Assembly: GCF_964204645.1 (NCBI RefSeq)
Contig: NC_134032.1
Span: 15,116,275-15,180,274, forward strand
Source: Tubulanus polymorphus
Lineage: Eukaryota; Animalia; Nemertea
Length of the DNA: 64,000 bases
Direction: 5' to 3'
Shown here: one piece after another, positions 1 through 64,000 of the stretch
Numbering within the stretch: the stretch's first letter is position 1
Layout of the letters: every line of letters starts with the position of its first letter
The notes under the pieces: generated by a model
Databases searched by the model: none
Seen by the model: only the letters and a program-made list of their open reading frames with translations
Told to the model about the DNA's origin: nothing
Made by a program: the position numbers and the translations under genes

Positions 1-1334
1 AAATCCAAATCCAACTCCAGCTCCAACTACTCATGAACTTTAAATAGAAGAATCTTTACAACTATTTATATCCGAAATGTGTCCGTAATTTGTCTCAATT
101 TTCTCATCTTTTCCACTAAAGTTCATCTATTCAAAAGTCAGAATCTATTCAAAAGCCAAAAATCGCTTGCTCCAACTTGTGAAATCCCAAATATCTCACT
201 TAGTTTATCAAAAAGGTAACAATACGTGAAAATGTTACGTGTGATATTTTAAATAATGCATCAAACGACCTGTGATACAACAGCACCAGGCTATAGACTC
301 AACAGCACCAGGCTATATTTTTCCAAAAAAGTTGTAGTAAAAAATACTAAAGTGATGAGAAACTATCGTGTTGATAATCAACATAATAAATCTATTCAAG
401 TGGGCTGAAAACCAAAATACCCTTTCCCACATTAAGCACACTTTCCTCTCCCATTTCTCCGACCATGCCCTACCCTATCCTTAACCCTGTACACAGGCCC
501 TACCCTACATAAACCAAACCAGCATCACTACTGTACCGCCCTCTACCAGCAACCTTTCAATCCATTATAATACACCCTACTGAACATACACACCGTACAC
601 TACCACATACACCCACCTCGACCAGTTCTACATCAAACTCATCATCGAATCCAACCACATCAAATAACCCTGCATCATCCAACTGACCTTACTGTATCAC
701 ATTACCCTATCCTACCCTAACTGTACACTACACCATACCCTGCCCCATTCCATACCCAAACCTCATACTCCTCATTCCCTCTATGAGTGAATAAGTAAAA
801 ATGTTATGATGTTGTAGTTACACGGATGGCAATGATTCTTATCGCTAATGAAGATGAGAGAACAAACATTCTTCAAACTGAGGAGGAATTAGTGAATAAA
901 TGACAGCAGTGTTACACAGTCAATGTTACATGTACATCAGTTATATCTCTATTAGACTGAAACAATGAGTGAAACTTCTACAGTTACAATCTGACACAAA
1001 TCAGACTGTGTCAGAAAACATTTTTACAATAGAAAACATTCTACAGCTTTTTCTATTTTCTATATTTCAAATGCTACTTATCTTGTTTCTTCTGCTTCAC
1101 TTGTGATGCTTTCACAGCTCCTGTACTACTCCTATGATGCTGCTCTTGCTACTCCTATGATGCTGCTCCTAAAAATGCTCCACCGTTGCCCGAATGGTAT
1201 TTCAAGCCGCGACGATAGTACGTGACATGACACCTGAAACAGAGAATATAATTTGATTTCACATCTGTTGATTGTAGACTATTCACAAATCACATACATC
1301 AGTTATAGACAATTGAATGAATCAGAAGAACCTT

Positions 1335-1429
1335 GGTTCATTCAGTGGTTCATTCAGTGGTTCATTCAGTGGTCCATTCAGTGGTCCATTCAGTGGTCCA
1401 TTCAGTGGTTCATTCAGTGGTTCATTCAG
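1335..1429. repeat. 12-bp tandem repeat (TTCATTCAGTGG) x~8
   Basis: Directly visible. Confidence 0.9.
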
Positions 1430-2441
1430 GTTATCATCAATTCAAAAGAAAGAGAATTAGCTAGAATTGTGATACAGGGAACACTCGGATATCAGACATG
1501 TTCAACGTGGCATATGGAAACATTTATGATAACCGCACGTTTCCTGTAACGTTCTCGTGACAGTCCTTCTGCTATACCTAAAATTAATAGTGTTTGATTG
1601 CTGCTCATTGGAACACTCCGGTATCAGACGTGTTTTAATCACAATTCAGGAGGTGAAATTGAAACCACAGACACAGATGGTGGGCGCTGAGCGTTAACCT
1701 GTCAGCCCAAGAAATCATGTGCGATGCAATTTACTCCAATGAAGGGTTTGTCGACTAGCTACGAAAGTTGGCCCAGGCCGCAAACCCCACATTGGTCTAT
1801 ATCATTGCCCACAATTTCCGTTCAGCTAGTTCAGTTACTAGTCTATTTATCTAGCCAATCAGAAATCATAGGTGATGCAATAGACCAATGAAGGGTTTGT
1901 GTTGGCGTGAGCTTCAGCGGGAGGCAATTCACAGGAGCTCGTAAACTGGCTTGGATTCTATTTTCGGGTTTTTGATAATCTGGCGAGAATCGCGCTAAAT
2001 ATGAACAGTAAATAGATTCAAAATATGACAGAAATACCCTGTGTTGATATTGTTTGTTTTAATTAGGTATTTAATTAACAAATAACATCATGAGATACAA
2101 TCAAACTTGTTCATATCGTTTATCTATAAAGTTACGATAAACAATTGGTCGTTAATGATCAGTATCAGGCGGTCGTGACGCTTACTTTATAAAAAACAAG
2201 GGATGAAATGTTTTTGAATGTGACCGTATTGATATTGATTGTAAAGCTGAGATATGGCGTCTCAACACATGGATTTGAATTCATTCAGTGAGGATGCTTC
2301 GATTAAAGTTAGGCCAGTTTGCTGATTAAATCTATTTTAGTTTCGCATTTCACATATTTCCTTCATTTTTTATGTATCTCTTGGTGGACAGATCGACTTC
2401 CACGATCTTCACACAACAGTCCGTCGAGAGTAGGGTACGAG

Positions 2442-3288
2442 CACAGGCACTCGCCGATGGGCTTGGGATACAGTTGCTGGGGTTTTTGATAGTGTATTTG
2501 TGTTTTGAGTGGTTATTCTGCAATAAATCCGAGAAAAAACGTCTTGGTACTGATACGTTTATAAAGATAATGGCTGCTGGCTCCACACACGGCGACCTCA
2601 CAAAATACTGAACAAACTTCGTTTTTCAATCTAAAATCAAAACTTTTATTTTATATGACACTTACTAGTGATATGACAGTTATATATCCTATTATTCCAT
2701 CCAATTGTGAGACACTGTCAATTTGTGAAACGTCTTTAGTAATATAAAAGAAAAGGTAGTTGACGAAGCGTGAGCGTATAGGAAAAACTTTACAGGCGTT
2801 GAGACGGCAACACTAGGTCACCGAACGTCGTTCAACCGCTGAGTGACGTCATAACGAAATCCCGCTTTATTTGAATATAGAAGGGGAATACTTGTAGCAG
2901 GTGCCCGTGTGACCTAGTGTTGCCGTCTCAACGCCTGTAAAGTTTTTCCTATACGCTCACGCTTCGTCAACTACCTTTTCTTTTATATTACTAAAGACGT
3001 TTCACAAATTGACAGTGTCTCACAGTCGGATGGAATAATAGGATATATAACTGTCATATCACTAGTAAGTGTCATATAAAATAAAAGTTTTGATTTTAGA
3101 TTGAAAAACGAAGTTTGTTCAGTATTTTGTGAGATCGCCGTGTGTGGAGCCAGCGGCCATTATCTTTTTAAACGTATCAGTACCAAGACATTTCTTCTCG
3201 GATTTATTGCAGAATAACCACTCAAAACACAAATACACTATCAAAAACCCCAGCAACTGTATCCCAAGCCCATCGGCGAGTGCCTGTG
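2442..3288. mobile_element. Non-autonomous foldback DNA transposon, P/Galileo-like
   Basis: 380-bp near-perfect inverted arms 2442-2821 and 2909-3288 with CAC...GTG termini, an 87-bp spacer, and a 7-bp direct repeat GTACGAG at 2435-2441 and 3289-3295. Confidence 0.85.
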
Positions 3289-3833
3289 GTACGAGAGTTT
3301 ATATTTGAATTGAATTTGCTCGAATAACACATTTGAACGGCTTTAATTTCTATTTTCGAGTAGATTTGATAAACAAACAGTAACAAATAAATGAGACTTT
3401 TTTCACTTACAGTTGCCATTGAGCTAATAAATCTCAAATTGAACTTGACAAAGCGCTGATGTGGTCCAAAATAGTTAGTGAATTATTCATTTATTTACAA
3501 TCGATCAATAGCCGCCATCTTGAAAATATATGCAAATGAGCAGAATCGGAATGAGGCATAAAGGCGGATCCGGACGTACACTCGGACGATCTGTCTCCCT
3601 CTGGGAAAAAACCTGTAGCAAGTATGAAGCTTGATTTCTTCTCCAGAATTGTGCCAAATTTATATTAAATTTTTTACAATGTGCTAAATCTGATCAACCA
3701 TCGAACCCCAGACTGGACATCAGAAAACTAGGTTCACCACATCTTCACCCGTCAAGGGATTCGAACTCATTAAGCTAAAGCCCGTTCCCCTGATAGGAAG
3801 CGAGTTCGGGAGCGATGCCGGGCCCCTGGCAAC

Positions 3834-3983
3834 CTGGGCCAATTTGGGTTTCGTAGCTAGTCGACTAATGGTCGGAACCGAATGCGCTTAATTTCCGAAC
3901 GCTTTCCGGACTATAGTTCCGACTAAGTGACATTCGGTTTCGACTAACGCCGATAACCAAAGTTGGCCCTGGCAAGCGAGGAT
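3834..3983 (+). mobile_element. Short MITE-like element (PIF/Harbinger-like, CTG-GGCCAA...TTGGCC-CTG)
   Basis: Short TIRs flanked by CTG; a diverged reverse-complement copy lies at ~58640-58804 and a related fragment at ~1750-1776. Confidence 0.6.
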
Positions 3984-4539
3984 GACCAATCACAGAATGA
4001 GGGTTAGATAATTATAGAGGTCCTAGATATTGAGTAAAAGGAGCGTTAATTAAAAAGCCGACTTAAATTCCTGATATCCCACAGTCATTTAGAAAAAAGA
4101 TCGATAGTATCAACCTTTATTTCCTCCAATCACTTTTTGTAATCCTCATGAAATGAGTGTGGTTCATCTGTCAAAGATATTGTGAAGAAAAGGCATGTCA
4201 CAAGGAATGAGTATGTCATCTTACTTAAACTAGAGGACCACTGAGGAACTGTGTGCTGAAATCAAATTCTTAAAATCCAGAACCTGAAAAATCCCTTCAT
4301 CAAAAACAAAATATTTATGAAATTCAACAATCATTTATTCAAGAACCTTTTACAACATTTTTTCACTCTGAGGTATTGTCACACAAATAAGAATTGAAAT
4401 TTATCAGAAATGACATTCTTTACAATAAACCATTGTTTTTTATATTTAACATAAATCAATTCAACTTATGAACAGAAACAAATTACTGCACTGATCAATT
4501 GAACATGTCACCTAAAAACAGAAATTCTACCAATTCATG

Positions 4540-5510
4540 AATCAAAACAACTTGTAACTTACCTAAACCTAAACCTGATTCAGAAGTAAAAACCTATTGA
4601 TTTAATCTCTGAAACCCAGAGATTAAAACATCAGATTTATACTTGTGAATCACGTCCTTAAAAAAGTTCTTGTGGATCAAGTTCAACAGTTATGAATTAT
4701 AACTGCCGAACCTGATCGCAGATTATGATTGGAAAACTTGATTCAAATTATCAATTTGAATCAAGTTTTTCCACCTTTTAATCAGTTTTAACAGAACACA
4801 ATAGGAACCATTTTTACCTTACCTAAACCTAAAGTGATCCAGAAGTAAAAACCTATTGATTTAATCTCTGAAACCCAGAAATTAAAACATCAGATTTATA
4901 CTTGTGAATCACCTTAAAACAGTTCTTAATAATTGTGGATTAAGTTCAACAGTTATGAATTATAACTGCCAAACTTGATCGCGGATTATCATTGGAAAAC
5001 TTGATCCAGATTATTAATTTGAATCAAGTTTTTCCACCCATTAATTAGTTTTAACAGAACACAATAGGAACAACTTACAACTTGTCAAAACCCAAAAGTG
5101 ATCCAGAAGTAAAAACCTATTGATTTAATCTCTGAAACTCAGAGATTAAATCATCAGATTTATACTTGTGAATCACGACCTGAAAACAGTTCTCAATATT
5201 CGTGGATTAAGTTCAACAGTTATGAATTATAACTGTTGAGCTTGATCGCGGATTATCATTGGAAAACTTGATTCAAATTATTAATTTGAATCAAGTGTTT
5301 CCACCCTTTAATCAGTCTTAACAGAACAAAATAGGAACCATTTTTAACTTACCTAAACCTAAAGTGATCCAGAAGTAAAACCTTTTGATTTAATATCTGA
5401 AACCCAGAGATTAAAACATCAGATTTACACTTGTGAATCACCTTAAATTCTTAAAAATCTCTGACAGAGTTCAACATTAATGAATTATAACTGTCAAACT
5501 TGATCAGAGA
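4540..5510. repeat. ~260-bp tandem repeat x~3.7 with internal hairpin
   Basis: cagaagtaaaaacctattgatttaatctctgaaac recurs at ~4581, 4840, 5104 and 5370. Confidence 0.85.
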
Positions 5511-5812
5511 TTTTCTGTAGACGAGTCTAAACACAACATAAAATCCTATAAATTTTGTTAACTTCAATATTTTCTATTTTTCATCCATTAATCATAAATT
5601 ACATGCATCTCATTATTTTCTCATTACAACCTAAACTCAATTCATTTACATTCAATCATTTCTTTACTCTTTTTTTCTAGTCTTTGTTGATTCTGTTGGA
5701 TGCGAACGAACGAAAGTCACCAATTATACTTAAACAGTTTCAACACCTTTAAACTCCTTCCACTTGATCCATTACGCGAATACACAACTTTTACAACTTC
5801 CAATCATTATGA

Positions 5813-6343
5813 AATTGCGGTTCTCAACACTGAATTACACTGGTCCGGTTCATCGTTTAATTGCGGTTCTCGACACTGAATTACACTGGTCCGGTTCATC
5901 GTTTAATTGCGGTTCTCGACACTGAATTACACTGGTCCGATTCATCGTTTAATTGCGGTTCTCGGCACTGAATTACACTGGTCCGATTCATCGTTTAATT
6001 GCGGTTCTGGACACTGAATTACACTGGTCCGGTTCATCGTTTAATTGCGGTTCTGGACACTGAATTACACTGGTCCGGTTCATCGTTTAATTGCAGTTCT
6101 CGACACTGAATTACACTGGTCCGGTTCATCGTTTAATTGCGGTTCTGGACACTGAATTACACTGGTCCGGTTCATCGTTTAATTGCAGTTCTCGACACTG
6201 AATTACACTGGTCCGGTTCATTGTTTAATTGCGGTTCTCAACAATGAATTACACTGGTCCGGTTTATCGTTTAATTGCGGTTGTGGACACTGAATTACAC
6301 TGGTCCGGTTCATCGTTTAATTGCGGTTCTCGGCACTGAATTA
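5813..6343. repeat. 46-bp minisatellite x~11.5
   Basis: Unit TTGCGGTTCTCGACACTGAATTACACTGGTCCGGTTCATCGTTTAA. Confidence 0.92.
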
Positions 6344-6573
6344 CGTGAAGTTCAGCCGAGTAATCACTGCGCATTGGTTTGCATAGAAATTGTTTTGAAC
6401 GGAACTGCACTGCATTGGTTCACACGGAATTCTACTGGTGTGAACAGAACTGTTTTCATGGTTTCAATCACATTGGTTCGATCTCAATAACTATCCTATA
6501 GATGCAAAGTGTTGGTTCAATGAAATAGCAGAGTCTTGATTTTTGCTGCATGTGTATCTCAACAAATGACAAA

Positions 6574-7227
6574 CTGAAAAGACAAAAAATAAACAACAAA
6601 TAAATAAAGATGTCAAAGTCAACTCACTTATTGAAAAAAAAGGCTTTCAAGAATTTCATAGAAAAACATGAGATAATTACCTGATTTGTTTGAGTGATGA
6701 TTTCTAAGCTGCAACTTGCGAACAATTCGTATCTGGTTATATCAGGAAGTCGCAATGAGATTTTCTTCAATCTACGCCGAATTAAGTCTTCAATATCTTA
6801 AGTAACATTGTAACAGTTTCTGACTATAACTGATCACAGCTAATTGAAAACTGAAAAGACAAAAAATAAACAATAAATGAATAAGATTCCAAAGTCATTT
6901 AATCGGAAAAACCAACGATAATAAATGATAGGCGATTTCATACAGAAATATAAGATAATTACCTGATTTGCTTGTCAGATGAATTCTATGTTGCCAGTTG
7001 TACGGACAATTTGTGAATAAATCTCTTAATATCAAAAAACCGCAATAAGATTTCTAACCGCTGAATAATGTCTGTTATCTTAACTACCGGTACCATTGTA
7101 ACAGCAAATTGAAAACTGAAAAGACAAAAATAAATGACAAATGAATAAAGATTTCAGAGTAAACTCATTAAATTTTAAAAACAAACGGGTAAAATAAGCG
7201 TTTCATACTAAAATATAAGATAATTAC
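6574..7227 (-). other. Three tandem homologous GT-AG introns (6574-6680, 6851-6962, 7116-7227) separating diverged ~150-170-nt exons
   Basis: Each intron reads CAAATCAG|gtaattatct ... tttttgtcttttcag|TTT on the minus strand; a fourth homolog lies at ~10612-10721. Confidence 0.55.
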
Positions 7228-7596
7228 CTGATTTGCTCGTGAGATGAACTGCAAGTCACCAGATGTTCTAAGTCTGCTGAAGCTGAGTATGGTTGGTATG
7301 TGAGTAGTGGATTTCATTCAGGAGCTGATTAATTACTGATTACTGCTTCCTCTGATGTTGTTGTTGTTGTTGTCGCTGATTCTGTCGTCTTTCTGTCGTC
7401 TTGTTGATTTACAATATATTTTTTTTTTACAATATTTTTTTTTCTTACATCACTTTTTTTCTTTCAAACAATAATTATTCTTCCTTTTAAATTTAAACAA
7501 TACCTTTTTTGATCAAACAATTTTTTTTAAATCGTTATTTTGATTATTTAGAAACTAGGAATTACTAAATTGAGACAATCAAATCTTGACAATTAG

Positions 7597-7826
7597 AGGT
7601 TTGGTTCCTGATATTCAAATCAAAGATTTTCTAATCTTCATAATTAACAGGTTTGATTCCTGATATTCAAATCAAAGATTTTCTAATCTTCATAATTAAC
7701 AGGTTTGATTCCTGATATTCAAATCAAAGATTTTCTAATCTTCATAATTAACAGGTTTGATTCCTGATATTCAAATCAAAGATTTTCTAATCTTCATAAT
7801 TAACAGGTTTGATTCCTGATATTCAA
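7597..7826. repeat. 52-bp minisatellite x~4.5
   Basis: Unit AGGTTTGATTCCTGATATTCAAATCAAAGATTTTCTAATCTTCATAATTAAC. Confidence 0.9.
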
Positions 7827-8009
7827 AAAACTTTTCATTCAAAATTCTTTCAATGTTCATAATTAGAAGTTTAGCTCCTGATTTTTTAATCAAGGCATTT
7901 AAATCTGACAATTGACAATTGACAGGTTTGATTCCTGATTTTTAACCGACGCAGTTTTCTCAAATGTGTCTCGAGACAAAGTAGATTTAACTGCAGCCTC
8001 GAGTCAATG

Positions 8010-8870
8010 ATGAACTTTGGTAAGTTCTTTCAAGTACGTCTTACGATGAACAAAGAACTTTGAGAAGTTCTTTCAAACACATCTTACGATGAACAAAGAA
8101 CTTTGAGAAGTTCTTTCAAACACGTCTTGCGATGAACCAAGAACTTTGAGAAGTTCTTTCAAATACGTCTTAAGATGAACAAAGAACTCTGAGAAGTTCT
8201 TTCAAATACGTCTTACGATGAACAAAGAACTTTGAGAAGTTCTTTTAAATACGTCTTGCGATGAACCAAAAACTTTGAGAAGTTCTTTCAAATACGTCTC
8301 ACGTTGAACAAAGAACTTTGAGAAGTTCTTTTAAATACAGCTCTAGTTGAAGTAGATTAAACTATGGCTTGAGTCAAATCAAAACCTTCATACGAATACA
8401 TCTTATGACGAACAAAGAACTTTGAGAAGTTCATACAAATATGTCTTATGACAAATGAAGAACTTTGAGAAAATCTTTCAAGTCTGACTTTAGTCAAAGT
8501 AGATTTAAATGTGGTGCGAGTCAAATAATGAACTTTGAGATGTTCATTCATGTCTTATGACAAAGAACTTTGAGAAGGTCTATCGAATCGGACTTTAGTC
8601 GAAGTAGATTTAAATGCAGGCGCGAGTCAAATAATGAACTTTAAAAAGTTCATTCCACTTTATCTTACAACAACTTTCAGAAGTTCTTTCAAATCCAACT
8701 GCAGATCGACTTCAGTAATAAACTTTGAGAAGTTCATTCAAGTATGTTGTGGGCGGCTCGAGTCAAATAAAGAACTTTGAGGTGTTCATCTTTTAAGAAT
8801 TTCTTCCAAATCAATGAACTAAGAACTTACGCGAGTCAAATTTTGACTCTAAGAAGTTCTTTCCAAATGT
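8010..8870. repeat. 43-bp minisatellite, degenerating rightward
   Basis: Unit GAACAAAGAACTTTGAGAAGTTCTTTCAAATACGTCTTACGAT with an AAGAACTT/AAGTTCTT palindrome. Confidence 0.85.
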
Positions 8871-9169
8871 AGTCCGAGACAAATTTCTCCCAAGATTTTC
8901 AAACACTTGGTTAAATGACTTTTTTCCTATATGTATGGCTTCAATTAAATGATCTAATATTTCATCTTATATCATATCATCCTCAGGTGGAATAACTGTT
9001 GCAAGGTTCCCAAAATCTCATCTACATCTAGATTTTTCAATAAGCAATAACATTTCAATCTACCTGAGAACTCATCTGGAAGTGGCTGACATATGCCAGA
9101 AAACACTTCTTAATCTGATAAACACAGCAAGTTAAGCAAAAACATACATGGCTTCCAATAAACTTTTGA

Positions 9170-9986
9170 GTTTCAGATAAGTTTCAGATTCAAGAGATCG
9201 ATGTTTAAGTTTCAGATTCAACAGCTCGATGTTTGAGTTTCAGATTCAACAGCTCGATGTTTAAGTTTCAGATTCAACAGCTCGATGTTTAAGTTTCAGA
9301 TTCAACAGCTCGATGTTTAAGTTTCAGATTCAACAGATCGATGTTTGAGTTTCAGATTCAACAGATTGATGTTTAAGTTTCAGATTCAACAGATCGATGG
9401 TTAAGTTTCAGATTCAACAGATCGATGTTTAAGTTTCAGATTCAACAGCTCGATGTTTAAGTTTCAGATTCAACAGCTCGATGTTTAAGTTTCAGATTCA
9501 ACAGATCGATGTTTGAGTTTCAGATTCAACAGATTGATGTTTAAGTTTCAGATTCAACAGATCGATGGTTAAGTTTCAGATTCAACAGATCGATGTTTAA
9601 GTTTCAGATTCAACAGATCGATGTTTAAGTTTCAGATTCAACAGATCGATGTTTAAGTTTCAGATTCAACAGCTCGATGTTTAAGTTTCAGATTCAACAG
9701 ATCGATGTTTAAGTTTCAGATTCAACAGATCGATGTTTAAGTTTCAGATTCAACAGCTCGATGTTTAAGTTTCAGATTCAACAGATCGATGTTTGAGTTT
9801 CAGATTCAACAGATCGATGTTTAAGTTTCAGATTCAACAGCTCGATGGTTAAGTTTCAGATTCAACAGCTCGATGTTTAAGTTTCAGATTCAACAGATCG
9901 ATGGTTAAGTTTCAGATTCAACAGCTCGATGTTTAAGTTTCAGATTCAACAGATCGATGGTTAAGTTTCAGATTCAACAGCTCGAT
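9170..9986. repeat. 28-bp minisatellite x~29
   Basis: Unit AAGTTTCAGATTCAACAGMTCGATGTTT. Confidence 0.95.
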
Positions 9987-10742
9987 TCAGAACTGATGTT
10001 TAATTAATTTCAAATTTTCAAACAGATGCCAGAATTAATTGATAAAGATGCAGAAGTGGTGAAGTGTGAATGGTGTAGTGCAGGTGCAAGTCGGCGCCTT
10101 GTGCAATAAATACGTGAAGTGAAGATGTGCATGAATCAACTTTCTTCTGGCATCTTTCCAACAGCAGTATCTACCAAATTATAGATCACCTAATCAATAG
10201 TAAGAGGATGAGCAATTTCTAACACAAAAATCTCTTTCAAGATTTTTAAATCGCTTTTAAACCCTTGAAATTCATAATTAGTAATAATCTCTTTATATCA
10301 AGGTAACGATAATGAATCCTAACTTTCCTTGCAACAGTTATATTCCTAGAATATTTTGATTGAATTTGATGTATATACCAATAGATATGCAATTGATTCA
10401 AGGTGGAAACAATTGATCTCGTTTAACACGAATGGGGTGTAGGTTTTCGCCAGCTAATAGCTGTTTTGTAGCAGCATTTTGAGAGTCGATATTTGGCAGT
10501 CTCGGAGCAGCATTAACAAAACCGACCCTGCGCCACATGGTTATTCTTTGTTGTATGTGAGATGTATTTCGATAGTTGCGATTACACACGACGATCTGCG
10601 TAAATATAAAACTGAAACGACAAAGAAAATGACAAATAAATAACAATGTCAAAGTAAATTCATTTAATCGTTAAAACAAATATGTAAAATAAGTAATTTC
10701 ATACAGTAACAGCATAATTACCTGATTTGCATTGATTTGATC

Positions 10743-11295
10743 TGATGAGCTGCTGTTGGAGCTATTGAGTGACGAGGAGCTGTTGAGTGACGAGGAGCTG
10801 TTGAATGACGAGGAGCTGTTGAGTGACGAGGAGCTGTTGAGTGACGAGGAGCTGCTGCTGATTTTCTAAGAGGAGCTGTTGTCTGACGAGAAGCTGTTGA
10901 TTTTCGATGCAGAGCTGTTGATTTCCGATGAGGAGCTGTTGTGTGACGAGGAGCTGTTGTGTGACGAAGAGCTGTTGATTTCCGATGAGCAGCTGTTGAT
11001 TTCCGACGAGGAGTTGTTGTGTGACGAGGAGCTGTTGATTTCCGATGAGGAGCTGTTGATTTCCGATGAGGAGCTGTTGATTTCCGATGAGGAGCTGTTG
11101 TGTGACGAGGAGCTGTTGTGTGATGAGGAGCTATTGATTTCCGACGAGGAGCTGTTGTGTGACGAAGAGCTGTTGATTTCCGATGAGGAGCTGTTGATTT
11201 TCGATGAGGAACTGTTTATTTCCGATGAGGAGCTGTAGTGTGACGAGGAGCTGTTGTGTGACGAGGAGCTGTTGATTTCTGATGAGGAGCTGTTG
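10743..11295. repeat. Mixed 18/21-bp repeat (DEELL on +, NSSSS on -)
   Basis: Units GACGAGGAGCTGTTGTGT and GATGAGGAGCTGTTGATTTCC. Confidence 0.9.
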
Positions 11296-11467
11296 TAGAG
11301 TTCTTCAAAAACATACATAACGGCGACCAATATGTGACCAAAGTTCAATTTGTATAAATCATTATTTATCAATTATTTTATATTTCAATTTTGCAGTGCG
11401 TTATAATCTTGCCAACTGCATCTTACGACTGTTTGAGAACTTTAACTTTTCTTTTTCTTTTTTTTTA

Positions 11468-11854
11468 GATTCAATACCTCGATGTTTTAGTTCGAGATTC
11501 AATACCTCGATGATTCAGTTCGAGATTCAATACCTCGATGTTTCAGTTCGAGATTCAATACCTCGATGGTTTAGTTCGAGATTCAATACCTCGATGATTC
11601 AGTTCGAGATTCAATACTTCGATGTTTCAGTTCGAGATTCAATACCTCGATGGTTCAGTTCGAGATTCAATACCTCGATGTTTCAGTTCGAGATTCAATA
11701 CCTCGATATTTCAGTTTGAGACTCAATACCTCGATGTTTCAGTTCGAGATTCAATACTTCGATGTTTCAGTTCGAGATTCAATACCTTGATATTTCAGTT
11801 CGAGATTCAATACCTCGATGTTTCAGTTCGAGATTCAATACTTCGATGTTTCAG
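11468..11854. repeat. 28-bp minisatellite x~14, related to the 9170-9986 unit
   Basis: Unit AGTTCGAGATTCAATACCTCGATGTTTC. Confidence 0.92.
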
Positions 11855-12610
11855 TCGCACCCGCAAATAAATAAATTGGATGAGATTTTTAAAGATTTTA
11901 TAATTTTTTTTTCATTTTTGATTTTTTAGATTTTTTTGATGAATGACATGAATGGGTGCGATAGGAATCGCACCCGCAAATAAATAAATTGGATGTAATG
12001 AGATGAGATTTTTTAAGATTTTATAATTTTTTTTTCATTTTTGATTTTTTAGATTTTTTTGATGAATGACATGAATGGGTGCGATAGGAATCGCACCCGC
12101 AAATAAATTGGATGAAATGAGATGAGATTTTTTAAGATTTTATAATTTTTTCTTATTTTTGATTTTTTAGATTTTTTTGATGAATGACATGAATGGGTGC
12201 GATAGGAATCGCACCCGCAAATAAATTGGATGAAATGAGATGAGATTTTTTAAGATTTTATAATTTCTTTTTCATTTTTGATTTTTTAGATTTTTTTGAT
12301 GAATGACATGAATGGGTGCGATAGGAATCGCACCCGCAAATAAATTGGATGAAATGAGATGAGATTTTTTAAGATTTTATAATTTTTTTTAATTTTTTAT
12401 TTTTTAGATTTTTTTGATGAATGACATGAATGGGTGCGATAGGGATCGCACCCGCAAATAAATTGGATGAAATGAGATGAGATTTTTAAAGATTTTATAA
12501 TTTTTTTTTCATTTTTGATTTTTTAATTTTTTTGATGAATGACATGAATGGGTGCGATAGGGATCGCACCCGCAAATAAATAAATTGGATGAAATGAGAT
12601 GAGATTTTTT
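11855..12610. repeat. ~120-bp T-rich tandem repeat x~6.5
   Basis: GGGTGCGATAGGAATCGCACCC recurs about every 119-123 bp. Confidence 0.92.
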
Positions 12611-13214
12611 ATTTTTTATTAATTTTTTAAAAGTTAAATAAACCACCCCTGGGGTACACCGGCTAGGAAAGCAAGCGCCACCATACGGACGATGAGCTAA
12701 AGAAGGCAATCAAGGAGGAACCCTAAACTAACCCCAACCCCACCACCATCCCCCCGGCTTTGTACTGGTACAATTCCGGATTTAAGAAAATAAAAATCAA
12801 AAATAACATATACCACATTGAATAACACAACAACATGAGCCAACGCAATTTAAAATGAGGGCAGTTTAAAGTCATACCCAGGACAAATTTTAAAAGCAAA
12901 GTCGAATTAACCCTTTAAAGCCCAGACACTCTAGGAAACTTATCAAAGGAGAGTGTGTGATGGCACCTTTCCCATCACCTGCCTTTGATAAGCTCCCAGA
13001 GCGAGCACCTTTAGGAGCCAACGCCCAGTATGCTGGGCGGGAAACAGAAACGGGAAGTAAACAGGCCCAATTCCCGACCACCTTCATACTGGACGTTGAG
13101 TCAAAAAGGTGCTTTGGGCTTTAAAGAGTTAAATCGACACGCCTTAAAAATGAGTTAAAATCAGGGCAGTTTAAAGTCGTACCCAGGACGAATTCACCAG
13201 CCAAATCAAACCCA

Positions 13215-13540
13215 TACAACAATGTACAGTTACAACAATGTACAGCTACAACAATGTACAGTTAAAACTATATACAGTTAAAACTATGTACAGTTAAAAC
13301 TATATACAATTGTGAAACTAAGTACTGTTAAGACTATATACAATTAAAACTATGTACAGTTAAAACTATGTACTATTAAAACTATATACAGTTAAAACTA
13401 TGTACAGTTAAAACTATATACAATTGAAACTATGTACAGTTAAGACTATATACTGTACAGTTAAGACTATATACAATTAAAACTATGTACAATTAAAACT
13501 ATGTACAGTTAAAACTATGTACAATTAAAACTATGTACAA
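13215..13540. repeat. 16-bp satellite (AAAACTATRTACARTT), block 1
   Basis: Directly visible. Confidence 0.9.
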
Positions 13541-14001
13541 AAGTCAGGGCAGTTTAACGTCTTACCCCAGGACAAATTCATCCGCAGAACTGGTCCCAGA
13601 GTCAAAGCAAACCCAAACAACTGTGTGATTGGATCCAGACTCAAATCGAAACCAGAGAGTTAGTCACATCCAGAAAACTGTGGAACTGAATCCCGACACA
13701 GGCAGCCAGTAACAACAGAACCATCGCGTCCTGTAAGCTACAAACTAATCAAAGTTTCCAATAAAAAATCACTCAAGTCGGTTAAAAGTTTACTCCAGAC
13801 TAGATAAGCCTTCGAGATAGAAAGTGAAGACCAACTCAGAATTCATATCTGAGTTCAAAGAATGCCTCAAACACGTGCGATCAATTGATCTAACAAAAAG
13901 CCAGGGTTATACCATAGTTAACATAGACAGTAATATCACCTCACCCATGTGCAGGATGATATCTGTACACATGTACAGTGTTCACCTGTACACTGTTCTA
14001 C

Positions 14002-16162
14002 AGTAATACCGGTCCGAACTAACTACCACGTTAAATCATCTAGTAATACCGGTCCGAACTAACTACCACGTTCAATCATCTAGTAATACCGGTACGAACT
14101 TACTACCACGTTCAATCATCTAGTAATACCGGTCCGAACTAACTACCACGTTCAATCATCTAGTAATACCGGTACGAACTAACTACCACGTTCAATCATC
14201 TAGTAATACCGGTCCGAACTAACTACCACGTTCAATCATCTAGTAATACCGGTCCGAACTTACTACCACGTTCAATCATCTAGTAATACAGGTCCGAACT
14301 AACTACTACGTTCAATCATCTAGTAATACCGGTACGAACTAACTACCACGTTCAATCATCTAGTAATACCGGTCCGAACTAACTACCACGTTCAATCATC
14401 TAGTAATACCGGTCCGAACTAACTACTACGTTCAATCATCTAGTAATACCGGTCCGAACTAACTACTACGTTCAATCATCTAGTAATACCGGTCCGAACT
14501 AACTACCACATTCAATCATCTAGTAATACCGGTCCGAACTAACTACCACATTCAATCATCTAGTAATACTGGTCCGAACTAACAACTACGTTCAATCATC
14601 TAGTAATACTGGTCCGAACTAACAACTACGTTCAATCATCTAGTAATACCGGTCTGAACTAACTACCACGTTCAATCATCTAGTAATACCGGTCTGAACT
14701 AACTACCACGTTCAATCATCTAGTAATACCGGTCCGAACTAACTACCACGTTCAATCATCTAGTAATACCGGTCTGAACTAACTACCACGTTCAATCATC
14801 TAGTAATACCGGTCCGAACTAACTACCACGTTTAATCATCTAGTAATACCGGTCCGAACTAACTACTACGTTCAATCATCTAGTAATACCGGTCTGAACT
14901 AACTACCACGTTCAATCATCTAGTAATACCGGTCCGAACTAACTACCACGTTTAATCATCTAGTAATACCGGTACGAACTAACTACCACGTTCAATCATC
15001 TAGTAATACCGGTCCGAACTAACTACCACGTTCAATCATCTAGTAATACCGGTCCGAACTAACTACTACGTTCAATCATCTAGTAATACCGGTACGAACT
15101 TACTACCACGTTCAATCATCTAGTAATACCGGTCCGAACTAACTACCACGTTCAATCATCTAGTAATACCGGTCCTAACTTACTACCACGTTTAATCATC
15201 TAGTAATACCGGTCCGAACTAACTACTACGTTCAATCATCTAGTAATACCGGTACGAACTAACTACCACGTTCAATCATCTAGTAATACCGGTCCGAACT
15301 AACTACCACGTTCAATCATCTAGTAATACCGGTCCGAACTAACTACTACGTTCAATCATCTAGTAATACCGGTACGAACTAACTACCACGTTCAATCATC
15401 TAGTAATACCGGTCCGAACTAACTACTACGTTCAATCACTTAGTAATACCGGTCCTAACTTACTACCACGTTTAATCATCTAGTAATACTGGTCCTAACT
15501 TACTACCATGTTCAATCATCTAGTAATACCGGTCCGAACTAACTACCACGTTCAATCATCTAGTAATACCGGTCCTAACTTACTACCACGTTTAATCATC
15601 TAGTAATACCGGTCCGAACTAACTACCACGTTCAATCATCTAGTAATACCGGTACGAACTAACTACCACGTTCAATCATCTAGTAATACCGGTCCGAACT
15701 AACTACTACGTTCAATCATCTAGTAATACCGGTACGAACTAACTACCACGTTCAATCATCTAGTAATACCGGTCCGAACTAACTACCACGTTCAATCATC
15801 TAGTAATACCGGTCCGAACTAACTACCACGTTCAATCATCTAGTAATACCGGTCCGAACTAACTACCACGTTCAATCATCTAGTAATACCGGTCCGAACT
15901 AACTACCACATTCAATCATCTAGTAATACCGGTCCGAACTAACTACTACGTTCAATCATCTAGTAATACCGGTACGAACTTACTACCACGTTCAATCATC
16001 TAGTAATACCGGTACGAACTAACTACCACGTTCAATCATCTAGTAATACCGGTCCGAACTAACTACCACGTTCAATCATCTAGTAATACCGGTCCGAACT
16101 AACTACCACGTTCAATCATCTAGTAATACCGGTCCGAACTAACTACTACGTTCAATCATCTA
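14002..16162. repeat. 40-bp satellite x54
   Basis: Unit TAGTAATACCGGTCCGAACTAACTACCACGTTCAATCATC, no indels seen. Confidence 0.97.
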
Positions 16163-16274
16163 TCAGCCATAGAAATACAACCAGACAACGAGCGGATTAA
16201 ACAAGCAGGCTTCACGAGTGGGCTTAATAAGTGAGCATAACCAGCCGGCTTAATGAACAGCCTTCACGAGCCGG

Positions 16275-16382
16275 GAGAGGGAGAGAGAGAGAGCGAGGGG
16301 GAGAGAGAGAGAGCGAGGGGGAGAGAGAGAGAGAGCGAGGGGGAGAGAGAGAGAGAGCGAGGGAGAGAGAGAGAGCGAGGGG

Positions 16383-16422
<40 letters not shown>
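16275..16422. repeat. (GA)n compound microsatellite
   Basis: Directly visible. Confidence 0.9.
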
Positions 16423-16557
16423 TAGAAAAAGGGAGGAAGAAAAAAGAAAAAGAGAGATGTAGAAAAAGAGAGGGGGACCTGTATGTATATATATACATAT
16501 ATATGTTCTTCAAGATGGTCGCCATAGACACAAAGTGGACGGAGAATTAAAAAGAAC

Positions 16558-17288
16558 CTATATACACTATACAACTAAAACTATATACAGTTGAAACTAT
16601 GTACAGTTAAAACTATATACAGTTAAAACTATATACAACTAAAACTATGTACAATCAAAACTATGTACAACTAAAACTATATACAGTTGAAACTATATAC
16701 AACTAAAACTATATACAACTAAAACTATATACAACTAAAACTATATACAACTAAAACTATATACAACTAAAACTATGTACAGTTGAAACTATATACAACT
16801 AAAACTATGTACAGTTAAAACTACGTACAGTTGAAACTATATACAACTAAAACTATATACAGTTGAAACTATATACAGTGAAAACTATATACAATTAAAA
16901 CTATGTACAGTTGAAACTATATACAACTAAAACTATATACAGTTGAAACTATATACAGTGAAAACTATATACAATTAAAACTATGCACAGTTAAAACTAT
17001 ATACAACTAAAACTATGTACAGTTGAAACTATATACAACTAAAACTATATACAACTAAAACTATATACAGTTGAAACTATATACAACTAAAACTATGTAC
17101 AGTTAAAACTATATACACTTGAAACTATATACAACTAAAACTATATACAACTAAAACTATATACAATTAAAACTATATACAATCAAAACTATATACAATT
17201 AAAACTTTGTACAGTTAAAACTATGTACAATTAAAACTATGTACAAGTAAAACTTTGTACAATTAAAATTATATACAATCAAAACTAT
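16558..17288. repeat. 16-bp satellite, block 2
   Basis: Same unit as 13215-13540. Confidence 0.92.
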
Positions 17289-19212
17289 TAAACGCACCGA
17301 ACTGTGGAACTGAGTCCAGGTGTAATTAAACGCACCGAACTGTGGAACTGAGTCCAGGTGTAATTAAACGCATCGAACTGTGGAACTGGATCCAGGTGTA
17401 ATTAAACGCACCGAACTGTGGAACTGAGTCCAGGTGTAATTAAACGCACCGAACTGTGGAACTGAGTCCAGGTGTAATTAAACGCATCGAACTGTGGAAC
17501 TGGATCCAGGTGTAATTAAACGCACCGAACTGTGGAACTGAGTCCAGGTGTAATTAAACGCATCGAACTGTGGAACTGGATCCAGGTGTAATTAAACGCA
17601 CCGAACTGTGGAACTGAGTCCAGGTGTAATTAAACGCACCGAACTGTGGAACTGAGTCCAGGTGTAATTAAACGCATCGAACTGTGGAACTGAGTCCAGG
17701 TGTAATTAAACGCATCGAACTGTGGAACTGGATCCAGGTGTAATTAAACGCACCGAACTGTGGAACTGAGTCCAGGTGTAATTAAACGCACCGAACTGTG
17801 GAACTGAGTCCAGGTATAATTAAACGCACCGAACTGTGGAACTGAGTCCAGGTCTAATTAAACGCACCGAACTGTGGAACTGAGTCCAGGTGTAATTAAA
17901 CGCACCGAACTGTGGAACTGAGTCCAGGTGTAATTAAACGCATCGAACTGTGGAACTGAGTCCAGGTGTAATTAAACGCATCGAACTGTGGAACTGGATC
18001 CAGGTGTAATTAAACGCACCGAACTGTGGAACTGAGTCCAGGTGTAATTAAACGCACCGAACTGTGGAACTGAGTCCAGGTATAATTAAACGCACCGAAC
18101 TGTGGAACTGAGTCCAGGTCTAATTAAACGCACCGAACTGTGGAACTGAGTCCAGGTGTAATTAAACGCACCGAACTGTGGAACTGAGTCCAGGTGTAAT
18201 TAAACGCACCGAACTGTGGAACTGAGTCCAGGTGTAATTAAACGCATCGATCTGTGGAACTGAGTCCAGGTGTAATTAAACGCACCGAACTGTGGAACTG
18301 AGTCCAGGTATAATTTAACGCACCGAACTGTGGAACTGAGTCCAGGTATAATTAAACGCACTGAACTGTGGAACTGAGTCCAGGTATAATTAAACGCACC
18401 GAACTGTGGAACTGAGTCCAGGTATAATTAAACGCAACGAACTGTGGAACTGAGTCCAGGTGTAATTAAACGCACCGAACTGTGGAACTGAGTCCAGGTA
18501 TAATTAAACGCACCGAACTGTGGAACTGAGTCCAGGTATAATTAAACGCACCGAACTGTGGAACTGAGTCCAGGTATAATTAAACGCACCGAACTGTGGA
18601 ACTGAGTCCAGGTATAATTAAACGCACCGAACTGTGGAACTGAGTCCAGGTATAATTAAACGCACCGAACTGTGGAACTGAGTCCAGGTATAATTAAACG
18701 CACCGAACTGTGGAACTGAGTCCAGGTATAATTAAACGCACCGAATTGTGGAACTGAGTCCAGGTATAATTAAACGCACCGAACTGTGGAACTGAGTCCA
18801 GGTATAATTAAACGCATCGAACTGTGGAACTGAGTCCAGGTATAATTAAACGCACCGAACTGTGGAACTGAGTCCAGGTGTAATTAAACGCACCGAACTG
18901 TGGAACTGAGTCCAGGTATAATTAAACGCACCGAACTGTGGAACTGAGTCCAGGTATAATTAAACGCACCGAACTGTGGAACTGAGTCCAGGTATAATTA
19001 AACGCACCGAACTGTGGAACTGAGTCCAGGTATAATTAAACGCACTGAACTGTGGAACTGAGTCCAGGTATAATTAAACGCACTGAACTGTGGAACTGAG
19101 TCCAGGTATAATTAAACGCACCGAACTGTGGAACTGAGTCCAGGTATAATTAAACGCACCGAACTGTGGAACTGAGTCCACGTATAATTAAACGCACCGA
19201 ACTGTGGAACTG
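17288..19212. repeat. 38-bp satellite x~50 downstream of copy A
   Basis: Unit AACGCACCGAACTGTGGAACTGAGTCCAGGTRTAATTA. Confidence 0.97.
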
Positions 19213-19322
19213 TAGAATGCTGTTGAAGCTGTTGTGTTATTCATTTGGGTATATGTTATAATTGATTTTTTTTCAGTGAAGGCATATTAGGTGCACATGA
19301 ACGTCTCATGCGTTCAAGGCAC

Positions 19323-19715
19323 CTAATATCCCTTCACTGAAAGAATATTTTTCAAATCAGTTAACAAATCCGGAATTGTCCCAGAACGCAGCCGCTCCTC
19401 CCACATTCCATCCGTATGTCGGGCCACCACCTCTACCTCTCGGGCCACTCGATCACTCGCCAGCTTTTTGGCGAGTGAACGAGTGACCGCCCGAGATACG
19501 GATGGAGGAGCAGGAGGAGCAGGACCCGCACCATCCCCAGCCCCACCACCATCCCTCCTCGGCCTCTTCCTATTTATTCTTACCCCTTCCTCCTGATTGC
19601 CTTGATCAGCCGCACCATCCGCAGGGGCTACTCTTGCCTCCCCTCCCTGAGGAGCCACGACCACCGGAACTTTTCTTTTTCGTTTTGTTCTTGTTTTTTT
19701 AGGCGGTGGTCGTGT
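19323..19715 (-). CDS. Terminal coding exon of copy A (130 aa; KRKRK and RKRPRR basic motifs; C-terminal LASDRVAREVEVVARHTDGMWEERLRSG motif)
   Basis: Acceptor ttttttctctttacag at 19716-19717; open frame to TAG (ORF track 19323..19664); a near-identical inverted copy lies at 38909-39301. Confidence 0.8.
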   Translation of the reverse strand, partial: TRPPPKKTRTKRKRKVPVVVAPQGGEARVAPADGAADQGNQEEGVRINRKRPRRDGGGAGDGAGPAPPAPPSVSRAVTRSLAKKLASDRVAREVEVVARHTDGMWEERLRSGTIPDLLTDLKNILSVKGY

Positions 19716-21309
19716 CTGTAAAGAGAAAAAATAAAAAATTTGTTTAGCATAAAATTAAATATCAGTATTAAAAATCGAAATGAGAAAACCAGCGATTCAA
19801 CAAATAAACACCTATACGTAGTTAAGATATTTGGCAATTGGCCGGGGGGGGGGGGAGAGGTGCGGGGAGGTTGGGAGGGAGTTTTAATACTAGGCTGTCA
19901 TGTGATACAAATATCAGAAGTCTACAGCCTTCTTGTAAAAGTCGGCCTCTGCACACGGGCCACGGTGCCGAACTCATTAACTTGTTTTCCAACCGAGTTG
20001 CCCCGATGACAAAATCGGATTATGTTTGTCAGGAAATATTTGAAATGATATTCAGAGACGTGTCATGCACGCATTGAACAATCTTCATCGAGAGGCTAGA
20101 GGAGTATTTCAGCCAATCACCAGTCGGACGGCATGACTCCGCAGATGGCGCTGATCGGCGAAAATATCCGTTATTCGAAAAAAAATTACTCGGATCGAAA
20201 CGGTTTTACATGGAAATCTATAATTCCATTAATAGGTTTTTGTTGAATTTGTTGTTAACTAGACGTATAGGATTATAGAATATTTACTGAACAACTGAAT
20301 TCTGAGTTGAGTGATAACTGTGCAGACTCAAAACATTGAATTCAATTCATCTTTCAAACTCAAATAGAATAAGACAAAACAAATAAAGATTCTTACCTCC
20401 GTCAGATCTCCTTCAGACAGCCGTCCCCGGACTCTTTCCGACCATCTTTTGGCACCCGGGGGCGGCTGTCTGACAGGCCGCTGCTGAGGCGAATTTCCCT
20501 GAGGTTGTGGGGGAGGGGCAGCAGCGGGCGACAAAGGATTCACCGGTGGTGGGATCCTATCTGGTACCAAGTTTCGCGCAAAATCCTCAATGGGCCCCCT
20601 AAAGGGGCACTCCTGTAGAATATCTATGACTGTAAAATAGAAAGAGAGAAATACATTAAACAACGAGTCAAAGGGTTTCAAACGCTGTAAATATGAATAT
20701 TATCCCACCAGGGGGCGCCTGACACTATTAAAATGTAATATCAATGGTTATTGCGTTGATTTAGCCGCAATCGCTGATCAGACTAGGAAAAGATCAGTAA
20801 TTTAAACAGTTTTACTTTGTTGTAAGGTTGCATGATTATTTGTCACATTACAATTTCTTAATGATTCAACGAAAAATGTAGTTTTTCTAACTGCGACGAA
20901 TTGTTTGTCGCTACGAGCAAATTGAGTATCAGAGATTCTAAACTTTGTGGGGCTAATAATTGGTTGAATATTTTGACTAGATTTTGAGATATCAGGTGAC
21001 ACTCTAATAGCTGCCCTTAAGGATATTGTATGAAAATAGTTGAACTACTTACACTCAGGTAGAAACAAGCTGACGAACTCCTCTCGCCGGAACGCACGTC
21101 GAATACGGAATGCTAGTGCTGTAAAAACAATAATACAATTCATTAAAATCACATACATTAATTACAAAACTAGTTTGAATTCTAAAGCAGTTTGTCAGAG
21201 GTGAACTGTGGATCCTGAAACAGAACGCCGCCGCCGGGTCCAGTGCCGGAACAACGATTCTGTTCTTCTAACTCTATCGAGGAGGTTGCCCCAAAACAGA
21301 TCAATCGGG

Positions 21310-21340
<31 letters not shown>

Positions 21341-24300
21341 TCTGAGATCTGTCTGTAATTAGCTGTAAATTTGTCATTTATTTATCCTTCACTCCGTGCA
21401 TATAGTTCACATACAACCCGTGCGGTGGCGCTATTTATGATGTTATCTATGACAATCAACACAAGCACGTGTGCGCGCTAGTACATGGAGCCTATGCATA
21501 ATTGATAAAATAAACATTGATTGTTCACTGTATTCACAGACCTACGGCACTATTATTTTAAAGATTTCGTTAGCAATTCACTACTTTTCTAAAAATCACT
21601 ATTTTTGATTTAATGGTTTAAATTCTCTCTCTTATCATCAGAGCATCAGAAAATTCACTATTTTTCTAAAAATCATTATTTTTGATTTAACGGTTTAAAT
21701 TCTCTCCTCATCATCAGAGCATCAGAAAATTCACTATTTTTCTAAAAATCACTATTTTTGATTTAATGGTTTCAATTCTCTCTCTTTTTATCAGAGCATC
21801 AGAAAATTCACTATTTTTTTAACTAAAAATCACTATTTTTGATTTAACGGTTTAAATTCTCTCCTCATCATCAGAGCATCAGAAAATTCACTATTTTTCT
21901 AAAAATCCCTATTTTTGATTAATCGGTTTAAATTCTCTCCTCATCATCAGAGCATCAGAAAATTCACTATTTTTCTAAAAATCCCTATTTTTGATTAATC
22001 GGTTTAAATTCTCTCCTCATCATCAGAGCATCAGAAAATTCACTATTTTTCTAAAAATCACTATTTTTGATTTAATGGTTTAAATTCTCTCTCTTTTTAT
22101 CAGAGCATCAGAAAATTCACTATTTTTCTAAAAATCGCTATTTTTGATTTATCGGTTTAAATTCTCTCTCTCATCATCAGAGCATCAGAAAATTCACTAT
22201 TTTTTTAAAAATCACTATTTTTGATTCAACGGTTTCAATTCTCTCTCTTTTTATCAGAGCATCAGAAAATTCACTATTTTTCTAAAAATCCCTATTTTTG
22301 ATTAATCGGTTTAAATTCTCTCCTCATCATCAGAGCATCAGAAAATTCACTATTTTTTTTACTAAAAATCATTATTTTTGATTTAACGGTTTAAATTCTC
22401 TCTCTCATCATCAGAGCATCAGAAAATTCACTATTTTTCTAAAAATCCCTATTTTTGATTAATCGGTTTAAATTCTCTCCTCATCATCAGAGCATCAGAA
22501 AATTCACTATTTTTTTTACTAAAAATCATTATTTTTGATTTATCGGTTTAAATTCTGTCTCTTTTCATCAGATCATCAGAAAATTCACTATTTTTTTTTA
22601 CAAAAAATTATTATTTTTGATTTATCGGTTTAAATTCTCTCTCTTTTCATCAGAGCATCAGAAAATTCACTATTTTTCTAAAAATCCCTATTTTTGATTA
22701 ATCGGTTTAAATTCTCTCTCTTTTCATCAGAGCATCAGAAAATTCACTATTTTCTCACTAAAAATCATTATTTTTGATTTATCGGTTTAAATTCTCTCTC
22801 TTTCACAGAGCATCAGAAAATTCACTATTTTTTTACTAAAAATTATTATTTTTGATTTATCGGTTTAAATTCTCTCTCTTATCATCAGAGCATCAGAAAA
22901 TTCACTATTTTTTACTAAAAATCATTATTTTTGATTTATCGGTTTAAATTCTGTCTCTTTTCATCAGAGCATCAGAAAATTGACTATTTTTCTAAAAATC
23001 ATTATTTATGATTAATCGGTTTAAATTCTCTCTCTTTTCATCAGAGCATCAGAAAATTCACTATTTTTTTACTAAAAATTATTATTTTTGATTTATCGGT
23101 TTCAATTCTCTCTCTTTTCATCAGAGCATCAGAAAATTCACTATTTTTTACTAAAAATTATTTTTTTTGATTTATCGGTTTCAATTCTCTCTCTTTTCAT
23201 CAGAGCATCAGAGAATTCACTATTTTTTTACTAAAAATTATTATTTTTGATTTATCGGTTTAAATTCTCTCTCTTTTCATCAGAGCATCAGAAAATTCAC
23301 TATTTTTTTACTAAAAATTATTATTTTTGATTTATCGGTTTAAATTCTCTCTCTTTTCATCAGAGCATCAGAGAATTCACTATTTTTTTACTAAAAATTA
23401 TTAATTTTTGATTTATCGGTTTCAATTCTCTCTCTTTCACAGAGCATCAGAAAATTCACAATTTTTTTACTAAAAATTATTATTTTTGATTTATCGGTTT
23501 CAATTCTCTCTCTTTTCATCATGTTCTTCTAGTTCTTTTAAGGTTGCAGCAAAACAGACCAAATTAATCAGGTTAATTCTGAATGTTTAAAACTCAAGGA
23601 AATTTGGGAATTTAATGGCAGTAAATGGTATTTCGGGCCATCCTATTGTAATTGATATTGCTCCCCTGCCAGTGGTGGTTCACCTGCCAGTTAAAATAAG
23701 TGTCATTTGAAAAAGTTGATAATTATTTAACTGGTCCAAGCAAATACCGGCAAATAAAAATCTAAACAAGAACAAATTGACTAAAATGGACTAAATTTTG
23801 GTCAGTGTCAATTTGTAATGAAATGTCTTATATTAGAACATTCTTTAAAACTCAACAAATGATTTCAGGGATGAGATGAGGCACATTTTTTTCATATTGC
23901 TATTTCTACCTTTTGGCATTTCTTCACACATAACACAAAAATATTTTATGCAAGAATTGCATAGTTAAACATGTTTATGACAAAGTAACAATTATGACCT
24001 GTAATTAGGGTACTATAAAAATCAGTGACTGACACTAACCTACGAACACATGTACATGAACTACAAACATGTACATGTACTCCAAACATGTACCTGTACT
24101 ATGAACTTTCTTGGGTCAAATCAGAGATAGATAAATACATACAGCCTGTGAGGAAAACTATGTAGGAAACACAAGACTTTTCAAAAATCAAAGTTTCCAA
24201 AATTTTCAGATTTTTCAATCAAAAAACTACTTTTCAGATATGTTCATGTTTTTTTTCATATTTTTCCCAGGAATCTCCTCATCGCTGTGATTTTGATAGA

Positions 24301-27300
24301 TCCTGAGCAAGTGTATTAAAGCCAGATACAATCTAGCGTGAAGGCCGCCTCAACAACTACACCGCGACAATTCATTGGTAACGCCAGAAACTTTACCCAA
24401 CTATTAGACATCGGCATCAAAGCCTAAAAATCTCACAATGAAAATGAGATTAAACAGACCAGTGTTACGTGTAAAAGCCGGCCGGCCACAACATCGAAGC
24501 CACTCTTAAGCTAAAGCTAGGGGCACACAGCTATAAAGCTAAAGCTAGGGGCACACGAGCTATAAAGCTAAAGTTAGTGGCACACAGCTATAAAGCTAAA
24601 GCTAGGGGCACACAGCTATAAAGCTTAAGCTAGGGGCACACGAGCTATAAAGCTAAAGCTAGGGGCACATGAGCTATGAAGCTTAAGGTAGGGGCACACA
24701 GCTATAAAGCTAAAGCTAGGGGCACACAGCTATAAAGCTAAAGCTAGGGGCACACGAGCTATAAAGCTAAAGCTAGGGGCACATGAGCTATGAAGCTTAA
24801 GGTAGGGGCACACAGCTATAAAGCTAAAGTTAGTGGCACACAGCTATAAAGCTAAAGCTAGGGGCACATGAGCTATGAAGCTTAAGCTAGGGGCACACAG
24901 CTATAAAGCTAAAGCTAGGGGCACACGAGCTATAAAGCTAAAGCTAGGGGCACATGAGCTATGAAGCTTAAGCTAGGGGCACACGAGCTATAAAGCTAAA
25001 GCTAGGGGCACATGAGCTATAAAGCTAAAGCTAGGGGCACATGAGCTATGAAGCTTAAGGTAGGGGCACACAGCTATAAAGCTAAAGCTAGGGGCACACG
25101 AGCTATAAAGCTAAAGCTAGGGGCACATGAGCTATGAAGCTTAAGGTAGGGGCACACAGCTATAAAGCTAAAGCTAGGGGCACACGAGCTATAAAGCTAA
25201 AGCTAGGGGCACATGAGCTATGAAGCTTAAGGTAGGGGCACACAGCTATAAAGCTAAAGCTAGGGGCACACGAGCTATAAAGCTAAAGCTAGGGGCACAT
25301 GAGCTATGAAGCTTAAGGTAGGGGCACACAGCTATAAAGCTAAAGCTAGGGGCACACGAGCTATAAAGCTAAAGCTAGGGGCACACGAGCTACGATTAAC
25401 AATCTTCAAGTTGTTTGTAGTCCAACTGACTAACTTTACTCACAAATGACGCCGTGCATCAACATGGGATTTTTGACACCGTAGAACATCCTTATCATTT
25501 TTCTTTTAAAGTTTAGTCGATGTTAATCGGATGAGAATTTTAAATTTCATCTAGTTCATAACTTTTAAAGAGGGCAATAATACATTCGACGATGAACCGG
25601 TTTACTCAACTGAAAGACGCTAGCTGCCTACGCGCATGAATAAGTGCCAGTCTTATCGCTAAGCCTCGTATTATAACCAACAATGAAAGGAACCGAGATT
25701 TTCTGACTAAGATTTTAAATTTTTTAACGTTATTACGAAAAATAAACCTACGAAAGTGATGTAATTTCGTTGACAAGAAGTTAAGCAAGAAAGCTAGCGA
25801 CGATGAAAATGAACTCTAATGATTCCATAAAAATTTGATGGATTAAAGCTAAAAATGATATCGTACATTGTCTTTACCAAGCCTGTCATAGAGTTATGAT
25901 AACTGGTCATTTTAACAAAATAAAAATAGATTGAATGCTATGAAATTGAATTTAAAGAATGAACTTACTACGAGCTTGAAGTGCTGGAGGCGTCTCCGGC
26001 GGGAGGAGTGGTCCACTGTCGTCGAAACTCTGTAAATAGTAATAATTTAATAATTAAAATTGGAAAAGCGGCCGCTAACTACAGCAGTAGTTCACAGAAA
26101 TACTGAAATGAACAAGGTCTGAGAAATAAATCATATTAAGATCATCATACAATTTGTCGGGGCATTGGCACCTACACCATGGCGCGTGTTATCTATAACT
26201 GATAGTAAACGCCACCTACACCATGGCGCGTGTTATCTATAACTGATAGTAAATGCCACCTACACCGTGGCGCATGTTATCTATAACTGATAGTAAACGC
26301 CACCTACACCGTGGTGCGTGTTATCTATAACTGATAGTAAACGCCACCTACACCGTGGCACGTGTTATCTATAACTGATAGTAAACGCCACCTACACTGT
26401 GGTGCGTGTTATCTATAACTGATAGTAAACGCCACCTACACCGTGGCACGTGTTATCTATAACTGATAGTGAACGCCACCTACACCGTGGCGCGTGTTAT
26501 CTATAACTGATAGTGAATGCCACCTACACCGTGGCGCGTGTTATCTATAACTGATAGTAAACGCCACCTACACCGTGGCGCGTGTTATCTATAACTGATA
26601 GTAAACGCCACCTACACCGTGGCGCGTGTTATCTATAACTGATAGTAAACGCCACCTACACCGTGGTGCGTGTTATCTATAACTGATAGTGAATGCCACC
26701 TACACCGTGGCGCGTGTTATCTATAACTGATAGTAAACGCCACCTACACTGTGGCGCGTGTTATCTATAACTGATAGTAAACGCCACCTACACCATGGCG
26801 CGTGTTATCTATAACTGATAGTAAACGCCACCTACACCGTGGTGCGTGTTATCTATAACTGATAGTAAACGCCACCTACACCATGGCGCATGTTATCTAT
26901 AACTGATAGTAAACGCCACCTACACCGTGGCGCGTGTTATCTATAACTGATAGTAAACGCCACCTACACCATGGCGCGTGTTATCTATAACTGATAGTAA
27001 ACGCCACCTACACCGTGGCGCGTGTTATCTATAACTGATAGTAAACGCCACCTACACCATGGCGCGTGTTATCTATAACTGATAGTAAACGCCACCTACA
27101 CTGTGGCGCGTGTTATCTATAACTGATAGTAAACGCCACCTACACTGTGGCGCGTGTTATCTATAACTGATAGTGAACGCCACCTACACCATGGCGCGTG
27201 TTATCTATAACTGATAGTAAACGCCACCTACACCGTGGCGCGTGTTATCTATAACTGATAGTAAACGCCACCTACACTGTGGCGCGTGTTATCTATAACT

Positions 27301-30300
27301 GATAGTAAACGCCACCTACACCGTGGCGCGTGATATTGCCGATGCGACTGTACCACACGCACACTACTCCCTGTGCCACAAATAACAAACTAATACAGAT
27401 AATCAGGTTCTAAAATGGATGCTTATTGCGAGCGTTGATAAAATGACTTCAATTAATGATGATGAAACAATCATTCCAGTCGTGCTAATATCAGACACGC
27501 GACGGGTGTGGCGAGACATGTGGTGCGGCGTGTGGCGGGGCATGTGGAGAGGCGTGTGGGGAGGCATGTGGCGCGTGTGGGGAGGCATGTGGCGCAGCGT
27601 GTGGGGACGGGTGTGGGGAGGGGTGTGGCGAGGCGTGTGGCGAGACATGTGGCGCGGCGTGTGGCGCAGCGTTTAGCGAGGCATGTGGGGAGACATGTGG
27701 CGGGGCGTGCGAGGAGGCATGTGGTGAGACATGTGGCGCGGCGTGTGGCGAGACATGTGGCGCAGCGTGTGGCGAGACATGTGGCGCGGCGTGGGGCAAG
27801 ACATGTGGCGAGGCGTTTAGCGAGGCATGTAGGGAGGTATGTGGGGAGACATGTGGCGCGGCGTGTGGCGAGACGTATGGTTCGGCGTGTAGCGAGGCGT
27901 GTGGGGAGGCATGTGGCGAGGCGTGTGGGGAGGTGTGTAGCGAGGCGTGTGGCGGGGCGTGTGGCGAGACATGTGGCGCGGCGTGTGGGGAGGCGTGTAG
28001 CGCAGCGTGTGGGGAGGCGTGTAGCGTGGCATGTGGGGAGGCGTGTGGGGAGGGGTGTGGGGAGGCGTTTAGCGAGGCGTGTGGGGAGGCATGTAGCGTG
28101 GCGTGTGGGGAGGCGTGTAGCGAGGCGTGTGGCGAGGCGTGTGGCGGGGCATGTGGGGAGGCGTGTAGCGCGGCGTGTGGGGAGGCGTGTAGCGTGGCAT
28201 GTGGGGAGGCGTGTGGGGAGGGGTGTGAGGTGGCGTTTAGCGAGGCGTGTGGAGAGGCATGTAGCGTGGCGTGTGGGGAGGCGTGCGGGGAGGCGTGTAG
28301 GGAGGCGCGCGGGGAGGCGTGTGGAGAGGGGTGTAGCGAGGCGTGATGCGCTTATACTCTAAAACATATATCAGTCATCTCTCTCCCTGGGGAGAAGTTA
28401 CACCGAGCTGCTAACAAGCGCTCAGGAGTTGCAGGTACCCATTTACTCCTGGGTGGAGAGAGGTGATGAGGATAAGTGTCTCGCGCGAGGACGCTACGGC
28501 AATGTACGGGGTTCGAATCAACGACCTGGATTCCCAGAGCCGCACCGCTCCACACAGAACACACACAGAAAACATCAAACTAGAATTATAACTTACCGGT
28601 CGTACGGGCGACAGCGGCACGGTAGAGTCAAGGTCAAATGTGGTGTTCTAGAAAAATAAAATGATTTTAAAGATTAAATCATGCATTTTCTCTGCCAGAA
28701 ACTGAATTCATCAAATCTATTAAATATTCCAGTGAGATGAATTGTAAAGAGCCCCCCGAGTATTAGGGTAATCAACAGACCCTCCACACAATTTGATGCA
28801 GTAAACCCGATTAAGGCGGTTTCTCTATTATTTGTCGTCATGCGTTGATATAGAATATTTTGTTTGTTACACAATATCCGGCCGGAACTAATAACCGAAT
28901 GCACTATAGTTCGGTCTTAACGTATTTCACGGTGTCGGCCATTTTGGAAATGGGTTGAAAACTACAGCGACCGGCGGCCGGGCAGCAGACACACTGATAG
29001 GTAACTTGTCGAATGTTCAGATTTTGGCAGCACGCGCTGAAGCTGCTCGTAATTCCCTTAGACACATAAGAGGGAATGGGAGTTTAGGATACTGACTGAT
29101 TGAAATATTTATACTTACGGGCGTCAGCCGCGGCGACTGCCTCCGATGAGGAGGAGCTCTACCCTAGAAACAACAATAATATAAACATAATTAGTCAAAT
29201 GCATTAAGGGTTGAATTTTCAAACATTTCTTATGCGATGTTTTTTATTTCAAAATCAAAATTTTATTTCAAAATTTGATGCACAATTTTTACATGATGTT
29301 AAATGTTCCTTAATAACACATACATTGGTGAAACAATGCGACATTTGGCCACAAGGGTAAAGGAGCATGGAACTTCGCCTTCAGCAATTAAGGAACATTT
29401 AACATCATGTAAAAATTGTGCGTCAAATTTTTCTTTAAAAAACAACTTTTCAATCGTTGATTCTGGAAAAAATGACTTTGAAATCACCATCAAAGAGGCA
29501 TTTTTTATTTCAACTTGTCGGTTTTAATCATTTTAAGCGAACAAAAAGTATTCCGGGATGGAATCCACGAATCAAGGTCCCCAGCGATGTGGCGCCGGTA
29601 TCGGGTCCCCAGCGATATGGCGCCCGTATCGGGTCCCCAGCGATATGGCGCCGGTATTGGGTCCCCAGCGATGTGGCGCCGCTATCGGGTCCCCAGCGAT
29701 GTGGCGCCCGTATCGGGTCCCCAGCGATATGGCGCCCGTATCGGGTCCCCAGCGATATGGCGCCCGTATCGGGTCCCCAGCGATGTGGCGCCCGTATCGG
29801 GTCCCCAGCGATGTGGCGCCCGTATCGGGTCCCCAGCGATGAGGGGCTTTTTCAGTTTCTTCATTTAATTAATTAGATCTCTGTTATTTCAACAAGAATC
29901 GTTTAGAGACCATTTATTTATTTGAGCATCTTTAAATTGTTCAATCAATGGAGCCTTGGATCCAGCCAGATTAAAAACCGACCCCTTACATACTCATCAA
30001 CCTAACAGGTGCAACAAACAGTAAAGGTTTTCAATATAAGGGATCGTTCAATTCTCCGTGCCTTGTTCTTAACCCTCCTACTCCTGTACGCACACGCATT
30101 ACAATAATGATTTTTACTTATATAAATGGTGGCTTTTATTGTTTAGAGCCGACCCTGATATGAGTATAAACAGTAACGAGGGGACTAGAGATACCGTACC
30201 CACTTGGGAAGTGGTCGCAAATACTCAACAATCTGACAATCTTTAAATTCAACGCCCCCTGGTGAATAATAAACCAAAGATATTGAAAATCAATAAAACC

Positions 30301-32342
30301 ATAGAAAAACTTTGCAATTGAATGCGATAACTATATATACAGAGACATCCAAACATAAATGGAAATGAATATTAAGATGATAGCTGCATCAAAAATGACT
30401 GATCCAAAAACCTGTTCGATGATGTTTCAAAAAACTATAGAAACAATGGAACCATTTGAATAGCGGTAACGAGCTGTCAGGGGACGAGGGTAACGAGCTG
30501 TCAAGGGTAACGAGCTGTCAGGGGACGAGTGTAACGAGCTGTCAGGGGACGAGGGTAACGAGCTGTCAGGGGACGAGGGTAACGAGCTGTCAGGGAACGA
30601 GGGTAATGAGCTGTCAGGGAATGAGGGTAACGAGCTGTCAGGGGACGAGGGTAACGAGCTGTCAGGGGACAAGGGTAACGAGCTGTCAGGGGACGAGGGT
30701 AACAGCTGTCAGGGGACGGCAGTAATGAGCTGTCACGGGACGAGGGTAATGAGCTGTCAGGGAACGAGGGTAACAGCTGTCAGGGGACGAGGGTAAAAGC
30801 TGTCAGGGGACGGCAGTAATGAGCTGTCACGGGACGAGGGTAACAGCTGTCAGGGGACGGCAGTAATGAGCTGTCACGGGATTTCCTAAGAAAACTAGAT
30901 TTTATCTACAGACTGACGAAAAGTGAACGCAATAGCGCAATAACTTAAGTCCCAAGTGGGATAAAAAAAGCATGAATTAGTTTGGACTTAAATGCAAGAT
31001 GTTTGTTTAATCACTTACAGCTGACGGTCCTGGTATTGGTGACAAATTCTGTAAAGATAAAATAAAACAAAATATTAGATGGATATTCATGAATACATGT
31101 ATCACTGATTCTTCAGTAGTTTTATAACCAATCTAAAAATTCAACACCAGTCTAAACTCATTTTAGTTCTATAACCAATCTAACAACTTTAGACCAGTCT
31201 AAGCTCATTTTAGTTCTATAACCAATCTAACAACTTAAGACCAGTCTAAATTCATTTTAGTTCTATAACCAATCTAACAACTTAAGACCAGTCTGAACTC
31301 ATTTTAGTTCTATAGCCAATCTAAAAATTCAACACCAGTCAAAACTCATTGTAGTTCTATAACCAATCTAACAACTTAAGACCAGTCTAAACACATTTTA
31401 GTTCTATAAACAGAGAGAACACATGTAGTTGTTACTTACAGGTGTCGGCGGCGGCGGTGGCGCCACTTGTCCCGGCGTCGGAGGTACGATCTGTAAGTAC
31501 AATCAAAAATACACAATTTAAAACAAGAACTGATTTTAGTTTTAAGGTTGGAGGGAAGTCGATCAGTTTTGGGGTTGGAGGGAAGTCTATCAGTTTTGGG
31601 GTTGGAGGGAAGTCTATCAGTTTTGGGGTTGGAGGGAAGTCTATCAGTTTTGGGGTTGGAGGGAAGTCTATCAGTTTTGGGGTTGGAGGGAAGTCTATCA
31701 GTTTTTTTGTTGATTGTATTTATTTCTGGAGTAGCAGCAGAAACATGGTTCAAAGTTCCCCCTCCCCCCAGCTGCTTCAGACTCACTACATGTGTTTATT
31801 GTAGTTATAACTTACCGACTCGCCGAGTTGTTGTTGCTGCTGTTGCTGCTGCTGTTGATGCTGGAAAAGAAAAAAAAAATATTCATGCAATGACAATTGA
31901 GCTTTAGTGATAATTATGATAGATATAGATATAGGAAGGACACAGCTGTGAAATTACACTTTAAAATACGATAAATGTATCGCCATGGGAACGACCAATA
32001 ATCGGTGCCAAATATCGTTATTTAAATGTTACCATGGTTACTATAAATAAAAACCAGTTCACGATAGCATTTTTCACAGAACAAATTTGCTCAATCGACC
32101 TCAAATTCAATTCAAATACCGTTTTATTCAAAACGTTACCAAATTCGTTCATGTTTATCATTGGTCTCATTAACGGTGTTATTTAACAGAACACTTTGAC
32201 TCTACCTGTTTTTACACTTGTTTTCTAACATAGTATGAATAAATTAGCATGAAAGCAGTAAATTTGAACTTACCGAAGGACTTGACGTAAGCGGGCCGGG
32301 CCGCCCGTGCCCACGAACCGATTTTTTGTTGGTTTTCGGCAT
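19323..32342 (-). CDS. 10-exon gene for an uncharacterised 347-aa Pro/Ser-rich basic protein (source-like copy A of the local gene family)
   Basis: Coding exons read on the minus strand: 32342-32274 (MPKTNKKSVRGHGRPGPLTSSPS), 31860-31816 (HQ10LGES), 31490-31440 (IVPPTPGQVAPPPPPTP), 31048-31019 (NLSPIPGPSA), 29163-29119 (GRAPPHRRQSPRLTP), 28647-28597 (NTTFDLDSTVPLSPVRP), 26029-25969 (SFDDSGPLLPPETPPALQAR, ends phase 1), 21118-21053 (TLAFRIRRAFRREEFVSLFLPE, phase 1-1), 20629-20397 (FIDILQECPF...EGDLTE, phase 1-0), 19715-19323 (TRPPPKKTRTKRKRK...LKNILSVKGY*). All donors are GTAAG, acceptors are pyrimidine-rich and end in YAG, and the exons sum to 1044 nt with no internal stop. An AG lies just before the ATG, so an upstream non-coding exon is likely. 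Confidence 0.8.
20397..20629 (-). CDS. Exon 9 of copy A (233 nt, Pro-rich)
   Basis: GC-rich open frame (ORF track 20328..20681) bounded by a ttttacag acceptor and a GAG|gtaaga donor; phases fit both neighbouring exons. Confidence 0.75.
21575..23521. repeat. ~76-bp AT-rich satellite x~25 (intron 7)
   Basis: ATCAGAGCATCAGAAAATTCACTATTTTT recurs every ~75-79 bp. Confidence 0.93.
24508..25392. repeat. 28/29-bp minisatellite x~31 (intron 7)
   Basis: Unit AGCTATAAAGCTAAAGCTAGGGGCACAC(G). Confidence 0.93.
26168..27332. repeat. 44-bp minisatellite x~26 (intron 6)
   Basis: Unit GCCACCTACACCGTGGCGCGTGTTATCTATAACTGATAGTAAAC. Confidence 0.95.
27500..28345. repeat. G-rich degenerate 12-bp repeat (intron 6)
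   Basis: Unit approximately GCGTGTGGSGAG. Confidence 0.9.
28349..28552 (-). mobile_element. tRNA-derived SINE (5' end truncated or degenerate)
   Basis: The minus strand has a B-box-like GATTCGAACCC followed by CTCTCTCCACCCAGGAGTAAATGGGTACC, a central-domain motif typical of widespread invertebrate SINE2 families. Confidence 0.7.
29310..29515 (+). mobile_element. Penelope-like retroelement fragment (GIY-YIG endonuclease, C-terminal half)
   Basis: The translation YIGETMRHLATRVKEH..SAIKEHL..C....FSIVD.....ITIKEAFFI matches the PLE GIY-YIG pattern YIGxTxRxLxxRxxEH...EA(L/F)xI; no reverse transcriptase is present. Confidence 0.85.
29576..29841. repeat. 28-bp GC-rich minisatellite x~9.5 (intron 4)
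   Basis: Unit GGGTCCCCAGCGATRTGGCGCCCGTATC. Confidence 0.92.
30466..30880. repeat. 24-bp minisatellite (intron 4)
   Basis: Unit GTAACGAGCTGTCAGGGGACGAGG. Confidence 0.9.
31118..31408. repeat. 47-bp minisatellite x~6 (intron 3)
   Basis: Unit TTCTATAACCAATCTAACAACTTAAGACCAGTCTAAACTCATTTTAG. Confidence 0.88.
31546..31704. repeat. 27-bp minisatellite x~6 (intron 2)
   Basis: Unit GGTTGGAGGGAAGTCTATCAGTTTTGG. Confidence 0.9.
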
Positions 32343-33027
32343 AATCTAGAAAAATAAATAAATAAAACAATTAAATCATATGAAAATATCAGACATGAAT
32401 CATGCACAGTTTAGTCAATTATTCCTGTATATGGTTCACTCAGTAGAGTACTGAACATAAAGTAACTAATAAACAGGTGAATCTAGTAACAATCGCTCAA
32501 CAGAATGTAGAGTACAAGTCAGACACCTCGGCTACTAATGGATTTCTCTTCAAAAATGTAAATTAAGCTATTTCAATCACATGGTTGACCATTTCCCGAC
32601 TTAAGCTCCCACTAACTGACAATCGGTTCCACATGTCGACTATCTGTAACCCATGATTTATCTGATTATATCAAAAATTGATGCTACTTAACCTTGGCCT
32701 GACTCAAAAATGGCGTTGGAACAGCAGCAGCGAAACCACGCCAATAATTTAGTAAATGACCTTTTTTTCTGTTCTATACTGTTTTTGAAAATTGAAGTAA
32801 ATTCACTGCAGCATAGAACCTGTCAAAAATCAGCAATTTGCTGCGACAATCAAAAATTGCTTCAGTGGCGTTGGAAGTGTAGAGACTGCAGCGGCGATAA
32901 TTAACTGAATCACGTTTGTTTTTCTTTGAATACCACATTTTTGAAGAAATTAAGTAAATTTGCCGCAGCAATATTTAGAACCTGTCCAAAATCGGCGTTT
33001 GGCTGCGGCAATAAAAAATTGCTTCCA

Positions 33028-33094
33028 ACACCCCTGCTCAATATGGCCGCCAATTTGACCTTGACTTCACTGTAAATATGGCCGCCGGCTAGGA
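33028..33094 (-). promoter_or_regulatory. Putative upstream/promoter block of the gene family with paired GGCGGCCAT (YY1/Pho-like) motifs
   Basis: Two AATATGGCCGCC copies ~700 bp upstream of the ATG; the reverse complement is retained upstream of exon 1 in every array unit (e.g. 42618-42684). Confidence 0.4.
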
Positions 33095-33862
33095 AAAATT
33101 TTCCACCAGCAAAAATGCATTAAAATGATAAATCTTGACCGATGTTTATGTGATATCTAATAATTACTAACTGGAGCTAGGAACTGATCTGATGTGTTTA
33201 TCATCAGTTTATCATTCACTAAGGCCTTCAATACATGTGTATAATATTTACGCTGATTTAACGAAAAGTTGAAAAGTTGTTGCACTCACTTTAATGTCTG
33301 TGAAACGAATGATTCGATCAACTGACCGCTGGTCATCGTTCAGTGACCCGCACCATCCTCAACCAATCAACAGGCGTCTTCGTGCATTTCATATTCAAAT
33401 AAGCTCCGCCTCCACGATTCAAACCATATATTCAACGCAAAATAAGGCTAATGTTGAGATGAGTTCGTGTTCATGCACAAAACGGAAGTAATACCGAAAA
33501 AAAAAGGCAGCTTCTGAATCGAGGAGGGTTCTTCAGGTAGTTCAACTGAACTAACCATCTCGCATAAATCGGTGTTCATTGATTTAAAAACCGATATTAA
33601 AGTTTGAATCAGAATTATTACTGATATATTCTAAATGTGATTGTAAATGTTATGAAATAATTCAAAATATAATGTAAAATGATTATTTCCGGTCATTATT
33701 TTTCAGCAATGAATTTTCAATGTAGACTCTGCTGCACGAGGAGTACTCCGACTCACTTACCAGGCAACGGAATAACGCCAGTCTGGAGTTCGCCTGCCAG
33801 GGTATGGAACAGCGGCCGCGGGCGATTTGACAGACCCCGGTATGATCCTAATGCGGCAAGCA

Positions 33863-33971
33863 GGACCCAGCTCCACAATCGTGAGTTAGAGTTAACTCTG
33901 GGTTAAAATTAGTTCATTCCAATGACTTAACTCTGAGTCAAATCTTCACTCACAACTGTGGAACTGGGTCC
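33863..33971. mobile_element. ~110-bp MITE with GGACCCAGYTCCACA / TGTGGAACTGGGTCC termini (Harbinger-like)
   Basis: Terminal inverted repeats, internal gagttaactc palindrome, CAG/CGG flanks. Confidence 0.6.
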
Positions 33972-35599
33972 GGCAGTATAAGTTAGTTCACAGATTTACC
34001 GCTATTGATTAGTATTGGGGCAGCACCCGACGGTCAAGAATTGACGAACTGATACACCTCAACATCTTACTGTGGCATGCGAGGTTCAACACAATAGTAT
34101 TCCAGTACTAGTTTTACCTCGAAAGTTAATCAAAGTATCACCATCAATCAAACTCATACTTTGATTAAGAGCTGTAGAACTTTATCGCTTACGAAATAAG
34201 CATATTGTATACAGAAATGCTTGTTATCGATGGAATATTCTAAATTCCCGAAAAAATACAATTATGCAAAATCGTTCAATAAAATTTGTTTTAAAAGAGT
34301 TGAATCCGTTTTCTATTTCTTCAATCATTTCCAGAAGGTCGAGATGCACAGTGTGGGTCATGATAAGACTTGTCTGTCTTAAAGTTGTTACGATTTGCTA
34401 GTGAACTTTAAGATGGTCTAAAAGAGACTGGTCTTAATTACATGAATGAGTGAATTCCACCATTCTCGGCTAAGAGTAATAAGATGTGAGCTCAGATGAA
34501 TCCCACAGAAAACATTACAACCAGAAAAAACAACTTTAAAATGAAGAAGCAATGTATATGATTGACAAACTAGTTTTATTAGAAGGCTTAAGTTGAATCA
34601 CATTTTTTTAAAAGACATGATCATGTACTATAAACATTACAGAAAATGATTTCAAAGTATGTTATAGACTTAACATTAGACAACTATAAATTAACTTTTG
34701 CTAAAAAAAAAATATTTACATTTTGATTTATTTCAGAAATGAACAACAATTTCTCAATAAAAATGACATTAATTTTAGAAGATGACTACACAATTTGTTT
34801 ATTTGTTTAGAAAAACTGGTATAAAATCGACACAAATCATGTCCAGAAACAAAACAGTTAAACCTCCTTAAGTCATTCTAGTTGTGGCAATCATTGTTTC
34901 AACAACTTATCTGAATCGCAAATAAAATTGGGCGCCAAAAATAGAGATGACTTCAGTAATGTGACAACTTATCCAAATGATGACTTACACTTAGTGAATA
35001 GAATTAGAAATACAAATTGTGACTCAAAAATAGAGATGACTTCAGTAATGTGACAATTCAATCAAGTTTGATTTTATAACATAAATTGTGAATGATTATG
35101 TTCAGGTTTTGCTCTGAATAGTTTTGTTGTATCATACTGAATATTGTCCCTTAATGAAATATCACCCACAAAGTCTCATCCACTTTCGGAATATTGTCCA
35201 TTTCTTTGATGTATATCTTCATTTCTCTTTCATTTGAGTTATTAACATTTCCCTGAAAATACATTAAAATTGAAAATATCACTGCAGCTGTATCTTACGA
35301 GAATAAAACTTGCATGAACTAGAAACATTTGGTTTCAGTCTCTGGGTCCAGTTTCACAAAATGAAACAAATAACTTCTAAGAGTTAGACTTTTTAGAGAA
35401 TTCGAACCCAGGGCCCTAATTCACAAAACAAAGGAAAACTCTAAATTCTGTTTAATTTCGTCAATTCCTTTCTGTGAAACTTTGCCCAGTTTTAAGGTAG
35501 ATATTGTTATCAGAGCACATTGTAAATACCTTTTGAGTAGCGGATGTAAATATTCTCAGACGGATTGGTTCCATTAAACGCACCCAGCATAGCACAGAC

Positions 35600-36147
35600 T
35601 CAATGCTGATTTCATCCCAGTATCAATGCTGATTTCATCCCAGTATCAATGCTGATTTCATCCCAGTATCAATGCTGATTTCATCCCAGTCTCAATGCTG
35701 ATTTCATCCCAGTATCAATGCTGATTTCATCCCAGTCTCAATGCTGATTTCATCCCAGTATCAATGCTGATTTCATCCCAGTATCAATGCTGATTTCATC
35801 CCAGTATCAATGCTGATTTCATCCCAGTATCAATGCTGATTTCATCCCAGTATCAATGCTGATTTCATCCCAGTATCAATGCTGATTTCATCCCAGTATC
35901 AATGCTGATTTCATCCCAGTATCAATGCTGATTTAATCCCAGTCTCAATGCTGATTTAATCCAAGTATCAATGCTGATTTAATCCCAGTATCAATGCTGA
36001 TTTCATCCCAGTATCAATGCTGATTTCATCCCAGTATCAATGCTGATTTCATCCCAGTATCAATGCTGATTTAATCCCAGTCTCAATGCTGATTTAATCC
36101 CAGTATCAATGCTGATTTAATCCCAGTATCAATGCTGATTTCATCCC
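35600..36147. repeat. 23-bp minisatellite x~24
   Basis: Unit TCAATGCTGATTTCATCCCAGTA. Confidence 0.95.
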
Positions 36148-37109
36148 TGTGTCACTAAAATTAGAATAATGAAATCACAGATGATGAAAATATACAATTA
36201 AGAGAAGAACAGACATTATCTGTAATAAATGAAAGATGTGACCCGAGCTAGTAACAGCAACGGTTAGCAGACCAGTGGAGAATAAGACACACAGGGGTAC
36301 CACTAAATCAGGGAAAATAGGCCTCAGTCAGTGAGAGCCGTGCCTCTTTGTTTTCAGTTCTGCAGAGATTTCAGCTTTTGGAAATATGTCAAGAACTATG
36401 TATGAGTGGACTGACGGATCGTCTCTCGATCTGCATGCATAAACCACCTACATCCAGTCCGAAAGGAAAAAGGACAAATGACAACAAGGCAAAGTGGTGC
36501 AAAAAATACAGACTGCAGTAGTGAGGTGGTTATGGTGCGGGGGGGGGGGGTTGTTTGCAATCATACAGATCCTGGATCGATCGCCCAAAGAGCTCTCGAT
36601 CTGCGTGCTTAAAATACCTCTCAATCCAGTCCAAATGACAAGTAGTGAAGTAGTGCAGAAAATAATATGACCTTAGCAACAAGAAGGTGGTTATGGTGTT
36701 GGGGGGGGGGTTGGGGGTAAAGTTGCTCATGCTGCAGCTACCAACAAACTTCTCAAATCGGAAATGACTTTTAAAACGCAGGAACAAATAATCAGTATGG
36801 ATGTACAATCTGTAGATGGACTGTCCTTAGAGATCCACATATCCAATAATAGTATGGAATGAATATTCTCTATTTCTACACAGTTCACCAGTGCAGTCGT
36901 CATTCAGGAATTTTATATTTTCTCCACTTGAAAAAAAAGTGTTAAGCTAGAGATGAAGCTGCCAGTCACGAAGCAACTCTTAACTGAAAGCACAATGTGG
37001 GACTGCTCCTGCCAACATTCTGAGCAGTCCTCAGCGCGTCTCCTGGAGCTCCACCATCGTGATGACCAACCACCAAACTAAAACAACCAGGTACATCAGA
37101 TGATCTGGT

Positions 37110-37840
37110 GGGGCTATACGGGCAATAACACAGCAGGACCTCGCCCGGGGCTATACGGGCAATAACACAGCAGGACCTCGCCCCGGGGCTATACGGGCAA
37201 TAACACAGCAGGACCTCGCCCAGGGCTATACGGGCAATAACACAGCAGGACCTCGCCCCGGGGCTATACGGGCAATAACACAGCAGGACCTCGCCCCGGG
37301 GCTATACGGGCAATAACACAGCAGGACCTCGCCCCGGGGCTAAACGGGCAATAACACAGCAGGACCTCGCCCCGGGGCTATACCGGCAATAACACAGCAG
37401 GACCTCGCCCCGGGGCTATACGGGCAATAACACAGCAGGACCTCGCCCCGGGGCTATACGGGCAATAACACAGCAGGACCTCGCCCCGGGGCTATACGGG
37501 AAATAACACAGCAGGACCTCGCCCCGGGGCTATACGGGCAATAACACAGCAGGACCTCACCCCGGGGCTATACGGGCAATAACACAGCAGGACCTCGCGC
37601 CGGGGGTATACGGGCAATAACACAGCAGGATCTCGCCCCGGGGGTATACGGGCAATAACACAGCAGGACCTCGCCCCGGGGGTATACAGGCAATAACACA
37701 GCAGGATCTCGCCCCGGGGCTATACGGGCAATAACACAGCAGGACCTCGCCCCGGGGGTATACGGGCAATAACACAGCAGGACCTCGCCCCGGGGCTATA
37801 CGGGCAATAACACAGCAGGACCTCGCCCCGGGGCTATACG
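37110..37840. repeat. 38-bp GC-rich minisatellite x~19
   Basis: Unit GGGCTATACGGGCAATAACACAGCAGGACCTCGCCCCG. Confidence 0.95.
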
Positions 37841-38445
37841 ACCACACCCTGTATACCGAGCATTGATTGACCAAATCAACGATATGGTTTGAATCTGGTT
37901 AGAGTATGAAATGCACGAAGACGCGTGTTGATTGGTTGAGGCTGGTGTGGGTCACTGACCGGTGACAAGCGGTCAGCTGATCGAGTGAGTGCAACAACTT
38001 TTCAACTTTTCGTTAAATCAGCGTAAATATTATACACATGTATTGAAGGCCTTAGTGAATGATAAACTGATGATAAACACATCAGATCAGTTCCTAGCTC
38101 CAGTTAGTAATTATTAGATTAATACTAGCAGTTCCGTATCTAAATAAGAAATCAATCAGTCTTGTACTGTCACATTTCTACTTGACAATCGTCTAGTTAG
38201 ATAATTATCATAATATTCTATATCAACGCATGACAACTAATAATAGAGAAACCTCTCTAATCGGGTTTACTGCATCAAATTGTGTGGAGTATTTTAAACA
38301 GGGTCCTGAAGGGTCTGTTGATTACCCTAATCCTCAGAGGGCTCTTAACAGTTCATCTCACTGAAATATTTAATAGATTTGATGAATTCAGTTTGTCGCA
38401 GTGAAAATGCATGATTTAATCTTTAAAATCATTTTATTTTTCTAG

Positions 38446-39301
38446 AACACGACATTAGACTCTACTATACCGCTGTCGCCCGTACGACCGGTAAGTTATA
38501 ATTCTAGTTTGATGTTTTTCAGTACTGTAAGATGACAATGATGTATATCCCAAATAAATGTCTCATATTCGTGATCCTTAATAATTTTTCTTTTCATTTC
38601 AGCTGAAACTATAGCCAATGAATTGGCAAAGCAACAAGGAGAGTCTGAACAAGGCTACGAGGCAGCTACCCAACTTTGGGAAACAGTTATCAGCTGCACC
38701 AAAACGATAAATCCCACGCTGTCTCAACAGCCTGAGGAGCCAGCTCCACTAACCCCTGAGTTGGCTCCTTCGCAGGTGGTGGACCCTGTTTCGCCGGTGC
38801 AGGTGTTTATAGGTGTTTATTTGTTGAATCGCTGGTTTTCTCATTTTGATTTTTAATACTGATATTTAATTCTATGCTAAACAAATTTTTTATTTTTTCT
38901 CTTTACAGACACGACCACCGCCTAAAAAAACCAGATCAAAACGAAAAAGAAAAGTTGCGGTCGTCGTGGCTCCTCAGGGAGGGGAGGCAAGAGTAGCCCC
39001 TGCGGATGGTGCGGCTGACGAAGGTAATCGGGAGGAAGGGGAGGGGATAAATAGGAAGCGGCCGAGGAGGGATGGTGGTGGGGCTGGGGATGGTGCGGGT
39101 CCTGCTCCTCCTGCTCCTCCATCCGTATCTCGGGCAGTCACTCGTTCACTCGCCAAAAAGCTGGCGAGTGAACGAGTGGCCCGAGAGGTAGAGGTGGTGG
39201 CCCGGCATACGGATGGAATGTGGGAGGAGCGGCTGCGTTCTGGGACAATTCCGGATTTGTTGACTGATTTGAAAAATATTCTTTCAGTGAAGGGATATTA
39301 G
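38446..39301 (+). pseudogene. 5'-truncated inverted paralog of copy A: exon-6 homolog 38446-38490, alternative exon 38603-38802, full terminal exon 38909-39301
   Basis: Reverse-complement similarity to intron 5/exon 6 and to the terminal exon, 3' hairpin and 38-bp satellite of copy A; no exon 1-5 homologs are visible upstream. Confidence 0.7.
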
Positions 39302-39412
39302 GTGCCTTGAACGCATGAGACGTTCATGTGCACCTAATATGCCTTCACTGAAAAAAAATCAATTATAACATATACCCAAATGAATAACACACAACAGTTT
39401 CAACAGCATTCT

Positions 39413-39962
39413 ACAGTTCCACAGTTTGGTGCGTTTAATTACACATGGACTCAGTTCCACAGTTCGGTGCGTTTAATTATACCTGGACTCAGTTCCACAG
39501 TTCGGTGCGTTTAATTATACCTGGACTCAGTTCCACAGTTCGGTGCGTTTAATTACACCTGGACTCAGTTCCACAGTTCGGTGCGTTTAATTACACCTGG
39601 ACTCAGCTCCACAGTTCGGTGCGTTTAATTACACCTGGACTCAGCTCCACAGTTCGGTGCGTTTAATTACACCTGGACTCACTTCCACAGTTCGGTGCGT
39701 TTAATTACACCTGGACTCAGTTCCACAGTTCGGTGCATTTAATTACACCTGGATCCAGTTCCACAGTTCGGTGCGTTTAATTATACCTGGACTCAGTTCC
39801 ACAGTTCGATGCGTTTAATTACACCTGGACTCAGTTCCACAGTTCGGTGCGTTTAATTACACCTGGATCCAGTTCCACAGTTCGGTGCGTTTAATTACAC
39901 CTGGACTCAGTTCCACAGTTCGGTGCATTTAATTACACCTGGATCCAGTTCCACAGTTCGGT
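39413..39962. repeat. 38-bp satellite x~14, reverse complement of 17288-19212
   Basis: Unit CCTGGACTCAGTTCCACAGTTCGGTGCGTTTAATTACA. Confidence 0.95.
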
Positions 39963-40399
39963 TTCCTCAAATTGGCGGCCATATTGAGCAGGGGTGTTTT
40001 TTGACTGTCGCAGCAAATTGCTTCTTTTAAATCTAGTAACATAGGTGTAATGTGGTCCACGATAACACGCTGTTGACAATCTAATTTTTCACTCTTCCAA
40101 TATGGCCGCCATTGCAGACATGTACAATCTTATCCATTAATGAATTAATTATAGTATTTTGAGTTTATCTTAATTTACATTTTTGAAGAGAAATCCATTA
40201 GTAGCCGAGGTGTCTGACTTGTACTCTACATTCTGTTGAGCGATTGTTACTAGATTCACCTGTTTATTAGTTACTTTATGTTCAGTACTCTACTGAGTGA
40301 ACCATATACAGGAATAATTGACTAAACTGTGCATGATTCATGTCTGATATAATAATCTATTTTCATATGATTTAATTGTTCTATTTATTTTTCTAGAAT

Positions 40400-42691
40400 A
40401 TGCCAAAAGCAAAAAAAAAATCGGTTTGTGGGCACGGGCGGCCCGGGCCGCTGACGTCAAGTCCTTCGGTAAGTTCAAATTTACTGCTTTCATGCTAATT
40501 TATTCATACTATGTTAGAAAACAAGTGTAAAAACAGGTAGAGTCAAAGTGTTCTGTTAAATAACACCGTTAATGAGACCAATGATAAACATGAACGAATT
40601 TGGTAACGTTTTGAATAAAATGGTATTTGAATTGAAGGATTCTAAAGCAATTTCACTTTCACTTCTCCTGGCACAATACAAATCCAAACAGCCTATTTTA
40701 CCATTATGGCCTGTATTTTGACACTTGTTTTCTCCCAAATATGACGAGGCCATCGCAAAATAAAGCGGTCACGGTGTAGGATGTCCCATAAGTCACATTT
40801 ATCATTGATTCTTTCCTGTATTTTACTCTTAATTGTTGAAATTCAAGAAAAATGCTATATTCTATTTTATCATCTTATTTTAAAGTCTAATTAAGGGGGA
40901 GGGGGAAGGGGAGGGGGAAAGTTGACATAAAAAACCTTGCATTAGAAATGCTTAAAAATTCAACCCTTAATGAATTTGACTAATTATGTTTATATTATTG
41001 TTGTTTCTAGGGTAAAGCTCCTCATCAGAGGCCGTCACCGAGATTGACGCCCGTAAGTATAAATATTTCAATCAGTCAGTATCCTAAACTCCCATTCCCT
41101 CTTATATGTCTAAGGGAATTATGAGCAGCTTCAGCGCGTGCTGCCAAAATCTGAACATTCGACATGGTAACTATTAAAGTGTCTGCCATGCCGTGGTAGC
41201 CCGGACGGAGGCGCCACAGGTTCAGGCTCCTGGCCCGCGCAGGTCGCCCCGGAAAAAACCGTAGGGAAGTCGACTCACGGGAGGTTTGGGGCATCTACAC
41301 ATAAGAAAAGAAAACGTGCGGCTCCTCCCCAACAGCCAGATGCTTCGGTGGAGTCGAGTGATGAGGAGTTGCCTACTGCACCTAGATCCTCACCGCCAGG
41401 GTCCTCACCACCAGCGCGACGACCTTCACCACCACCAAAAACAACTGCTCCGGCGGGGGTAGAACCCTCCCCCGTTGTAGAGCTCGTGCGTGGCCCTGGC
41501 TGGTCAAGGATAATTGAGTTTGACGACCCAATTACCTTGCTCTGCGACGTCGAAGGGGCATTCCAAGGGGAATATCAACTCATCAAGCGGAGGAGAACCC
41601 ATTGATTTGGTAAGAGTACATAGGAAGCAGCTGAGCTGATGGTGTTGGGGCTGGCGAGTGATCGAGTGGCCCGAGAGGTAGAGGTGGTGGCCTGGCATAC
41701 CGATGGAGAGTGGGAGGAGCGTTAATTACCCCAATACCCGGGGGGCTCTTTACGGTTCATCTCACCGACAAATTTAATAGATTTGATGAATTCAGTTTGT
41801 CGCAGTGAAAATGCACGATTTAATCTTTAAAATCATTTTATTTTTCTAGAACACGACATTAGACTCTACTATACCGCTGTCGCCCGTACGACCGGTAAGT
41901 TATAATTCTAGTTTGATGTTTTTCAGTACTGTAAGATGACAATGATGTATATCCCAAATAAATGTCTCATATTCGTGATCCTTAATAATTTTTCTTTTCA
42001 TTTCAGCTGAAACTATAGCCAATGAATTGGCAAAGCAACAAGGAGAGTCTGAACAAGGCTACGAGGCAGCTACCCAACTTTGGGAAACAGTTATCAGCTG
42101 CACCAAAACGATAAATCCCACGCTGTCTCAACAGCCTGAGGAGCCAGCTCCACTAACCCCTGAGTTGGCTCCTTCGCAGGTGGTGGACCCTGTTTCGCCG
42201 GTGCAGGTGTTTATAGGTGTTTATTTGTTGAATCGCTGGTTTTCTCATTTTGATTTTTAATACTGATATTTAATTCTATGCTAAACAAATTTTTTATTTT
42301 TTTCTCTTTACAGACACGACCACCGCCTAAAAAAACCAAAAGAAAAAGAAAAGTTGCGATCGTCGTGGCTCCTCAGGGAGGGGAGGCAAGAGTAGCCCCT
42401 GCGGATGGTGCGGCTGACGAAGGTAATCGGGAGGAAGGGGAGGGGATAAATAGGTAGCGGCCGAGGAGGGATGGTGGTGGGGCTGGGGATGGTGCGGGTC
42501 CTGCTCCTCCTGCTCCTCCATCCGTATCTCGGGCGGTCACTCGTTCACTCGCCAAACAATGTTGTTCCAGCACTACAGCATTGATCAGAAAGAGTCCGAG
42601 GGCGGATGTATGGTGTCTCCTAGCCGGCGGCCATATTTATAGTGAAGCCAAGGTCAAATTGGCGGCCATATTGAGCAGGGGTGTTTTTTGA
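40400..42691 (+). pseudogene. Array unit 1: paralog with an in-frame TAG in the terminal exon
   Basis: Exons 1, 5 (42-nt variant GKAPHQRPSPRLTP) and 6 are present; the terminal exon reads AAT AGG TAG at ~42452 where other units read AAT AGG AAG. Confidence 0.65.
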
Positions 42692-43086
42692 CTGTCGCAG
42701 CAAATTGCTTCTTTTAAATCCAGTAACATAGGTGTAATGTGGTCTACGATAACACGCTGTTGAAAATCTAATTTTTCACTCTTCCAATATGGCCGCCATT
42801 GCAGACATGTACAATCTTATCCATTAATGAATTAATTATAGTATTTTGAGTTTATCTTAATTTACATTTTTGAAGAGAAATCCATTAGTAGCCGAGGTGT
42901 CTGACTTGTACTCTACATTCTGTTGAGCGATTGTTACTAGATTCACCTGTTTATTAGTTACTTTATGTTCAGTACTCTACTGAGTGAACCATATACAGGA
43001 ATAATTGACTAAACTGTGCATGATTCATGTCTGATATAATAATCTATTTTCATATGATTTAATTGTTCTATTTATTTTTCTAGAAT

Positions 43087-45375
43087 ATGCCAAAAGCAAA
43101 AAAAAAATCGGTTTGTGGGCACGGGCGGCCCGGGCCGCTGACGTCAAGTCCTTCGGTAAGTTCAAATTTACTGCTTTCATGCTAATTTATTCATACTATG
43201 TTAGAAAACAAGTGTAAAAACAGGTAGAGTCAAAGTGTTCTGTTAAATAACACCGTTAATGAGACCAATGATAAACATGAACGAATTTGGTAACGTTTTG
43301 AATAAAATGGTATTTGAATTGAAGGATTCTAAAGCAATTTCACTTTCACTTCTCCTGGCACAATACAAATCCAAACAGCCTATTTTACCATTATGGCCTG
43401 TATTTTGACACTTGTTTTCTCCCAAATATGACGAGGCCATCGCAAAATAAAGCGTTCACGGTGTAGGATGTCCCATAAGTCACATTTATCATTGATTCTT
43501 TCCTGTATTTTACTCTTAATTGTTGAAATTCAAGAAAAATGCTATATTCTATTTTATCATCTTATTTTAAAGTCTAATTAAGGGGGAGGGGGAAGGGGAG
43601 GGGGAAAGTTGACATAAAAAACCTTGCATTAGAAATGCTTAAAAATTCAACCCTTAATGAATTTGACTAATTATGTTTATATTATTGTTGTTTCTAGGGT
43701 AGAGCTCCTCCTGCCTCAAGGCCGTCACCGCGGCTGACGCCCGTAAGTATAAATATTTCAATCAGTCAGTATCCTAAACTCCCATTCCCTCTTATATGTC
43801 TAAGGGAATTATGAGCAGCTTCAGCGCGTGCTGCCAAAATCTGAACATTCGACATGGTAACTATTAAAGTGTCTGCCATGCCGTGGTAGCCCGGACGGAG
43901 GCGCCACAGGTTCAGGCTCCTGGCCCGCGCAGGTCGCCCCGGAAAAAACCGTAGGGAAGTCGACTCACGGGAGGTTTGGGGCATCTACACATAAGAAAAG
44001 AAAACGTGCGGCTCCTCCCCAACAGCCAGATGCTTCGGTGGAGTCGAGTGATGAGGAGTTGCCTACTGCACCTAGATCCTCACCGCCAGGGTCCTCACCA
44101 CCAGCGCGACGACCTTCACCACCACCAAAAACAACTGCTCCGGCGGGGGTAGAACCCTCCCCCGTTGTAGAGCTCGTGCGTGGCCCTGGCTGGTCAAGGA
44201 TAATTGAGTTTGACGACCCAATTACCTTGCTCTGCGACGTCGAAGGGGCATTCCAAGGGGAATATCAACTCATCAAGCGGAGGAGAACCCATTGATTTGG
44301 TAAGAGTAAATAGGAAGCAGCTGAGCTGATGGGGCTGGCGAGTGATCGAGTGGCCCGAGAGGTAGAGGTGGTGGCCATGCACACCGATAGAGAGTGGGAG
44401 GAGCGTTAATTACCCCAATACCCGGAGGGGCTCTTTACGGTTCATCTCACCGACAAATTTAATAGATTTGATGAATTCAGTTTGTCGCAGTGAAAATGCA
44501 CGATTTAATCGTTAAAATCATTTTATCTTTCTAGAACACAACATTAGACTCGACAGTGCCGCTGTCGCCCGTACGACCGGTAAGTTATAATTCTAGTTTG
44601 ATGTTTTTCAGTACTGTAAGATGACAATGATGTATATCCCAAATAAATGTCTCATATTCATGATCCTTAATAATTTTTCTTTTCATTTCAGCTGAAACTA
44701 TAGCCAATGAATTAGCAAAACAACAAGGAGAGTCTGAACAAGGCTACGAGGCAGCTACCCAACTTTGGGAAACAGTTATCAGCTGCACCAAAACGATAAA
44801 TCCCAAGCTGTCTCAACAGCCTGAGGAGCCAGCTCCACTAACCCCTGAGTTGGCTCCTTCGCAGGTGGTGGACCCTGTTTCGCCGGTGCAGGTGTTTATA
44901 GGTGTTTATTTGTTGAATCGCTGGTTTTCTCATTTTGATTTTTAATACTGATATTTAATTCTATGCTAAACAAATTTTTTATTTTTTCTCTTTACAGACA
45001 CGACCACCGCCTAAAAAAACCAAAAGAAAAAGAAAAGTTGCGATCGTCGTGGCTCCTCAGGGAGGGGAGGCAAGAGTAGCCCCTGCGGATGGTGCGGCTG
45101 ACGAAGGTAATCGGGAGGAAGGGGAGGGGATAAATAGGAAGCGGCCGAGGAGGGATGGTGGTGGGGCTGGGGATGGTGCGGGTCCTGCTCCTCCTGCTCC
45201 TCCATCCGTATCTCGGGCGGTCACTCGTTCACTCGCCAAACAATGTTGTTCCAGCACTACAGCATTGATCAGAAAGAGTCCGAGGGCGGATGTATGGTGT
45301 CTCCTAGCCGGCGGCCATATTTATAGTGAAGCCAAGGTCAAATTGGCGGCCATATTGAGCAGGGGTGTTTTTTGA
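43087..45375 (+). CDS. Array unit 2: potentially intact ~178-aa short paralog with a new C-terminus
   Basis: Phase-0 exons 43087-43155, 43698-43742, 44535-44579 and 44998-45375 join in frame with intact GTAAG/AG sites if the phase-1 alternative exon is skipped. Confidence 0.5.
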
Positions 45376-45776
45376 CTGTCGCAGCAAATTGCTTCTTTTA
45401 AATCTAGTAACATAGGTGTAATGTGGTCCACGATAACACGCTGTTGACAATCTAATTTTTCACTCTTCCAATATGGCCGCCATTGCAGACATGTACAATC
45501 TTATCCATTAATGAATTAATTATAGTATTTTGAGTTTATCTTAATTTACATTTTTGAAGAGAAATCCATTAGTAGCCGAGGTGTCTGACTTGTACTCTAC
45601 ATTCTGTTGAGCGATTGTTACTAGATTCACCTGTTTATTAGTTACTTTATGTTCAGTACTCTACTGAGTGAACCATATACAGGAATAATTGACTAAACTG
45701 TGCATGATTCATGTCTGATATAATATCTATAATCTATTTTCATATGATTTAATTGTTCTATTTATTTTTCTAGAAT

Positions 45777-48078
45777 ATGCCAAAAGCAAACAAAAAATCG
45801 GTTTGTGGGCACGGGCGGCCCGGGCCGCTGACGTCAAGTCCTTCGGTAAGTTCAAATTTACTGCTTTCATGCTAATTTATTCATACTATGTTAGAAAACA
45901 AGTGTAAAAACAGGTAGAGTCAAAGTGTTCTGTTAAATAACACCGTTAATGAGACCAATGATAAACATGAACGAATTTGGTAACGTTTTGAATAAAATGG
46001 TATTTGAATTGAAGGATTCTAAAGCAATTTCACTTTCACTTCTCCTGGCACAATACAAATCCAAACAGCCTATTTTACCATTATGGCCTGTATTTTGACA
46101 CTTGTTTTCTCCCAAATATGACGAGGCCATCGCAAAATAAAGCGGTCACGGTGTAGGATGTCCCATAAGTCACATTTATCATTGATTCTTTCCTGTATTT
46201 TACTCTTAATTGTTGAAATTCAAGAAAAATGCTATATTCTATTTTATCATCTTATTTTAAAGTCTAATTAAGGGGGAGGGGGAAGGGGAGGGGGAAAGTT
46301 GACATAAAAAACCTTGCATTAGAAATGCTTAAAAATTCAACCCTTAATGAATTTGACTAATTATGTTTATATTATTGTTGTTTCTAGGGTAGAGCTCCTC
46401 CTGCCTCAAGGCCGTCACCGCGGCTGACGCCCGTAAGTATAAATATTTCAATCAGTCAGTATCCTAAACTCCCATTCCCTCTTATATGTCTAAGGGAATT
46501 ATGAGCAGCTTCAGCGCGTGCTGCCAAAATCTGAACATTCGACATGGTAACTATTAAAGTGTCTGCCATGCCGTGGTAGCCCGGACGGAGGCGCCATAGG
46601 GTTCAGGCTCCTGGCCCGCGCAGGTCGCCCCGGAAAAAACCGTAGGGAAGTCGACTCACGGGAGGTTTGGGGCATCTACACATAAGAAAAGAAAACGTGC
46701 GGCTCCTCCCCAACAGCCAGATGCTTCGGTGGAGTCGAGTGATGAGGAGTTGCCTACTGCACCTAGATCCTCACCGCCAGGGTCCTCACCACCAGCGCGA
46801 CGACCTTCACCACCACCAAAAACAACTGCTCCGGCGGGGGTAGAACCCTCCCCCGTTGTAGAGCTCATGCGTGGCCCTGGCTGGTCAAGGATAATTGAGT
46901 TTGACGACCCAATTACCTTGCTCTGCGACGTCGAAGGGGCATTCCAAGGGGAATATCAACTCATCAAGCGGAGGAGAACCCATTGATTTGGTAAGAGTAC
47001 ATAGGAAGCAGCTGAGCTGATGGTGATGGGGCTGGCGAGTGATCGAGTGGCCCGAGAGGTAGAGGTGGTGGCCTGGCATACCGATGGAGAGTGGGAGGAG
47101 CGTTAATTACCCCAATACCCGGAGGGGCTCTTTACGGTTCATCTCACCGACAAATTTAATAGATTTGATGAATTCAGTTTGTCGCAGTGAAAATGCACGA
47201 TTTAATCTTTAAAATCATTTTATTTTTCTAGAACACAACATTAGACTCGACAGTGCCGCTGTCGCCCGTACGACCGGTAAGTTATAATTCTAGTTTGATG
47301 TTTTTCAGTACTGTAAGATGACAATGATGTATATCCCAAATAAATGTCTCATATTCGTGATCCTTAATAATTTTTCTTTTCATTTCAGCTGAAACTATAG
47401 CCAATGAATTGGCAAAGCAACAAGGAGAGTCTGAACAAGGCTACGAGGCAGCTACCCAACTTTGGGAAACAGTTATCAGCTGCACCAAAACGATAAATCC
47501 CAATTTGTCTCAACAGCCTTAGGAGCCAGCTCCACTAACCCCTGAGTTGGCTCCTTCGCAGGTGGTGGACCCTGTTTCGCCGGTGCAGGTGTTTATAGGT
47601 GTTTATTTGTTGAATCGCTGGTTTTCTCATTTTGATTTTTAATACTGATATTTAATTCTATGCTAAACAAATTTTTCATTTTTTCTCTTTACAGACACGA
47701 CCACCGCCAAAAAAAACCAGATCAAAACGAAAAAGAAAAGTTGCGGTCGTCGTGGCTCCGCAGGGAGGGGGAGCAAGAGTGGTCCCGGCGGATGGTGCGG
47801 CTGACGAAGGTAATCGGGAGGAAGGGGAGGGGATAAATAGGAAGCGGCCGAGGAGGGATGGTGGTGGGGCTGGGGATGGTGCGGGTCCTGCTGCTCCTGC
47901 TCCTCCATCCGTATCTCGGGCGGTCACTCGTTCACTCGCCAAACAATGTTGTTCCAGCACTACAGCATTGATCAGAAAGAGTCCGAGGGCGGATGTATGG
48001 TGTCTCCTAGCCGGCGGCCATATTTATAGTGAAGCCAAGGTCAAATTGGCGGCCATATTGAGCAGGGGTGTTTTTTGA
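45777..48078 (+). CDS. Array unit 3: potentially intact ~180-aa short paralog with a new C-terminus
   Basis: Phase-0 exons 45777-45845, 46388-46432, 47232-47276 and 47695-48078 are in frame; the alternative exon of this unit has a TAG near 47520. Confidence 0.5.
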
Positions 48079-48473
48079 CTGTCGCAGCAAATTGCTTCTT
48101 TTAAATCTAGTAACATAGGTGTGATGTGGTCCACGATAACACGCTGTTGACAATCTAATTTTTCACTCTTCCAATATGGCCGCCATTGCAGACATGTACA
48201 ATCTTATCCATTAATGAATTAATTATAGTATTTTGAGTTTATCTTAATTTACATTTTTGAAGAGAAATCCATTAGTAGCCGAGGTGTCTGACTTGTACTC
48301 TACATTCTGTTGAGCGATTGTTACTAGATTCACCTGTTTATTAGTTACTTTATGTTCAGTACTCTACTGAGTGAACCATATACAGGAATAATTGACTAAA
48401 CTGTGCATGATTCATGTCTGATATAATAATCTATTTTCATATGATTTAATTGTTTTATTTATTTTTCTAGATT

Positions 48474-50775
48474 ATGCCAAAAGCAAGTAGAAAATCTGTG
48501 GGTGGGCGCGGGCGGCCCGGGCCGCTGACGTAGAGTCCTTCGGTAAGTTCAAATTTACTGCTTTCATGCTAATTTATTCATACTATGTTAGAAAACAAGT
48601 GTAAAAACAGGTAGAGTCAAAGTGTTATGTTAAATAACACCGTTAATGAGACCAATGATAAACATGAACGAATTTGGTAACGTTTTGAATAAAATGGTAT
48701 TTGAATTGAAGGATTCTAAAGCAATTTCACTTTCACTTCTCCTGGCACAATACAAATCCAAACAGCCTATTTTACCATTATGGCCTGTATTTTGACACTT
48801 GTTTTCTCCCAAATATGACGAGGCCATCGCAAAATAAAGCGGTCACGGTGTAGGATGTCCCATAAGTCACATTTATCATTGATTCTTTCCTATATTTTAC
48901 TCTTAATTGTTGAAATTCAAAAAAAAAATGCTATATTCTATTTTATCATCTTATTTTAAAGTCTAATTAAGGGGGAGGGGGAAGGGGAGGGGGAAAGTTG
49001 ACATAAAAAACCTTGCATTAGAAATGCTTAAAAATTCAACCCTTAATGAATTTGACTAATTATGTTTATATTATTGTTGTTTCTAGGGTAGAGCTCCTCC
49101 TGCCTCAAGGCCGTCACCGCGGATGACGCCCGTAAGTATAAATATTTCAATCAGTCAGTATCCTAAACTCCCATTCCCTCTAATAGGTCTAAGGGAATTA
49201 TGAGCAGCTTCAGCGCGTGCTGCCAAAATCTGAACATTCGACATGGTAACTATTTAAGTGTCTGCCATGCCGTGGTAGCCCGGACGGAGGCGCCACAGGT
49301 TCAGGCTCCTGGCCCGCGCAGGTCGCCCCGGAAAAAACCGTAGGGAAGTCGACTCACGGGAGGTTTGGGGCATCTACACATAAGAAAAGAAAACGTGCGG
49401 CTCCTCCCCAACAGCCAGATACTTCGGTGGAGTCGAGTGATGAGGAGTTGCCTACTGCACCTAGATCCTCACCGCCAGGGTCCTCACCACCAGCGCGACG
49501 ACCTTCACCACCACCAAAAACAACTGCTCCGGCGGGGGTAGAACACTCCCCCGTTGTAGAGCTCGTGCGTGGCCCTGGCTGGTCAAGGATAATTGAGTTT
49601 GACGACCCAATTACCTTGCTCTGCGACGTCGAAGGGGCATTCCAAGGGGAATATCAACTCATCAAGCGGAGGAGAACCCATTGATTTGGTAAGAGTACAT
49701 AGGAAGCAGCTGAGCTGATGGTGATGGGGCTGGCGAGTGATCGAGTGGCCCGAGAGGTAGAGGTGGTGGCCTGGCATACCGATGGAGAGTGGGAGGAGCG
49801 TTAATTACCCCAATACCCGGGGGGCTCTTTACGGTTCATCTCACCGACAAATTTAATAGATTTGATGAATTCAGTTTGTCGCAGTGAAAATGCACGATTT
49901 AATCTTTAAAATCATTTTATTTTTCTAGAACACAACATTAGACTCTACAGTGCCGCTGTCGCCCGTACGACCGGTAAGTTATAATTCTAGTTTGATGTTT
50001 TTCAGTACTGTAAGATGACAATGATGTATATCCCAAATAAATGTCTCATATTCGTGATCCTTAATAATTTTTCTTTTCATTTCAGCTGAAACTATGGCCA
50101 ATGAATTGGCAAAGCAACAAGGAGAGTCTGAACAAGGCTACGAGGCAGCTACCCAACTTTGGGAAACAGTTATCAGCTGCACCAAAACGATAAATGCCAC
50201 GCTGTCTCAACAGCCTGAGGAGCCAGCAACACTAACCCCTGAGTTGGCTCCTTCGCAGGTGGTTGACCCTGTTTCGCCGGTGCAGGTGTTTATAGGTGTT
50301 TATTTGTTGAATCGCTGGTTTTCTCATTTTGATTTTTAATACTGATATTTAATTCTATGCTAAACAAATTTTTTATTTTTTCTCTTTACAGACACGACCA
50401 CCGCCAAAAAAAACCAGATCAAAACGAAAAAGAAAAGTTGCGGTCGTCGTGGCTCCGCAGGGAGGAGGAGCAAGAGTGGTCCCGGCGGATGGTGCGGCTG
50501 ACGAAGGTAATCGGGAGGAAGGGGAGGGGATAAATAGGAAGCGGCCGAGGAGGGATGGTGGTGGGGCTGGGGATGGTGCGGGTCCTGCTCCTCCTGCTCC
50601 TCCATCCGTATCTCGGGCGGTCACTCGTTCACTCGCCAAACAATGTTGTTCCAGCACTACAGCATTGATCAGAAAGAGTCCGAGGGCGGATGTATGGTGT
50701 CTCCTAGCCGGCGGCCATATTTATAGTGAAGCCAAGGTCAAATTGGCGGCCATATTGAGCAGGGGTGTTTTTTGA
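48474..50775 (+). pseudogene. Array unit 4: premature TAG in exon 1 (MPKASRKSVGGRGRPGPLT*)
   Basis: ACG TAG AGT at ~48531 where other copies read ACG TCA AGT. Confidence 0.65.
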
Positions 50776-51170
50776 CTGTCGCAGCAAATTGCTTCTTTTA
50801 AATCTAGTAACATAGGTGTAATGTGGTCCACGATAACACGCTGTTGACAATCTAATTTTTCACTCTTCCAATATGGCCGCCATTGCAGACATGTACAATC
50901 TTATCCATTAATGAATTAATTATAGTATTTTGAGTTTATCTTAATTTACATTTTTGAAGAGAAATCCATTAGTAGCCGAGGTGTCTGACTTGTACTCTAC
51001 ATTCTGTTGAGCGATTGTTACTAGATTCACCTGTTTATTAGTTACTTTATGTTCAGTACTCTACTGAGTGAACCATATACAGGAATAATTGACTAAACTG
51101 TGCATGATTCATGTCTGATATAATAATCTATTTTCATATGATTTAATTGTTCTATTTATTTTTCTAGAAT

Positions 51171-53460
51171 ATGCCAAAAGCAAAAAAAAAATCCGTTGGC
51201 GGGCGCGGGCGGCCCGGGCCGCTGACGTCAAGTCCTTCGGTTCAAATTTACTGCTTTCATGCTAATTTATTCATACTATGTTAGAAAACAAGTGTAAAAA
51301 CAGGTAGAGTCAAAGTGTTCTGTTAAATAACACCGTTAATGAGACCAATGATAAACATGAACGAATTTGGTAACGTTTTGAATAAAATGGTATTTGAATT
51401 GAAGGATTCTAAAGCAATTTCACTTTCACTTCTCCTGGCACAATACAAATCCAAACAGCCTATTTTACCATTATGGCCTGTATTTTGACACTTGTTTTCT
51501 CCCAAATATGACGAGGCCATCGCAAAATAAAGCGGTCACGGTGTAGGATGTCCCATAAGTCACATTTATCATTGATTCTTTCCTGTATTTTACTCTTAAT
51601 TGTCGAAATTCAAGAAAAATGCTATATTCTATTTTATCATCTTATTTTAAAGTCTAATTAAGGGGGAGGGGGAAGGGGAGGGGGAAAGTTGACATAAAAA
51701 ACCTTGCATTAGAAATGCTTAAAAATTCAACCCTTAATGAATTTGACTAATTATGTTTATATTATTGTTGTTTCTAGGGTAGAGCTCCTCCTGCCTCAAG
51801 GCCGTCACCGCGGCTGACGCCCGTAAGTATAAATATTTCAATCAGTCAGTATCCTAAACTCCCATTCCCTCTTATATGTCTAAGGGAATTATGAGCAGCT
51901 TCAGCGCGTGCTGCCAAAATCTGAACATTCGACATGGTAACTATTAAAGTGTCTGCCATGCCGTGGTAGCCCTGACGGAGGCGCCACAGGTTCAGGCTCC
52001 TGGCCCGCGCAGGTCGCCCCGGAAAAAACCGTAGGGAAGTCGACTCACGGGAGGTTTGGGGCATCTACACATAAGAAAAGAAAACGTGCGGCTCCTCCCC
52101 AACAGCCAGATACTTCGGTGGAGTCGAGTGATGAGGAGTTGCCTACTGCACCTAGATCCTCACCGCCAGGGTCCTCACCACCAGCGCGACGACCTTCACC
52201 ACCACCAAAAACAACTGCTCCGGCGGGGGTAGAACACTCCCCCGTTGTAGAGCTCATGCGTGGCCCTGGCTGGTCAAGGATAATTGAGTTTGACGACCCA
52301 ATTACCTTGCTCTGCGACGTCGAAGGGGCATTCCAAGGGGAATATCAACTCATCAAGCGGAGGAGAACCCATTGATTTGGTAAGAGTACATAGGAAGCAG
52401 CTGAGCTGATGGTGATGGGGCTGGCGAGTGATCGAGTGGCCCGAGAGGTAGAGGTGGTGGCCTGGCATACCGATGGAGAGTGGGAGGAGCGTTAATTACC
52501 CCAATACCCGGGGGGCTCTTTACGGTTCATCTCACCGACAAATTTAATAGATTTGATGAATTCAGTTTGTCGCAGTGAAAATGCACGATTTAATCTTTAA
52601 AATCATTTTATTTTTCTAGAACACGACATTAGACGACACTATACCGCTGTCGCCCGTACGACCGGTAAGTTATAATTCTAGTTTGATGTTTTTCAGTACT
52701 GTAAGATGACAATGATGTATATCCCAAATAAATGTCTCATATTCGTGATCCTTAATAATTTTTCTTTTCATTTCAGCTGAAACTATAGCCAATGAATTGG
52801 CAAAGCAACAAGGAGAGTCTGAACAAGGCTACGAGGCAGCTACCCAACTTTGGGAAACAGTTATCAGCTGCACCAAAACGATAAATCCCACGCTGTCTCA
52901 ACAGCCTGAGGAGCCAGCTCCACTAACCCCTGAGTTGGCTCCTTCGCAGGTGGTGGACCCTGTTTCGCCGGTGCAGGTGTTTATAGGTGTTTATTTGTTG
53001 AATCGCTGGTTTTCTCGTTTTGATTTTTAATACTGATATTTAATTCTATGCTAAACAAATTTTTTATTTTTTCTCTTTACAGACACGACCACCGCCTAAA
53101 AAAACCAAAAGAAAAAGAAAAGTTGCGGTCGTCGTGGCTCCTCAGGGAGGGGAGGCAAGAGTAGCCCCTGCGGATCGTGCGGCTGACGAAGGTAATCGGG
53201 AGGAAGGGGAGGGGATAAATAGGAAGCGGCCGAGGAGGGATGGTGGTGGGGCTGGGGATGGTGCGGGTCCTGCTCCTCCTGCTCCTCCATCCGTATCTCG
53301 GGCGGTCACTCGTTCACTCGCCAAACAATGTTGTTCCAGCACTACAGCATTGATCAGAAAGAGTCCGAGGGCGGATGTATGGTGTCTCCTAGCCGGCGGC
53401 CATATTTATAGTGAAGCCAAGGTCAAATTGGCGGCCATATTGAGCAGGGGTGTTTTTTGA
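51171..53460 (+). pseudogene. Array unit 5: exon-1 splice donor damaged
   Basis: A 4-bp deletion turns TCG|gtaagttc into TCG|gttc at ~51240. Confidence 0.55.
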
Positions 53461-53855
53461 CTGTCGCAGCAAATTGCTTCTTTTAAATCTAGTAACATAG
53501 GTGTAATGTGGTCCACGATAACACGCTGTTGACAATCTAATTTTTCACTCTTCCAATATGGCCGCCATTGCAGACATGTACAATCTTATCCATTAATGAA
53601 TTAATTATAGTATTTTGAGTTTATCTTAATTTACATTTTTGAAGAGAAATCCATTAGTAGCCGAGGTGTCTGACTTGTACTCTACATTCTGTTGAGCGAT
53701 TGTTACTAGATTCACCTGTTTATTAGTTACTTTATGTTCAGTACTCTACTGAGTGAACCATATACAGGAATAATTGACTAAACTGTGCATGATTCATGTC
53801 TGATATAATAATCTATTTTCATATGATTTAATTGTTCTATTTATTTTTCTAGAAT

Positions 53856-56139
53856 ATGCCAAAAGCAAAAAAAAAATCGGTTTGTGGGCACGGGCGGCCC
53901 GGCCCGCTTACGTCAAGTCCTTCGGTTCAAATTTACTGCTTTCATGCTTATTTATTCATACTATGTTAGAAAACAAGTGTAAAAACAGGTAGAGTCAAAG
54001 TGTTCTGTTAAATAACACCGTTAATGAGACCAATGATAAACATGAACGAATTTGGTAACGTTTTGAATAAAATGGTATTTGAATTGAAGGATTCTAAAGC
54101 AATTTCACTTTCACTTCTCCTGGCACAATACAAATCCAAACAGCCTATTTTACCATTATGGCCTGTATTTTGACACTTGTTTTCTCCCAAATATGACGAG
54201 GCCATCGCAAAATAAAGCGGTCACGGTGTAGGATGTCCCATAAGTCACATTTATAATTGATTCTTTCCTGAATTTTACTCTTAATTGTTGAAATTCAAGA
54301 AAAATGCTATATTCTATTTTATCATCTTATTTTAAAGTCTAATTAAGGGGGAGGGGGAAGGGGAGGGGGAAAGTTGACATAAAAATCCTTGCATTAAAAA
54401 TGCTTAAAAATTCAACCCTTAATGAATTTGACTAATTATGTTTATATTATTGTTGTTTCTAGGGTAGAGCTCCTCCTGCCTCAAGGCCGTCACCGCGGCT
54501 GACGCCCGTAAGTATAAATATTTCAATCAGTCAGTATCCTAAACTCCCATTCCCTCTTATATGTCTAAGGGAATTATGAGCAGCTTCAGCGCGTGCTGCC
54601 AAAATCTGAACATTCGACATGGTAACTATTAAAGTGTCTGCCATGCCGTGGTAGCCCGGACGGAGGCGCCACAGGTTCAGGCTCCTGGCCCGCGCAGGTC
54701 GCCCCGGAAAAAACCGTAGGGAAGTCGACTCACGGGAGGTTTGGGGCATCTACACATAAGAAAAGAAAACGTGCGGCTCCTCCCCAACAGCCAGATACTT
54801 CGGTGGAGTCGAGTGATGAGGAGTTGCCTACTGCACCTAGATCCTCACCACCAGGGTCTTCACCACCAGCGCGATGACCTTCACCACCACCAAAAACAAC
54901 TGCTCCGGCCGGGGTAGAACCCTCCCCCGTTGTAGAGCTCGTGCGTGGCCCTGGCTGGTCAAGGATAATTGAGTTTGACGACCCAATTACCTTGCTCTGC
55001 GACGTTGAAGGGGCATTCCAAGGGGAATATCAACTCATCAAGCGGAGGAGAACCCATTGATTTGGTAAGAGTACATAGGAAGCAGCTGAGCTGATGGTGA
55101 TGGGGCTGGCGAGTGATCGAGTGGCCCGAGAGGTAGAGGTGGTGGCCTGGCATACCGATGGAGAGTGGGAGGAGCGTTAATTACCCCAATACCCGGGGGG
55201 CTCTTTACGGTTCATCTCACCGACAAATTTAATAGATTTGATGAATTCAGTTTGTCGCAGTGAAAATGCACGATTTAATCTTTAAAATCATTTTATTTTT
55301 CTAGAACACAACATTAGACGACACTATACCGCTGTCGCCCGTACGACCGGTAAGTTATAATTCTAGTTTGATGTTTTTCAGTACTGTAAGATGACAATGA
55401 TGTATATCCCAAATAAATGTCTCATATTCGTGATCCTTAATAATTTTTCTTTTCATTTCAGCTGAAACTATAGCCAATGAATTGGCAAAGCAACAAGGAG
55501 AGTCTGAACAAGGCTACGAGGCAGCTACCCAACTTTGGGAAACAGTTATCAGCTGCACCAAAACGATAAATCCCACGCTGTCTCAACAGCCTGAGGAGCC
55601 AGCTCCACTAACCCCTGAGTTGGCTCCTTCGCAGGTGGTGGACCCTGTTTCGCCGGTGCAGGTGTTTATAGGTGTTTATTTGTTGAATCGCTGATTTTCT
55701 CATTTTGATTTTTAATACTGATATTTAATTCTATGCTAAACAAATTTTTTATTTTTTCTCTTTACAGACACGACCACCGCCTAAAAAAACCAAAAGAAAA
55801 GTTGCGGTCGTCGTGGCTCCTCAGGGAGGGGAGGCAAGAGTAGCCCCTGCGGATGGTGCGGCTGACGAAGGTAATCGGGAGGAAGGGGAGGGGATAAATA
55901 GGAAGCGGCCGAGGAGGGATGGTGGTGGGGCTGGGGATGGTGCGGGTCCTGCTCCTCCTGCTCCTCCATCCGTATCTCGGGCGGTCACTCGTTCACTCGC
56001 CAAACAATGTTGTTCCAGCACTACAGCATTGATCAGAAAGAGTCCGAGGGCGGATGTATGGTGTCTCCAAGCCGGCGGCCATATTTATAGTGAAGCCAAG
56101 GTCAAATTGGCGGCCATATTGAGCAGGGGTGTTTTTTGA
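53856..56139 (+). pseudogene. Array unit 6: exon-1 splice donor damaged
   Basis: Same gtaa deletion at ~53925 as unit 5. Confidence 0.55.
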
Positions 56140-56534
56140 CTGTCGCAGCAAATTGCTTCTTTTAAATCTAGTAACATAGGTGTAATGTGGTCCACGATAA
56201 CACGCTGTTGACAATCTAATTTTTCACTCTTCCAATATGGCCGCCATTGCAGACATGTACAATCTTATCCATTAATGAATTAATTATAGTATTTTGAGTT
56301 TATCTTAATTTACATTTTTGAAGAGAAATCCATTAGTAGCCGAGGTGTCTGACTTGTACTCTACATTCTGTTGAGCGATTGTTACTAGATTCACCTGTTT
56401 ATTAGTTACTTTATGTTCAGTACTCTACTGAGTGAACCATATACAGGAATAATTGACTAAACTGTGCATGATTCATGTCTGATATAATAATCTATTTTCA
56501 TATGATTTAATTGTTCTATTTATTTTTCTAGAAT

Positions 56535-56682
56535 ATGCCAAAAGCAAAAAAAAATCAGTTTGTGGGCACGGGCGGCCCGGCCCGCTTACGTCAAGTCCTT
56601 CGGTAAGTTCAAATTTACTGCTTTCATGCTAATTTATTCATACTATATTAGAAAACAAGTGTAAAAACAGGTACAGTCAAAG
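56535..56682 (+). pseudogene. Array unit 7: exon 1 only, frameshifted, array ends
   Basis: The A-run in exon 1 is 9 rather than 10 nt; similarity to the unit stops at ~56682. Confidence 0.65.
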
Positions 56683-57161
56683 CCCCTGCTTGCAGAGATT
56701 TAATATTTCTAACCTGCATGATTTTTGTAATTCTTTTTATTGTTGATGGTGAAATAATTATCATTATTCTCTTTCTATTCGCTTTAAATCAAACTTTTCT
56801 AAATAATATTTTGCAAAAATCTACGCGAAGAAAGTTGGATATAGGTGGCGCTGTTTAACATGTACAGGTCGAGCTGCTATACGCGTCCCATGGAAAGTGA
56901 AAATAAATTTGTATTCATATTTATTTAAGAAGGATCTAAGATTCATCAGAGTGAGAAATACAAGCAGTGAAGAACCAATTAATTTAATGCACAATCATAT
57001 ATTTATATATAAACTATAGGAGTTTAAACCTTAATTTTCATATTTTTTCCTAAGTCCCTATTTTTCTAGCAATCATAAAAAGACAGCAGAAACAGCTGAA
57101 CAGAAAAACAACGGAAACAGCAGAACAAAAAAACATTGGAAACAGCTGAACAGATAACAAA

Positions 57162-57336
57162 ATTCACCTGACCGATGAGGAATCACCTGACCAGGCGGGG
57201 AATCACCTGACCAGGCGGGGAATCACCTGACCGGGCCGGGAATCACCTGACCGGGCGCGGAATCACCTGACCGGGCGGGGAATCACCTGACCGGGCGGGG
57301 AATCACCTGACTGGGTAGGGAATCACCTGACCGGGC
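57162..57336. repeat. 20-bp minisatellite x~8
   Basis: Unit AATCACCTGACCGGGCGGGG. Confidence 0.9.
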
Positions 57337-57420
57337 TGAAGCGGGGAGTTTTGAAAACTTGCATCTTTATTTTCTATACTCTGAAAAAAGATTGAAATAT
57401 TTCTACTTATCTTTTCTTTC

Positions 57421-58050
57421 ATGCTGCTCCTGCGAGTGTGGTGGTCTCAGTGGATGCTGCTCCTGCGAGTGTGGTGGTCCCAGTGGATGCTGCTCCTGCG
57501 AGTGTGGTGGTCCCAGTGGATGCTGCTCCTGCGAGTGTGGTGGTCTCAGTGGATGCTGCTCCTGCGAGTGTGGTGGTCCCAGTGGATGCTGCTCCTGCGA
57601 GTGTGGTGGTCTCAGTGGATGCTGCTCCTGCGAGTGTGGTGGTCTCAGTGGATGCTGCTCCTGCGAGTGTGGTGGTCCCAGTGGATGCTGCTCCTGCGAG
57701 TGTGGTGGTCTCAGTGGATGCTGCTCCTGCGAGTGTGGTGGTCTCAGTGGATGCTGCTCCTGCGAGTGTGGTGGTCCCAGTGGATGCTGCTCCTGCGAGT
57801 GTGGTGGTCCCAGTGGATGCTGCTCCTGCAAGTGTGGTGGTCCCAGTGGATGCTGCTCCTGCGAGTGTGGTGGTCTCAGTGGATGCTGCTCCTGAGAGTG
57901 TGGTGGTCTCAGTGGATGCTGCCCCTGCGAGTGTGGTGGTCCCAGTGGATGCTGCTCCTGCGAGTGTGGTGGTCTCAGTGGATGCTGCTCCTGAGAGTGT
58001 GGTGGTCTCAGTGGATGCTGCCCCTGCGAGTGTGGTGGTCCCAGTGGATG
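57421..58050. repeat. 33-bp minisatellite x~19
   Basis: Unit GATGCTGCTCCTGCGAGTGTGGTGGTCYCAGTG. Confidence 0.95.
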
Positions 58051-58639
58051 TTCCATGTTCTCAAGAGGAATGCCTGAAATCATAAAATTCAAATGTTATA
58101 AAAACCAGTTTGATTGATCTGAAAATTATGAAGCAAAGGTGGTCACAGGGGCGCGGTCCTAGTATTGTGTGACACTAAGGTAACGATTGAAACAGCATCA
58201 GCAGCTGCAGCAGCAGCAACATCAATGGTTTGAGATTTTGATGGGTGTAATGCTGGTGGTGGCGGTATCAGTCAGTGGAGAGTTGTAAAACCCTAAACTA
58301 ACAACATCTCACGGATTTGGTAACTTGTGACCTGTACGTGTTTTAGATGACATCATATCATCGGGTCTGTTCATTCTCATGTTGTGCAATAAATATCAGA
58401 TAGTTTTTAATCATCTTTGGTGATAACCTCTTTGGTTTAGTTTGTGATAGAGACCACACTCTGGTTACAGACAGTGATACAGACAGCTGAAGCGCACACG
58501 TGTCACTACAGTCGTATTAGTGAGATGCTGAAGAGGAAGTGACTGGATTCCGGGGATTCCCCTGCAGAAATTCATCGCGCATTAAACTCTTTCGCTGCAG
58601 GTGTAACGATTATATTGGAGCGCGGAAGGAGGTTGATGC

Positions 58640-58804
58640 GATCCTCGCTTGCCAGGGCCACCTTCGGTTATCTGAGTTAGTCGAAGTGAAACCGAATGTC
58701 CGTTAGTCGGAACTATAGTCCGGAAATAGTTCGAAAATCAAGCGCATTCGATTATTTGTTCCGACCACTAGTCGACTAGATACGAAAACCGAATTTGGCC
58801 CAGG
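58640..58804 (-). mobile_element. Second copy of the 3834-3983 MITE-like element
   Basis: Its reverse complement aligns by eye along the whole length (ctagtcgacta, cgaatgcgctt, ccggactatagttccgactaa, ggccctggcaagcgaggat). Confidence 0.65.
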
Positions 58805-58904
58805 GGTCTGGTATCGCTCAACGACTGACGTCATATATCAACTTGCGGAATACTTCCTTCCGCTGATCGCCGATTGGTCCATTTAACGGAATATCCAACT
58901 GACG

Positions 58905-59005
58905 GTTGTGACAAGCGCTGTGATTGGCCCGGTTCGAGAACAGATCAAAGCGCAGTGGGTTCGAATCCCTAGTGGGTGTCAAGATGAACTGAGGGTGGGA
59001 CAACT
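58905..59005 (+). mobile_element. Possible tRNA-derived SINE head
   Basis: B-box GGTTCGAATCCC at ~58958-58969 without a convincing cloverleaf. Confidence 0.3.
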
Positions 59006-60355
59006 TATAAAACAATGGCATAATCCACGACAAATTTTGGTGGTGATTGCAAATTTACTTCCTTTGTGCAACTTCTAAGCAAAGTCCTGATCCTTTCTAG
59101 AACATTAACTGCATTGAGATTTCCAGACAATAAATATGAATGGTTCCTTTTTGTTTATAGAATTATCAGCCTCGTCTTGTGAAAATGTGTGCCCCCTTTC
59201 TACCTATGGGATCAGACTATTATGAAAAGGGGCAGGACATTTTGAAGACAGTAGCACATGCGCGTGGAGCATCATACCGTCTGAATCCGGAGCCAGCCTA
59301 GTTTCGTTGTCAAACCACTTGCTTCCAGATAGGAAATTGCGCAACAAGTCTTCAACACCTTTCATTGAACAAGAAACAAACGGTTTTCAGGAATCCTAAT
59401 GAATATATGATTTAAATAACTTACTCTTGTCTGTTTTATCCGACCAAAAGGCGCTCATCGAGACATTCTTTCATTATAGTGCTTTCAACTGTTTTTTATA
59501 TACCTACAAAAGAATACAAAATATTGTATATTTCTAAATGAAATAAATGGAGCTTAAAACGACAAGAATTAAACAGTACCAATTAGTTCAATTGTAATTG
59601 TAAACAATTGGCCGAAACAGTTTTGTGAACAAATTTAAACCTAGATATTAACTGTTTAATTATGTGACCAATCGCAATTTAACTGAAAAGTTTAACAATT
59701 CACATTTCGAAAATGAACTTTTTGTTTTTAACTATTCGAGTCAAACTAAACCGACAACAGTTGAACCGGGTTCAGAAAAATGTAGTTAAAATGAAAAAGA
59801 GTTCGTGAAGCCTTTCTAAAATATATTTCTATCGGTTTGAACACTTACAGTTGTACCAAATGTAGAAGTTCCTGAGTTTCGGGAGCATTTTTCGCAGACG
59901 TGTTTGCTGTCTGGCTTCCAGTGGTCGAAAGGAATGTTGGATCAGGGTCGCGGTCCATCCATGCGTCCGTTGAACAATACCTGTCATATCCAATGGTAGC
60001 GTCGGAAATGGAATGCGCGCCGAGACCATTGTGAAAACAGTCGATCAGAATCGAACTGACCTGAACCTACATCCGGATACAATGGCAACAGTGGACCCAA
60101 CATACGAAATATATAGGTTATAATGGGTTATAGATCCACATACACGCTGTATGCTATTTTATAAACAGATGCTGTACTTTCTAGATAGAATAAATCAATT
60201 TCAAACATTTTTCAAATTCAGCATCTTTCTTAAGTCGATTTAATGAAAATGCGAGGTGGAGGTGAACAATTATTTTATACAAGACAAAACGTGAGACACG
60301 ATTAACATTGTGAATCGACCAGTCAAACTGTGGGACTGAAGTCCATTAATAACTG

Positions 60356-60774
60356 TTGAACTGAGTCCAGGTGGAACTGGCTCCAGAACTGTGGAACTGG
60401 GTCCAGGTGGAACTGGCTCCAGAACTGTGTCCAAGTGGAACTGGCTCCAGAACTGTGGAACTGGGTCCAGGTGGAACTGGCTCCAGAACTGTGTCCAGGT
60501 GGAACTGGCTCCAGAACTGTGGAACTGAGTCCAGGTGGAACTGGCTCCAGAACTGAGTCCAGGTGGAACTGGCTCCAGAACTGTGTCCAAGTGGAACTGG
60601 CTCCAGAACTGTGGGACTGAGTCCAGGTGGAACTGGCTCCAGAACTGTGGAACTGGATCCAGAACTGTGGAACTGGGTCCAGAACTGTGGAACTGAGTCC
60701 AGGTGGAACTGATCCAGAACTGTGAAACTCGAGTCCAGGTGGAACTGGCTCCAGAACTGTGGGACTGAGTCCAG
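60356..60774. repeat. Compound repeat of GAACTGTGGAACTGRGTCCAG / GTGGAACTGGCTCCA modules
   Basis: Directly visible; shares its core with the 38-bp satellite and the MITE terminus. Confidence 0.88.
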
Positions 60775-61296
60775 CATTAGTCCATGTTTTAGTTCCGCTT
60801 TCTATTGGACATCCCTGTACATGTTTTTTTCGGTAACCCAGTTTGTCTCTCGTACCCACTCAAATTCTAATGAAGACTTTATTGAACATTTTATTGCTAT
60901 CGATTTCGGCGATTAATATTCATACGATCTCTATTTCTATTCTATATATATATGGGTTCGGTACCCAGTTATAGAATAACCATGTTTTTCGCGACTGATG
61001 CCTCTAATAGATCTTTCTGGCCGACACTAAATATAAAGTGTTCCACTTAATGTCTTAGTAAATAGTAATGAGTAGTCCTGCGCCGCAGTAACGGCTATCC
61101 GTCAGGCCTTGTGGGATGTATCGTCACGGTTTCTAGAGGTTTTACATTTTTATCAAAAGTATCTTTAAAATTAGTCTGCTGGAACATGGGTCCATTCCTT
61201 GTGATTTATCCATTGATTAAACGCCGATCCAAACGAATCATAAGAAAGATATTATTCGAAACAAGCAGTTTTATTATATACCATAGAAAGAAAATA

Positions 61297-63062
61297 TGTG
61301 TTCCGTGGTACCCAGTGATTAAATACAAAATAACATGTGTTCCGTGGTACCCAGTGACAATCAAACAACATGTGTTCCGTGGTACCCAGTGACAATTAAA
61401 CAACTTGTGTTCCGTGGTACCCAGTGACAATTAAACAACTTGTGTTCCGTGGTACCCAGTGACAATTAAACAACTTGTGTTCTGTGGTACCCAGTGACAA
61501 TTAAACAACTTGTGTTCTGTTGTACCCAGTGACAATGAAATAACATGTTTTCCGTGGTACCCAGTGACAATTAAACAACTTGTGTTCTGTGGTACCCAGT
61601 GATTAAATATGAAATAACATGACATTGTGTTCTGTGGTACCCAGTGACAATCAAACAACTCGTGTTCTGTTGTACCCAGTGACAATGAAATAAAATGTGT
61701 TCCGTGGTACCCAGTGACAATTAAACAACTCATGTTCCGTGGTACCCAGTGACAATTAAACAACTTGTGTTCCGTGGTACCCAGTGACAATTAAACAACT
61801 TGTGTTCCGTGGTACCCAGTGACAATTAAACAACTTGTGTTCCGTGGTACCCAGTGACAATCAAACAACTTGTGTTCCGTGGTACCCAGTGACAATTAAA
61901 CAACTTGTGTTCCGTGGTACCCAGTGACAATTAAACAACTTGTGTTCCGTGGTACCCAGTGACAATTAAACAACTTGTGTTCCGTGGTACCCAGTGACAA
62001 TTAAACAACTTGTGTTCCGTGGTACCCAGTGACAATTAAACAACTTGTGTTCCGTGGTACCCAGTGACAATTAAACAACTTGTGTTCCGTGGTACCCAGT
62101 GACAATTAAACAACTTGTGTTCCGTGGTACCCAGTGACAATTAAACAACTTGTGTTCCGTGGTACCCAGTGACAATTAAACAACTTGTGTTCCGTGGTAC
62201 CCAGTGACAATTAAACAACTTGTGTTCCGTGGTACCCAGTGACAATTAAACAACTTGTGTTCCGTGGTACCCAGTGACAATTAAACAACTTGTGTTCTGT
62301 GGTACCCAGTGACAATTAAACAACTTGTGTTCTGTGGTACCCAGTGACAATCAAACAACTTGTGTTCTGTTGTACCCAGTGACAATGAAATAAAATGTGT
62401 TCCGTGGTACCCAGTGACAATTAAACAACTCATGTTCCGTGGTACCCAATGACAATTAAACAACTTGTGTTCTGTGGTACCCAGTGACAAGTTAACAACT
62501 TGTGTTCCGTGGTACCCAGTGACAATTAAACAACTTGTGTTCTGTGATACCCAGTGACAATTAAACAACTTGTGTTCCGTGGTACCCAGTGACAATTAAA
62601 CAACTTTTGTTCTGTGGTACCCAGTGACAATTAAACAACTTGTGTTCTGTGGTACCCAGTGACAATCAAACAACTTGTGTTCCGTGGTACCCAGTGACAA
62701 TTAAACAACTTGTGTTCTGTGGTACCCAGTGACAATTAAACAACTTGTGTTCCGTGGTACCCAGTGACAATTAAACAACTTGTGTTCTGTGGTACCTAGT
62801 GATTAAATATGAAATAACATGACATTGTGTTCTGTGGTACCCAGTGACAATTAAACAACTTGTGTTCTGTGGTACCCAGTGACAATCAAACAACTTGTGT
62901 TCCGTGGTACCCAGTGACAATTAAACAACTCATGTTCCGTGGTACCCAGTGACAATCAAACAACTCATGTTCCGTGGTACCCAGTGACAATCAAACAACT
63001 CATGTTCCGTGGTAACCGGTGACAATTAAACAACATGTGTTCTGTGGTAACCGGTGACAATT
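61297..63062. repeat. 35-bp satellite x~50
   Basis: Unit TGTGTTCCGTGGTACCCAGTGACAATTAAACAACT. Confidence 0.96.
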
Positions 63063-64000
63063 AAGTAGGCCTATCTCAGGTACTATAAGATTGTCTTTAT
63101 ATATATTATAGTACCTGAGATACCGGATGATTTAGTCTGGGCTACGGTTGACCCCCAAACTTAGTGGATTGTCCTCTCTATACAGCTACAGGGCTGAGAC
63201 ACATTTTACCCCAGTCTGTGGCACAGTATCACGATATTGATATGACATATTTATGATAGTATGTCAACATCTAAAAATATATATTTATGCTATTTTCAAG
63301 ATCAAACTGAAGTTGAACATCCAAGTGATGAAAAAAGTAATAAATTTCATTGATTGCATTTACCAGCAGTCAGCACACGCCAGTTGGTGGCAGTGCTATT
63401 GAATCTCTATCATAGCCTAAAATCTAAATGTAGAGTGATTTCAACAGTCTGGAACTTCTATTGGAAGCAGGCCTATGCCTATACCGATACAGCAACAACA
63501 TTCTCTTCATAATCGGGCCCTTTATGGACTGAGTGTGTAAAATGTATACTAATGCAGCCTCTAGCGTGTCAATCAATTGAATTGATATTGACAAGCTATC
63601 GGACGATTTTTGACAAGCTAGCGGACGATTCGCGCATTGGGGTATCAGCGACTGGGTATGAGCGGACACTTGTAAAGTACATATGAATCTCCTTATAACC
63701 GTAACCCTAGCATGCCAGAGTTGACTTACATTAGTGTATGGAAATCCCGCTAACAATGAGCATAGCGGCAGCACCGTACGGTAAAATGTTGATATCCTAT
63801 CAAAAGTAATTACTGACACTGATTCAGAGTTGTCCTGATGCTGAATAGAGGATGTACAGGGGTGTTCCGGGTTCGTACCAAGTAATTACTGATATTGGTT
63901 CAGAGTGGTCCTGATACTGAATAGAGGATGTACAGGTCACGTTCCTCCCTCGGCAGGTGGCACCCATCCCTTAAAGTGTACTAGTTCCAACGCCATAATT

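What the first reader, a model, noticed from the sequence alone, without database searches (positions are those of the whole stretch)
19323..32342. Hidden micro-exon gene for an orphan Pro/Ser-rich basic protein, mostly invisible to the ORF track
Seen: eight exons of 30-69 nt plus two larger ones join through nine canonical introns with compatible phases (0,0,0,0,0,0,1,1,0) into a stop-free 347-aa frame, which is unlikely by chance. The N-terminal third is a string of phase-0 cassettes rich in SP/TP, followed by a short hydrophobic/charged segment (LAFRIRRAFRREEFVSLFLPEFIDILQECPF), basic NLS-like runs (KRKRK, RKRPRR), RxSxR/VTRS/RLRSG motifs and a C-terminal segment that may be helical. Inference: a largely disordered, phospho-regulated nuclear or chromatin-associated protein. 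I recognise no family.
Basis: partly seen in the sequence, partly recalled or inferred. Interest (0 to 1): 0.8.

Follow-up and report, generated by a model that had tools for sequence, protein, structure and literature searches.

The report
Multi-copy micro-exon gene with RNA hairpins
The ten-exon gene is real by every sequence test available: it is one intact copy of a ribbon-worm family with at least 34 copies that encodes an unrecognised, very basic, mostly floppy protein, and its message carries long conserved fold-back stems inside the coding sequence, though no RNA data were available to show that it is expressed.

Summary
Observation confirmed. On the minus strand, ten exons (69, 45, 51, 30, 45, 51, 61, 66, 233 and 390 nt) join through nine GT-AG introns, phases 0,0,0,0,0,0,1,1,0, into 347 codons without a stop (P 17%, R 11%, pI about 11.6). 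All eight GTAAGT hexamers on that strand of the 13-kb span are the donors of exons 1-8.

It is not a chance chain. Diverged paralogs on three other stretches keep the same exons, splice sites and phases, all length differences are multiples of three, and pooled dN/dS is 0.26-0.33.

It is also not a lone gene. Exon 10 has 34 intact copies near the ends of contigs C3, C6 and C8, and a second subfamily (about 45-50% identical, 9 copies) has the same layout. The scan met this family before on other DNA (s1-518627, s1-518599).

No relative turned up in Pfam, PDB or two large protein searches. These were run exon by exon only; the joined protein was not searched.

New here: three long stem-loops lie in exons 9 and 10 and across the stop codon. 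Both subfamilies keep them through synonymous codon choice and sense-strand G·U pairs. The nuclear, phospho-regulated role remains inference.

The parts
32274..32342 (-). Exon 1 (69 nt, ATG at 32342, donor GTAAGT, phase 0). Its first 12 codons are hypervariable between near-identical copies.
31816..31860 (-). Exon 2 (45 nt, poly-Gln cassette, phase 0-0). It is 84 or 93 nt in the C6 and C3 copies.
31440..31490 (-). Exon 3 (51 nt, Pro/Thr-rich, phase 0-0). It is 39 or 48 nt in paralogs.
31019..31048 (-). Exon 4 (30 nt, phase 0-0). It is 27 nt in paralogs and lies in a conserved island with its splice sites.
29119..29163 (-). Exon 5 (45 nt, phase 0-0). An R-R-x-S-P-R-L-like motif is shared with subfamily B.
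28597..28647 (-). Exon 6 (51 nt, phase 0-0). It is present in C8-type copies and in the tandem units (45 nt) and absent from C6/C3-type copies.
25969..26029 (-). Exon 7 (61 nt, phase 0 to 1). It is 70, 76, 82 or 85 nt in paralogs, always 1 mod 3.
21053..21118 (-). Exon 8 (66 nt, phase 1 to 1, amphipathic basic/hydrophobic segment). Subfamily B has the same length and phase.
20397..20629 (-). Exon 9 (233 nt, phase 1 to 0, donor GTAAGA). It has a Pro-rich middle and a conserved basic end.
19326..19715 (-). Exon 10 (390 nt, followed by the stop at 19325-19323). It holds two basic clusters, a Gly/Ala/Pro linker and a conserved C-terminal stretch of about 60 residues.
20413..20473 (-). Stem-loop H0 inside exon 9 (18-nt arms). 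It is weaker than the others but is also present in subfamily B.
19395..19520 (-). Stem-loop H1 inside the exon-10 coding sequence (about 46 pairs, -81 kcal/mol), with its loop at 19463-19468.
19265..19348 (-). Stem-loop H2 across the stop codon (30-nt arms, -47.5 kcal/mol). Conservation among copies ends just 3' of it.

Best explanation
This is an intact, spliced, protein-coding copy of a multi-copy ribbon-worm gene family. The family has at least 34 intact copies and many fragments, all within about 0.4-3 Mb of contig ends.

Protein. The 347-residue product is very basic and proline-rich. Its front third is built from short in-frame cassette exons that tolerate gain, loss and length change. 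Next comes a short amphipathic segment, then two basic clusters, then a small helical C-terminal module. I infer that it is a mostly disordered nuclear protein that binds nucleic acid or chromatin through its charge and pairs or docks through the C-terminal module.

RNA. The mRNA carries three long stem-loops: in exon 9, in exon 10 and across the stop codon. Both subfamilies keep them, so I infer that output of the family is controlled after transcription by a pathway that reads double-stranded RNA (dicing, A-to-I editing, or Staufen-type decay or localisation).

Shown: exon structure, conservation of splice sites and frame, purifying selection on exons 8-10, copy number, and hairpin conservation at the RNA level. 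Inferred: expression, nuclear location, phospho-regulation, and what the hairpins do.
For: Gene model:
- Ten exons, canonical splice sites, 347 codons, no stop.
- All 8 minus-strand GTAAGT are donors, against 1 on the plus strand.

Paralogs:
- Copies on C6, C3 and C8 keep e1-e5 and e7-e10 with AG/GTAAG sites and the same phases.
- Exon lengths differ only by multiples of three: e1 69/63, e3 51/39/48, e4 30/27, e5 45/39/42, e6 51/45, e7 61/70/76/82/85, e9 233/230, e10 390/384.
- Only the exons and their edges align between the window gene and the C6/C3 copies.

Selection:
- Pooled dN/dS is 0.26-0.33.
- For e8-e10, pN is 0.074 against pS 0.262, Fisher p = 6e-10.

Family:
- 34 full-length stop-free e10 copies; about 38 e9 copies; e8 likewise.
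- Subfamily B (9 copies, 45-51% identical) keeps the 66-nt e8 in the same phase, a 236-nt e9, e10 and an e5-like cassette.

Protein:
- Composition and pI.
- AF2 of e10: residues 1-70 disordered, four helices at 72-128 with low confidence.

Hairpins:
- Dinucleotide-shuffle z-scores: H1 -9.3 (A) and -8.6 (B); H2 -12.4 (A) and -11.1 (B).
- With the peptide held fixed and synonymous codons redrawn, H1 has z = -6.1 in both subfamilies (0 of 150 as stable). A control stretch of e10 gives -1.0 and -0.3.
- The two subfamilies share the apex codons, and the inner stem has 3 compensatory pairs.
- In subfamily B the stems hold 20 G·U pairs on the sense strand against 3 on the antisense. Sense energies are -90 and -70 kcal/mol against -65 and -44 antisense.
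- Among 12 subfamily-A copies, third codon positions vary at 3 of 42 inside H1 against 20 of 80 elsewhere in e10, p = 0.016.
Against: - No transcript data of any kind were available, so splicing and expression are unproven.
- No copy of this family appeared in either large protein search. Either it is unannotated or the libraries lack this proteome.
- The N-terminal micro-exons e4 and e5 show pN about equal to pS. Their peptide sequence may matter little.
- Part of e10's conservation is due to RNA structure, so it overstates the protein constraint.
- The AF2 model is low-confidence (mean pLDDT 54).
- In subfamily A the stems are almost perfectly Watson-Crick, so A alone cannot tell RNA structure from a DNA palindrome.
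- Some neighbouring compact copies are broken, which shows that the family also decays.
Confidence: 0.65

Rival explanations
1. The stems matter as DNA palindromes, not as RNA. They would form hairpins or cruciforms that break and start recombination or gene conversion, keeping the 3' end of all copies alike and driving rearrangement of the arrays.
For: - In the six 2.69-kb tandem units of this window, the e10 copy is broken exactly in the H1 loop. The 5' arm ends e10' and the 3' arm lies about 560 bp upstream.
- e10 is the most homogeneous exon between chromosomes: pS 0.04-0.17, against 0.36-0.8 for e8 and e9.
- Subfamily-A stems are nearly perfect on both strands.
Against: - In subfamily B the stems depend on G·U pairs that exist only on the sense strand (20 against 3), and the antisense fold is 25 kcal/mol weaker. 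A DNA palindrome would not show this bias.
- The two readings are not exclusive.
Confidence: 0.2
2. The gene is cargo of a large mobile element or of a selfishly amplifying segment. Its copy number would then reflect transposition rather than host function.
For: - Nine subfamily-B copies that are 97-99% identical lie on three contigs inside blocks over 10 kb long that are 96-99% identical, introns included.
- Subfamily A is on three contigs.
Against: - Subfamily A sits in regular tandem arrays with a period of about 33 kb on C6. That fits segmental amplification better than transposition.
- The window has no ORF of 110 aa or more other than translated repeats and these exons.
- A ten-exon gene of 13-17 kb is atypical cargo.
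Confidence: 0.1
3. The family is transcriptionally dead or decaying DNA. On this reading the intact frame of this copy is a young relic.
For: - No RNA data were available.
- The family is absent from the protein libraries searched.
- Neighbouring compact copies carry a stop (unit 4, e1), a frameshift (unit 7, e1) and a truncated e10' (unit 1).
- Many e10 fragments elsewhere carry stops.
Against: - dN/dS is 0.26-0.33 between copies with dS about 0.46-0.49.
- Splice sites and phases are kept across subfamilies that differ at half their residues.
- There are 34 intact e10 copies.
Confidence: 0.1
4. The chain of micro-exons is a chance construction from minisatellite-rich DNA.
For: - The introns hold at least ten minisatellite arrays whose translations are themselves Ser/Pro/Thr-rich.
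- Short AG...GT pieces are easy to chain.
Against: - None of the ten exons lies in a tandem array.
- All 8 GTAAGT on the strand are the donors.
- Nine of the ten exons recur with their splice sites in paralogs whose introns do not align.
Confidence: 0.02

Closest known systems
Schistosome micro-exon genes (MEGs; bioRxiv 10.1101/2023.06.21.545858)
   Same: Both have runs of very short, frame-symmetric exons separated by long introns. Both are multi-copy, fast-evolving, lineage-restricted families in which cassettes can be added or dropped without breaking the frame.
   Different: MEG products are secreted, with a signal peptide, and most of the coding sequence lies in micro-exons. Here exon 1 is polar and basic with no hydrophobic leader. 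Only about 40% of the coding sequence (418 of 1041 nt, e1-e8) is in small exons, the product looks nuclear, and the last exons carry conserved RNA stems.
Dox-family drivers and their hairpin-RNA suppressors in Drosophila simulans (bioRxiv 10.1101/2021.08.05.454923; PMC10292708)
   Same: Both are young, amplified families encoding small basic nuclear-type proteins, with inverted and rearranged partial copies next to intact genes and with double-stranded RNA as a recurring theme.
   Different: Dox proteins derive from protamine or HMG-box genes, and no such domain is detected here. The suppressor hairpins of flies are separate long inverted-repeat loci, not stems inside the coding sequence. No small-RNA, sex-linkage or germline data exist here. 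This is an analogy, not membership.
Other multi-copy micro-exon genes noted by this scan in the same genome (s1-518627, s1-518599, s1-492671, s1-492695)
   Same: s1-518627 and s1-518599 describe a micro-exon gene family of about 30-34 copies with small exons that vary inside near-identical introns. The copy number and the pattern match what I measured, so it is very likely this same family on another stretch.
   Different: I could not compare sequences with those reports. They do not mention the coding-sequence hairpins. s1-492671 and s1-492695 describe genes of about 40 exons and are a different family.

Membership tests
Schistosome-type micro-exon genes (MEG) | Most of the coding sequence lies in frame-symmetric exons of at most about 81 nt | tested here: not met
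   e1-e6 are symmetric phase-0 exons of 30-69 nt, but e1-e8 together make only 418 of 1041 coding nt; e9 and e10 hold 60%.
Schistosome-type micro-exon genes (MEG) | N-terminal signal peptide and a secreted product | tested here: not met
   The 23 residues of exon 1 are polar and basic with no hydrophobic run, in all copies read. This was judged by eye; no predictor was run.
Protamine-like / HMG-box sperm nuclear basic proteins (Dox-type) | A recognisable HMG-box, histone H1 or protamine domain | tested here: not met
   Pfam scans of e1, e7, e8, e9 and e10 and of subfamily-B exons gave only sub-threshold chance hits. PDB sequences gave nothing below E = 0.07.
Known microRNA or other RNA families (Rfam 15) | A score at or above the family's gathering threshold | tested here: not met
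   There was no match at gathering score in the whole window. At E up to 1 the three hairpins draw only generic pre-miRNA-shaped matches of 22-30 bits, against thresholds of 52-211.
Transposon-borne gene | A transposase, integrase or reverse transcriptase, plus terminal repeats bounding the repeated block | tested here: inconclusive
   No such ORF lies in the 64-kb window. The block ends of the dispersed subfamily-B copies could not be fetched.
Expressed protein-coding gene | Spliced transcripts across the predicted junctions | not testable with these tools

The most novel reading that the evidence does not exclude
The family could be a self-policing amplified gene system of the driver/suppressor kind. 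On this reading the conserved double-stranded stems in the mRNA, together with the inverted, rearranged copy arrays beside intact genes, feed a small-RNA or RNA-editing pathway that acts on all copies. The exon-restricted variation between otherwise identical copies would then reflect pressure on the mature RNA sequence rather than on the protein alone. This would be a genomic-conflict system of the Drosophila Dox/hairpin-RNA type in a ribbon worm, with the hairpins built into the coding sequence.
Probability: 0.1. Interest if true: 0.85.

Novelty: new variant of a known kind. Interest (0 to 1): 0.58.

Why it matters
ORF lists miss this gene, and no copy of it appeared in the protein libraries I could search, so standard annotation may be missing a large family. 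The family combines three unusual features:
- cassette micro-exons that vary between copies whose introns are almost identical;
- massive amplification near chromosome ends;
- long RNA stems kept inside a coding sequence by synonymous codon choice in two subfamilies that differ at half their residues.

The last feature is directly testable, and it shows that nucleotide conservation in a coding exon cannot always be read as protein constraint. If the stems are substrates for dicing or editing, the family would be a compact model for RNA-level control of amplified genes outside the usual model animals.

Tried and rejected
Homology, all blank or below threshold:
- Pfam on the exons of both subfamilies. 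The DUF6508, DUF5423 and PARP-repeat hits are far below their cut-offs, and I treat them as chance.
- PDB sequences.
- phmmer of e10 against 1.84 billion representatives: 0 hits.
- Word-index search of e10: none scored. It only sees proteins of 72-228 residues, so it is blind to a full-length product of about 350.
- ESM Atlas features.
- Rfam.

Structure. AF2 on e10 with six paralogs gave mean pLDDT 54. I did not run a fold search on so weak a model.

Other dead ends:
- tblastn of all minus-strand open frames against subfamily-B loci found only e9 and e10. The small exons had to be found by splice-site scanning. I did not find exon 1 of subfamily B.
- A MAFFT DNA alignment of the H1 region across subfamilies was unusable, and one of its rows used wrong coordinates. 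I replaced it with a codon-based mapping.
- The bacterial-type promoter/terminator scan upstream of e1 is not informative for an animal.
- Literature searches on ribbon-worm genomes gave nothing on this family.

Rejected ideas:
- That the SP/TP micro-exons were picked out of minisatellites. None overlaps an array.
- A destruction box or a PP1-docking motif at the end of e9. These are not conserved in subfamily B.
Full report
**What is there**

The window is G000:C8:15116275-15180274 of a ribbon-worm genome. Earlier notes of the scan name the species Tubulanus polymorphus; I did not verify that. It is not human DNA.

Reading the sequence and scanning for AG...GT pieces let me rebuild exactly ten exons:

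| Exon | Coordinates (minus strand) |
|---|---|
| e1 | 32342-32274 |
| e2 | 31860-31816 |
| e3 | 31490-31440 |
| e4 | 31048-31019 |
| e5 | 29163-29119 |
| e6 | 28647-28597 |
| e7 | 26029-25969 |
| e8 | 21118-21053 |
| e9 | 20629-20397 |
| e10 | 19715-19326 (stop at 19325-19323) |

- Every acceptor is AG. The donors are GTAAGT eight times and GTAAGA once.
- The phases are 0,0,0,0,0,0,1,1,0.
- The total is 1041 nt, or 347 codons, with no stop. I checked frame and composition exon by exon and counted the two split codons separately.
All searches below are on single exons, by reference.
- The product has 17% Pro and 11% Arg, a pI of about 11.6 and a net charge of about +20.

**Is it more than chance?**

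Compatible phases alone prove little in 13 kb. Three other results do.

- **Splice donors.** The minus strand of the span holds exactly eight GTAAGT hexamers, and all eight are the donors of e1-e8. The plus strand has one, and mononucleotide shuffles average 3.7.
- **Repeats.** None of the exons lies in any of the minisatellite arrays that fill the introns, although several of those arrays translate into Ser/Pro/Thr-rich strings.
- **Paralogs.** The window gene aligns to copies on C6 and C3 only in short islands. These islands are e1, e4, e5, e7, e8, e9 and e10 with their splice sites. Splice-site scanning of those copies also finds e2 and e3 in the same order.

Exon lengths differ only by multiples of three:

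| Exon | Lengths seen (nt) |
|---|---|
| e1 | 69/63 |
| e2 | 45/84/93 |
| e3 | 51/39/48 |
| e4 | 30/27 |
| e5 | 45/39/42 |
| e6 | 51/45 |
| e7 | 61/70/76/82/85 |
| e9 | 233/230 |
| e10 | 390/384 |

Part of this variation (e2, e7) sits in trinucleotide runs, which slip in threes anyway, so it counts for less. e6 is missing from the C6/C3 type.

**Selection**

Nei-Gojobori counts, made per exon and then pooled, give dN/dS of 0.32 (window against C6), 0.26 (window against C3) and 0.33 (C6 against C3).

- For e8-e10, pN is 0.074 against pS 0.262, Fisher p = 6e-10.
- The small exons e4 and e5 show pN about equal to pS. Their frame and splice sites are kept, but their residues are hardly constrained.

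**It is a family, not a lone gene**

- e10 has 34 full-length, stop-free copies at 89-100% identity on C3 (0.42-1.33 Mb), C6 (0.65-1.75 Mb, mostly about 33 kb apart) and C8 (15.1-16.3 Mb of 16.7 Mb). There are also dozens of fragments with stops.
- e9 and e8 follow the same map. An e1-like piece lies 13-17 kb upstream of e10 in the C6 and C3 copies.
- A second subfamily has nine copies at 97-99% identity on C11, C9 and C8:13.96 Mb. It shares only 45-51% of residues with the first and sits in duplicated blocks over 10 kb long.
- Subfamily B keeps a 66-nt e8 in the same phase, a 236-nt e9, a 465-nt e10 and an e5-like cassette with the same R-R-x-S-P-R-L core.
- All copies lie within about 3 Mb of a contig end.

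The scan has met a micro-exon family of about 30-34 copies with 'hypervariable small exons inside identical introns' on other DNA (s1-518627, s1-518599). Copy number and behaviour match, so I take it to be this family, though I could not compare sequences.

**Exon-restricted variation, reproduced here**

- Between two C6 copies, the small exons are 93.3% identical and their 150-nt flanks 99.2% (Fisher p = 8e-10).
- Between the window gene and its close C8 paralog, e1 is 82.6% identical and its flanks about 98% (p = 3e-6).
- Among the six 2.69-kb tandem units at 40166-56300, variable columns pile up in e1, e5, e6 and the start of e10', and are nearly absent elsewhere.
- Eight of the twelve e1 differences between the window gene and its C8 paralog are the state found in the C6-type copies.
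- Some variable unit exons carry a stop or a frameshift.

I therefore favour patchwork exchange with diverged copies over new mutation or protein-level diversifying selection. The exons are the only stretches that all arrays still share, so ectopic conversion can only land there. This is an inference from a few copies.

**What the protein looks like**

- No family is recognised by Pfam, PDB sequences, phmmer of e10 against 1.84 billion representatives (0 hits), the word search (blind to proteins over 228 residues) or the ESM Atlas.
- AF2 on e10 with six paralogs is weak (mean pLDDT 54). It gives residues 1-70 as disordered and four helices at 72-128.
- Features conserved between the subfamilies are the amphipathic e8, the basic end of e9, a basic cluster at the start of e10 and the C-terminal stretch of about 60 residues.

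Nuclear location and regulation at the roughly ten S/T-P sites are reasonable guesses and nothing more.

**New: conserved RNA stems in the coding sequence**

An inverted-repeat scan and folding show three stem-loops.

| Stem-loop | Subfamily A (this window) | Subfamily B, homologous place (L013) |
|---|---|---|
| H1, in e10 | 19395-19520, -81 kcal/mol, z -9.3 | 8880-9005, -90 kcal/mol, z -8.6 |
| H2, across the stop codon | 19265-19348, -47.5 kcal/mol, z -12.4 | 9071-9172, -72 kcal/mol, z -11.1 |
| H0, in e9 | 20413-20473, z -3.7 | z -2.3 |

The subfamily-B stems fold as strongly although their sequences differ. Four tests bear on whether the structure itself is selected.

- **Synonymous recoding.** Holding the peptide fixed and redrawing synonymous codons, native H1 is 6 sd more stable than recodings in both subfamilies (0 of 150 as stable). 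The first 126 nt of e10 show nothing (z -1.0 and -0.3).
- **Shared position.** The two H1 stems share their apex codons, and the inner stem has three compensatory pairs.
- **Frozen synonymous sites.** Among 12 subfamily-A copies, variable sites are 13% before H1, 2.4% inside it, 5.9% in H2 and 51% just downstream. Third codon positions vary at 3 of 42 inside H1 against 20 of 80 elsewhere (p = 0.016).
- **Strand bias.** In subfamily B the stems use 20 G·U pairs on the sense strand against 3 on the antisense, and the antisense folds are about 25 kcal/mol weaker.

These results point to selection on the sense RNA, not merely on a DNA palindrome. Rfam gives only sub-threshold, generic pre-miRNA-shaped matches. 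So part of e10's nucleotide conservation is RNA constraint.

The stems may also matter as DNA. In the tandem units the e10 copy is broken exactly in the H1 loop.

**Verdict**

- **Observation:** confirmed.
- **Interpretation:** partly supported. The gene is real and unrecognised, but it is one of many copies, and its function remains inferred.
- **Best reading:** an intact member of an amplified, fast-evolving family. It encodes a basic, mostly disordered, probably nuclear protein, and its mRNA carries conserved double-stranded stems that most likely mediate post-transcriptional control.

I cannot show expression, or say which RNA pathway reads the stems. I also cannot say whether relatives exist in other animals, because no other eukaryote genome was searchable here.

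Noticed in passing
window 40166-56682 (+), with a partial copy at 38446-39301 (+): Six and a half tandem units of 2.69 kb hold a compacted version of the gene: e1, e5, the 3' arm of hairpin H1, e6, then e10 cut in the H1 loop. All keep GTAAGT donors. Variation among units is concentrated in the exons. Unit 4 e1 has a stop, unit 7 e1 a frameshift, and unit 1 e10' is cut to 47 codons.
   Followed up: partly
window 20026-20164: A block inside intron 9 is conserved at about 75% with the C6 and C3 copies, although the rest of the intron does not align. On the plus strand it reads like a CCAAT box followed by a GCCAT-type motif, so it may be an antisense or internal promoter.
   Followed up: no
window 32343-32440: A TATA-like motif about 85-90 nt upstream of the ATG is conserved in the C6 and C3 copies. 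A pyrimidine tract ending in TAG sits 3 nt before the ATG in all copies. That tract could be an acceptor for an upstream non-coding exon or for a spliced leader.
   Followed up: no
window 19653-19717: A 14-nt inverted repeat pairs the acceptor of e10 with coding sequence 37 nt downstream, which could mask the 3' splice site.
   Followed up: no
window 15000-19212, 21575-23521, 24508-25392, 26169-28345, 29576-29841, 30504-31705, 35600-36154, 37110-37840, 39414-39962: There is an exceptional load of minisatellites (units of 16-157 nt, up to 50 copies) in the introns and flanks of the gene. The same 38-nt array follows e10 in both the gene and its inverted partial copy.
   Followed up: partly
G000 C6:0.65-1.75 Mb, C3:0.42-1.33 Mb: In the large arrays, each intact plus-strand copy is accompanied by minus-strand e10 fragments with stops and by short tandem runs of e1-like pieces. 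The pairing of an intact gene with inverted degenerate copies therefore recurs outside this window.
   Followed up: no
L025+L026 (C8:15638000-15654000): One close paralog has an e8 of the same length and phase but an almost entirely different peptide (pN 0.56), while its e9 and e10 are 87-97% identical. This looks like a swapped or very fast-evolving cassette.
   Followed up: no

Follow-up and report, generated by a model that had tools for sequence, protein, structure and literature searches.

The window, by which we mean the whole 64,000-nucleotide stretch of the Tubulanus polymorphus genome under analysis, contains a full-length gene (gene A) and, head-to-head with it, a tandem array of compact derivatives. 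Gene A occupies 19326..32342 on the minus strand, with coding exons 1-3 and 5-10 as mapped and its two boxes at 33040-33086. It belongs to a family of micro-exon genes (family A) with at least 34 copies in this genome. As delimited by direct-repeat and BLAST self-comparison, the array extends from 39967 to 56682 and consists of six full units followed by a partial one of 581 bp, all arranged head to tail (6 full plus 0.2 copies, as counted in a single assembly). The unit size is about 2.69 kb, with 2679-2703 bp between unit starts, and the pairwise identity among units ranges from 98.0 to 99.1%. All of them lie on the plus strand: unit 1 at 39967..42653, unit 2 (the reference unit) at 42654..45337, unit 3 at 45338..48040, unit 4 at 48041..50737, unit 5 at 50738..53422, unit 6 at 53423..56101, and the partial unit 7, corresponding to unit positions 1-582, at 56102..56682. 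A 38-bp minisatellite (39414..39962) abuts the left end of the array; its sequence is that of the satellite found downstream of the parent gene (17287-19212), in reverse complement. Upstream of the array, a single partial copy on the plus strand (38317..39231) carries exon 6, an exon derived from a second orphan gene (gene B) and a complete exon 10.

The composition of a unit is described here for unit 2, in which all exonic pieces lie on the plus strand. Exact GGCGGCCATATT boxes occur three times per unit, namely at 42661-42672 (+) and 42786-42797 (-), together spanning 42661..42797, and at 45310-45321, 35 bp upstream of the first box of unit 3. The window holds 22 such boxes against 0.19 expected, and the genome holds 271 against 9 for controls, an enrichment consistent with a putative promoter element. 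Exon 1 (43087..43155, 69 nt) bears the ATG and has an acceptor site just before it; this exon (ATGCCAAAAGC...) is found in all seven units, and its acceptor and donor flanks are conserved with the C8, C6 and C3 copies. Exon 5 (43698..43742) and exon 6 (44535..44579), both of 45 nt and phase 0-0, are present in all six full units, as is the last exon. Between the two micro-exons lie a dead stretch from the 3' part of the gene B last exon (43876..44297), frameshifted relative to the intact copy in L004, and the remnant of a second gene A exon 10 copy (44299..44405) with an internal deletion ending at GCTGG|CGAGTG. The 5' part of the gene B last exon (44692..44891, 200 nt) is placed between exon 6 and the last exon. 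It has a good acceptor, requires phase 1 and would break the frame if spliced in, so the long open reading frame needs it to be skipped. The truncated last exon (44998..45375) encodes 125 aa plus a stop codon and contains an NLS-like PPPKKTKRKRKV stretch. In units 1-6 this exon, encoding TRPPPKK...KRKV...SVSRAVTRSLAK, is cut after SLAK and continues into a novel tail, which in unit 2 is 45 aa long and crosses the unit junction into the boxes of the next unit. In the parent, the truncation point falls in the loop of a hairpin with a 20-bp stem in exon 10 (19443..19488, minus strand). Promoter activity, splicing and skipping of the B-derived exon are predicted for the units.

The initial annotation had described seven units of about 2.69 kb that all carry the upstream block and exon 1, six of them complete with exons 5, 6 and a truncated terminal exon. 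The self-comparison, the count of 22 boxes and the last exon ending in ...SLAK agree with this description. BLAST self-comparison likewise found no match in the unit to exons 2-4, exons 7-9 or the satellites of the parent, as had been claimed, and the proposed compaction from 13 kb to 2.3 kb corresponds to an ATG-to-stop distance of 13.0 kb in the parent and 2.29 kb in the unit. The unit does carry family A pieces (boxes, exons 1, 5, 6 and the truncated last exon), but the adjacent gene is not its sole source. Two stretches derived from the gene B last exon, of 422 bp and 277 bp, are also present and were missing from that description, as was the deleted remnant of a second exon 10 copy. Moreover, the last exon of the unit belongs to the type carried by contigs C3 and C6 and differs from that of the adjacent gene.

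Judged by its exon content, the array unit is a truncated derivative of family A. In common with the family it has exon 1, whose splice flanks are conserved, the micro-exons 5 and 6 and a last exon bearing the NLS, and in both the variation is concentrated in the micro-exons. Exons 2-4, exons 7-9 and the C-terminal 45 aa of the family are missing from the unit, which also contains pieces of another gene. Its repeat period is 2.69 kb, that of the family about 32 kb, and most of its copies are disabled. Full membership of family A was rejected, since exons 2-4, 7-9 and the C-terminal end of exon 10 have no match in the unit. The parent micro-exons measure 69, 45, 30, 45 and 51 nt, and those of the unit 69, 45 and 45 nt. 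Because all of them are multiples of 3 nt, the compaction preserved the frame.

The reading frames of the individual units were compared, and each lesion reported earlier was recovered. Units 2 and 3 stay open, with models of 23+15+15+125 or 127 aa, giving 178 and 180 aa respectively. Unit 1, which also has a variant exon 5 of 42 nt, contains a stop codon in its truncated last exon; exon 1 of unit 4 carries a TAG; units 5 and 6 have lost the exon-1 donor through an identical 4-bp deletion; and the truncated unit 7 is frameshifted by a 1-bp deletion in an A-run of exon 1. Only two of the six full units thus keep the 178-180 aa frame, while the other four and the partial unit are disabled, a count that fits the proposed "birth-and-death" label. 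Such a majority of broken units speaks against strong selection on the coding sequence.

The protein predicted from an open unit bears the NLS, is basic and has a high content of proline, glycine, alanine and serine; it would be very basic and probably nuclear and disordered. The only part of the parent that looks hydrophobic and structured, encoded by exons 7-9 together with the C-terminal helix-like end, is missing from it. Pfam, a word search and an HMMER search of 1.84 billion proteins yielded no relatives, and none of the exon products contains a Pfam domain, including the HMG box. By inspection, the N-terminus (MPKAKKKSV...) is basic without a hydrophobic core, and a signal peptide is absent, as is a cysteine framework from the unit protein. 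Direct reading of the unit sequence gave no canonical poly(A) signal close after the stop codon, and the longest inverted repeat within a unit is 23 nt, with no long hairpin.

A segmental paralogue located 1.18 Mb away is collinear with the window from 14000 to 60835. At the array position it contains only about half a unit, namely unit positions 1717-2646 plus 205-583, with the same truncation and tail as the array but without the GGCGGCCATATT boxes. The right end of unit 7 coincides with the end of this lone fragment. Outside the exons, diversity among the units is 0.62%, compared with a mismatch of about 4% between the duplicated loci. Since the paralogue holds about half a unit and the non-exon diversity is 0.6%, the amplification was local and recent. 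The earlier proposal of a recent tandem amplification of a compacted, re-shuffled gene version is thereby supported and sharpened.

The three micro-exons differ sharply, and in an unusual way, from this background. Their diversity among units is 7.65% against 0.62% elsewhere in the unit, a 12-fold difference, and 27 of 156 micro-exon columns are variable compared with 27 of 1448 in the rest (odds ratio 11, p=1e-14). Even the 100-bp flanks of the micro-exons show a diversity of only 0.61%, and the variation is bounded by the splice sites. The copies diverge by 7-9% inside exons of 45-69 nt, synonymous sites included. Exons 1 and 5 are hypervariable as a whole, and exon 6 in its 5' half, chiefly at third codon positions. 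The micro-exons have a pS of 0.118 and a pN of 0.054 (pN/pS 0.46), and their synonymous diversity is 19 times the intronic value. The excess is not located at CpG sites; most variable sites are non-CpG and transversions are common. Exon indels are of 3 or 6 bp, the 1-bp frameshift in unit 7 being the exception. Ordinary in-place mutation is an unlikely source of this excess. A pN/pS of 0.4-0.5 means that protein-level constraint on the units is also conceivable. A similar focus on exons was observed in the C6/C3 arrays of full-length copies (20 of 39 versus 38 of 356 columns, p=8e-9). Exon 1 of the two full-length neighbours shows 12% divergence, while its flanks differ by about 1% and the remainder by about 4%; no other exon is clearly elevated between them.

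Some variant clusters are matched by paralogues at other sites, an indication of short-tract exchange. About 60% of the exon minor alleles are shared with other paralogues. The last-exon cluster of units 3 and 4 (a 6-bp insert and 7 substitutions) is the state of the C3 copies, and its substitutions are shared by C6 copies, while the intron flank there is of the local type. Exon 6 of unit 1 is identical to exon 6 of the neighbouring partial copy, and several exon-1 variants also occur in the two full-length genes and the paralogous fragment. Exchange could not be demonstrated for all clusters, because several exon-5 changes of unit 1 are private and the 268-Mb assembly contains no donor for the exon-1 cluster of unit 4 (9 changes in 46 bp), whose closest counterpart there is 88% identical.

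We consider it probable, then, that the locus underwent a genuine, locus-specific and recent amplification of a chimeric mini-gene that is now mostly decaying, and that its exon differences are best explained by short-tract exchange. The 2.69-kb unit combines family A parts (a promoter-type segment, coding exon 1, two micro-exons that keep the frame and the shortened last exon), with dead gene B fragments and another A last-exon copy trapped in its introns. This mosaic was presumably built before the segmental duplication that gave rise to the paralogous locus. Afterwards, unequal recombination between the direct repeats of promoter and exon 1, beside the minisatellite, may have expanded it at the array locus only. 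Transcription and splicing of exons 1-5-6-last would yield a protein of 178-180 aa from each intact unit. As only two of the six full units are coding-capable, the array behaves as a mostly decaying birth-and-death cluster. The excess of micro-exon differences would stem from exchange with family members whose micro-exons are their most diverged parts. Why the family micro-exons diverged faster than the introns initially is left unexplained by exchange.

The same contrast between exons and introns could also arise if the micro-exons, which are GC-rich and palindrome-rich, were struck by an exon-targeted mutational process, a "mutator exon" that produces clusters at synonymous and non-synonymous sites alike. 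The 12-fold concentration ending at the splice sites, the 19-fold synonymous excess, the transversions at mostly non-CpG sites, the like pattern in the C6/C3 arrays, and the palindromes and strong hairpins in the exons agree with it, and conotoxin genes show a comparable contrast of conserved introns and hypervariable exons with trinucleotide indels (PMC3862624). The exon-1 cluster of unit 4, without a template in the assembly, would fit as well, but it continues into the upstream flank and matches other paralogues there, which suggests a tract copied from an unsampled donor. As the sharing of minor alleles fits exchange, only exon 1 is clearly elevated between the full-length neighbours and no mechanism is known, we regard this process as improbable. 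To the same low degree we credit the wider idea that the family micro-exons are the target of dedicated diversification, by exon-limited mutation or by templated swapping from a variant pool, with synonymous and non-synonymous sites changing about 10 times faster than the DNA around them.

Alternatively, the array may be a functional young ampliconic family encoding variants of a small basic nuclear protein, in which selection keeps the exon diversity and concerted evolution homogenises the introns; the product could, for example, act in germline chromatin or in genetic conflict, or compete as a truncated form with the full-length protein. Boxes, start codon, canonical splice sites and NLS-like stretch are kept per unit, the micro-exons and nearly all exon indels are multiples of three, and many of the exon differences leave the peptide unchanged (four Ser codons at one exon-1 position, third positions in exon 6), in line with the pN/pS of 0.46. 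In 24 full-length copies the family last exon is intact with almost no variation, and Drosophila has multicopy, truncated derivatives of sperm basic proteins that are known to function (PMC10120018; bioRxiv 10.1101/2021.08.05.454923). However, four full units and the partial one are disabled at only 0.6% background divergence, the strong acceptor of the B-derived exon threatens the frame, pN/pS lies below rather than above 1, and no HMG box or other domain was detected, so we hold this explanation to be possible but doubtful. A small-RNA source or target locus, in which dsRNA from the head-to-head parent and array or from unit read-through would regulate the family, is very improbable. Parent and array do form inverted arms of about 470 bp with 95% identity, the poly(A) signal is missing close after the stop codon, and hairpin-RNA suppressors of amplified drivers are known (PMC10292708); yet inverted repeats within a unit do not exceed 23 nt, and normal transcripts would not contain both arms because the promoters of parent and array diverge. 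We give hardly any credence to an over-expanded or mis-joined assembly, although the region is packed with minisatellites and the array, at 16.7 kb, is near the length of a single long read: private and shared substitutions and indels separate the units in a structured way, each flank is unique sequence that runs collinear with the paralogous locus, and the right junction is common to the two loci.

Known systems resemble the array in part. Like the Dox family (bioRxiv 10.1101/2021.08.05.454923) and Y-linked Mst77Y (PMC10120018), it is a recent tandem amplification beside satellites of a chimeric and truncated gene copy whose parent encodes a small basic nuclear protein (predicted in our case), with many pseudogenes; it differs in host phylum and in having no HMG box or other recognisable domain. 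An origin of the Dox/Mst77Y type from an HMG-box sperm nuclear basic protein was rejected, the exon products having no Pfam domain. Schistosome MEGs (PMC10526429, PMC4350168) also build their coding sequence from short symmetric exons separated by long introns, with fast-evolving products, and in both parent and unit symmetric micro-exons of no more than 81 bp make up much of the coding sequence. Unlike MEG products, the array protein has no signal peptide and a lysine-rich rather than hydrophobic N-terminus, and its NLS-like stretch suggests a nuclear, not secreted, product. Relationship to MEGs by sequence was not found in Pfam, the word search or HMMER on 1.84 billion proteins. Conotoxin genes combine conserved introns with hypervariable exons and trinucleotide indels (PMC3862624); the array shares the conserved introns, one hypervariable exon class, point changes and 3n indels, but has neither the signal/pro/mature layout nor a cysteine framework, and its pN/pS is below 1. 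Positive selection of the conotoxin kind (dN above dS) on a secreted Cys-rich peptide was rejected on the pN/pS of 0.46 and the lack of a signal peptide, and a hairpin-RNA source with a long inverted repeat inside one transcription unit on the 23-nt maximum and the diverging promoters.

In this one assembly each step can be seen, from the mosaic precursor in the paralogous locus through amplification to early decay. New genes, as well as selfish or conflict genes, are known to arise by recent tandem amplification of truncated, chimeric genes, a process that to our knowledge has hardly been described outside insects and mammals. A "mutator exon" was reportedly once proposed for cone-snail toxin genes, and exon-targeted diversification has, as far as we know, been debated since the conotoxin work and never settled. 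As recognisable relatives of the family are lacking, a function, should it have one, would be new to the biology of ribbon worms. The micro-exon contrast either documents short-tract exchange within a family very cleanly or hints at exon-targeted diversification; if the latter were true, the young 2.69-kb array would be a natural experiment for watching the process against an almost invariant background.

Tandem Repeats Finder, which is blind to periods above 500 bp, reported the minisatellites that crowd the window, and the array was found by a direct-repeat search and by BLAST of one unit against the window. Seven head-to-tail copies start at 39967, 42654, 45338, 48041, 50738, 53423 and 56102, the seventh of which stops at 56682, that is, at unit position 582. 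In the alignment of the six full units, pairwise identity was 98.0-99.1% and diversity outside the exons 0.62%, which bears out the recent tandem amplification proposed in the initial annotation. When the copies were read unit by unit under an exon 1-5-6-last model, units 2 and 3 were open, with 178 and 180 codons respectively. The last exon of unit 1 carries a stop, exon 1 of unit 4 carries a TAG, units 5 and 6 have a common 4-bp deletion that removes the exon-1 donor, and unit 7 is cut off and has a 1-bp deletion in exon 1; the lesions and open frames previously described for units 1-7 were all correct. Because only two of the six full units are open, the most fitting reading of the array is a birth-and-death cluster in which decay predominates. 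It is real in the one assembly, recent and specific to this locus.

The array derives, in chimeric and compacted form, from an orphan micro-exon gene, represented here by gene A, the full-length neighbour that lies head-to-head with it. The exons of gene A were mapped by aligning the minus strand of 19200-33200 with the segmental paralogue, one copy from contig C6 and one from contig C3. They are, on the minus strand, exon 1 (32342-32274, 69 nt), exon 2 (31860-31816, 45 nt), exon 3 (31048-31019, 30 nt), exon 5 (29163-29119, 45 nt), exon 6 (28647-28597, 51 nt), exon 7 (26029-25969, 61 nt), exon 8 (21118-21053, 66 nt), exon 9 (20629-20397, 233 nt) and exon 10 (19715-19326, 130 aa). These nine exons join in frame and need no extra exon, and the same alignment gave no frame-compatible form in gene A of the exon 4 that had been annotated initially. 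As exons 1-6 are all multiples of three, the frame of the unit survives the loss of exons 2-4. A 59-nt block within a gene A intron (30258-30200, minus strand), bordered by AG/GT, is also conserved in the C6 and C3 copies; since its length breaks the frame, it could represent an alternative (poison) exon or else a conserved element without coding function.

Three exact copies of the promoter-type motif GGCGGCCATATT (hereafter boxes) occur in each unit, two direct and 35 bp apart and one inverted 125 bp downstream, giving 22 in the window against 0.19 expected. The boxes of gene A lie at 33040-33086. Genome-wide, GGCGGCCATATT was found 271 times, compared with 9 for the reversed control, and was scattered across all large contigs; going by these counts, the species probably uses it as a general promoter or transcription-factor motif. 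It appears to resemble a YY1-type site, with a YY1-like GCCAT core. A non-coding 5' exon is probably present upstream of the first coding exon, near the boxes. In every copy, at window 43077-43086 and the corresponding positions elsewhere, the first coding exon follows a conserved polypyrimidine tract and an AG.

Segments of the unit map to gene A in a new arrangement, in keeping with the earlier description of a compacted, re-shuffled gene version, and are accompanied by pieces of a second orphan gene, gene B. Unit 2649-2684 plus 1-32 derives from the parent's upstream boxes (33094-33027), and unit 203-670 from the proximal upstream region through exon 1 into the beginning of intron 1. The exon 5 region (956-1223) is followed by the 3' part of the last exon of gene B (1223-1644), a second, internally deleted copy of exon 10 (1646-1752), the exon 6 region (1752-1954), the 5' part of the last exon of gene B (1968-2244) and finally exon 10 as far as ...SLAK (2244-2587). 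This truncated last exon continues into a novel 45-aa tail, which runs over the unit junction and into the boxes of the next unit. Long inverted repeats were absent from the unit (maximum 23 nt). A transposon origin was rejected, as the spacer and flanks contain no transposon-like ORFs, only satellite-derived ones.

The last exon of gene B is a single intact exon of 230 codons at C8:15.899 Mb (L004:4967-5656 of the extracted sequence, minus strand) and is frameshifted at C8:15.017 Mb (L005:4533-5303, plus strand). The two halves of this exon stand apart in the unit and in reversed order. A coding role for them was considered and rejected. In the 3' half the frame is shifted compared with the intact copy; the 5' half (44692-44891 in unit 2, 200 nt) keeps a good acceptor and needs phase 1. 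With exon 6 ending in phase 0, there is a long frame only if the B-derived exon is skipped. Gene B is known here by its last exon alone, which is rich in proline and alanine and includes a TPKKRKR stretch and, at the C-terminal side, the motif ...IIEFDDPITLLCDVE...; a long minisatellite of 24-bp units, whose open frames read as PRYHSGLR repeats, lies just upstream of it.

Exon 10 of gene A contains, within its coding sequence, a strong hairpin (19443-19488, minus strand) with a 20-bp stem and a 6-nt loop, whose DNA folding energy is -23.1 kcal/mol (z=-7.7). The array's last exon is truncated at a point within this loop. The deletion in the exon-10 remnant has its 3' end there too, but a GCTGG microhomology fits that endpoint as well. 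The loop is the site of two independent rearrangement endpoints. Palindrome breakage was not retained as their cause, as the second endpoint may equally well be a GCTGG microhomology deletion, and the coincidence is kept as an observation only.

The window lies at C8:15116275-15180274, and its positions 14000-60835 have a collinear segmental duplicate 1.18 Mb further along C8, which harbors its own full-length gene together with decayed A and B fragments. At the position of the array, this paralogous locus has one fragment, consisting of unit 1717-2646, 59 bp and unit 205-583, followed by the same unique flank. The fragment shows the same truncation point and novel tail as the units and lacks the GGCGGCCATATT boxes. 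Hence the mosaic predates the segmental duplication, and only the present locus has the 2.69-kb repeat. Outside the exons, the diversity among units is 0.62%, against ~2-6% mismatch between the two duplicated loci. The non-exonic differences are mostly singletons, and the few shared sites group neighbours (1-3 versus 4-6, and 5 with 6). Two direct copies of the promoter-exon-1 segment, flanking ~2.1 kb, may have served as a substrate for unequal exchange. The left end of the array adjoins a 38-bp minisatellite that is the reverse complement of the satellite downstream of the parent gene.

The feature of the array most worth following up is variation limited to the exons. In the unit alignment, micro-exons 1, 5 and 6 have 27 variable sites in 156 columns and a diversity of 7.65%, as against 27 in 1448 non-exonic columns and 0.62% (odds ratio 11, Fisher p=1e-14). 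The 100-bp flanks of the micro-exons are at 0.61%, and intermediate values were obtained for the last exon (1.7%) and the B-derived 5' exon (1.9%). Synonymous sites are as affected as others: pS is 0.118 and pN 0.054 in the micro-exons (ratio 0.46), and pN/pS over all model exons is 0.37. One serine codon of exon 1 is TCG, TCA, TCT or TCC among local copies with identical flanks, the peptide NTTLDSTVP of exon 6 is retained despite several third-position changes, and three changes in exon 5 of unit 1 leave Arg-Leu unaltered. Exon 1 of unit 2 contains a short perfect palindrome, TGACGTCA, at 43137-43147, a CRE-like site, and exon 5 a palindrome CGTCA..TGACG around CCGCGG at 43722-43740, of which the variant exon 5 of unit 1 keeps the stem and alters the loop.

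CpG decay was rejected as the source of this variation, because CpG is involved at only 7 of 26 variable micro-exon sites and transversions are frequent. The exon differences form unit-specific clusters, several of which recur elsewhere in the family. In the last exon, units 3 and 4 have a cluster made up of a 6-bp insertion and seven substitutions that agrees exactly with the C3 copies, and the seven substitutions are also found in the C6 copies; the 100 bp of intron directly upstream in these two units have kept the local C8 type. A partial copy 2.7 kb upstream has the same exon 6 sequence as unit 1, and ~8 of 15 minor alleles of exon 1 are shared with the two full-length genes or the paralogous fragment. 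Short-tract gene conversion among paralogues would be expected to leave reticulate sharing of this kind. A pN/pS below 1 would follow from conversion as well, because imported variants have already been filtered in functional copies. In exon 1 of unit 4, nine changes, the stop among them, fall within 46 bp, and no donor for this cluster was found in the 268-Mb assembly (best match 88%). As the variant tract reaches the upstream flank and there matches other paralogues, an unsampled donor, e.g. another allele, is possible. Exchange among paralogues accounts for much of the exon-limited variation, but not for micro-exons that outrun the introns of the family.

The latter pattern is seen in the further copies, of which the last exon of the unit matches at least 32 in the genome. 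On C6, 1.06-1.75 Mb holds a regular array of full-length copies with a ~32-kb period and at least 17 last exons, and on C3 looser clusters of full-length copies lie at 0.41-1.33 Mb. From 20 of the further copies, 400 bp around the exon-5 homologue were compared. The 17 C6 copies are almost identical, and 4 of 39 exon columns versus 6 of 358 flank columns vary (p=0.011); with C6 and C3 copies together the counts are 20 of 39 and 38 of 356 (p=8e-9). Across the genome, the 67-bp stretch of intron preceding exon 5 aligns at ~85% while exon 5 itself is unalignable, and the same holds for exon 1. When the two full-length C8 neighbours are compared, exon 1 alone shows a clear excess (8 of 68, versus ~1% in the flanks). 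The last exon is intact, and its protein nearly invariant, in 24 of 24 full-length copies examined.

The exon products of unit 2, summed and unjoined, comprise 178 residues with a predicted net charge of ~+21, of which 45% are proline, glycine, alanine or serine and 17% are bulky and hydrophobic. The predicted product includes the stretch PPPKKTKRKRKV, presumably of the classical NLS type. Missing from the unit are exons 7-9 and the C-terminal 45 residues encoded by exon 10, which in the parent are the only parts that look hydrophobic and structured. Protein searches used single exons as queries. Six exon products gave nothing above noise in Pfam, a word search gave no match for the parent's last exon or the 230-aa exon of gene B, HMMER with the last exon returned 0 matches among 1.84 billion representative proteins, and the ESM Atlas gave no usable match. 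Public protein sets thus lack the family, or at any rate its last exon. Among known systems, the array comes closest to genes for basic proteins in Drosophila that are truncated and amplified in tandem (bioRxiv 10.1101/2021.08.05.454923; PMC10120018), to the micro-exon genes of schistosomes (PMC10526429) and to conotoxin genes (PMC3862624). By defining tests of each, it falls outside all three, so that it resembles them in behaviour and is not a member.

All clusters of the family lie 0.3-1.8 Mb from contig ends, but a subtelomeric location was rejected because those ends are free of TTAGGG repeats. The right end of C8 (L057) and the left end of C3 (L059) carry the same satellite in the same orientation, with units containing GGACTGGAGTGGA...GGGTTAATA and no TTAGGG. 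C8 and C3 may be neighbours broken within one satellite block; if they adjoin, their gene clusters would become one.
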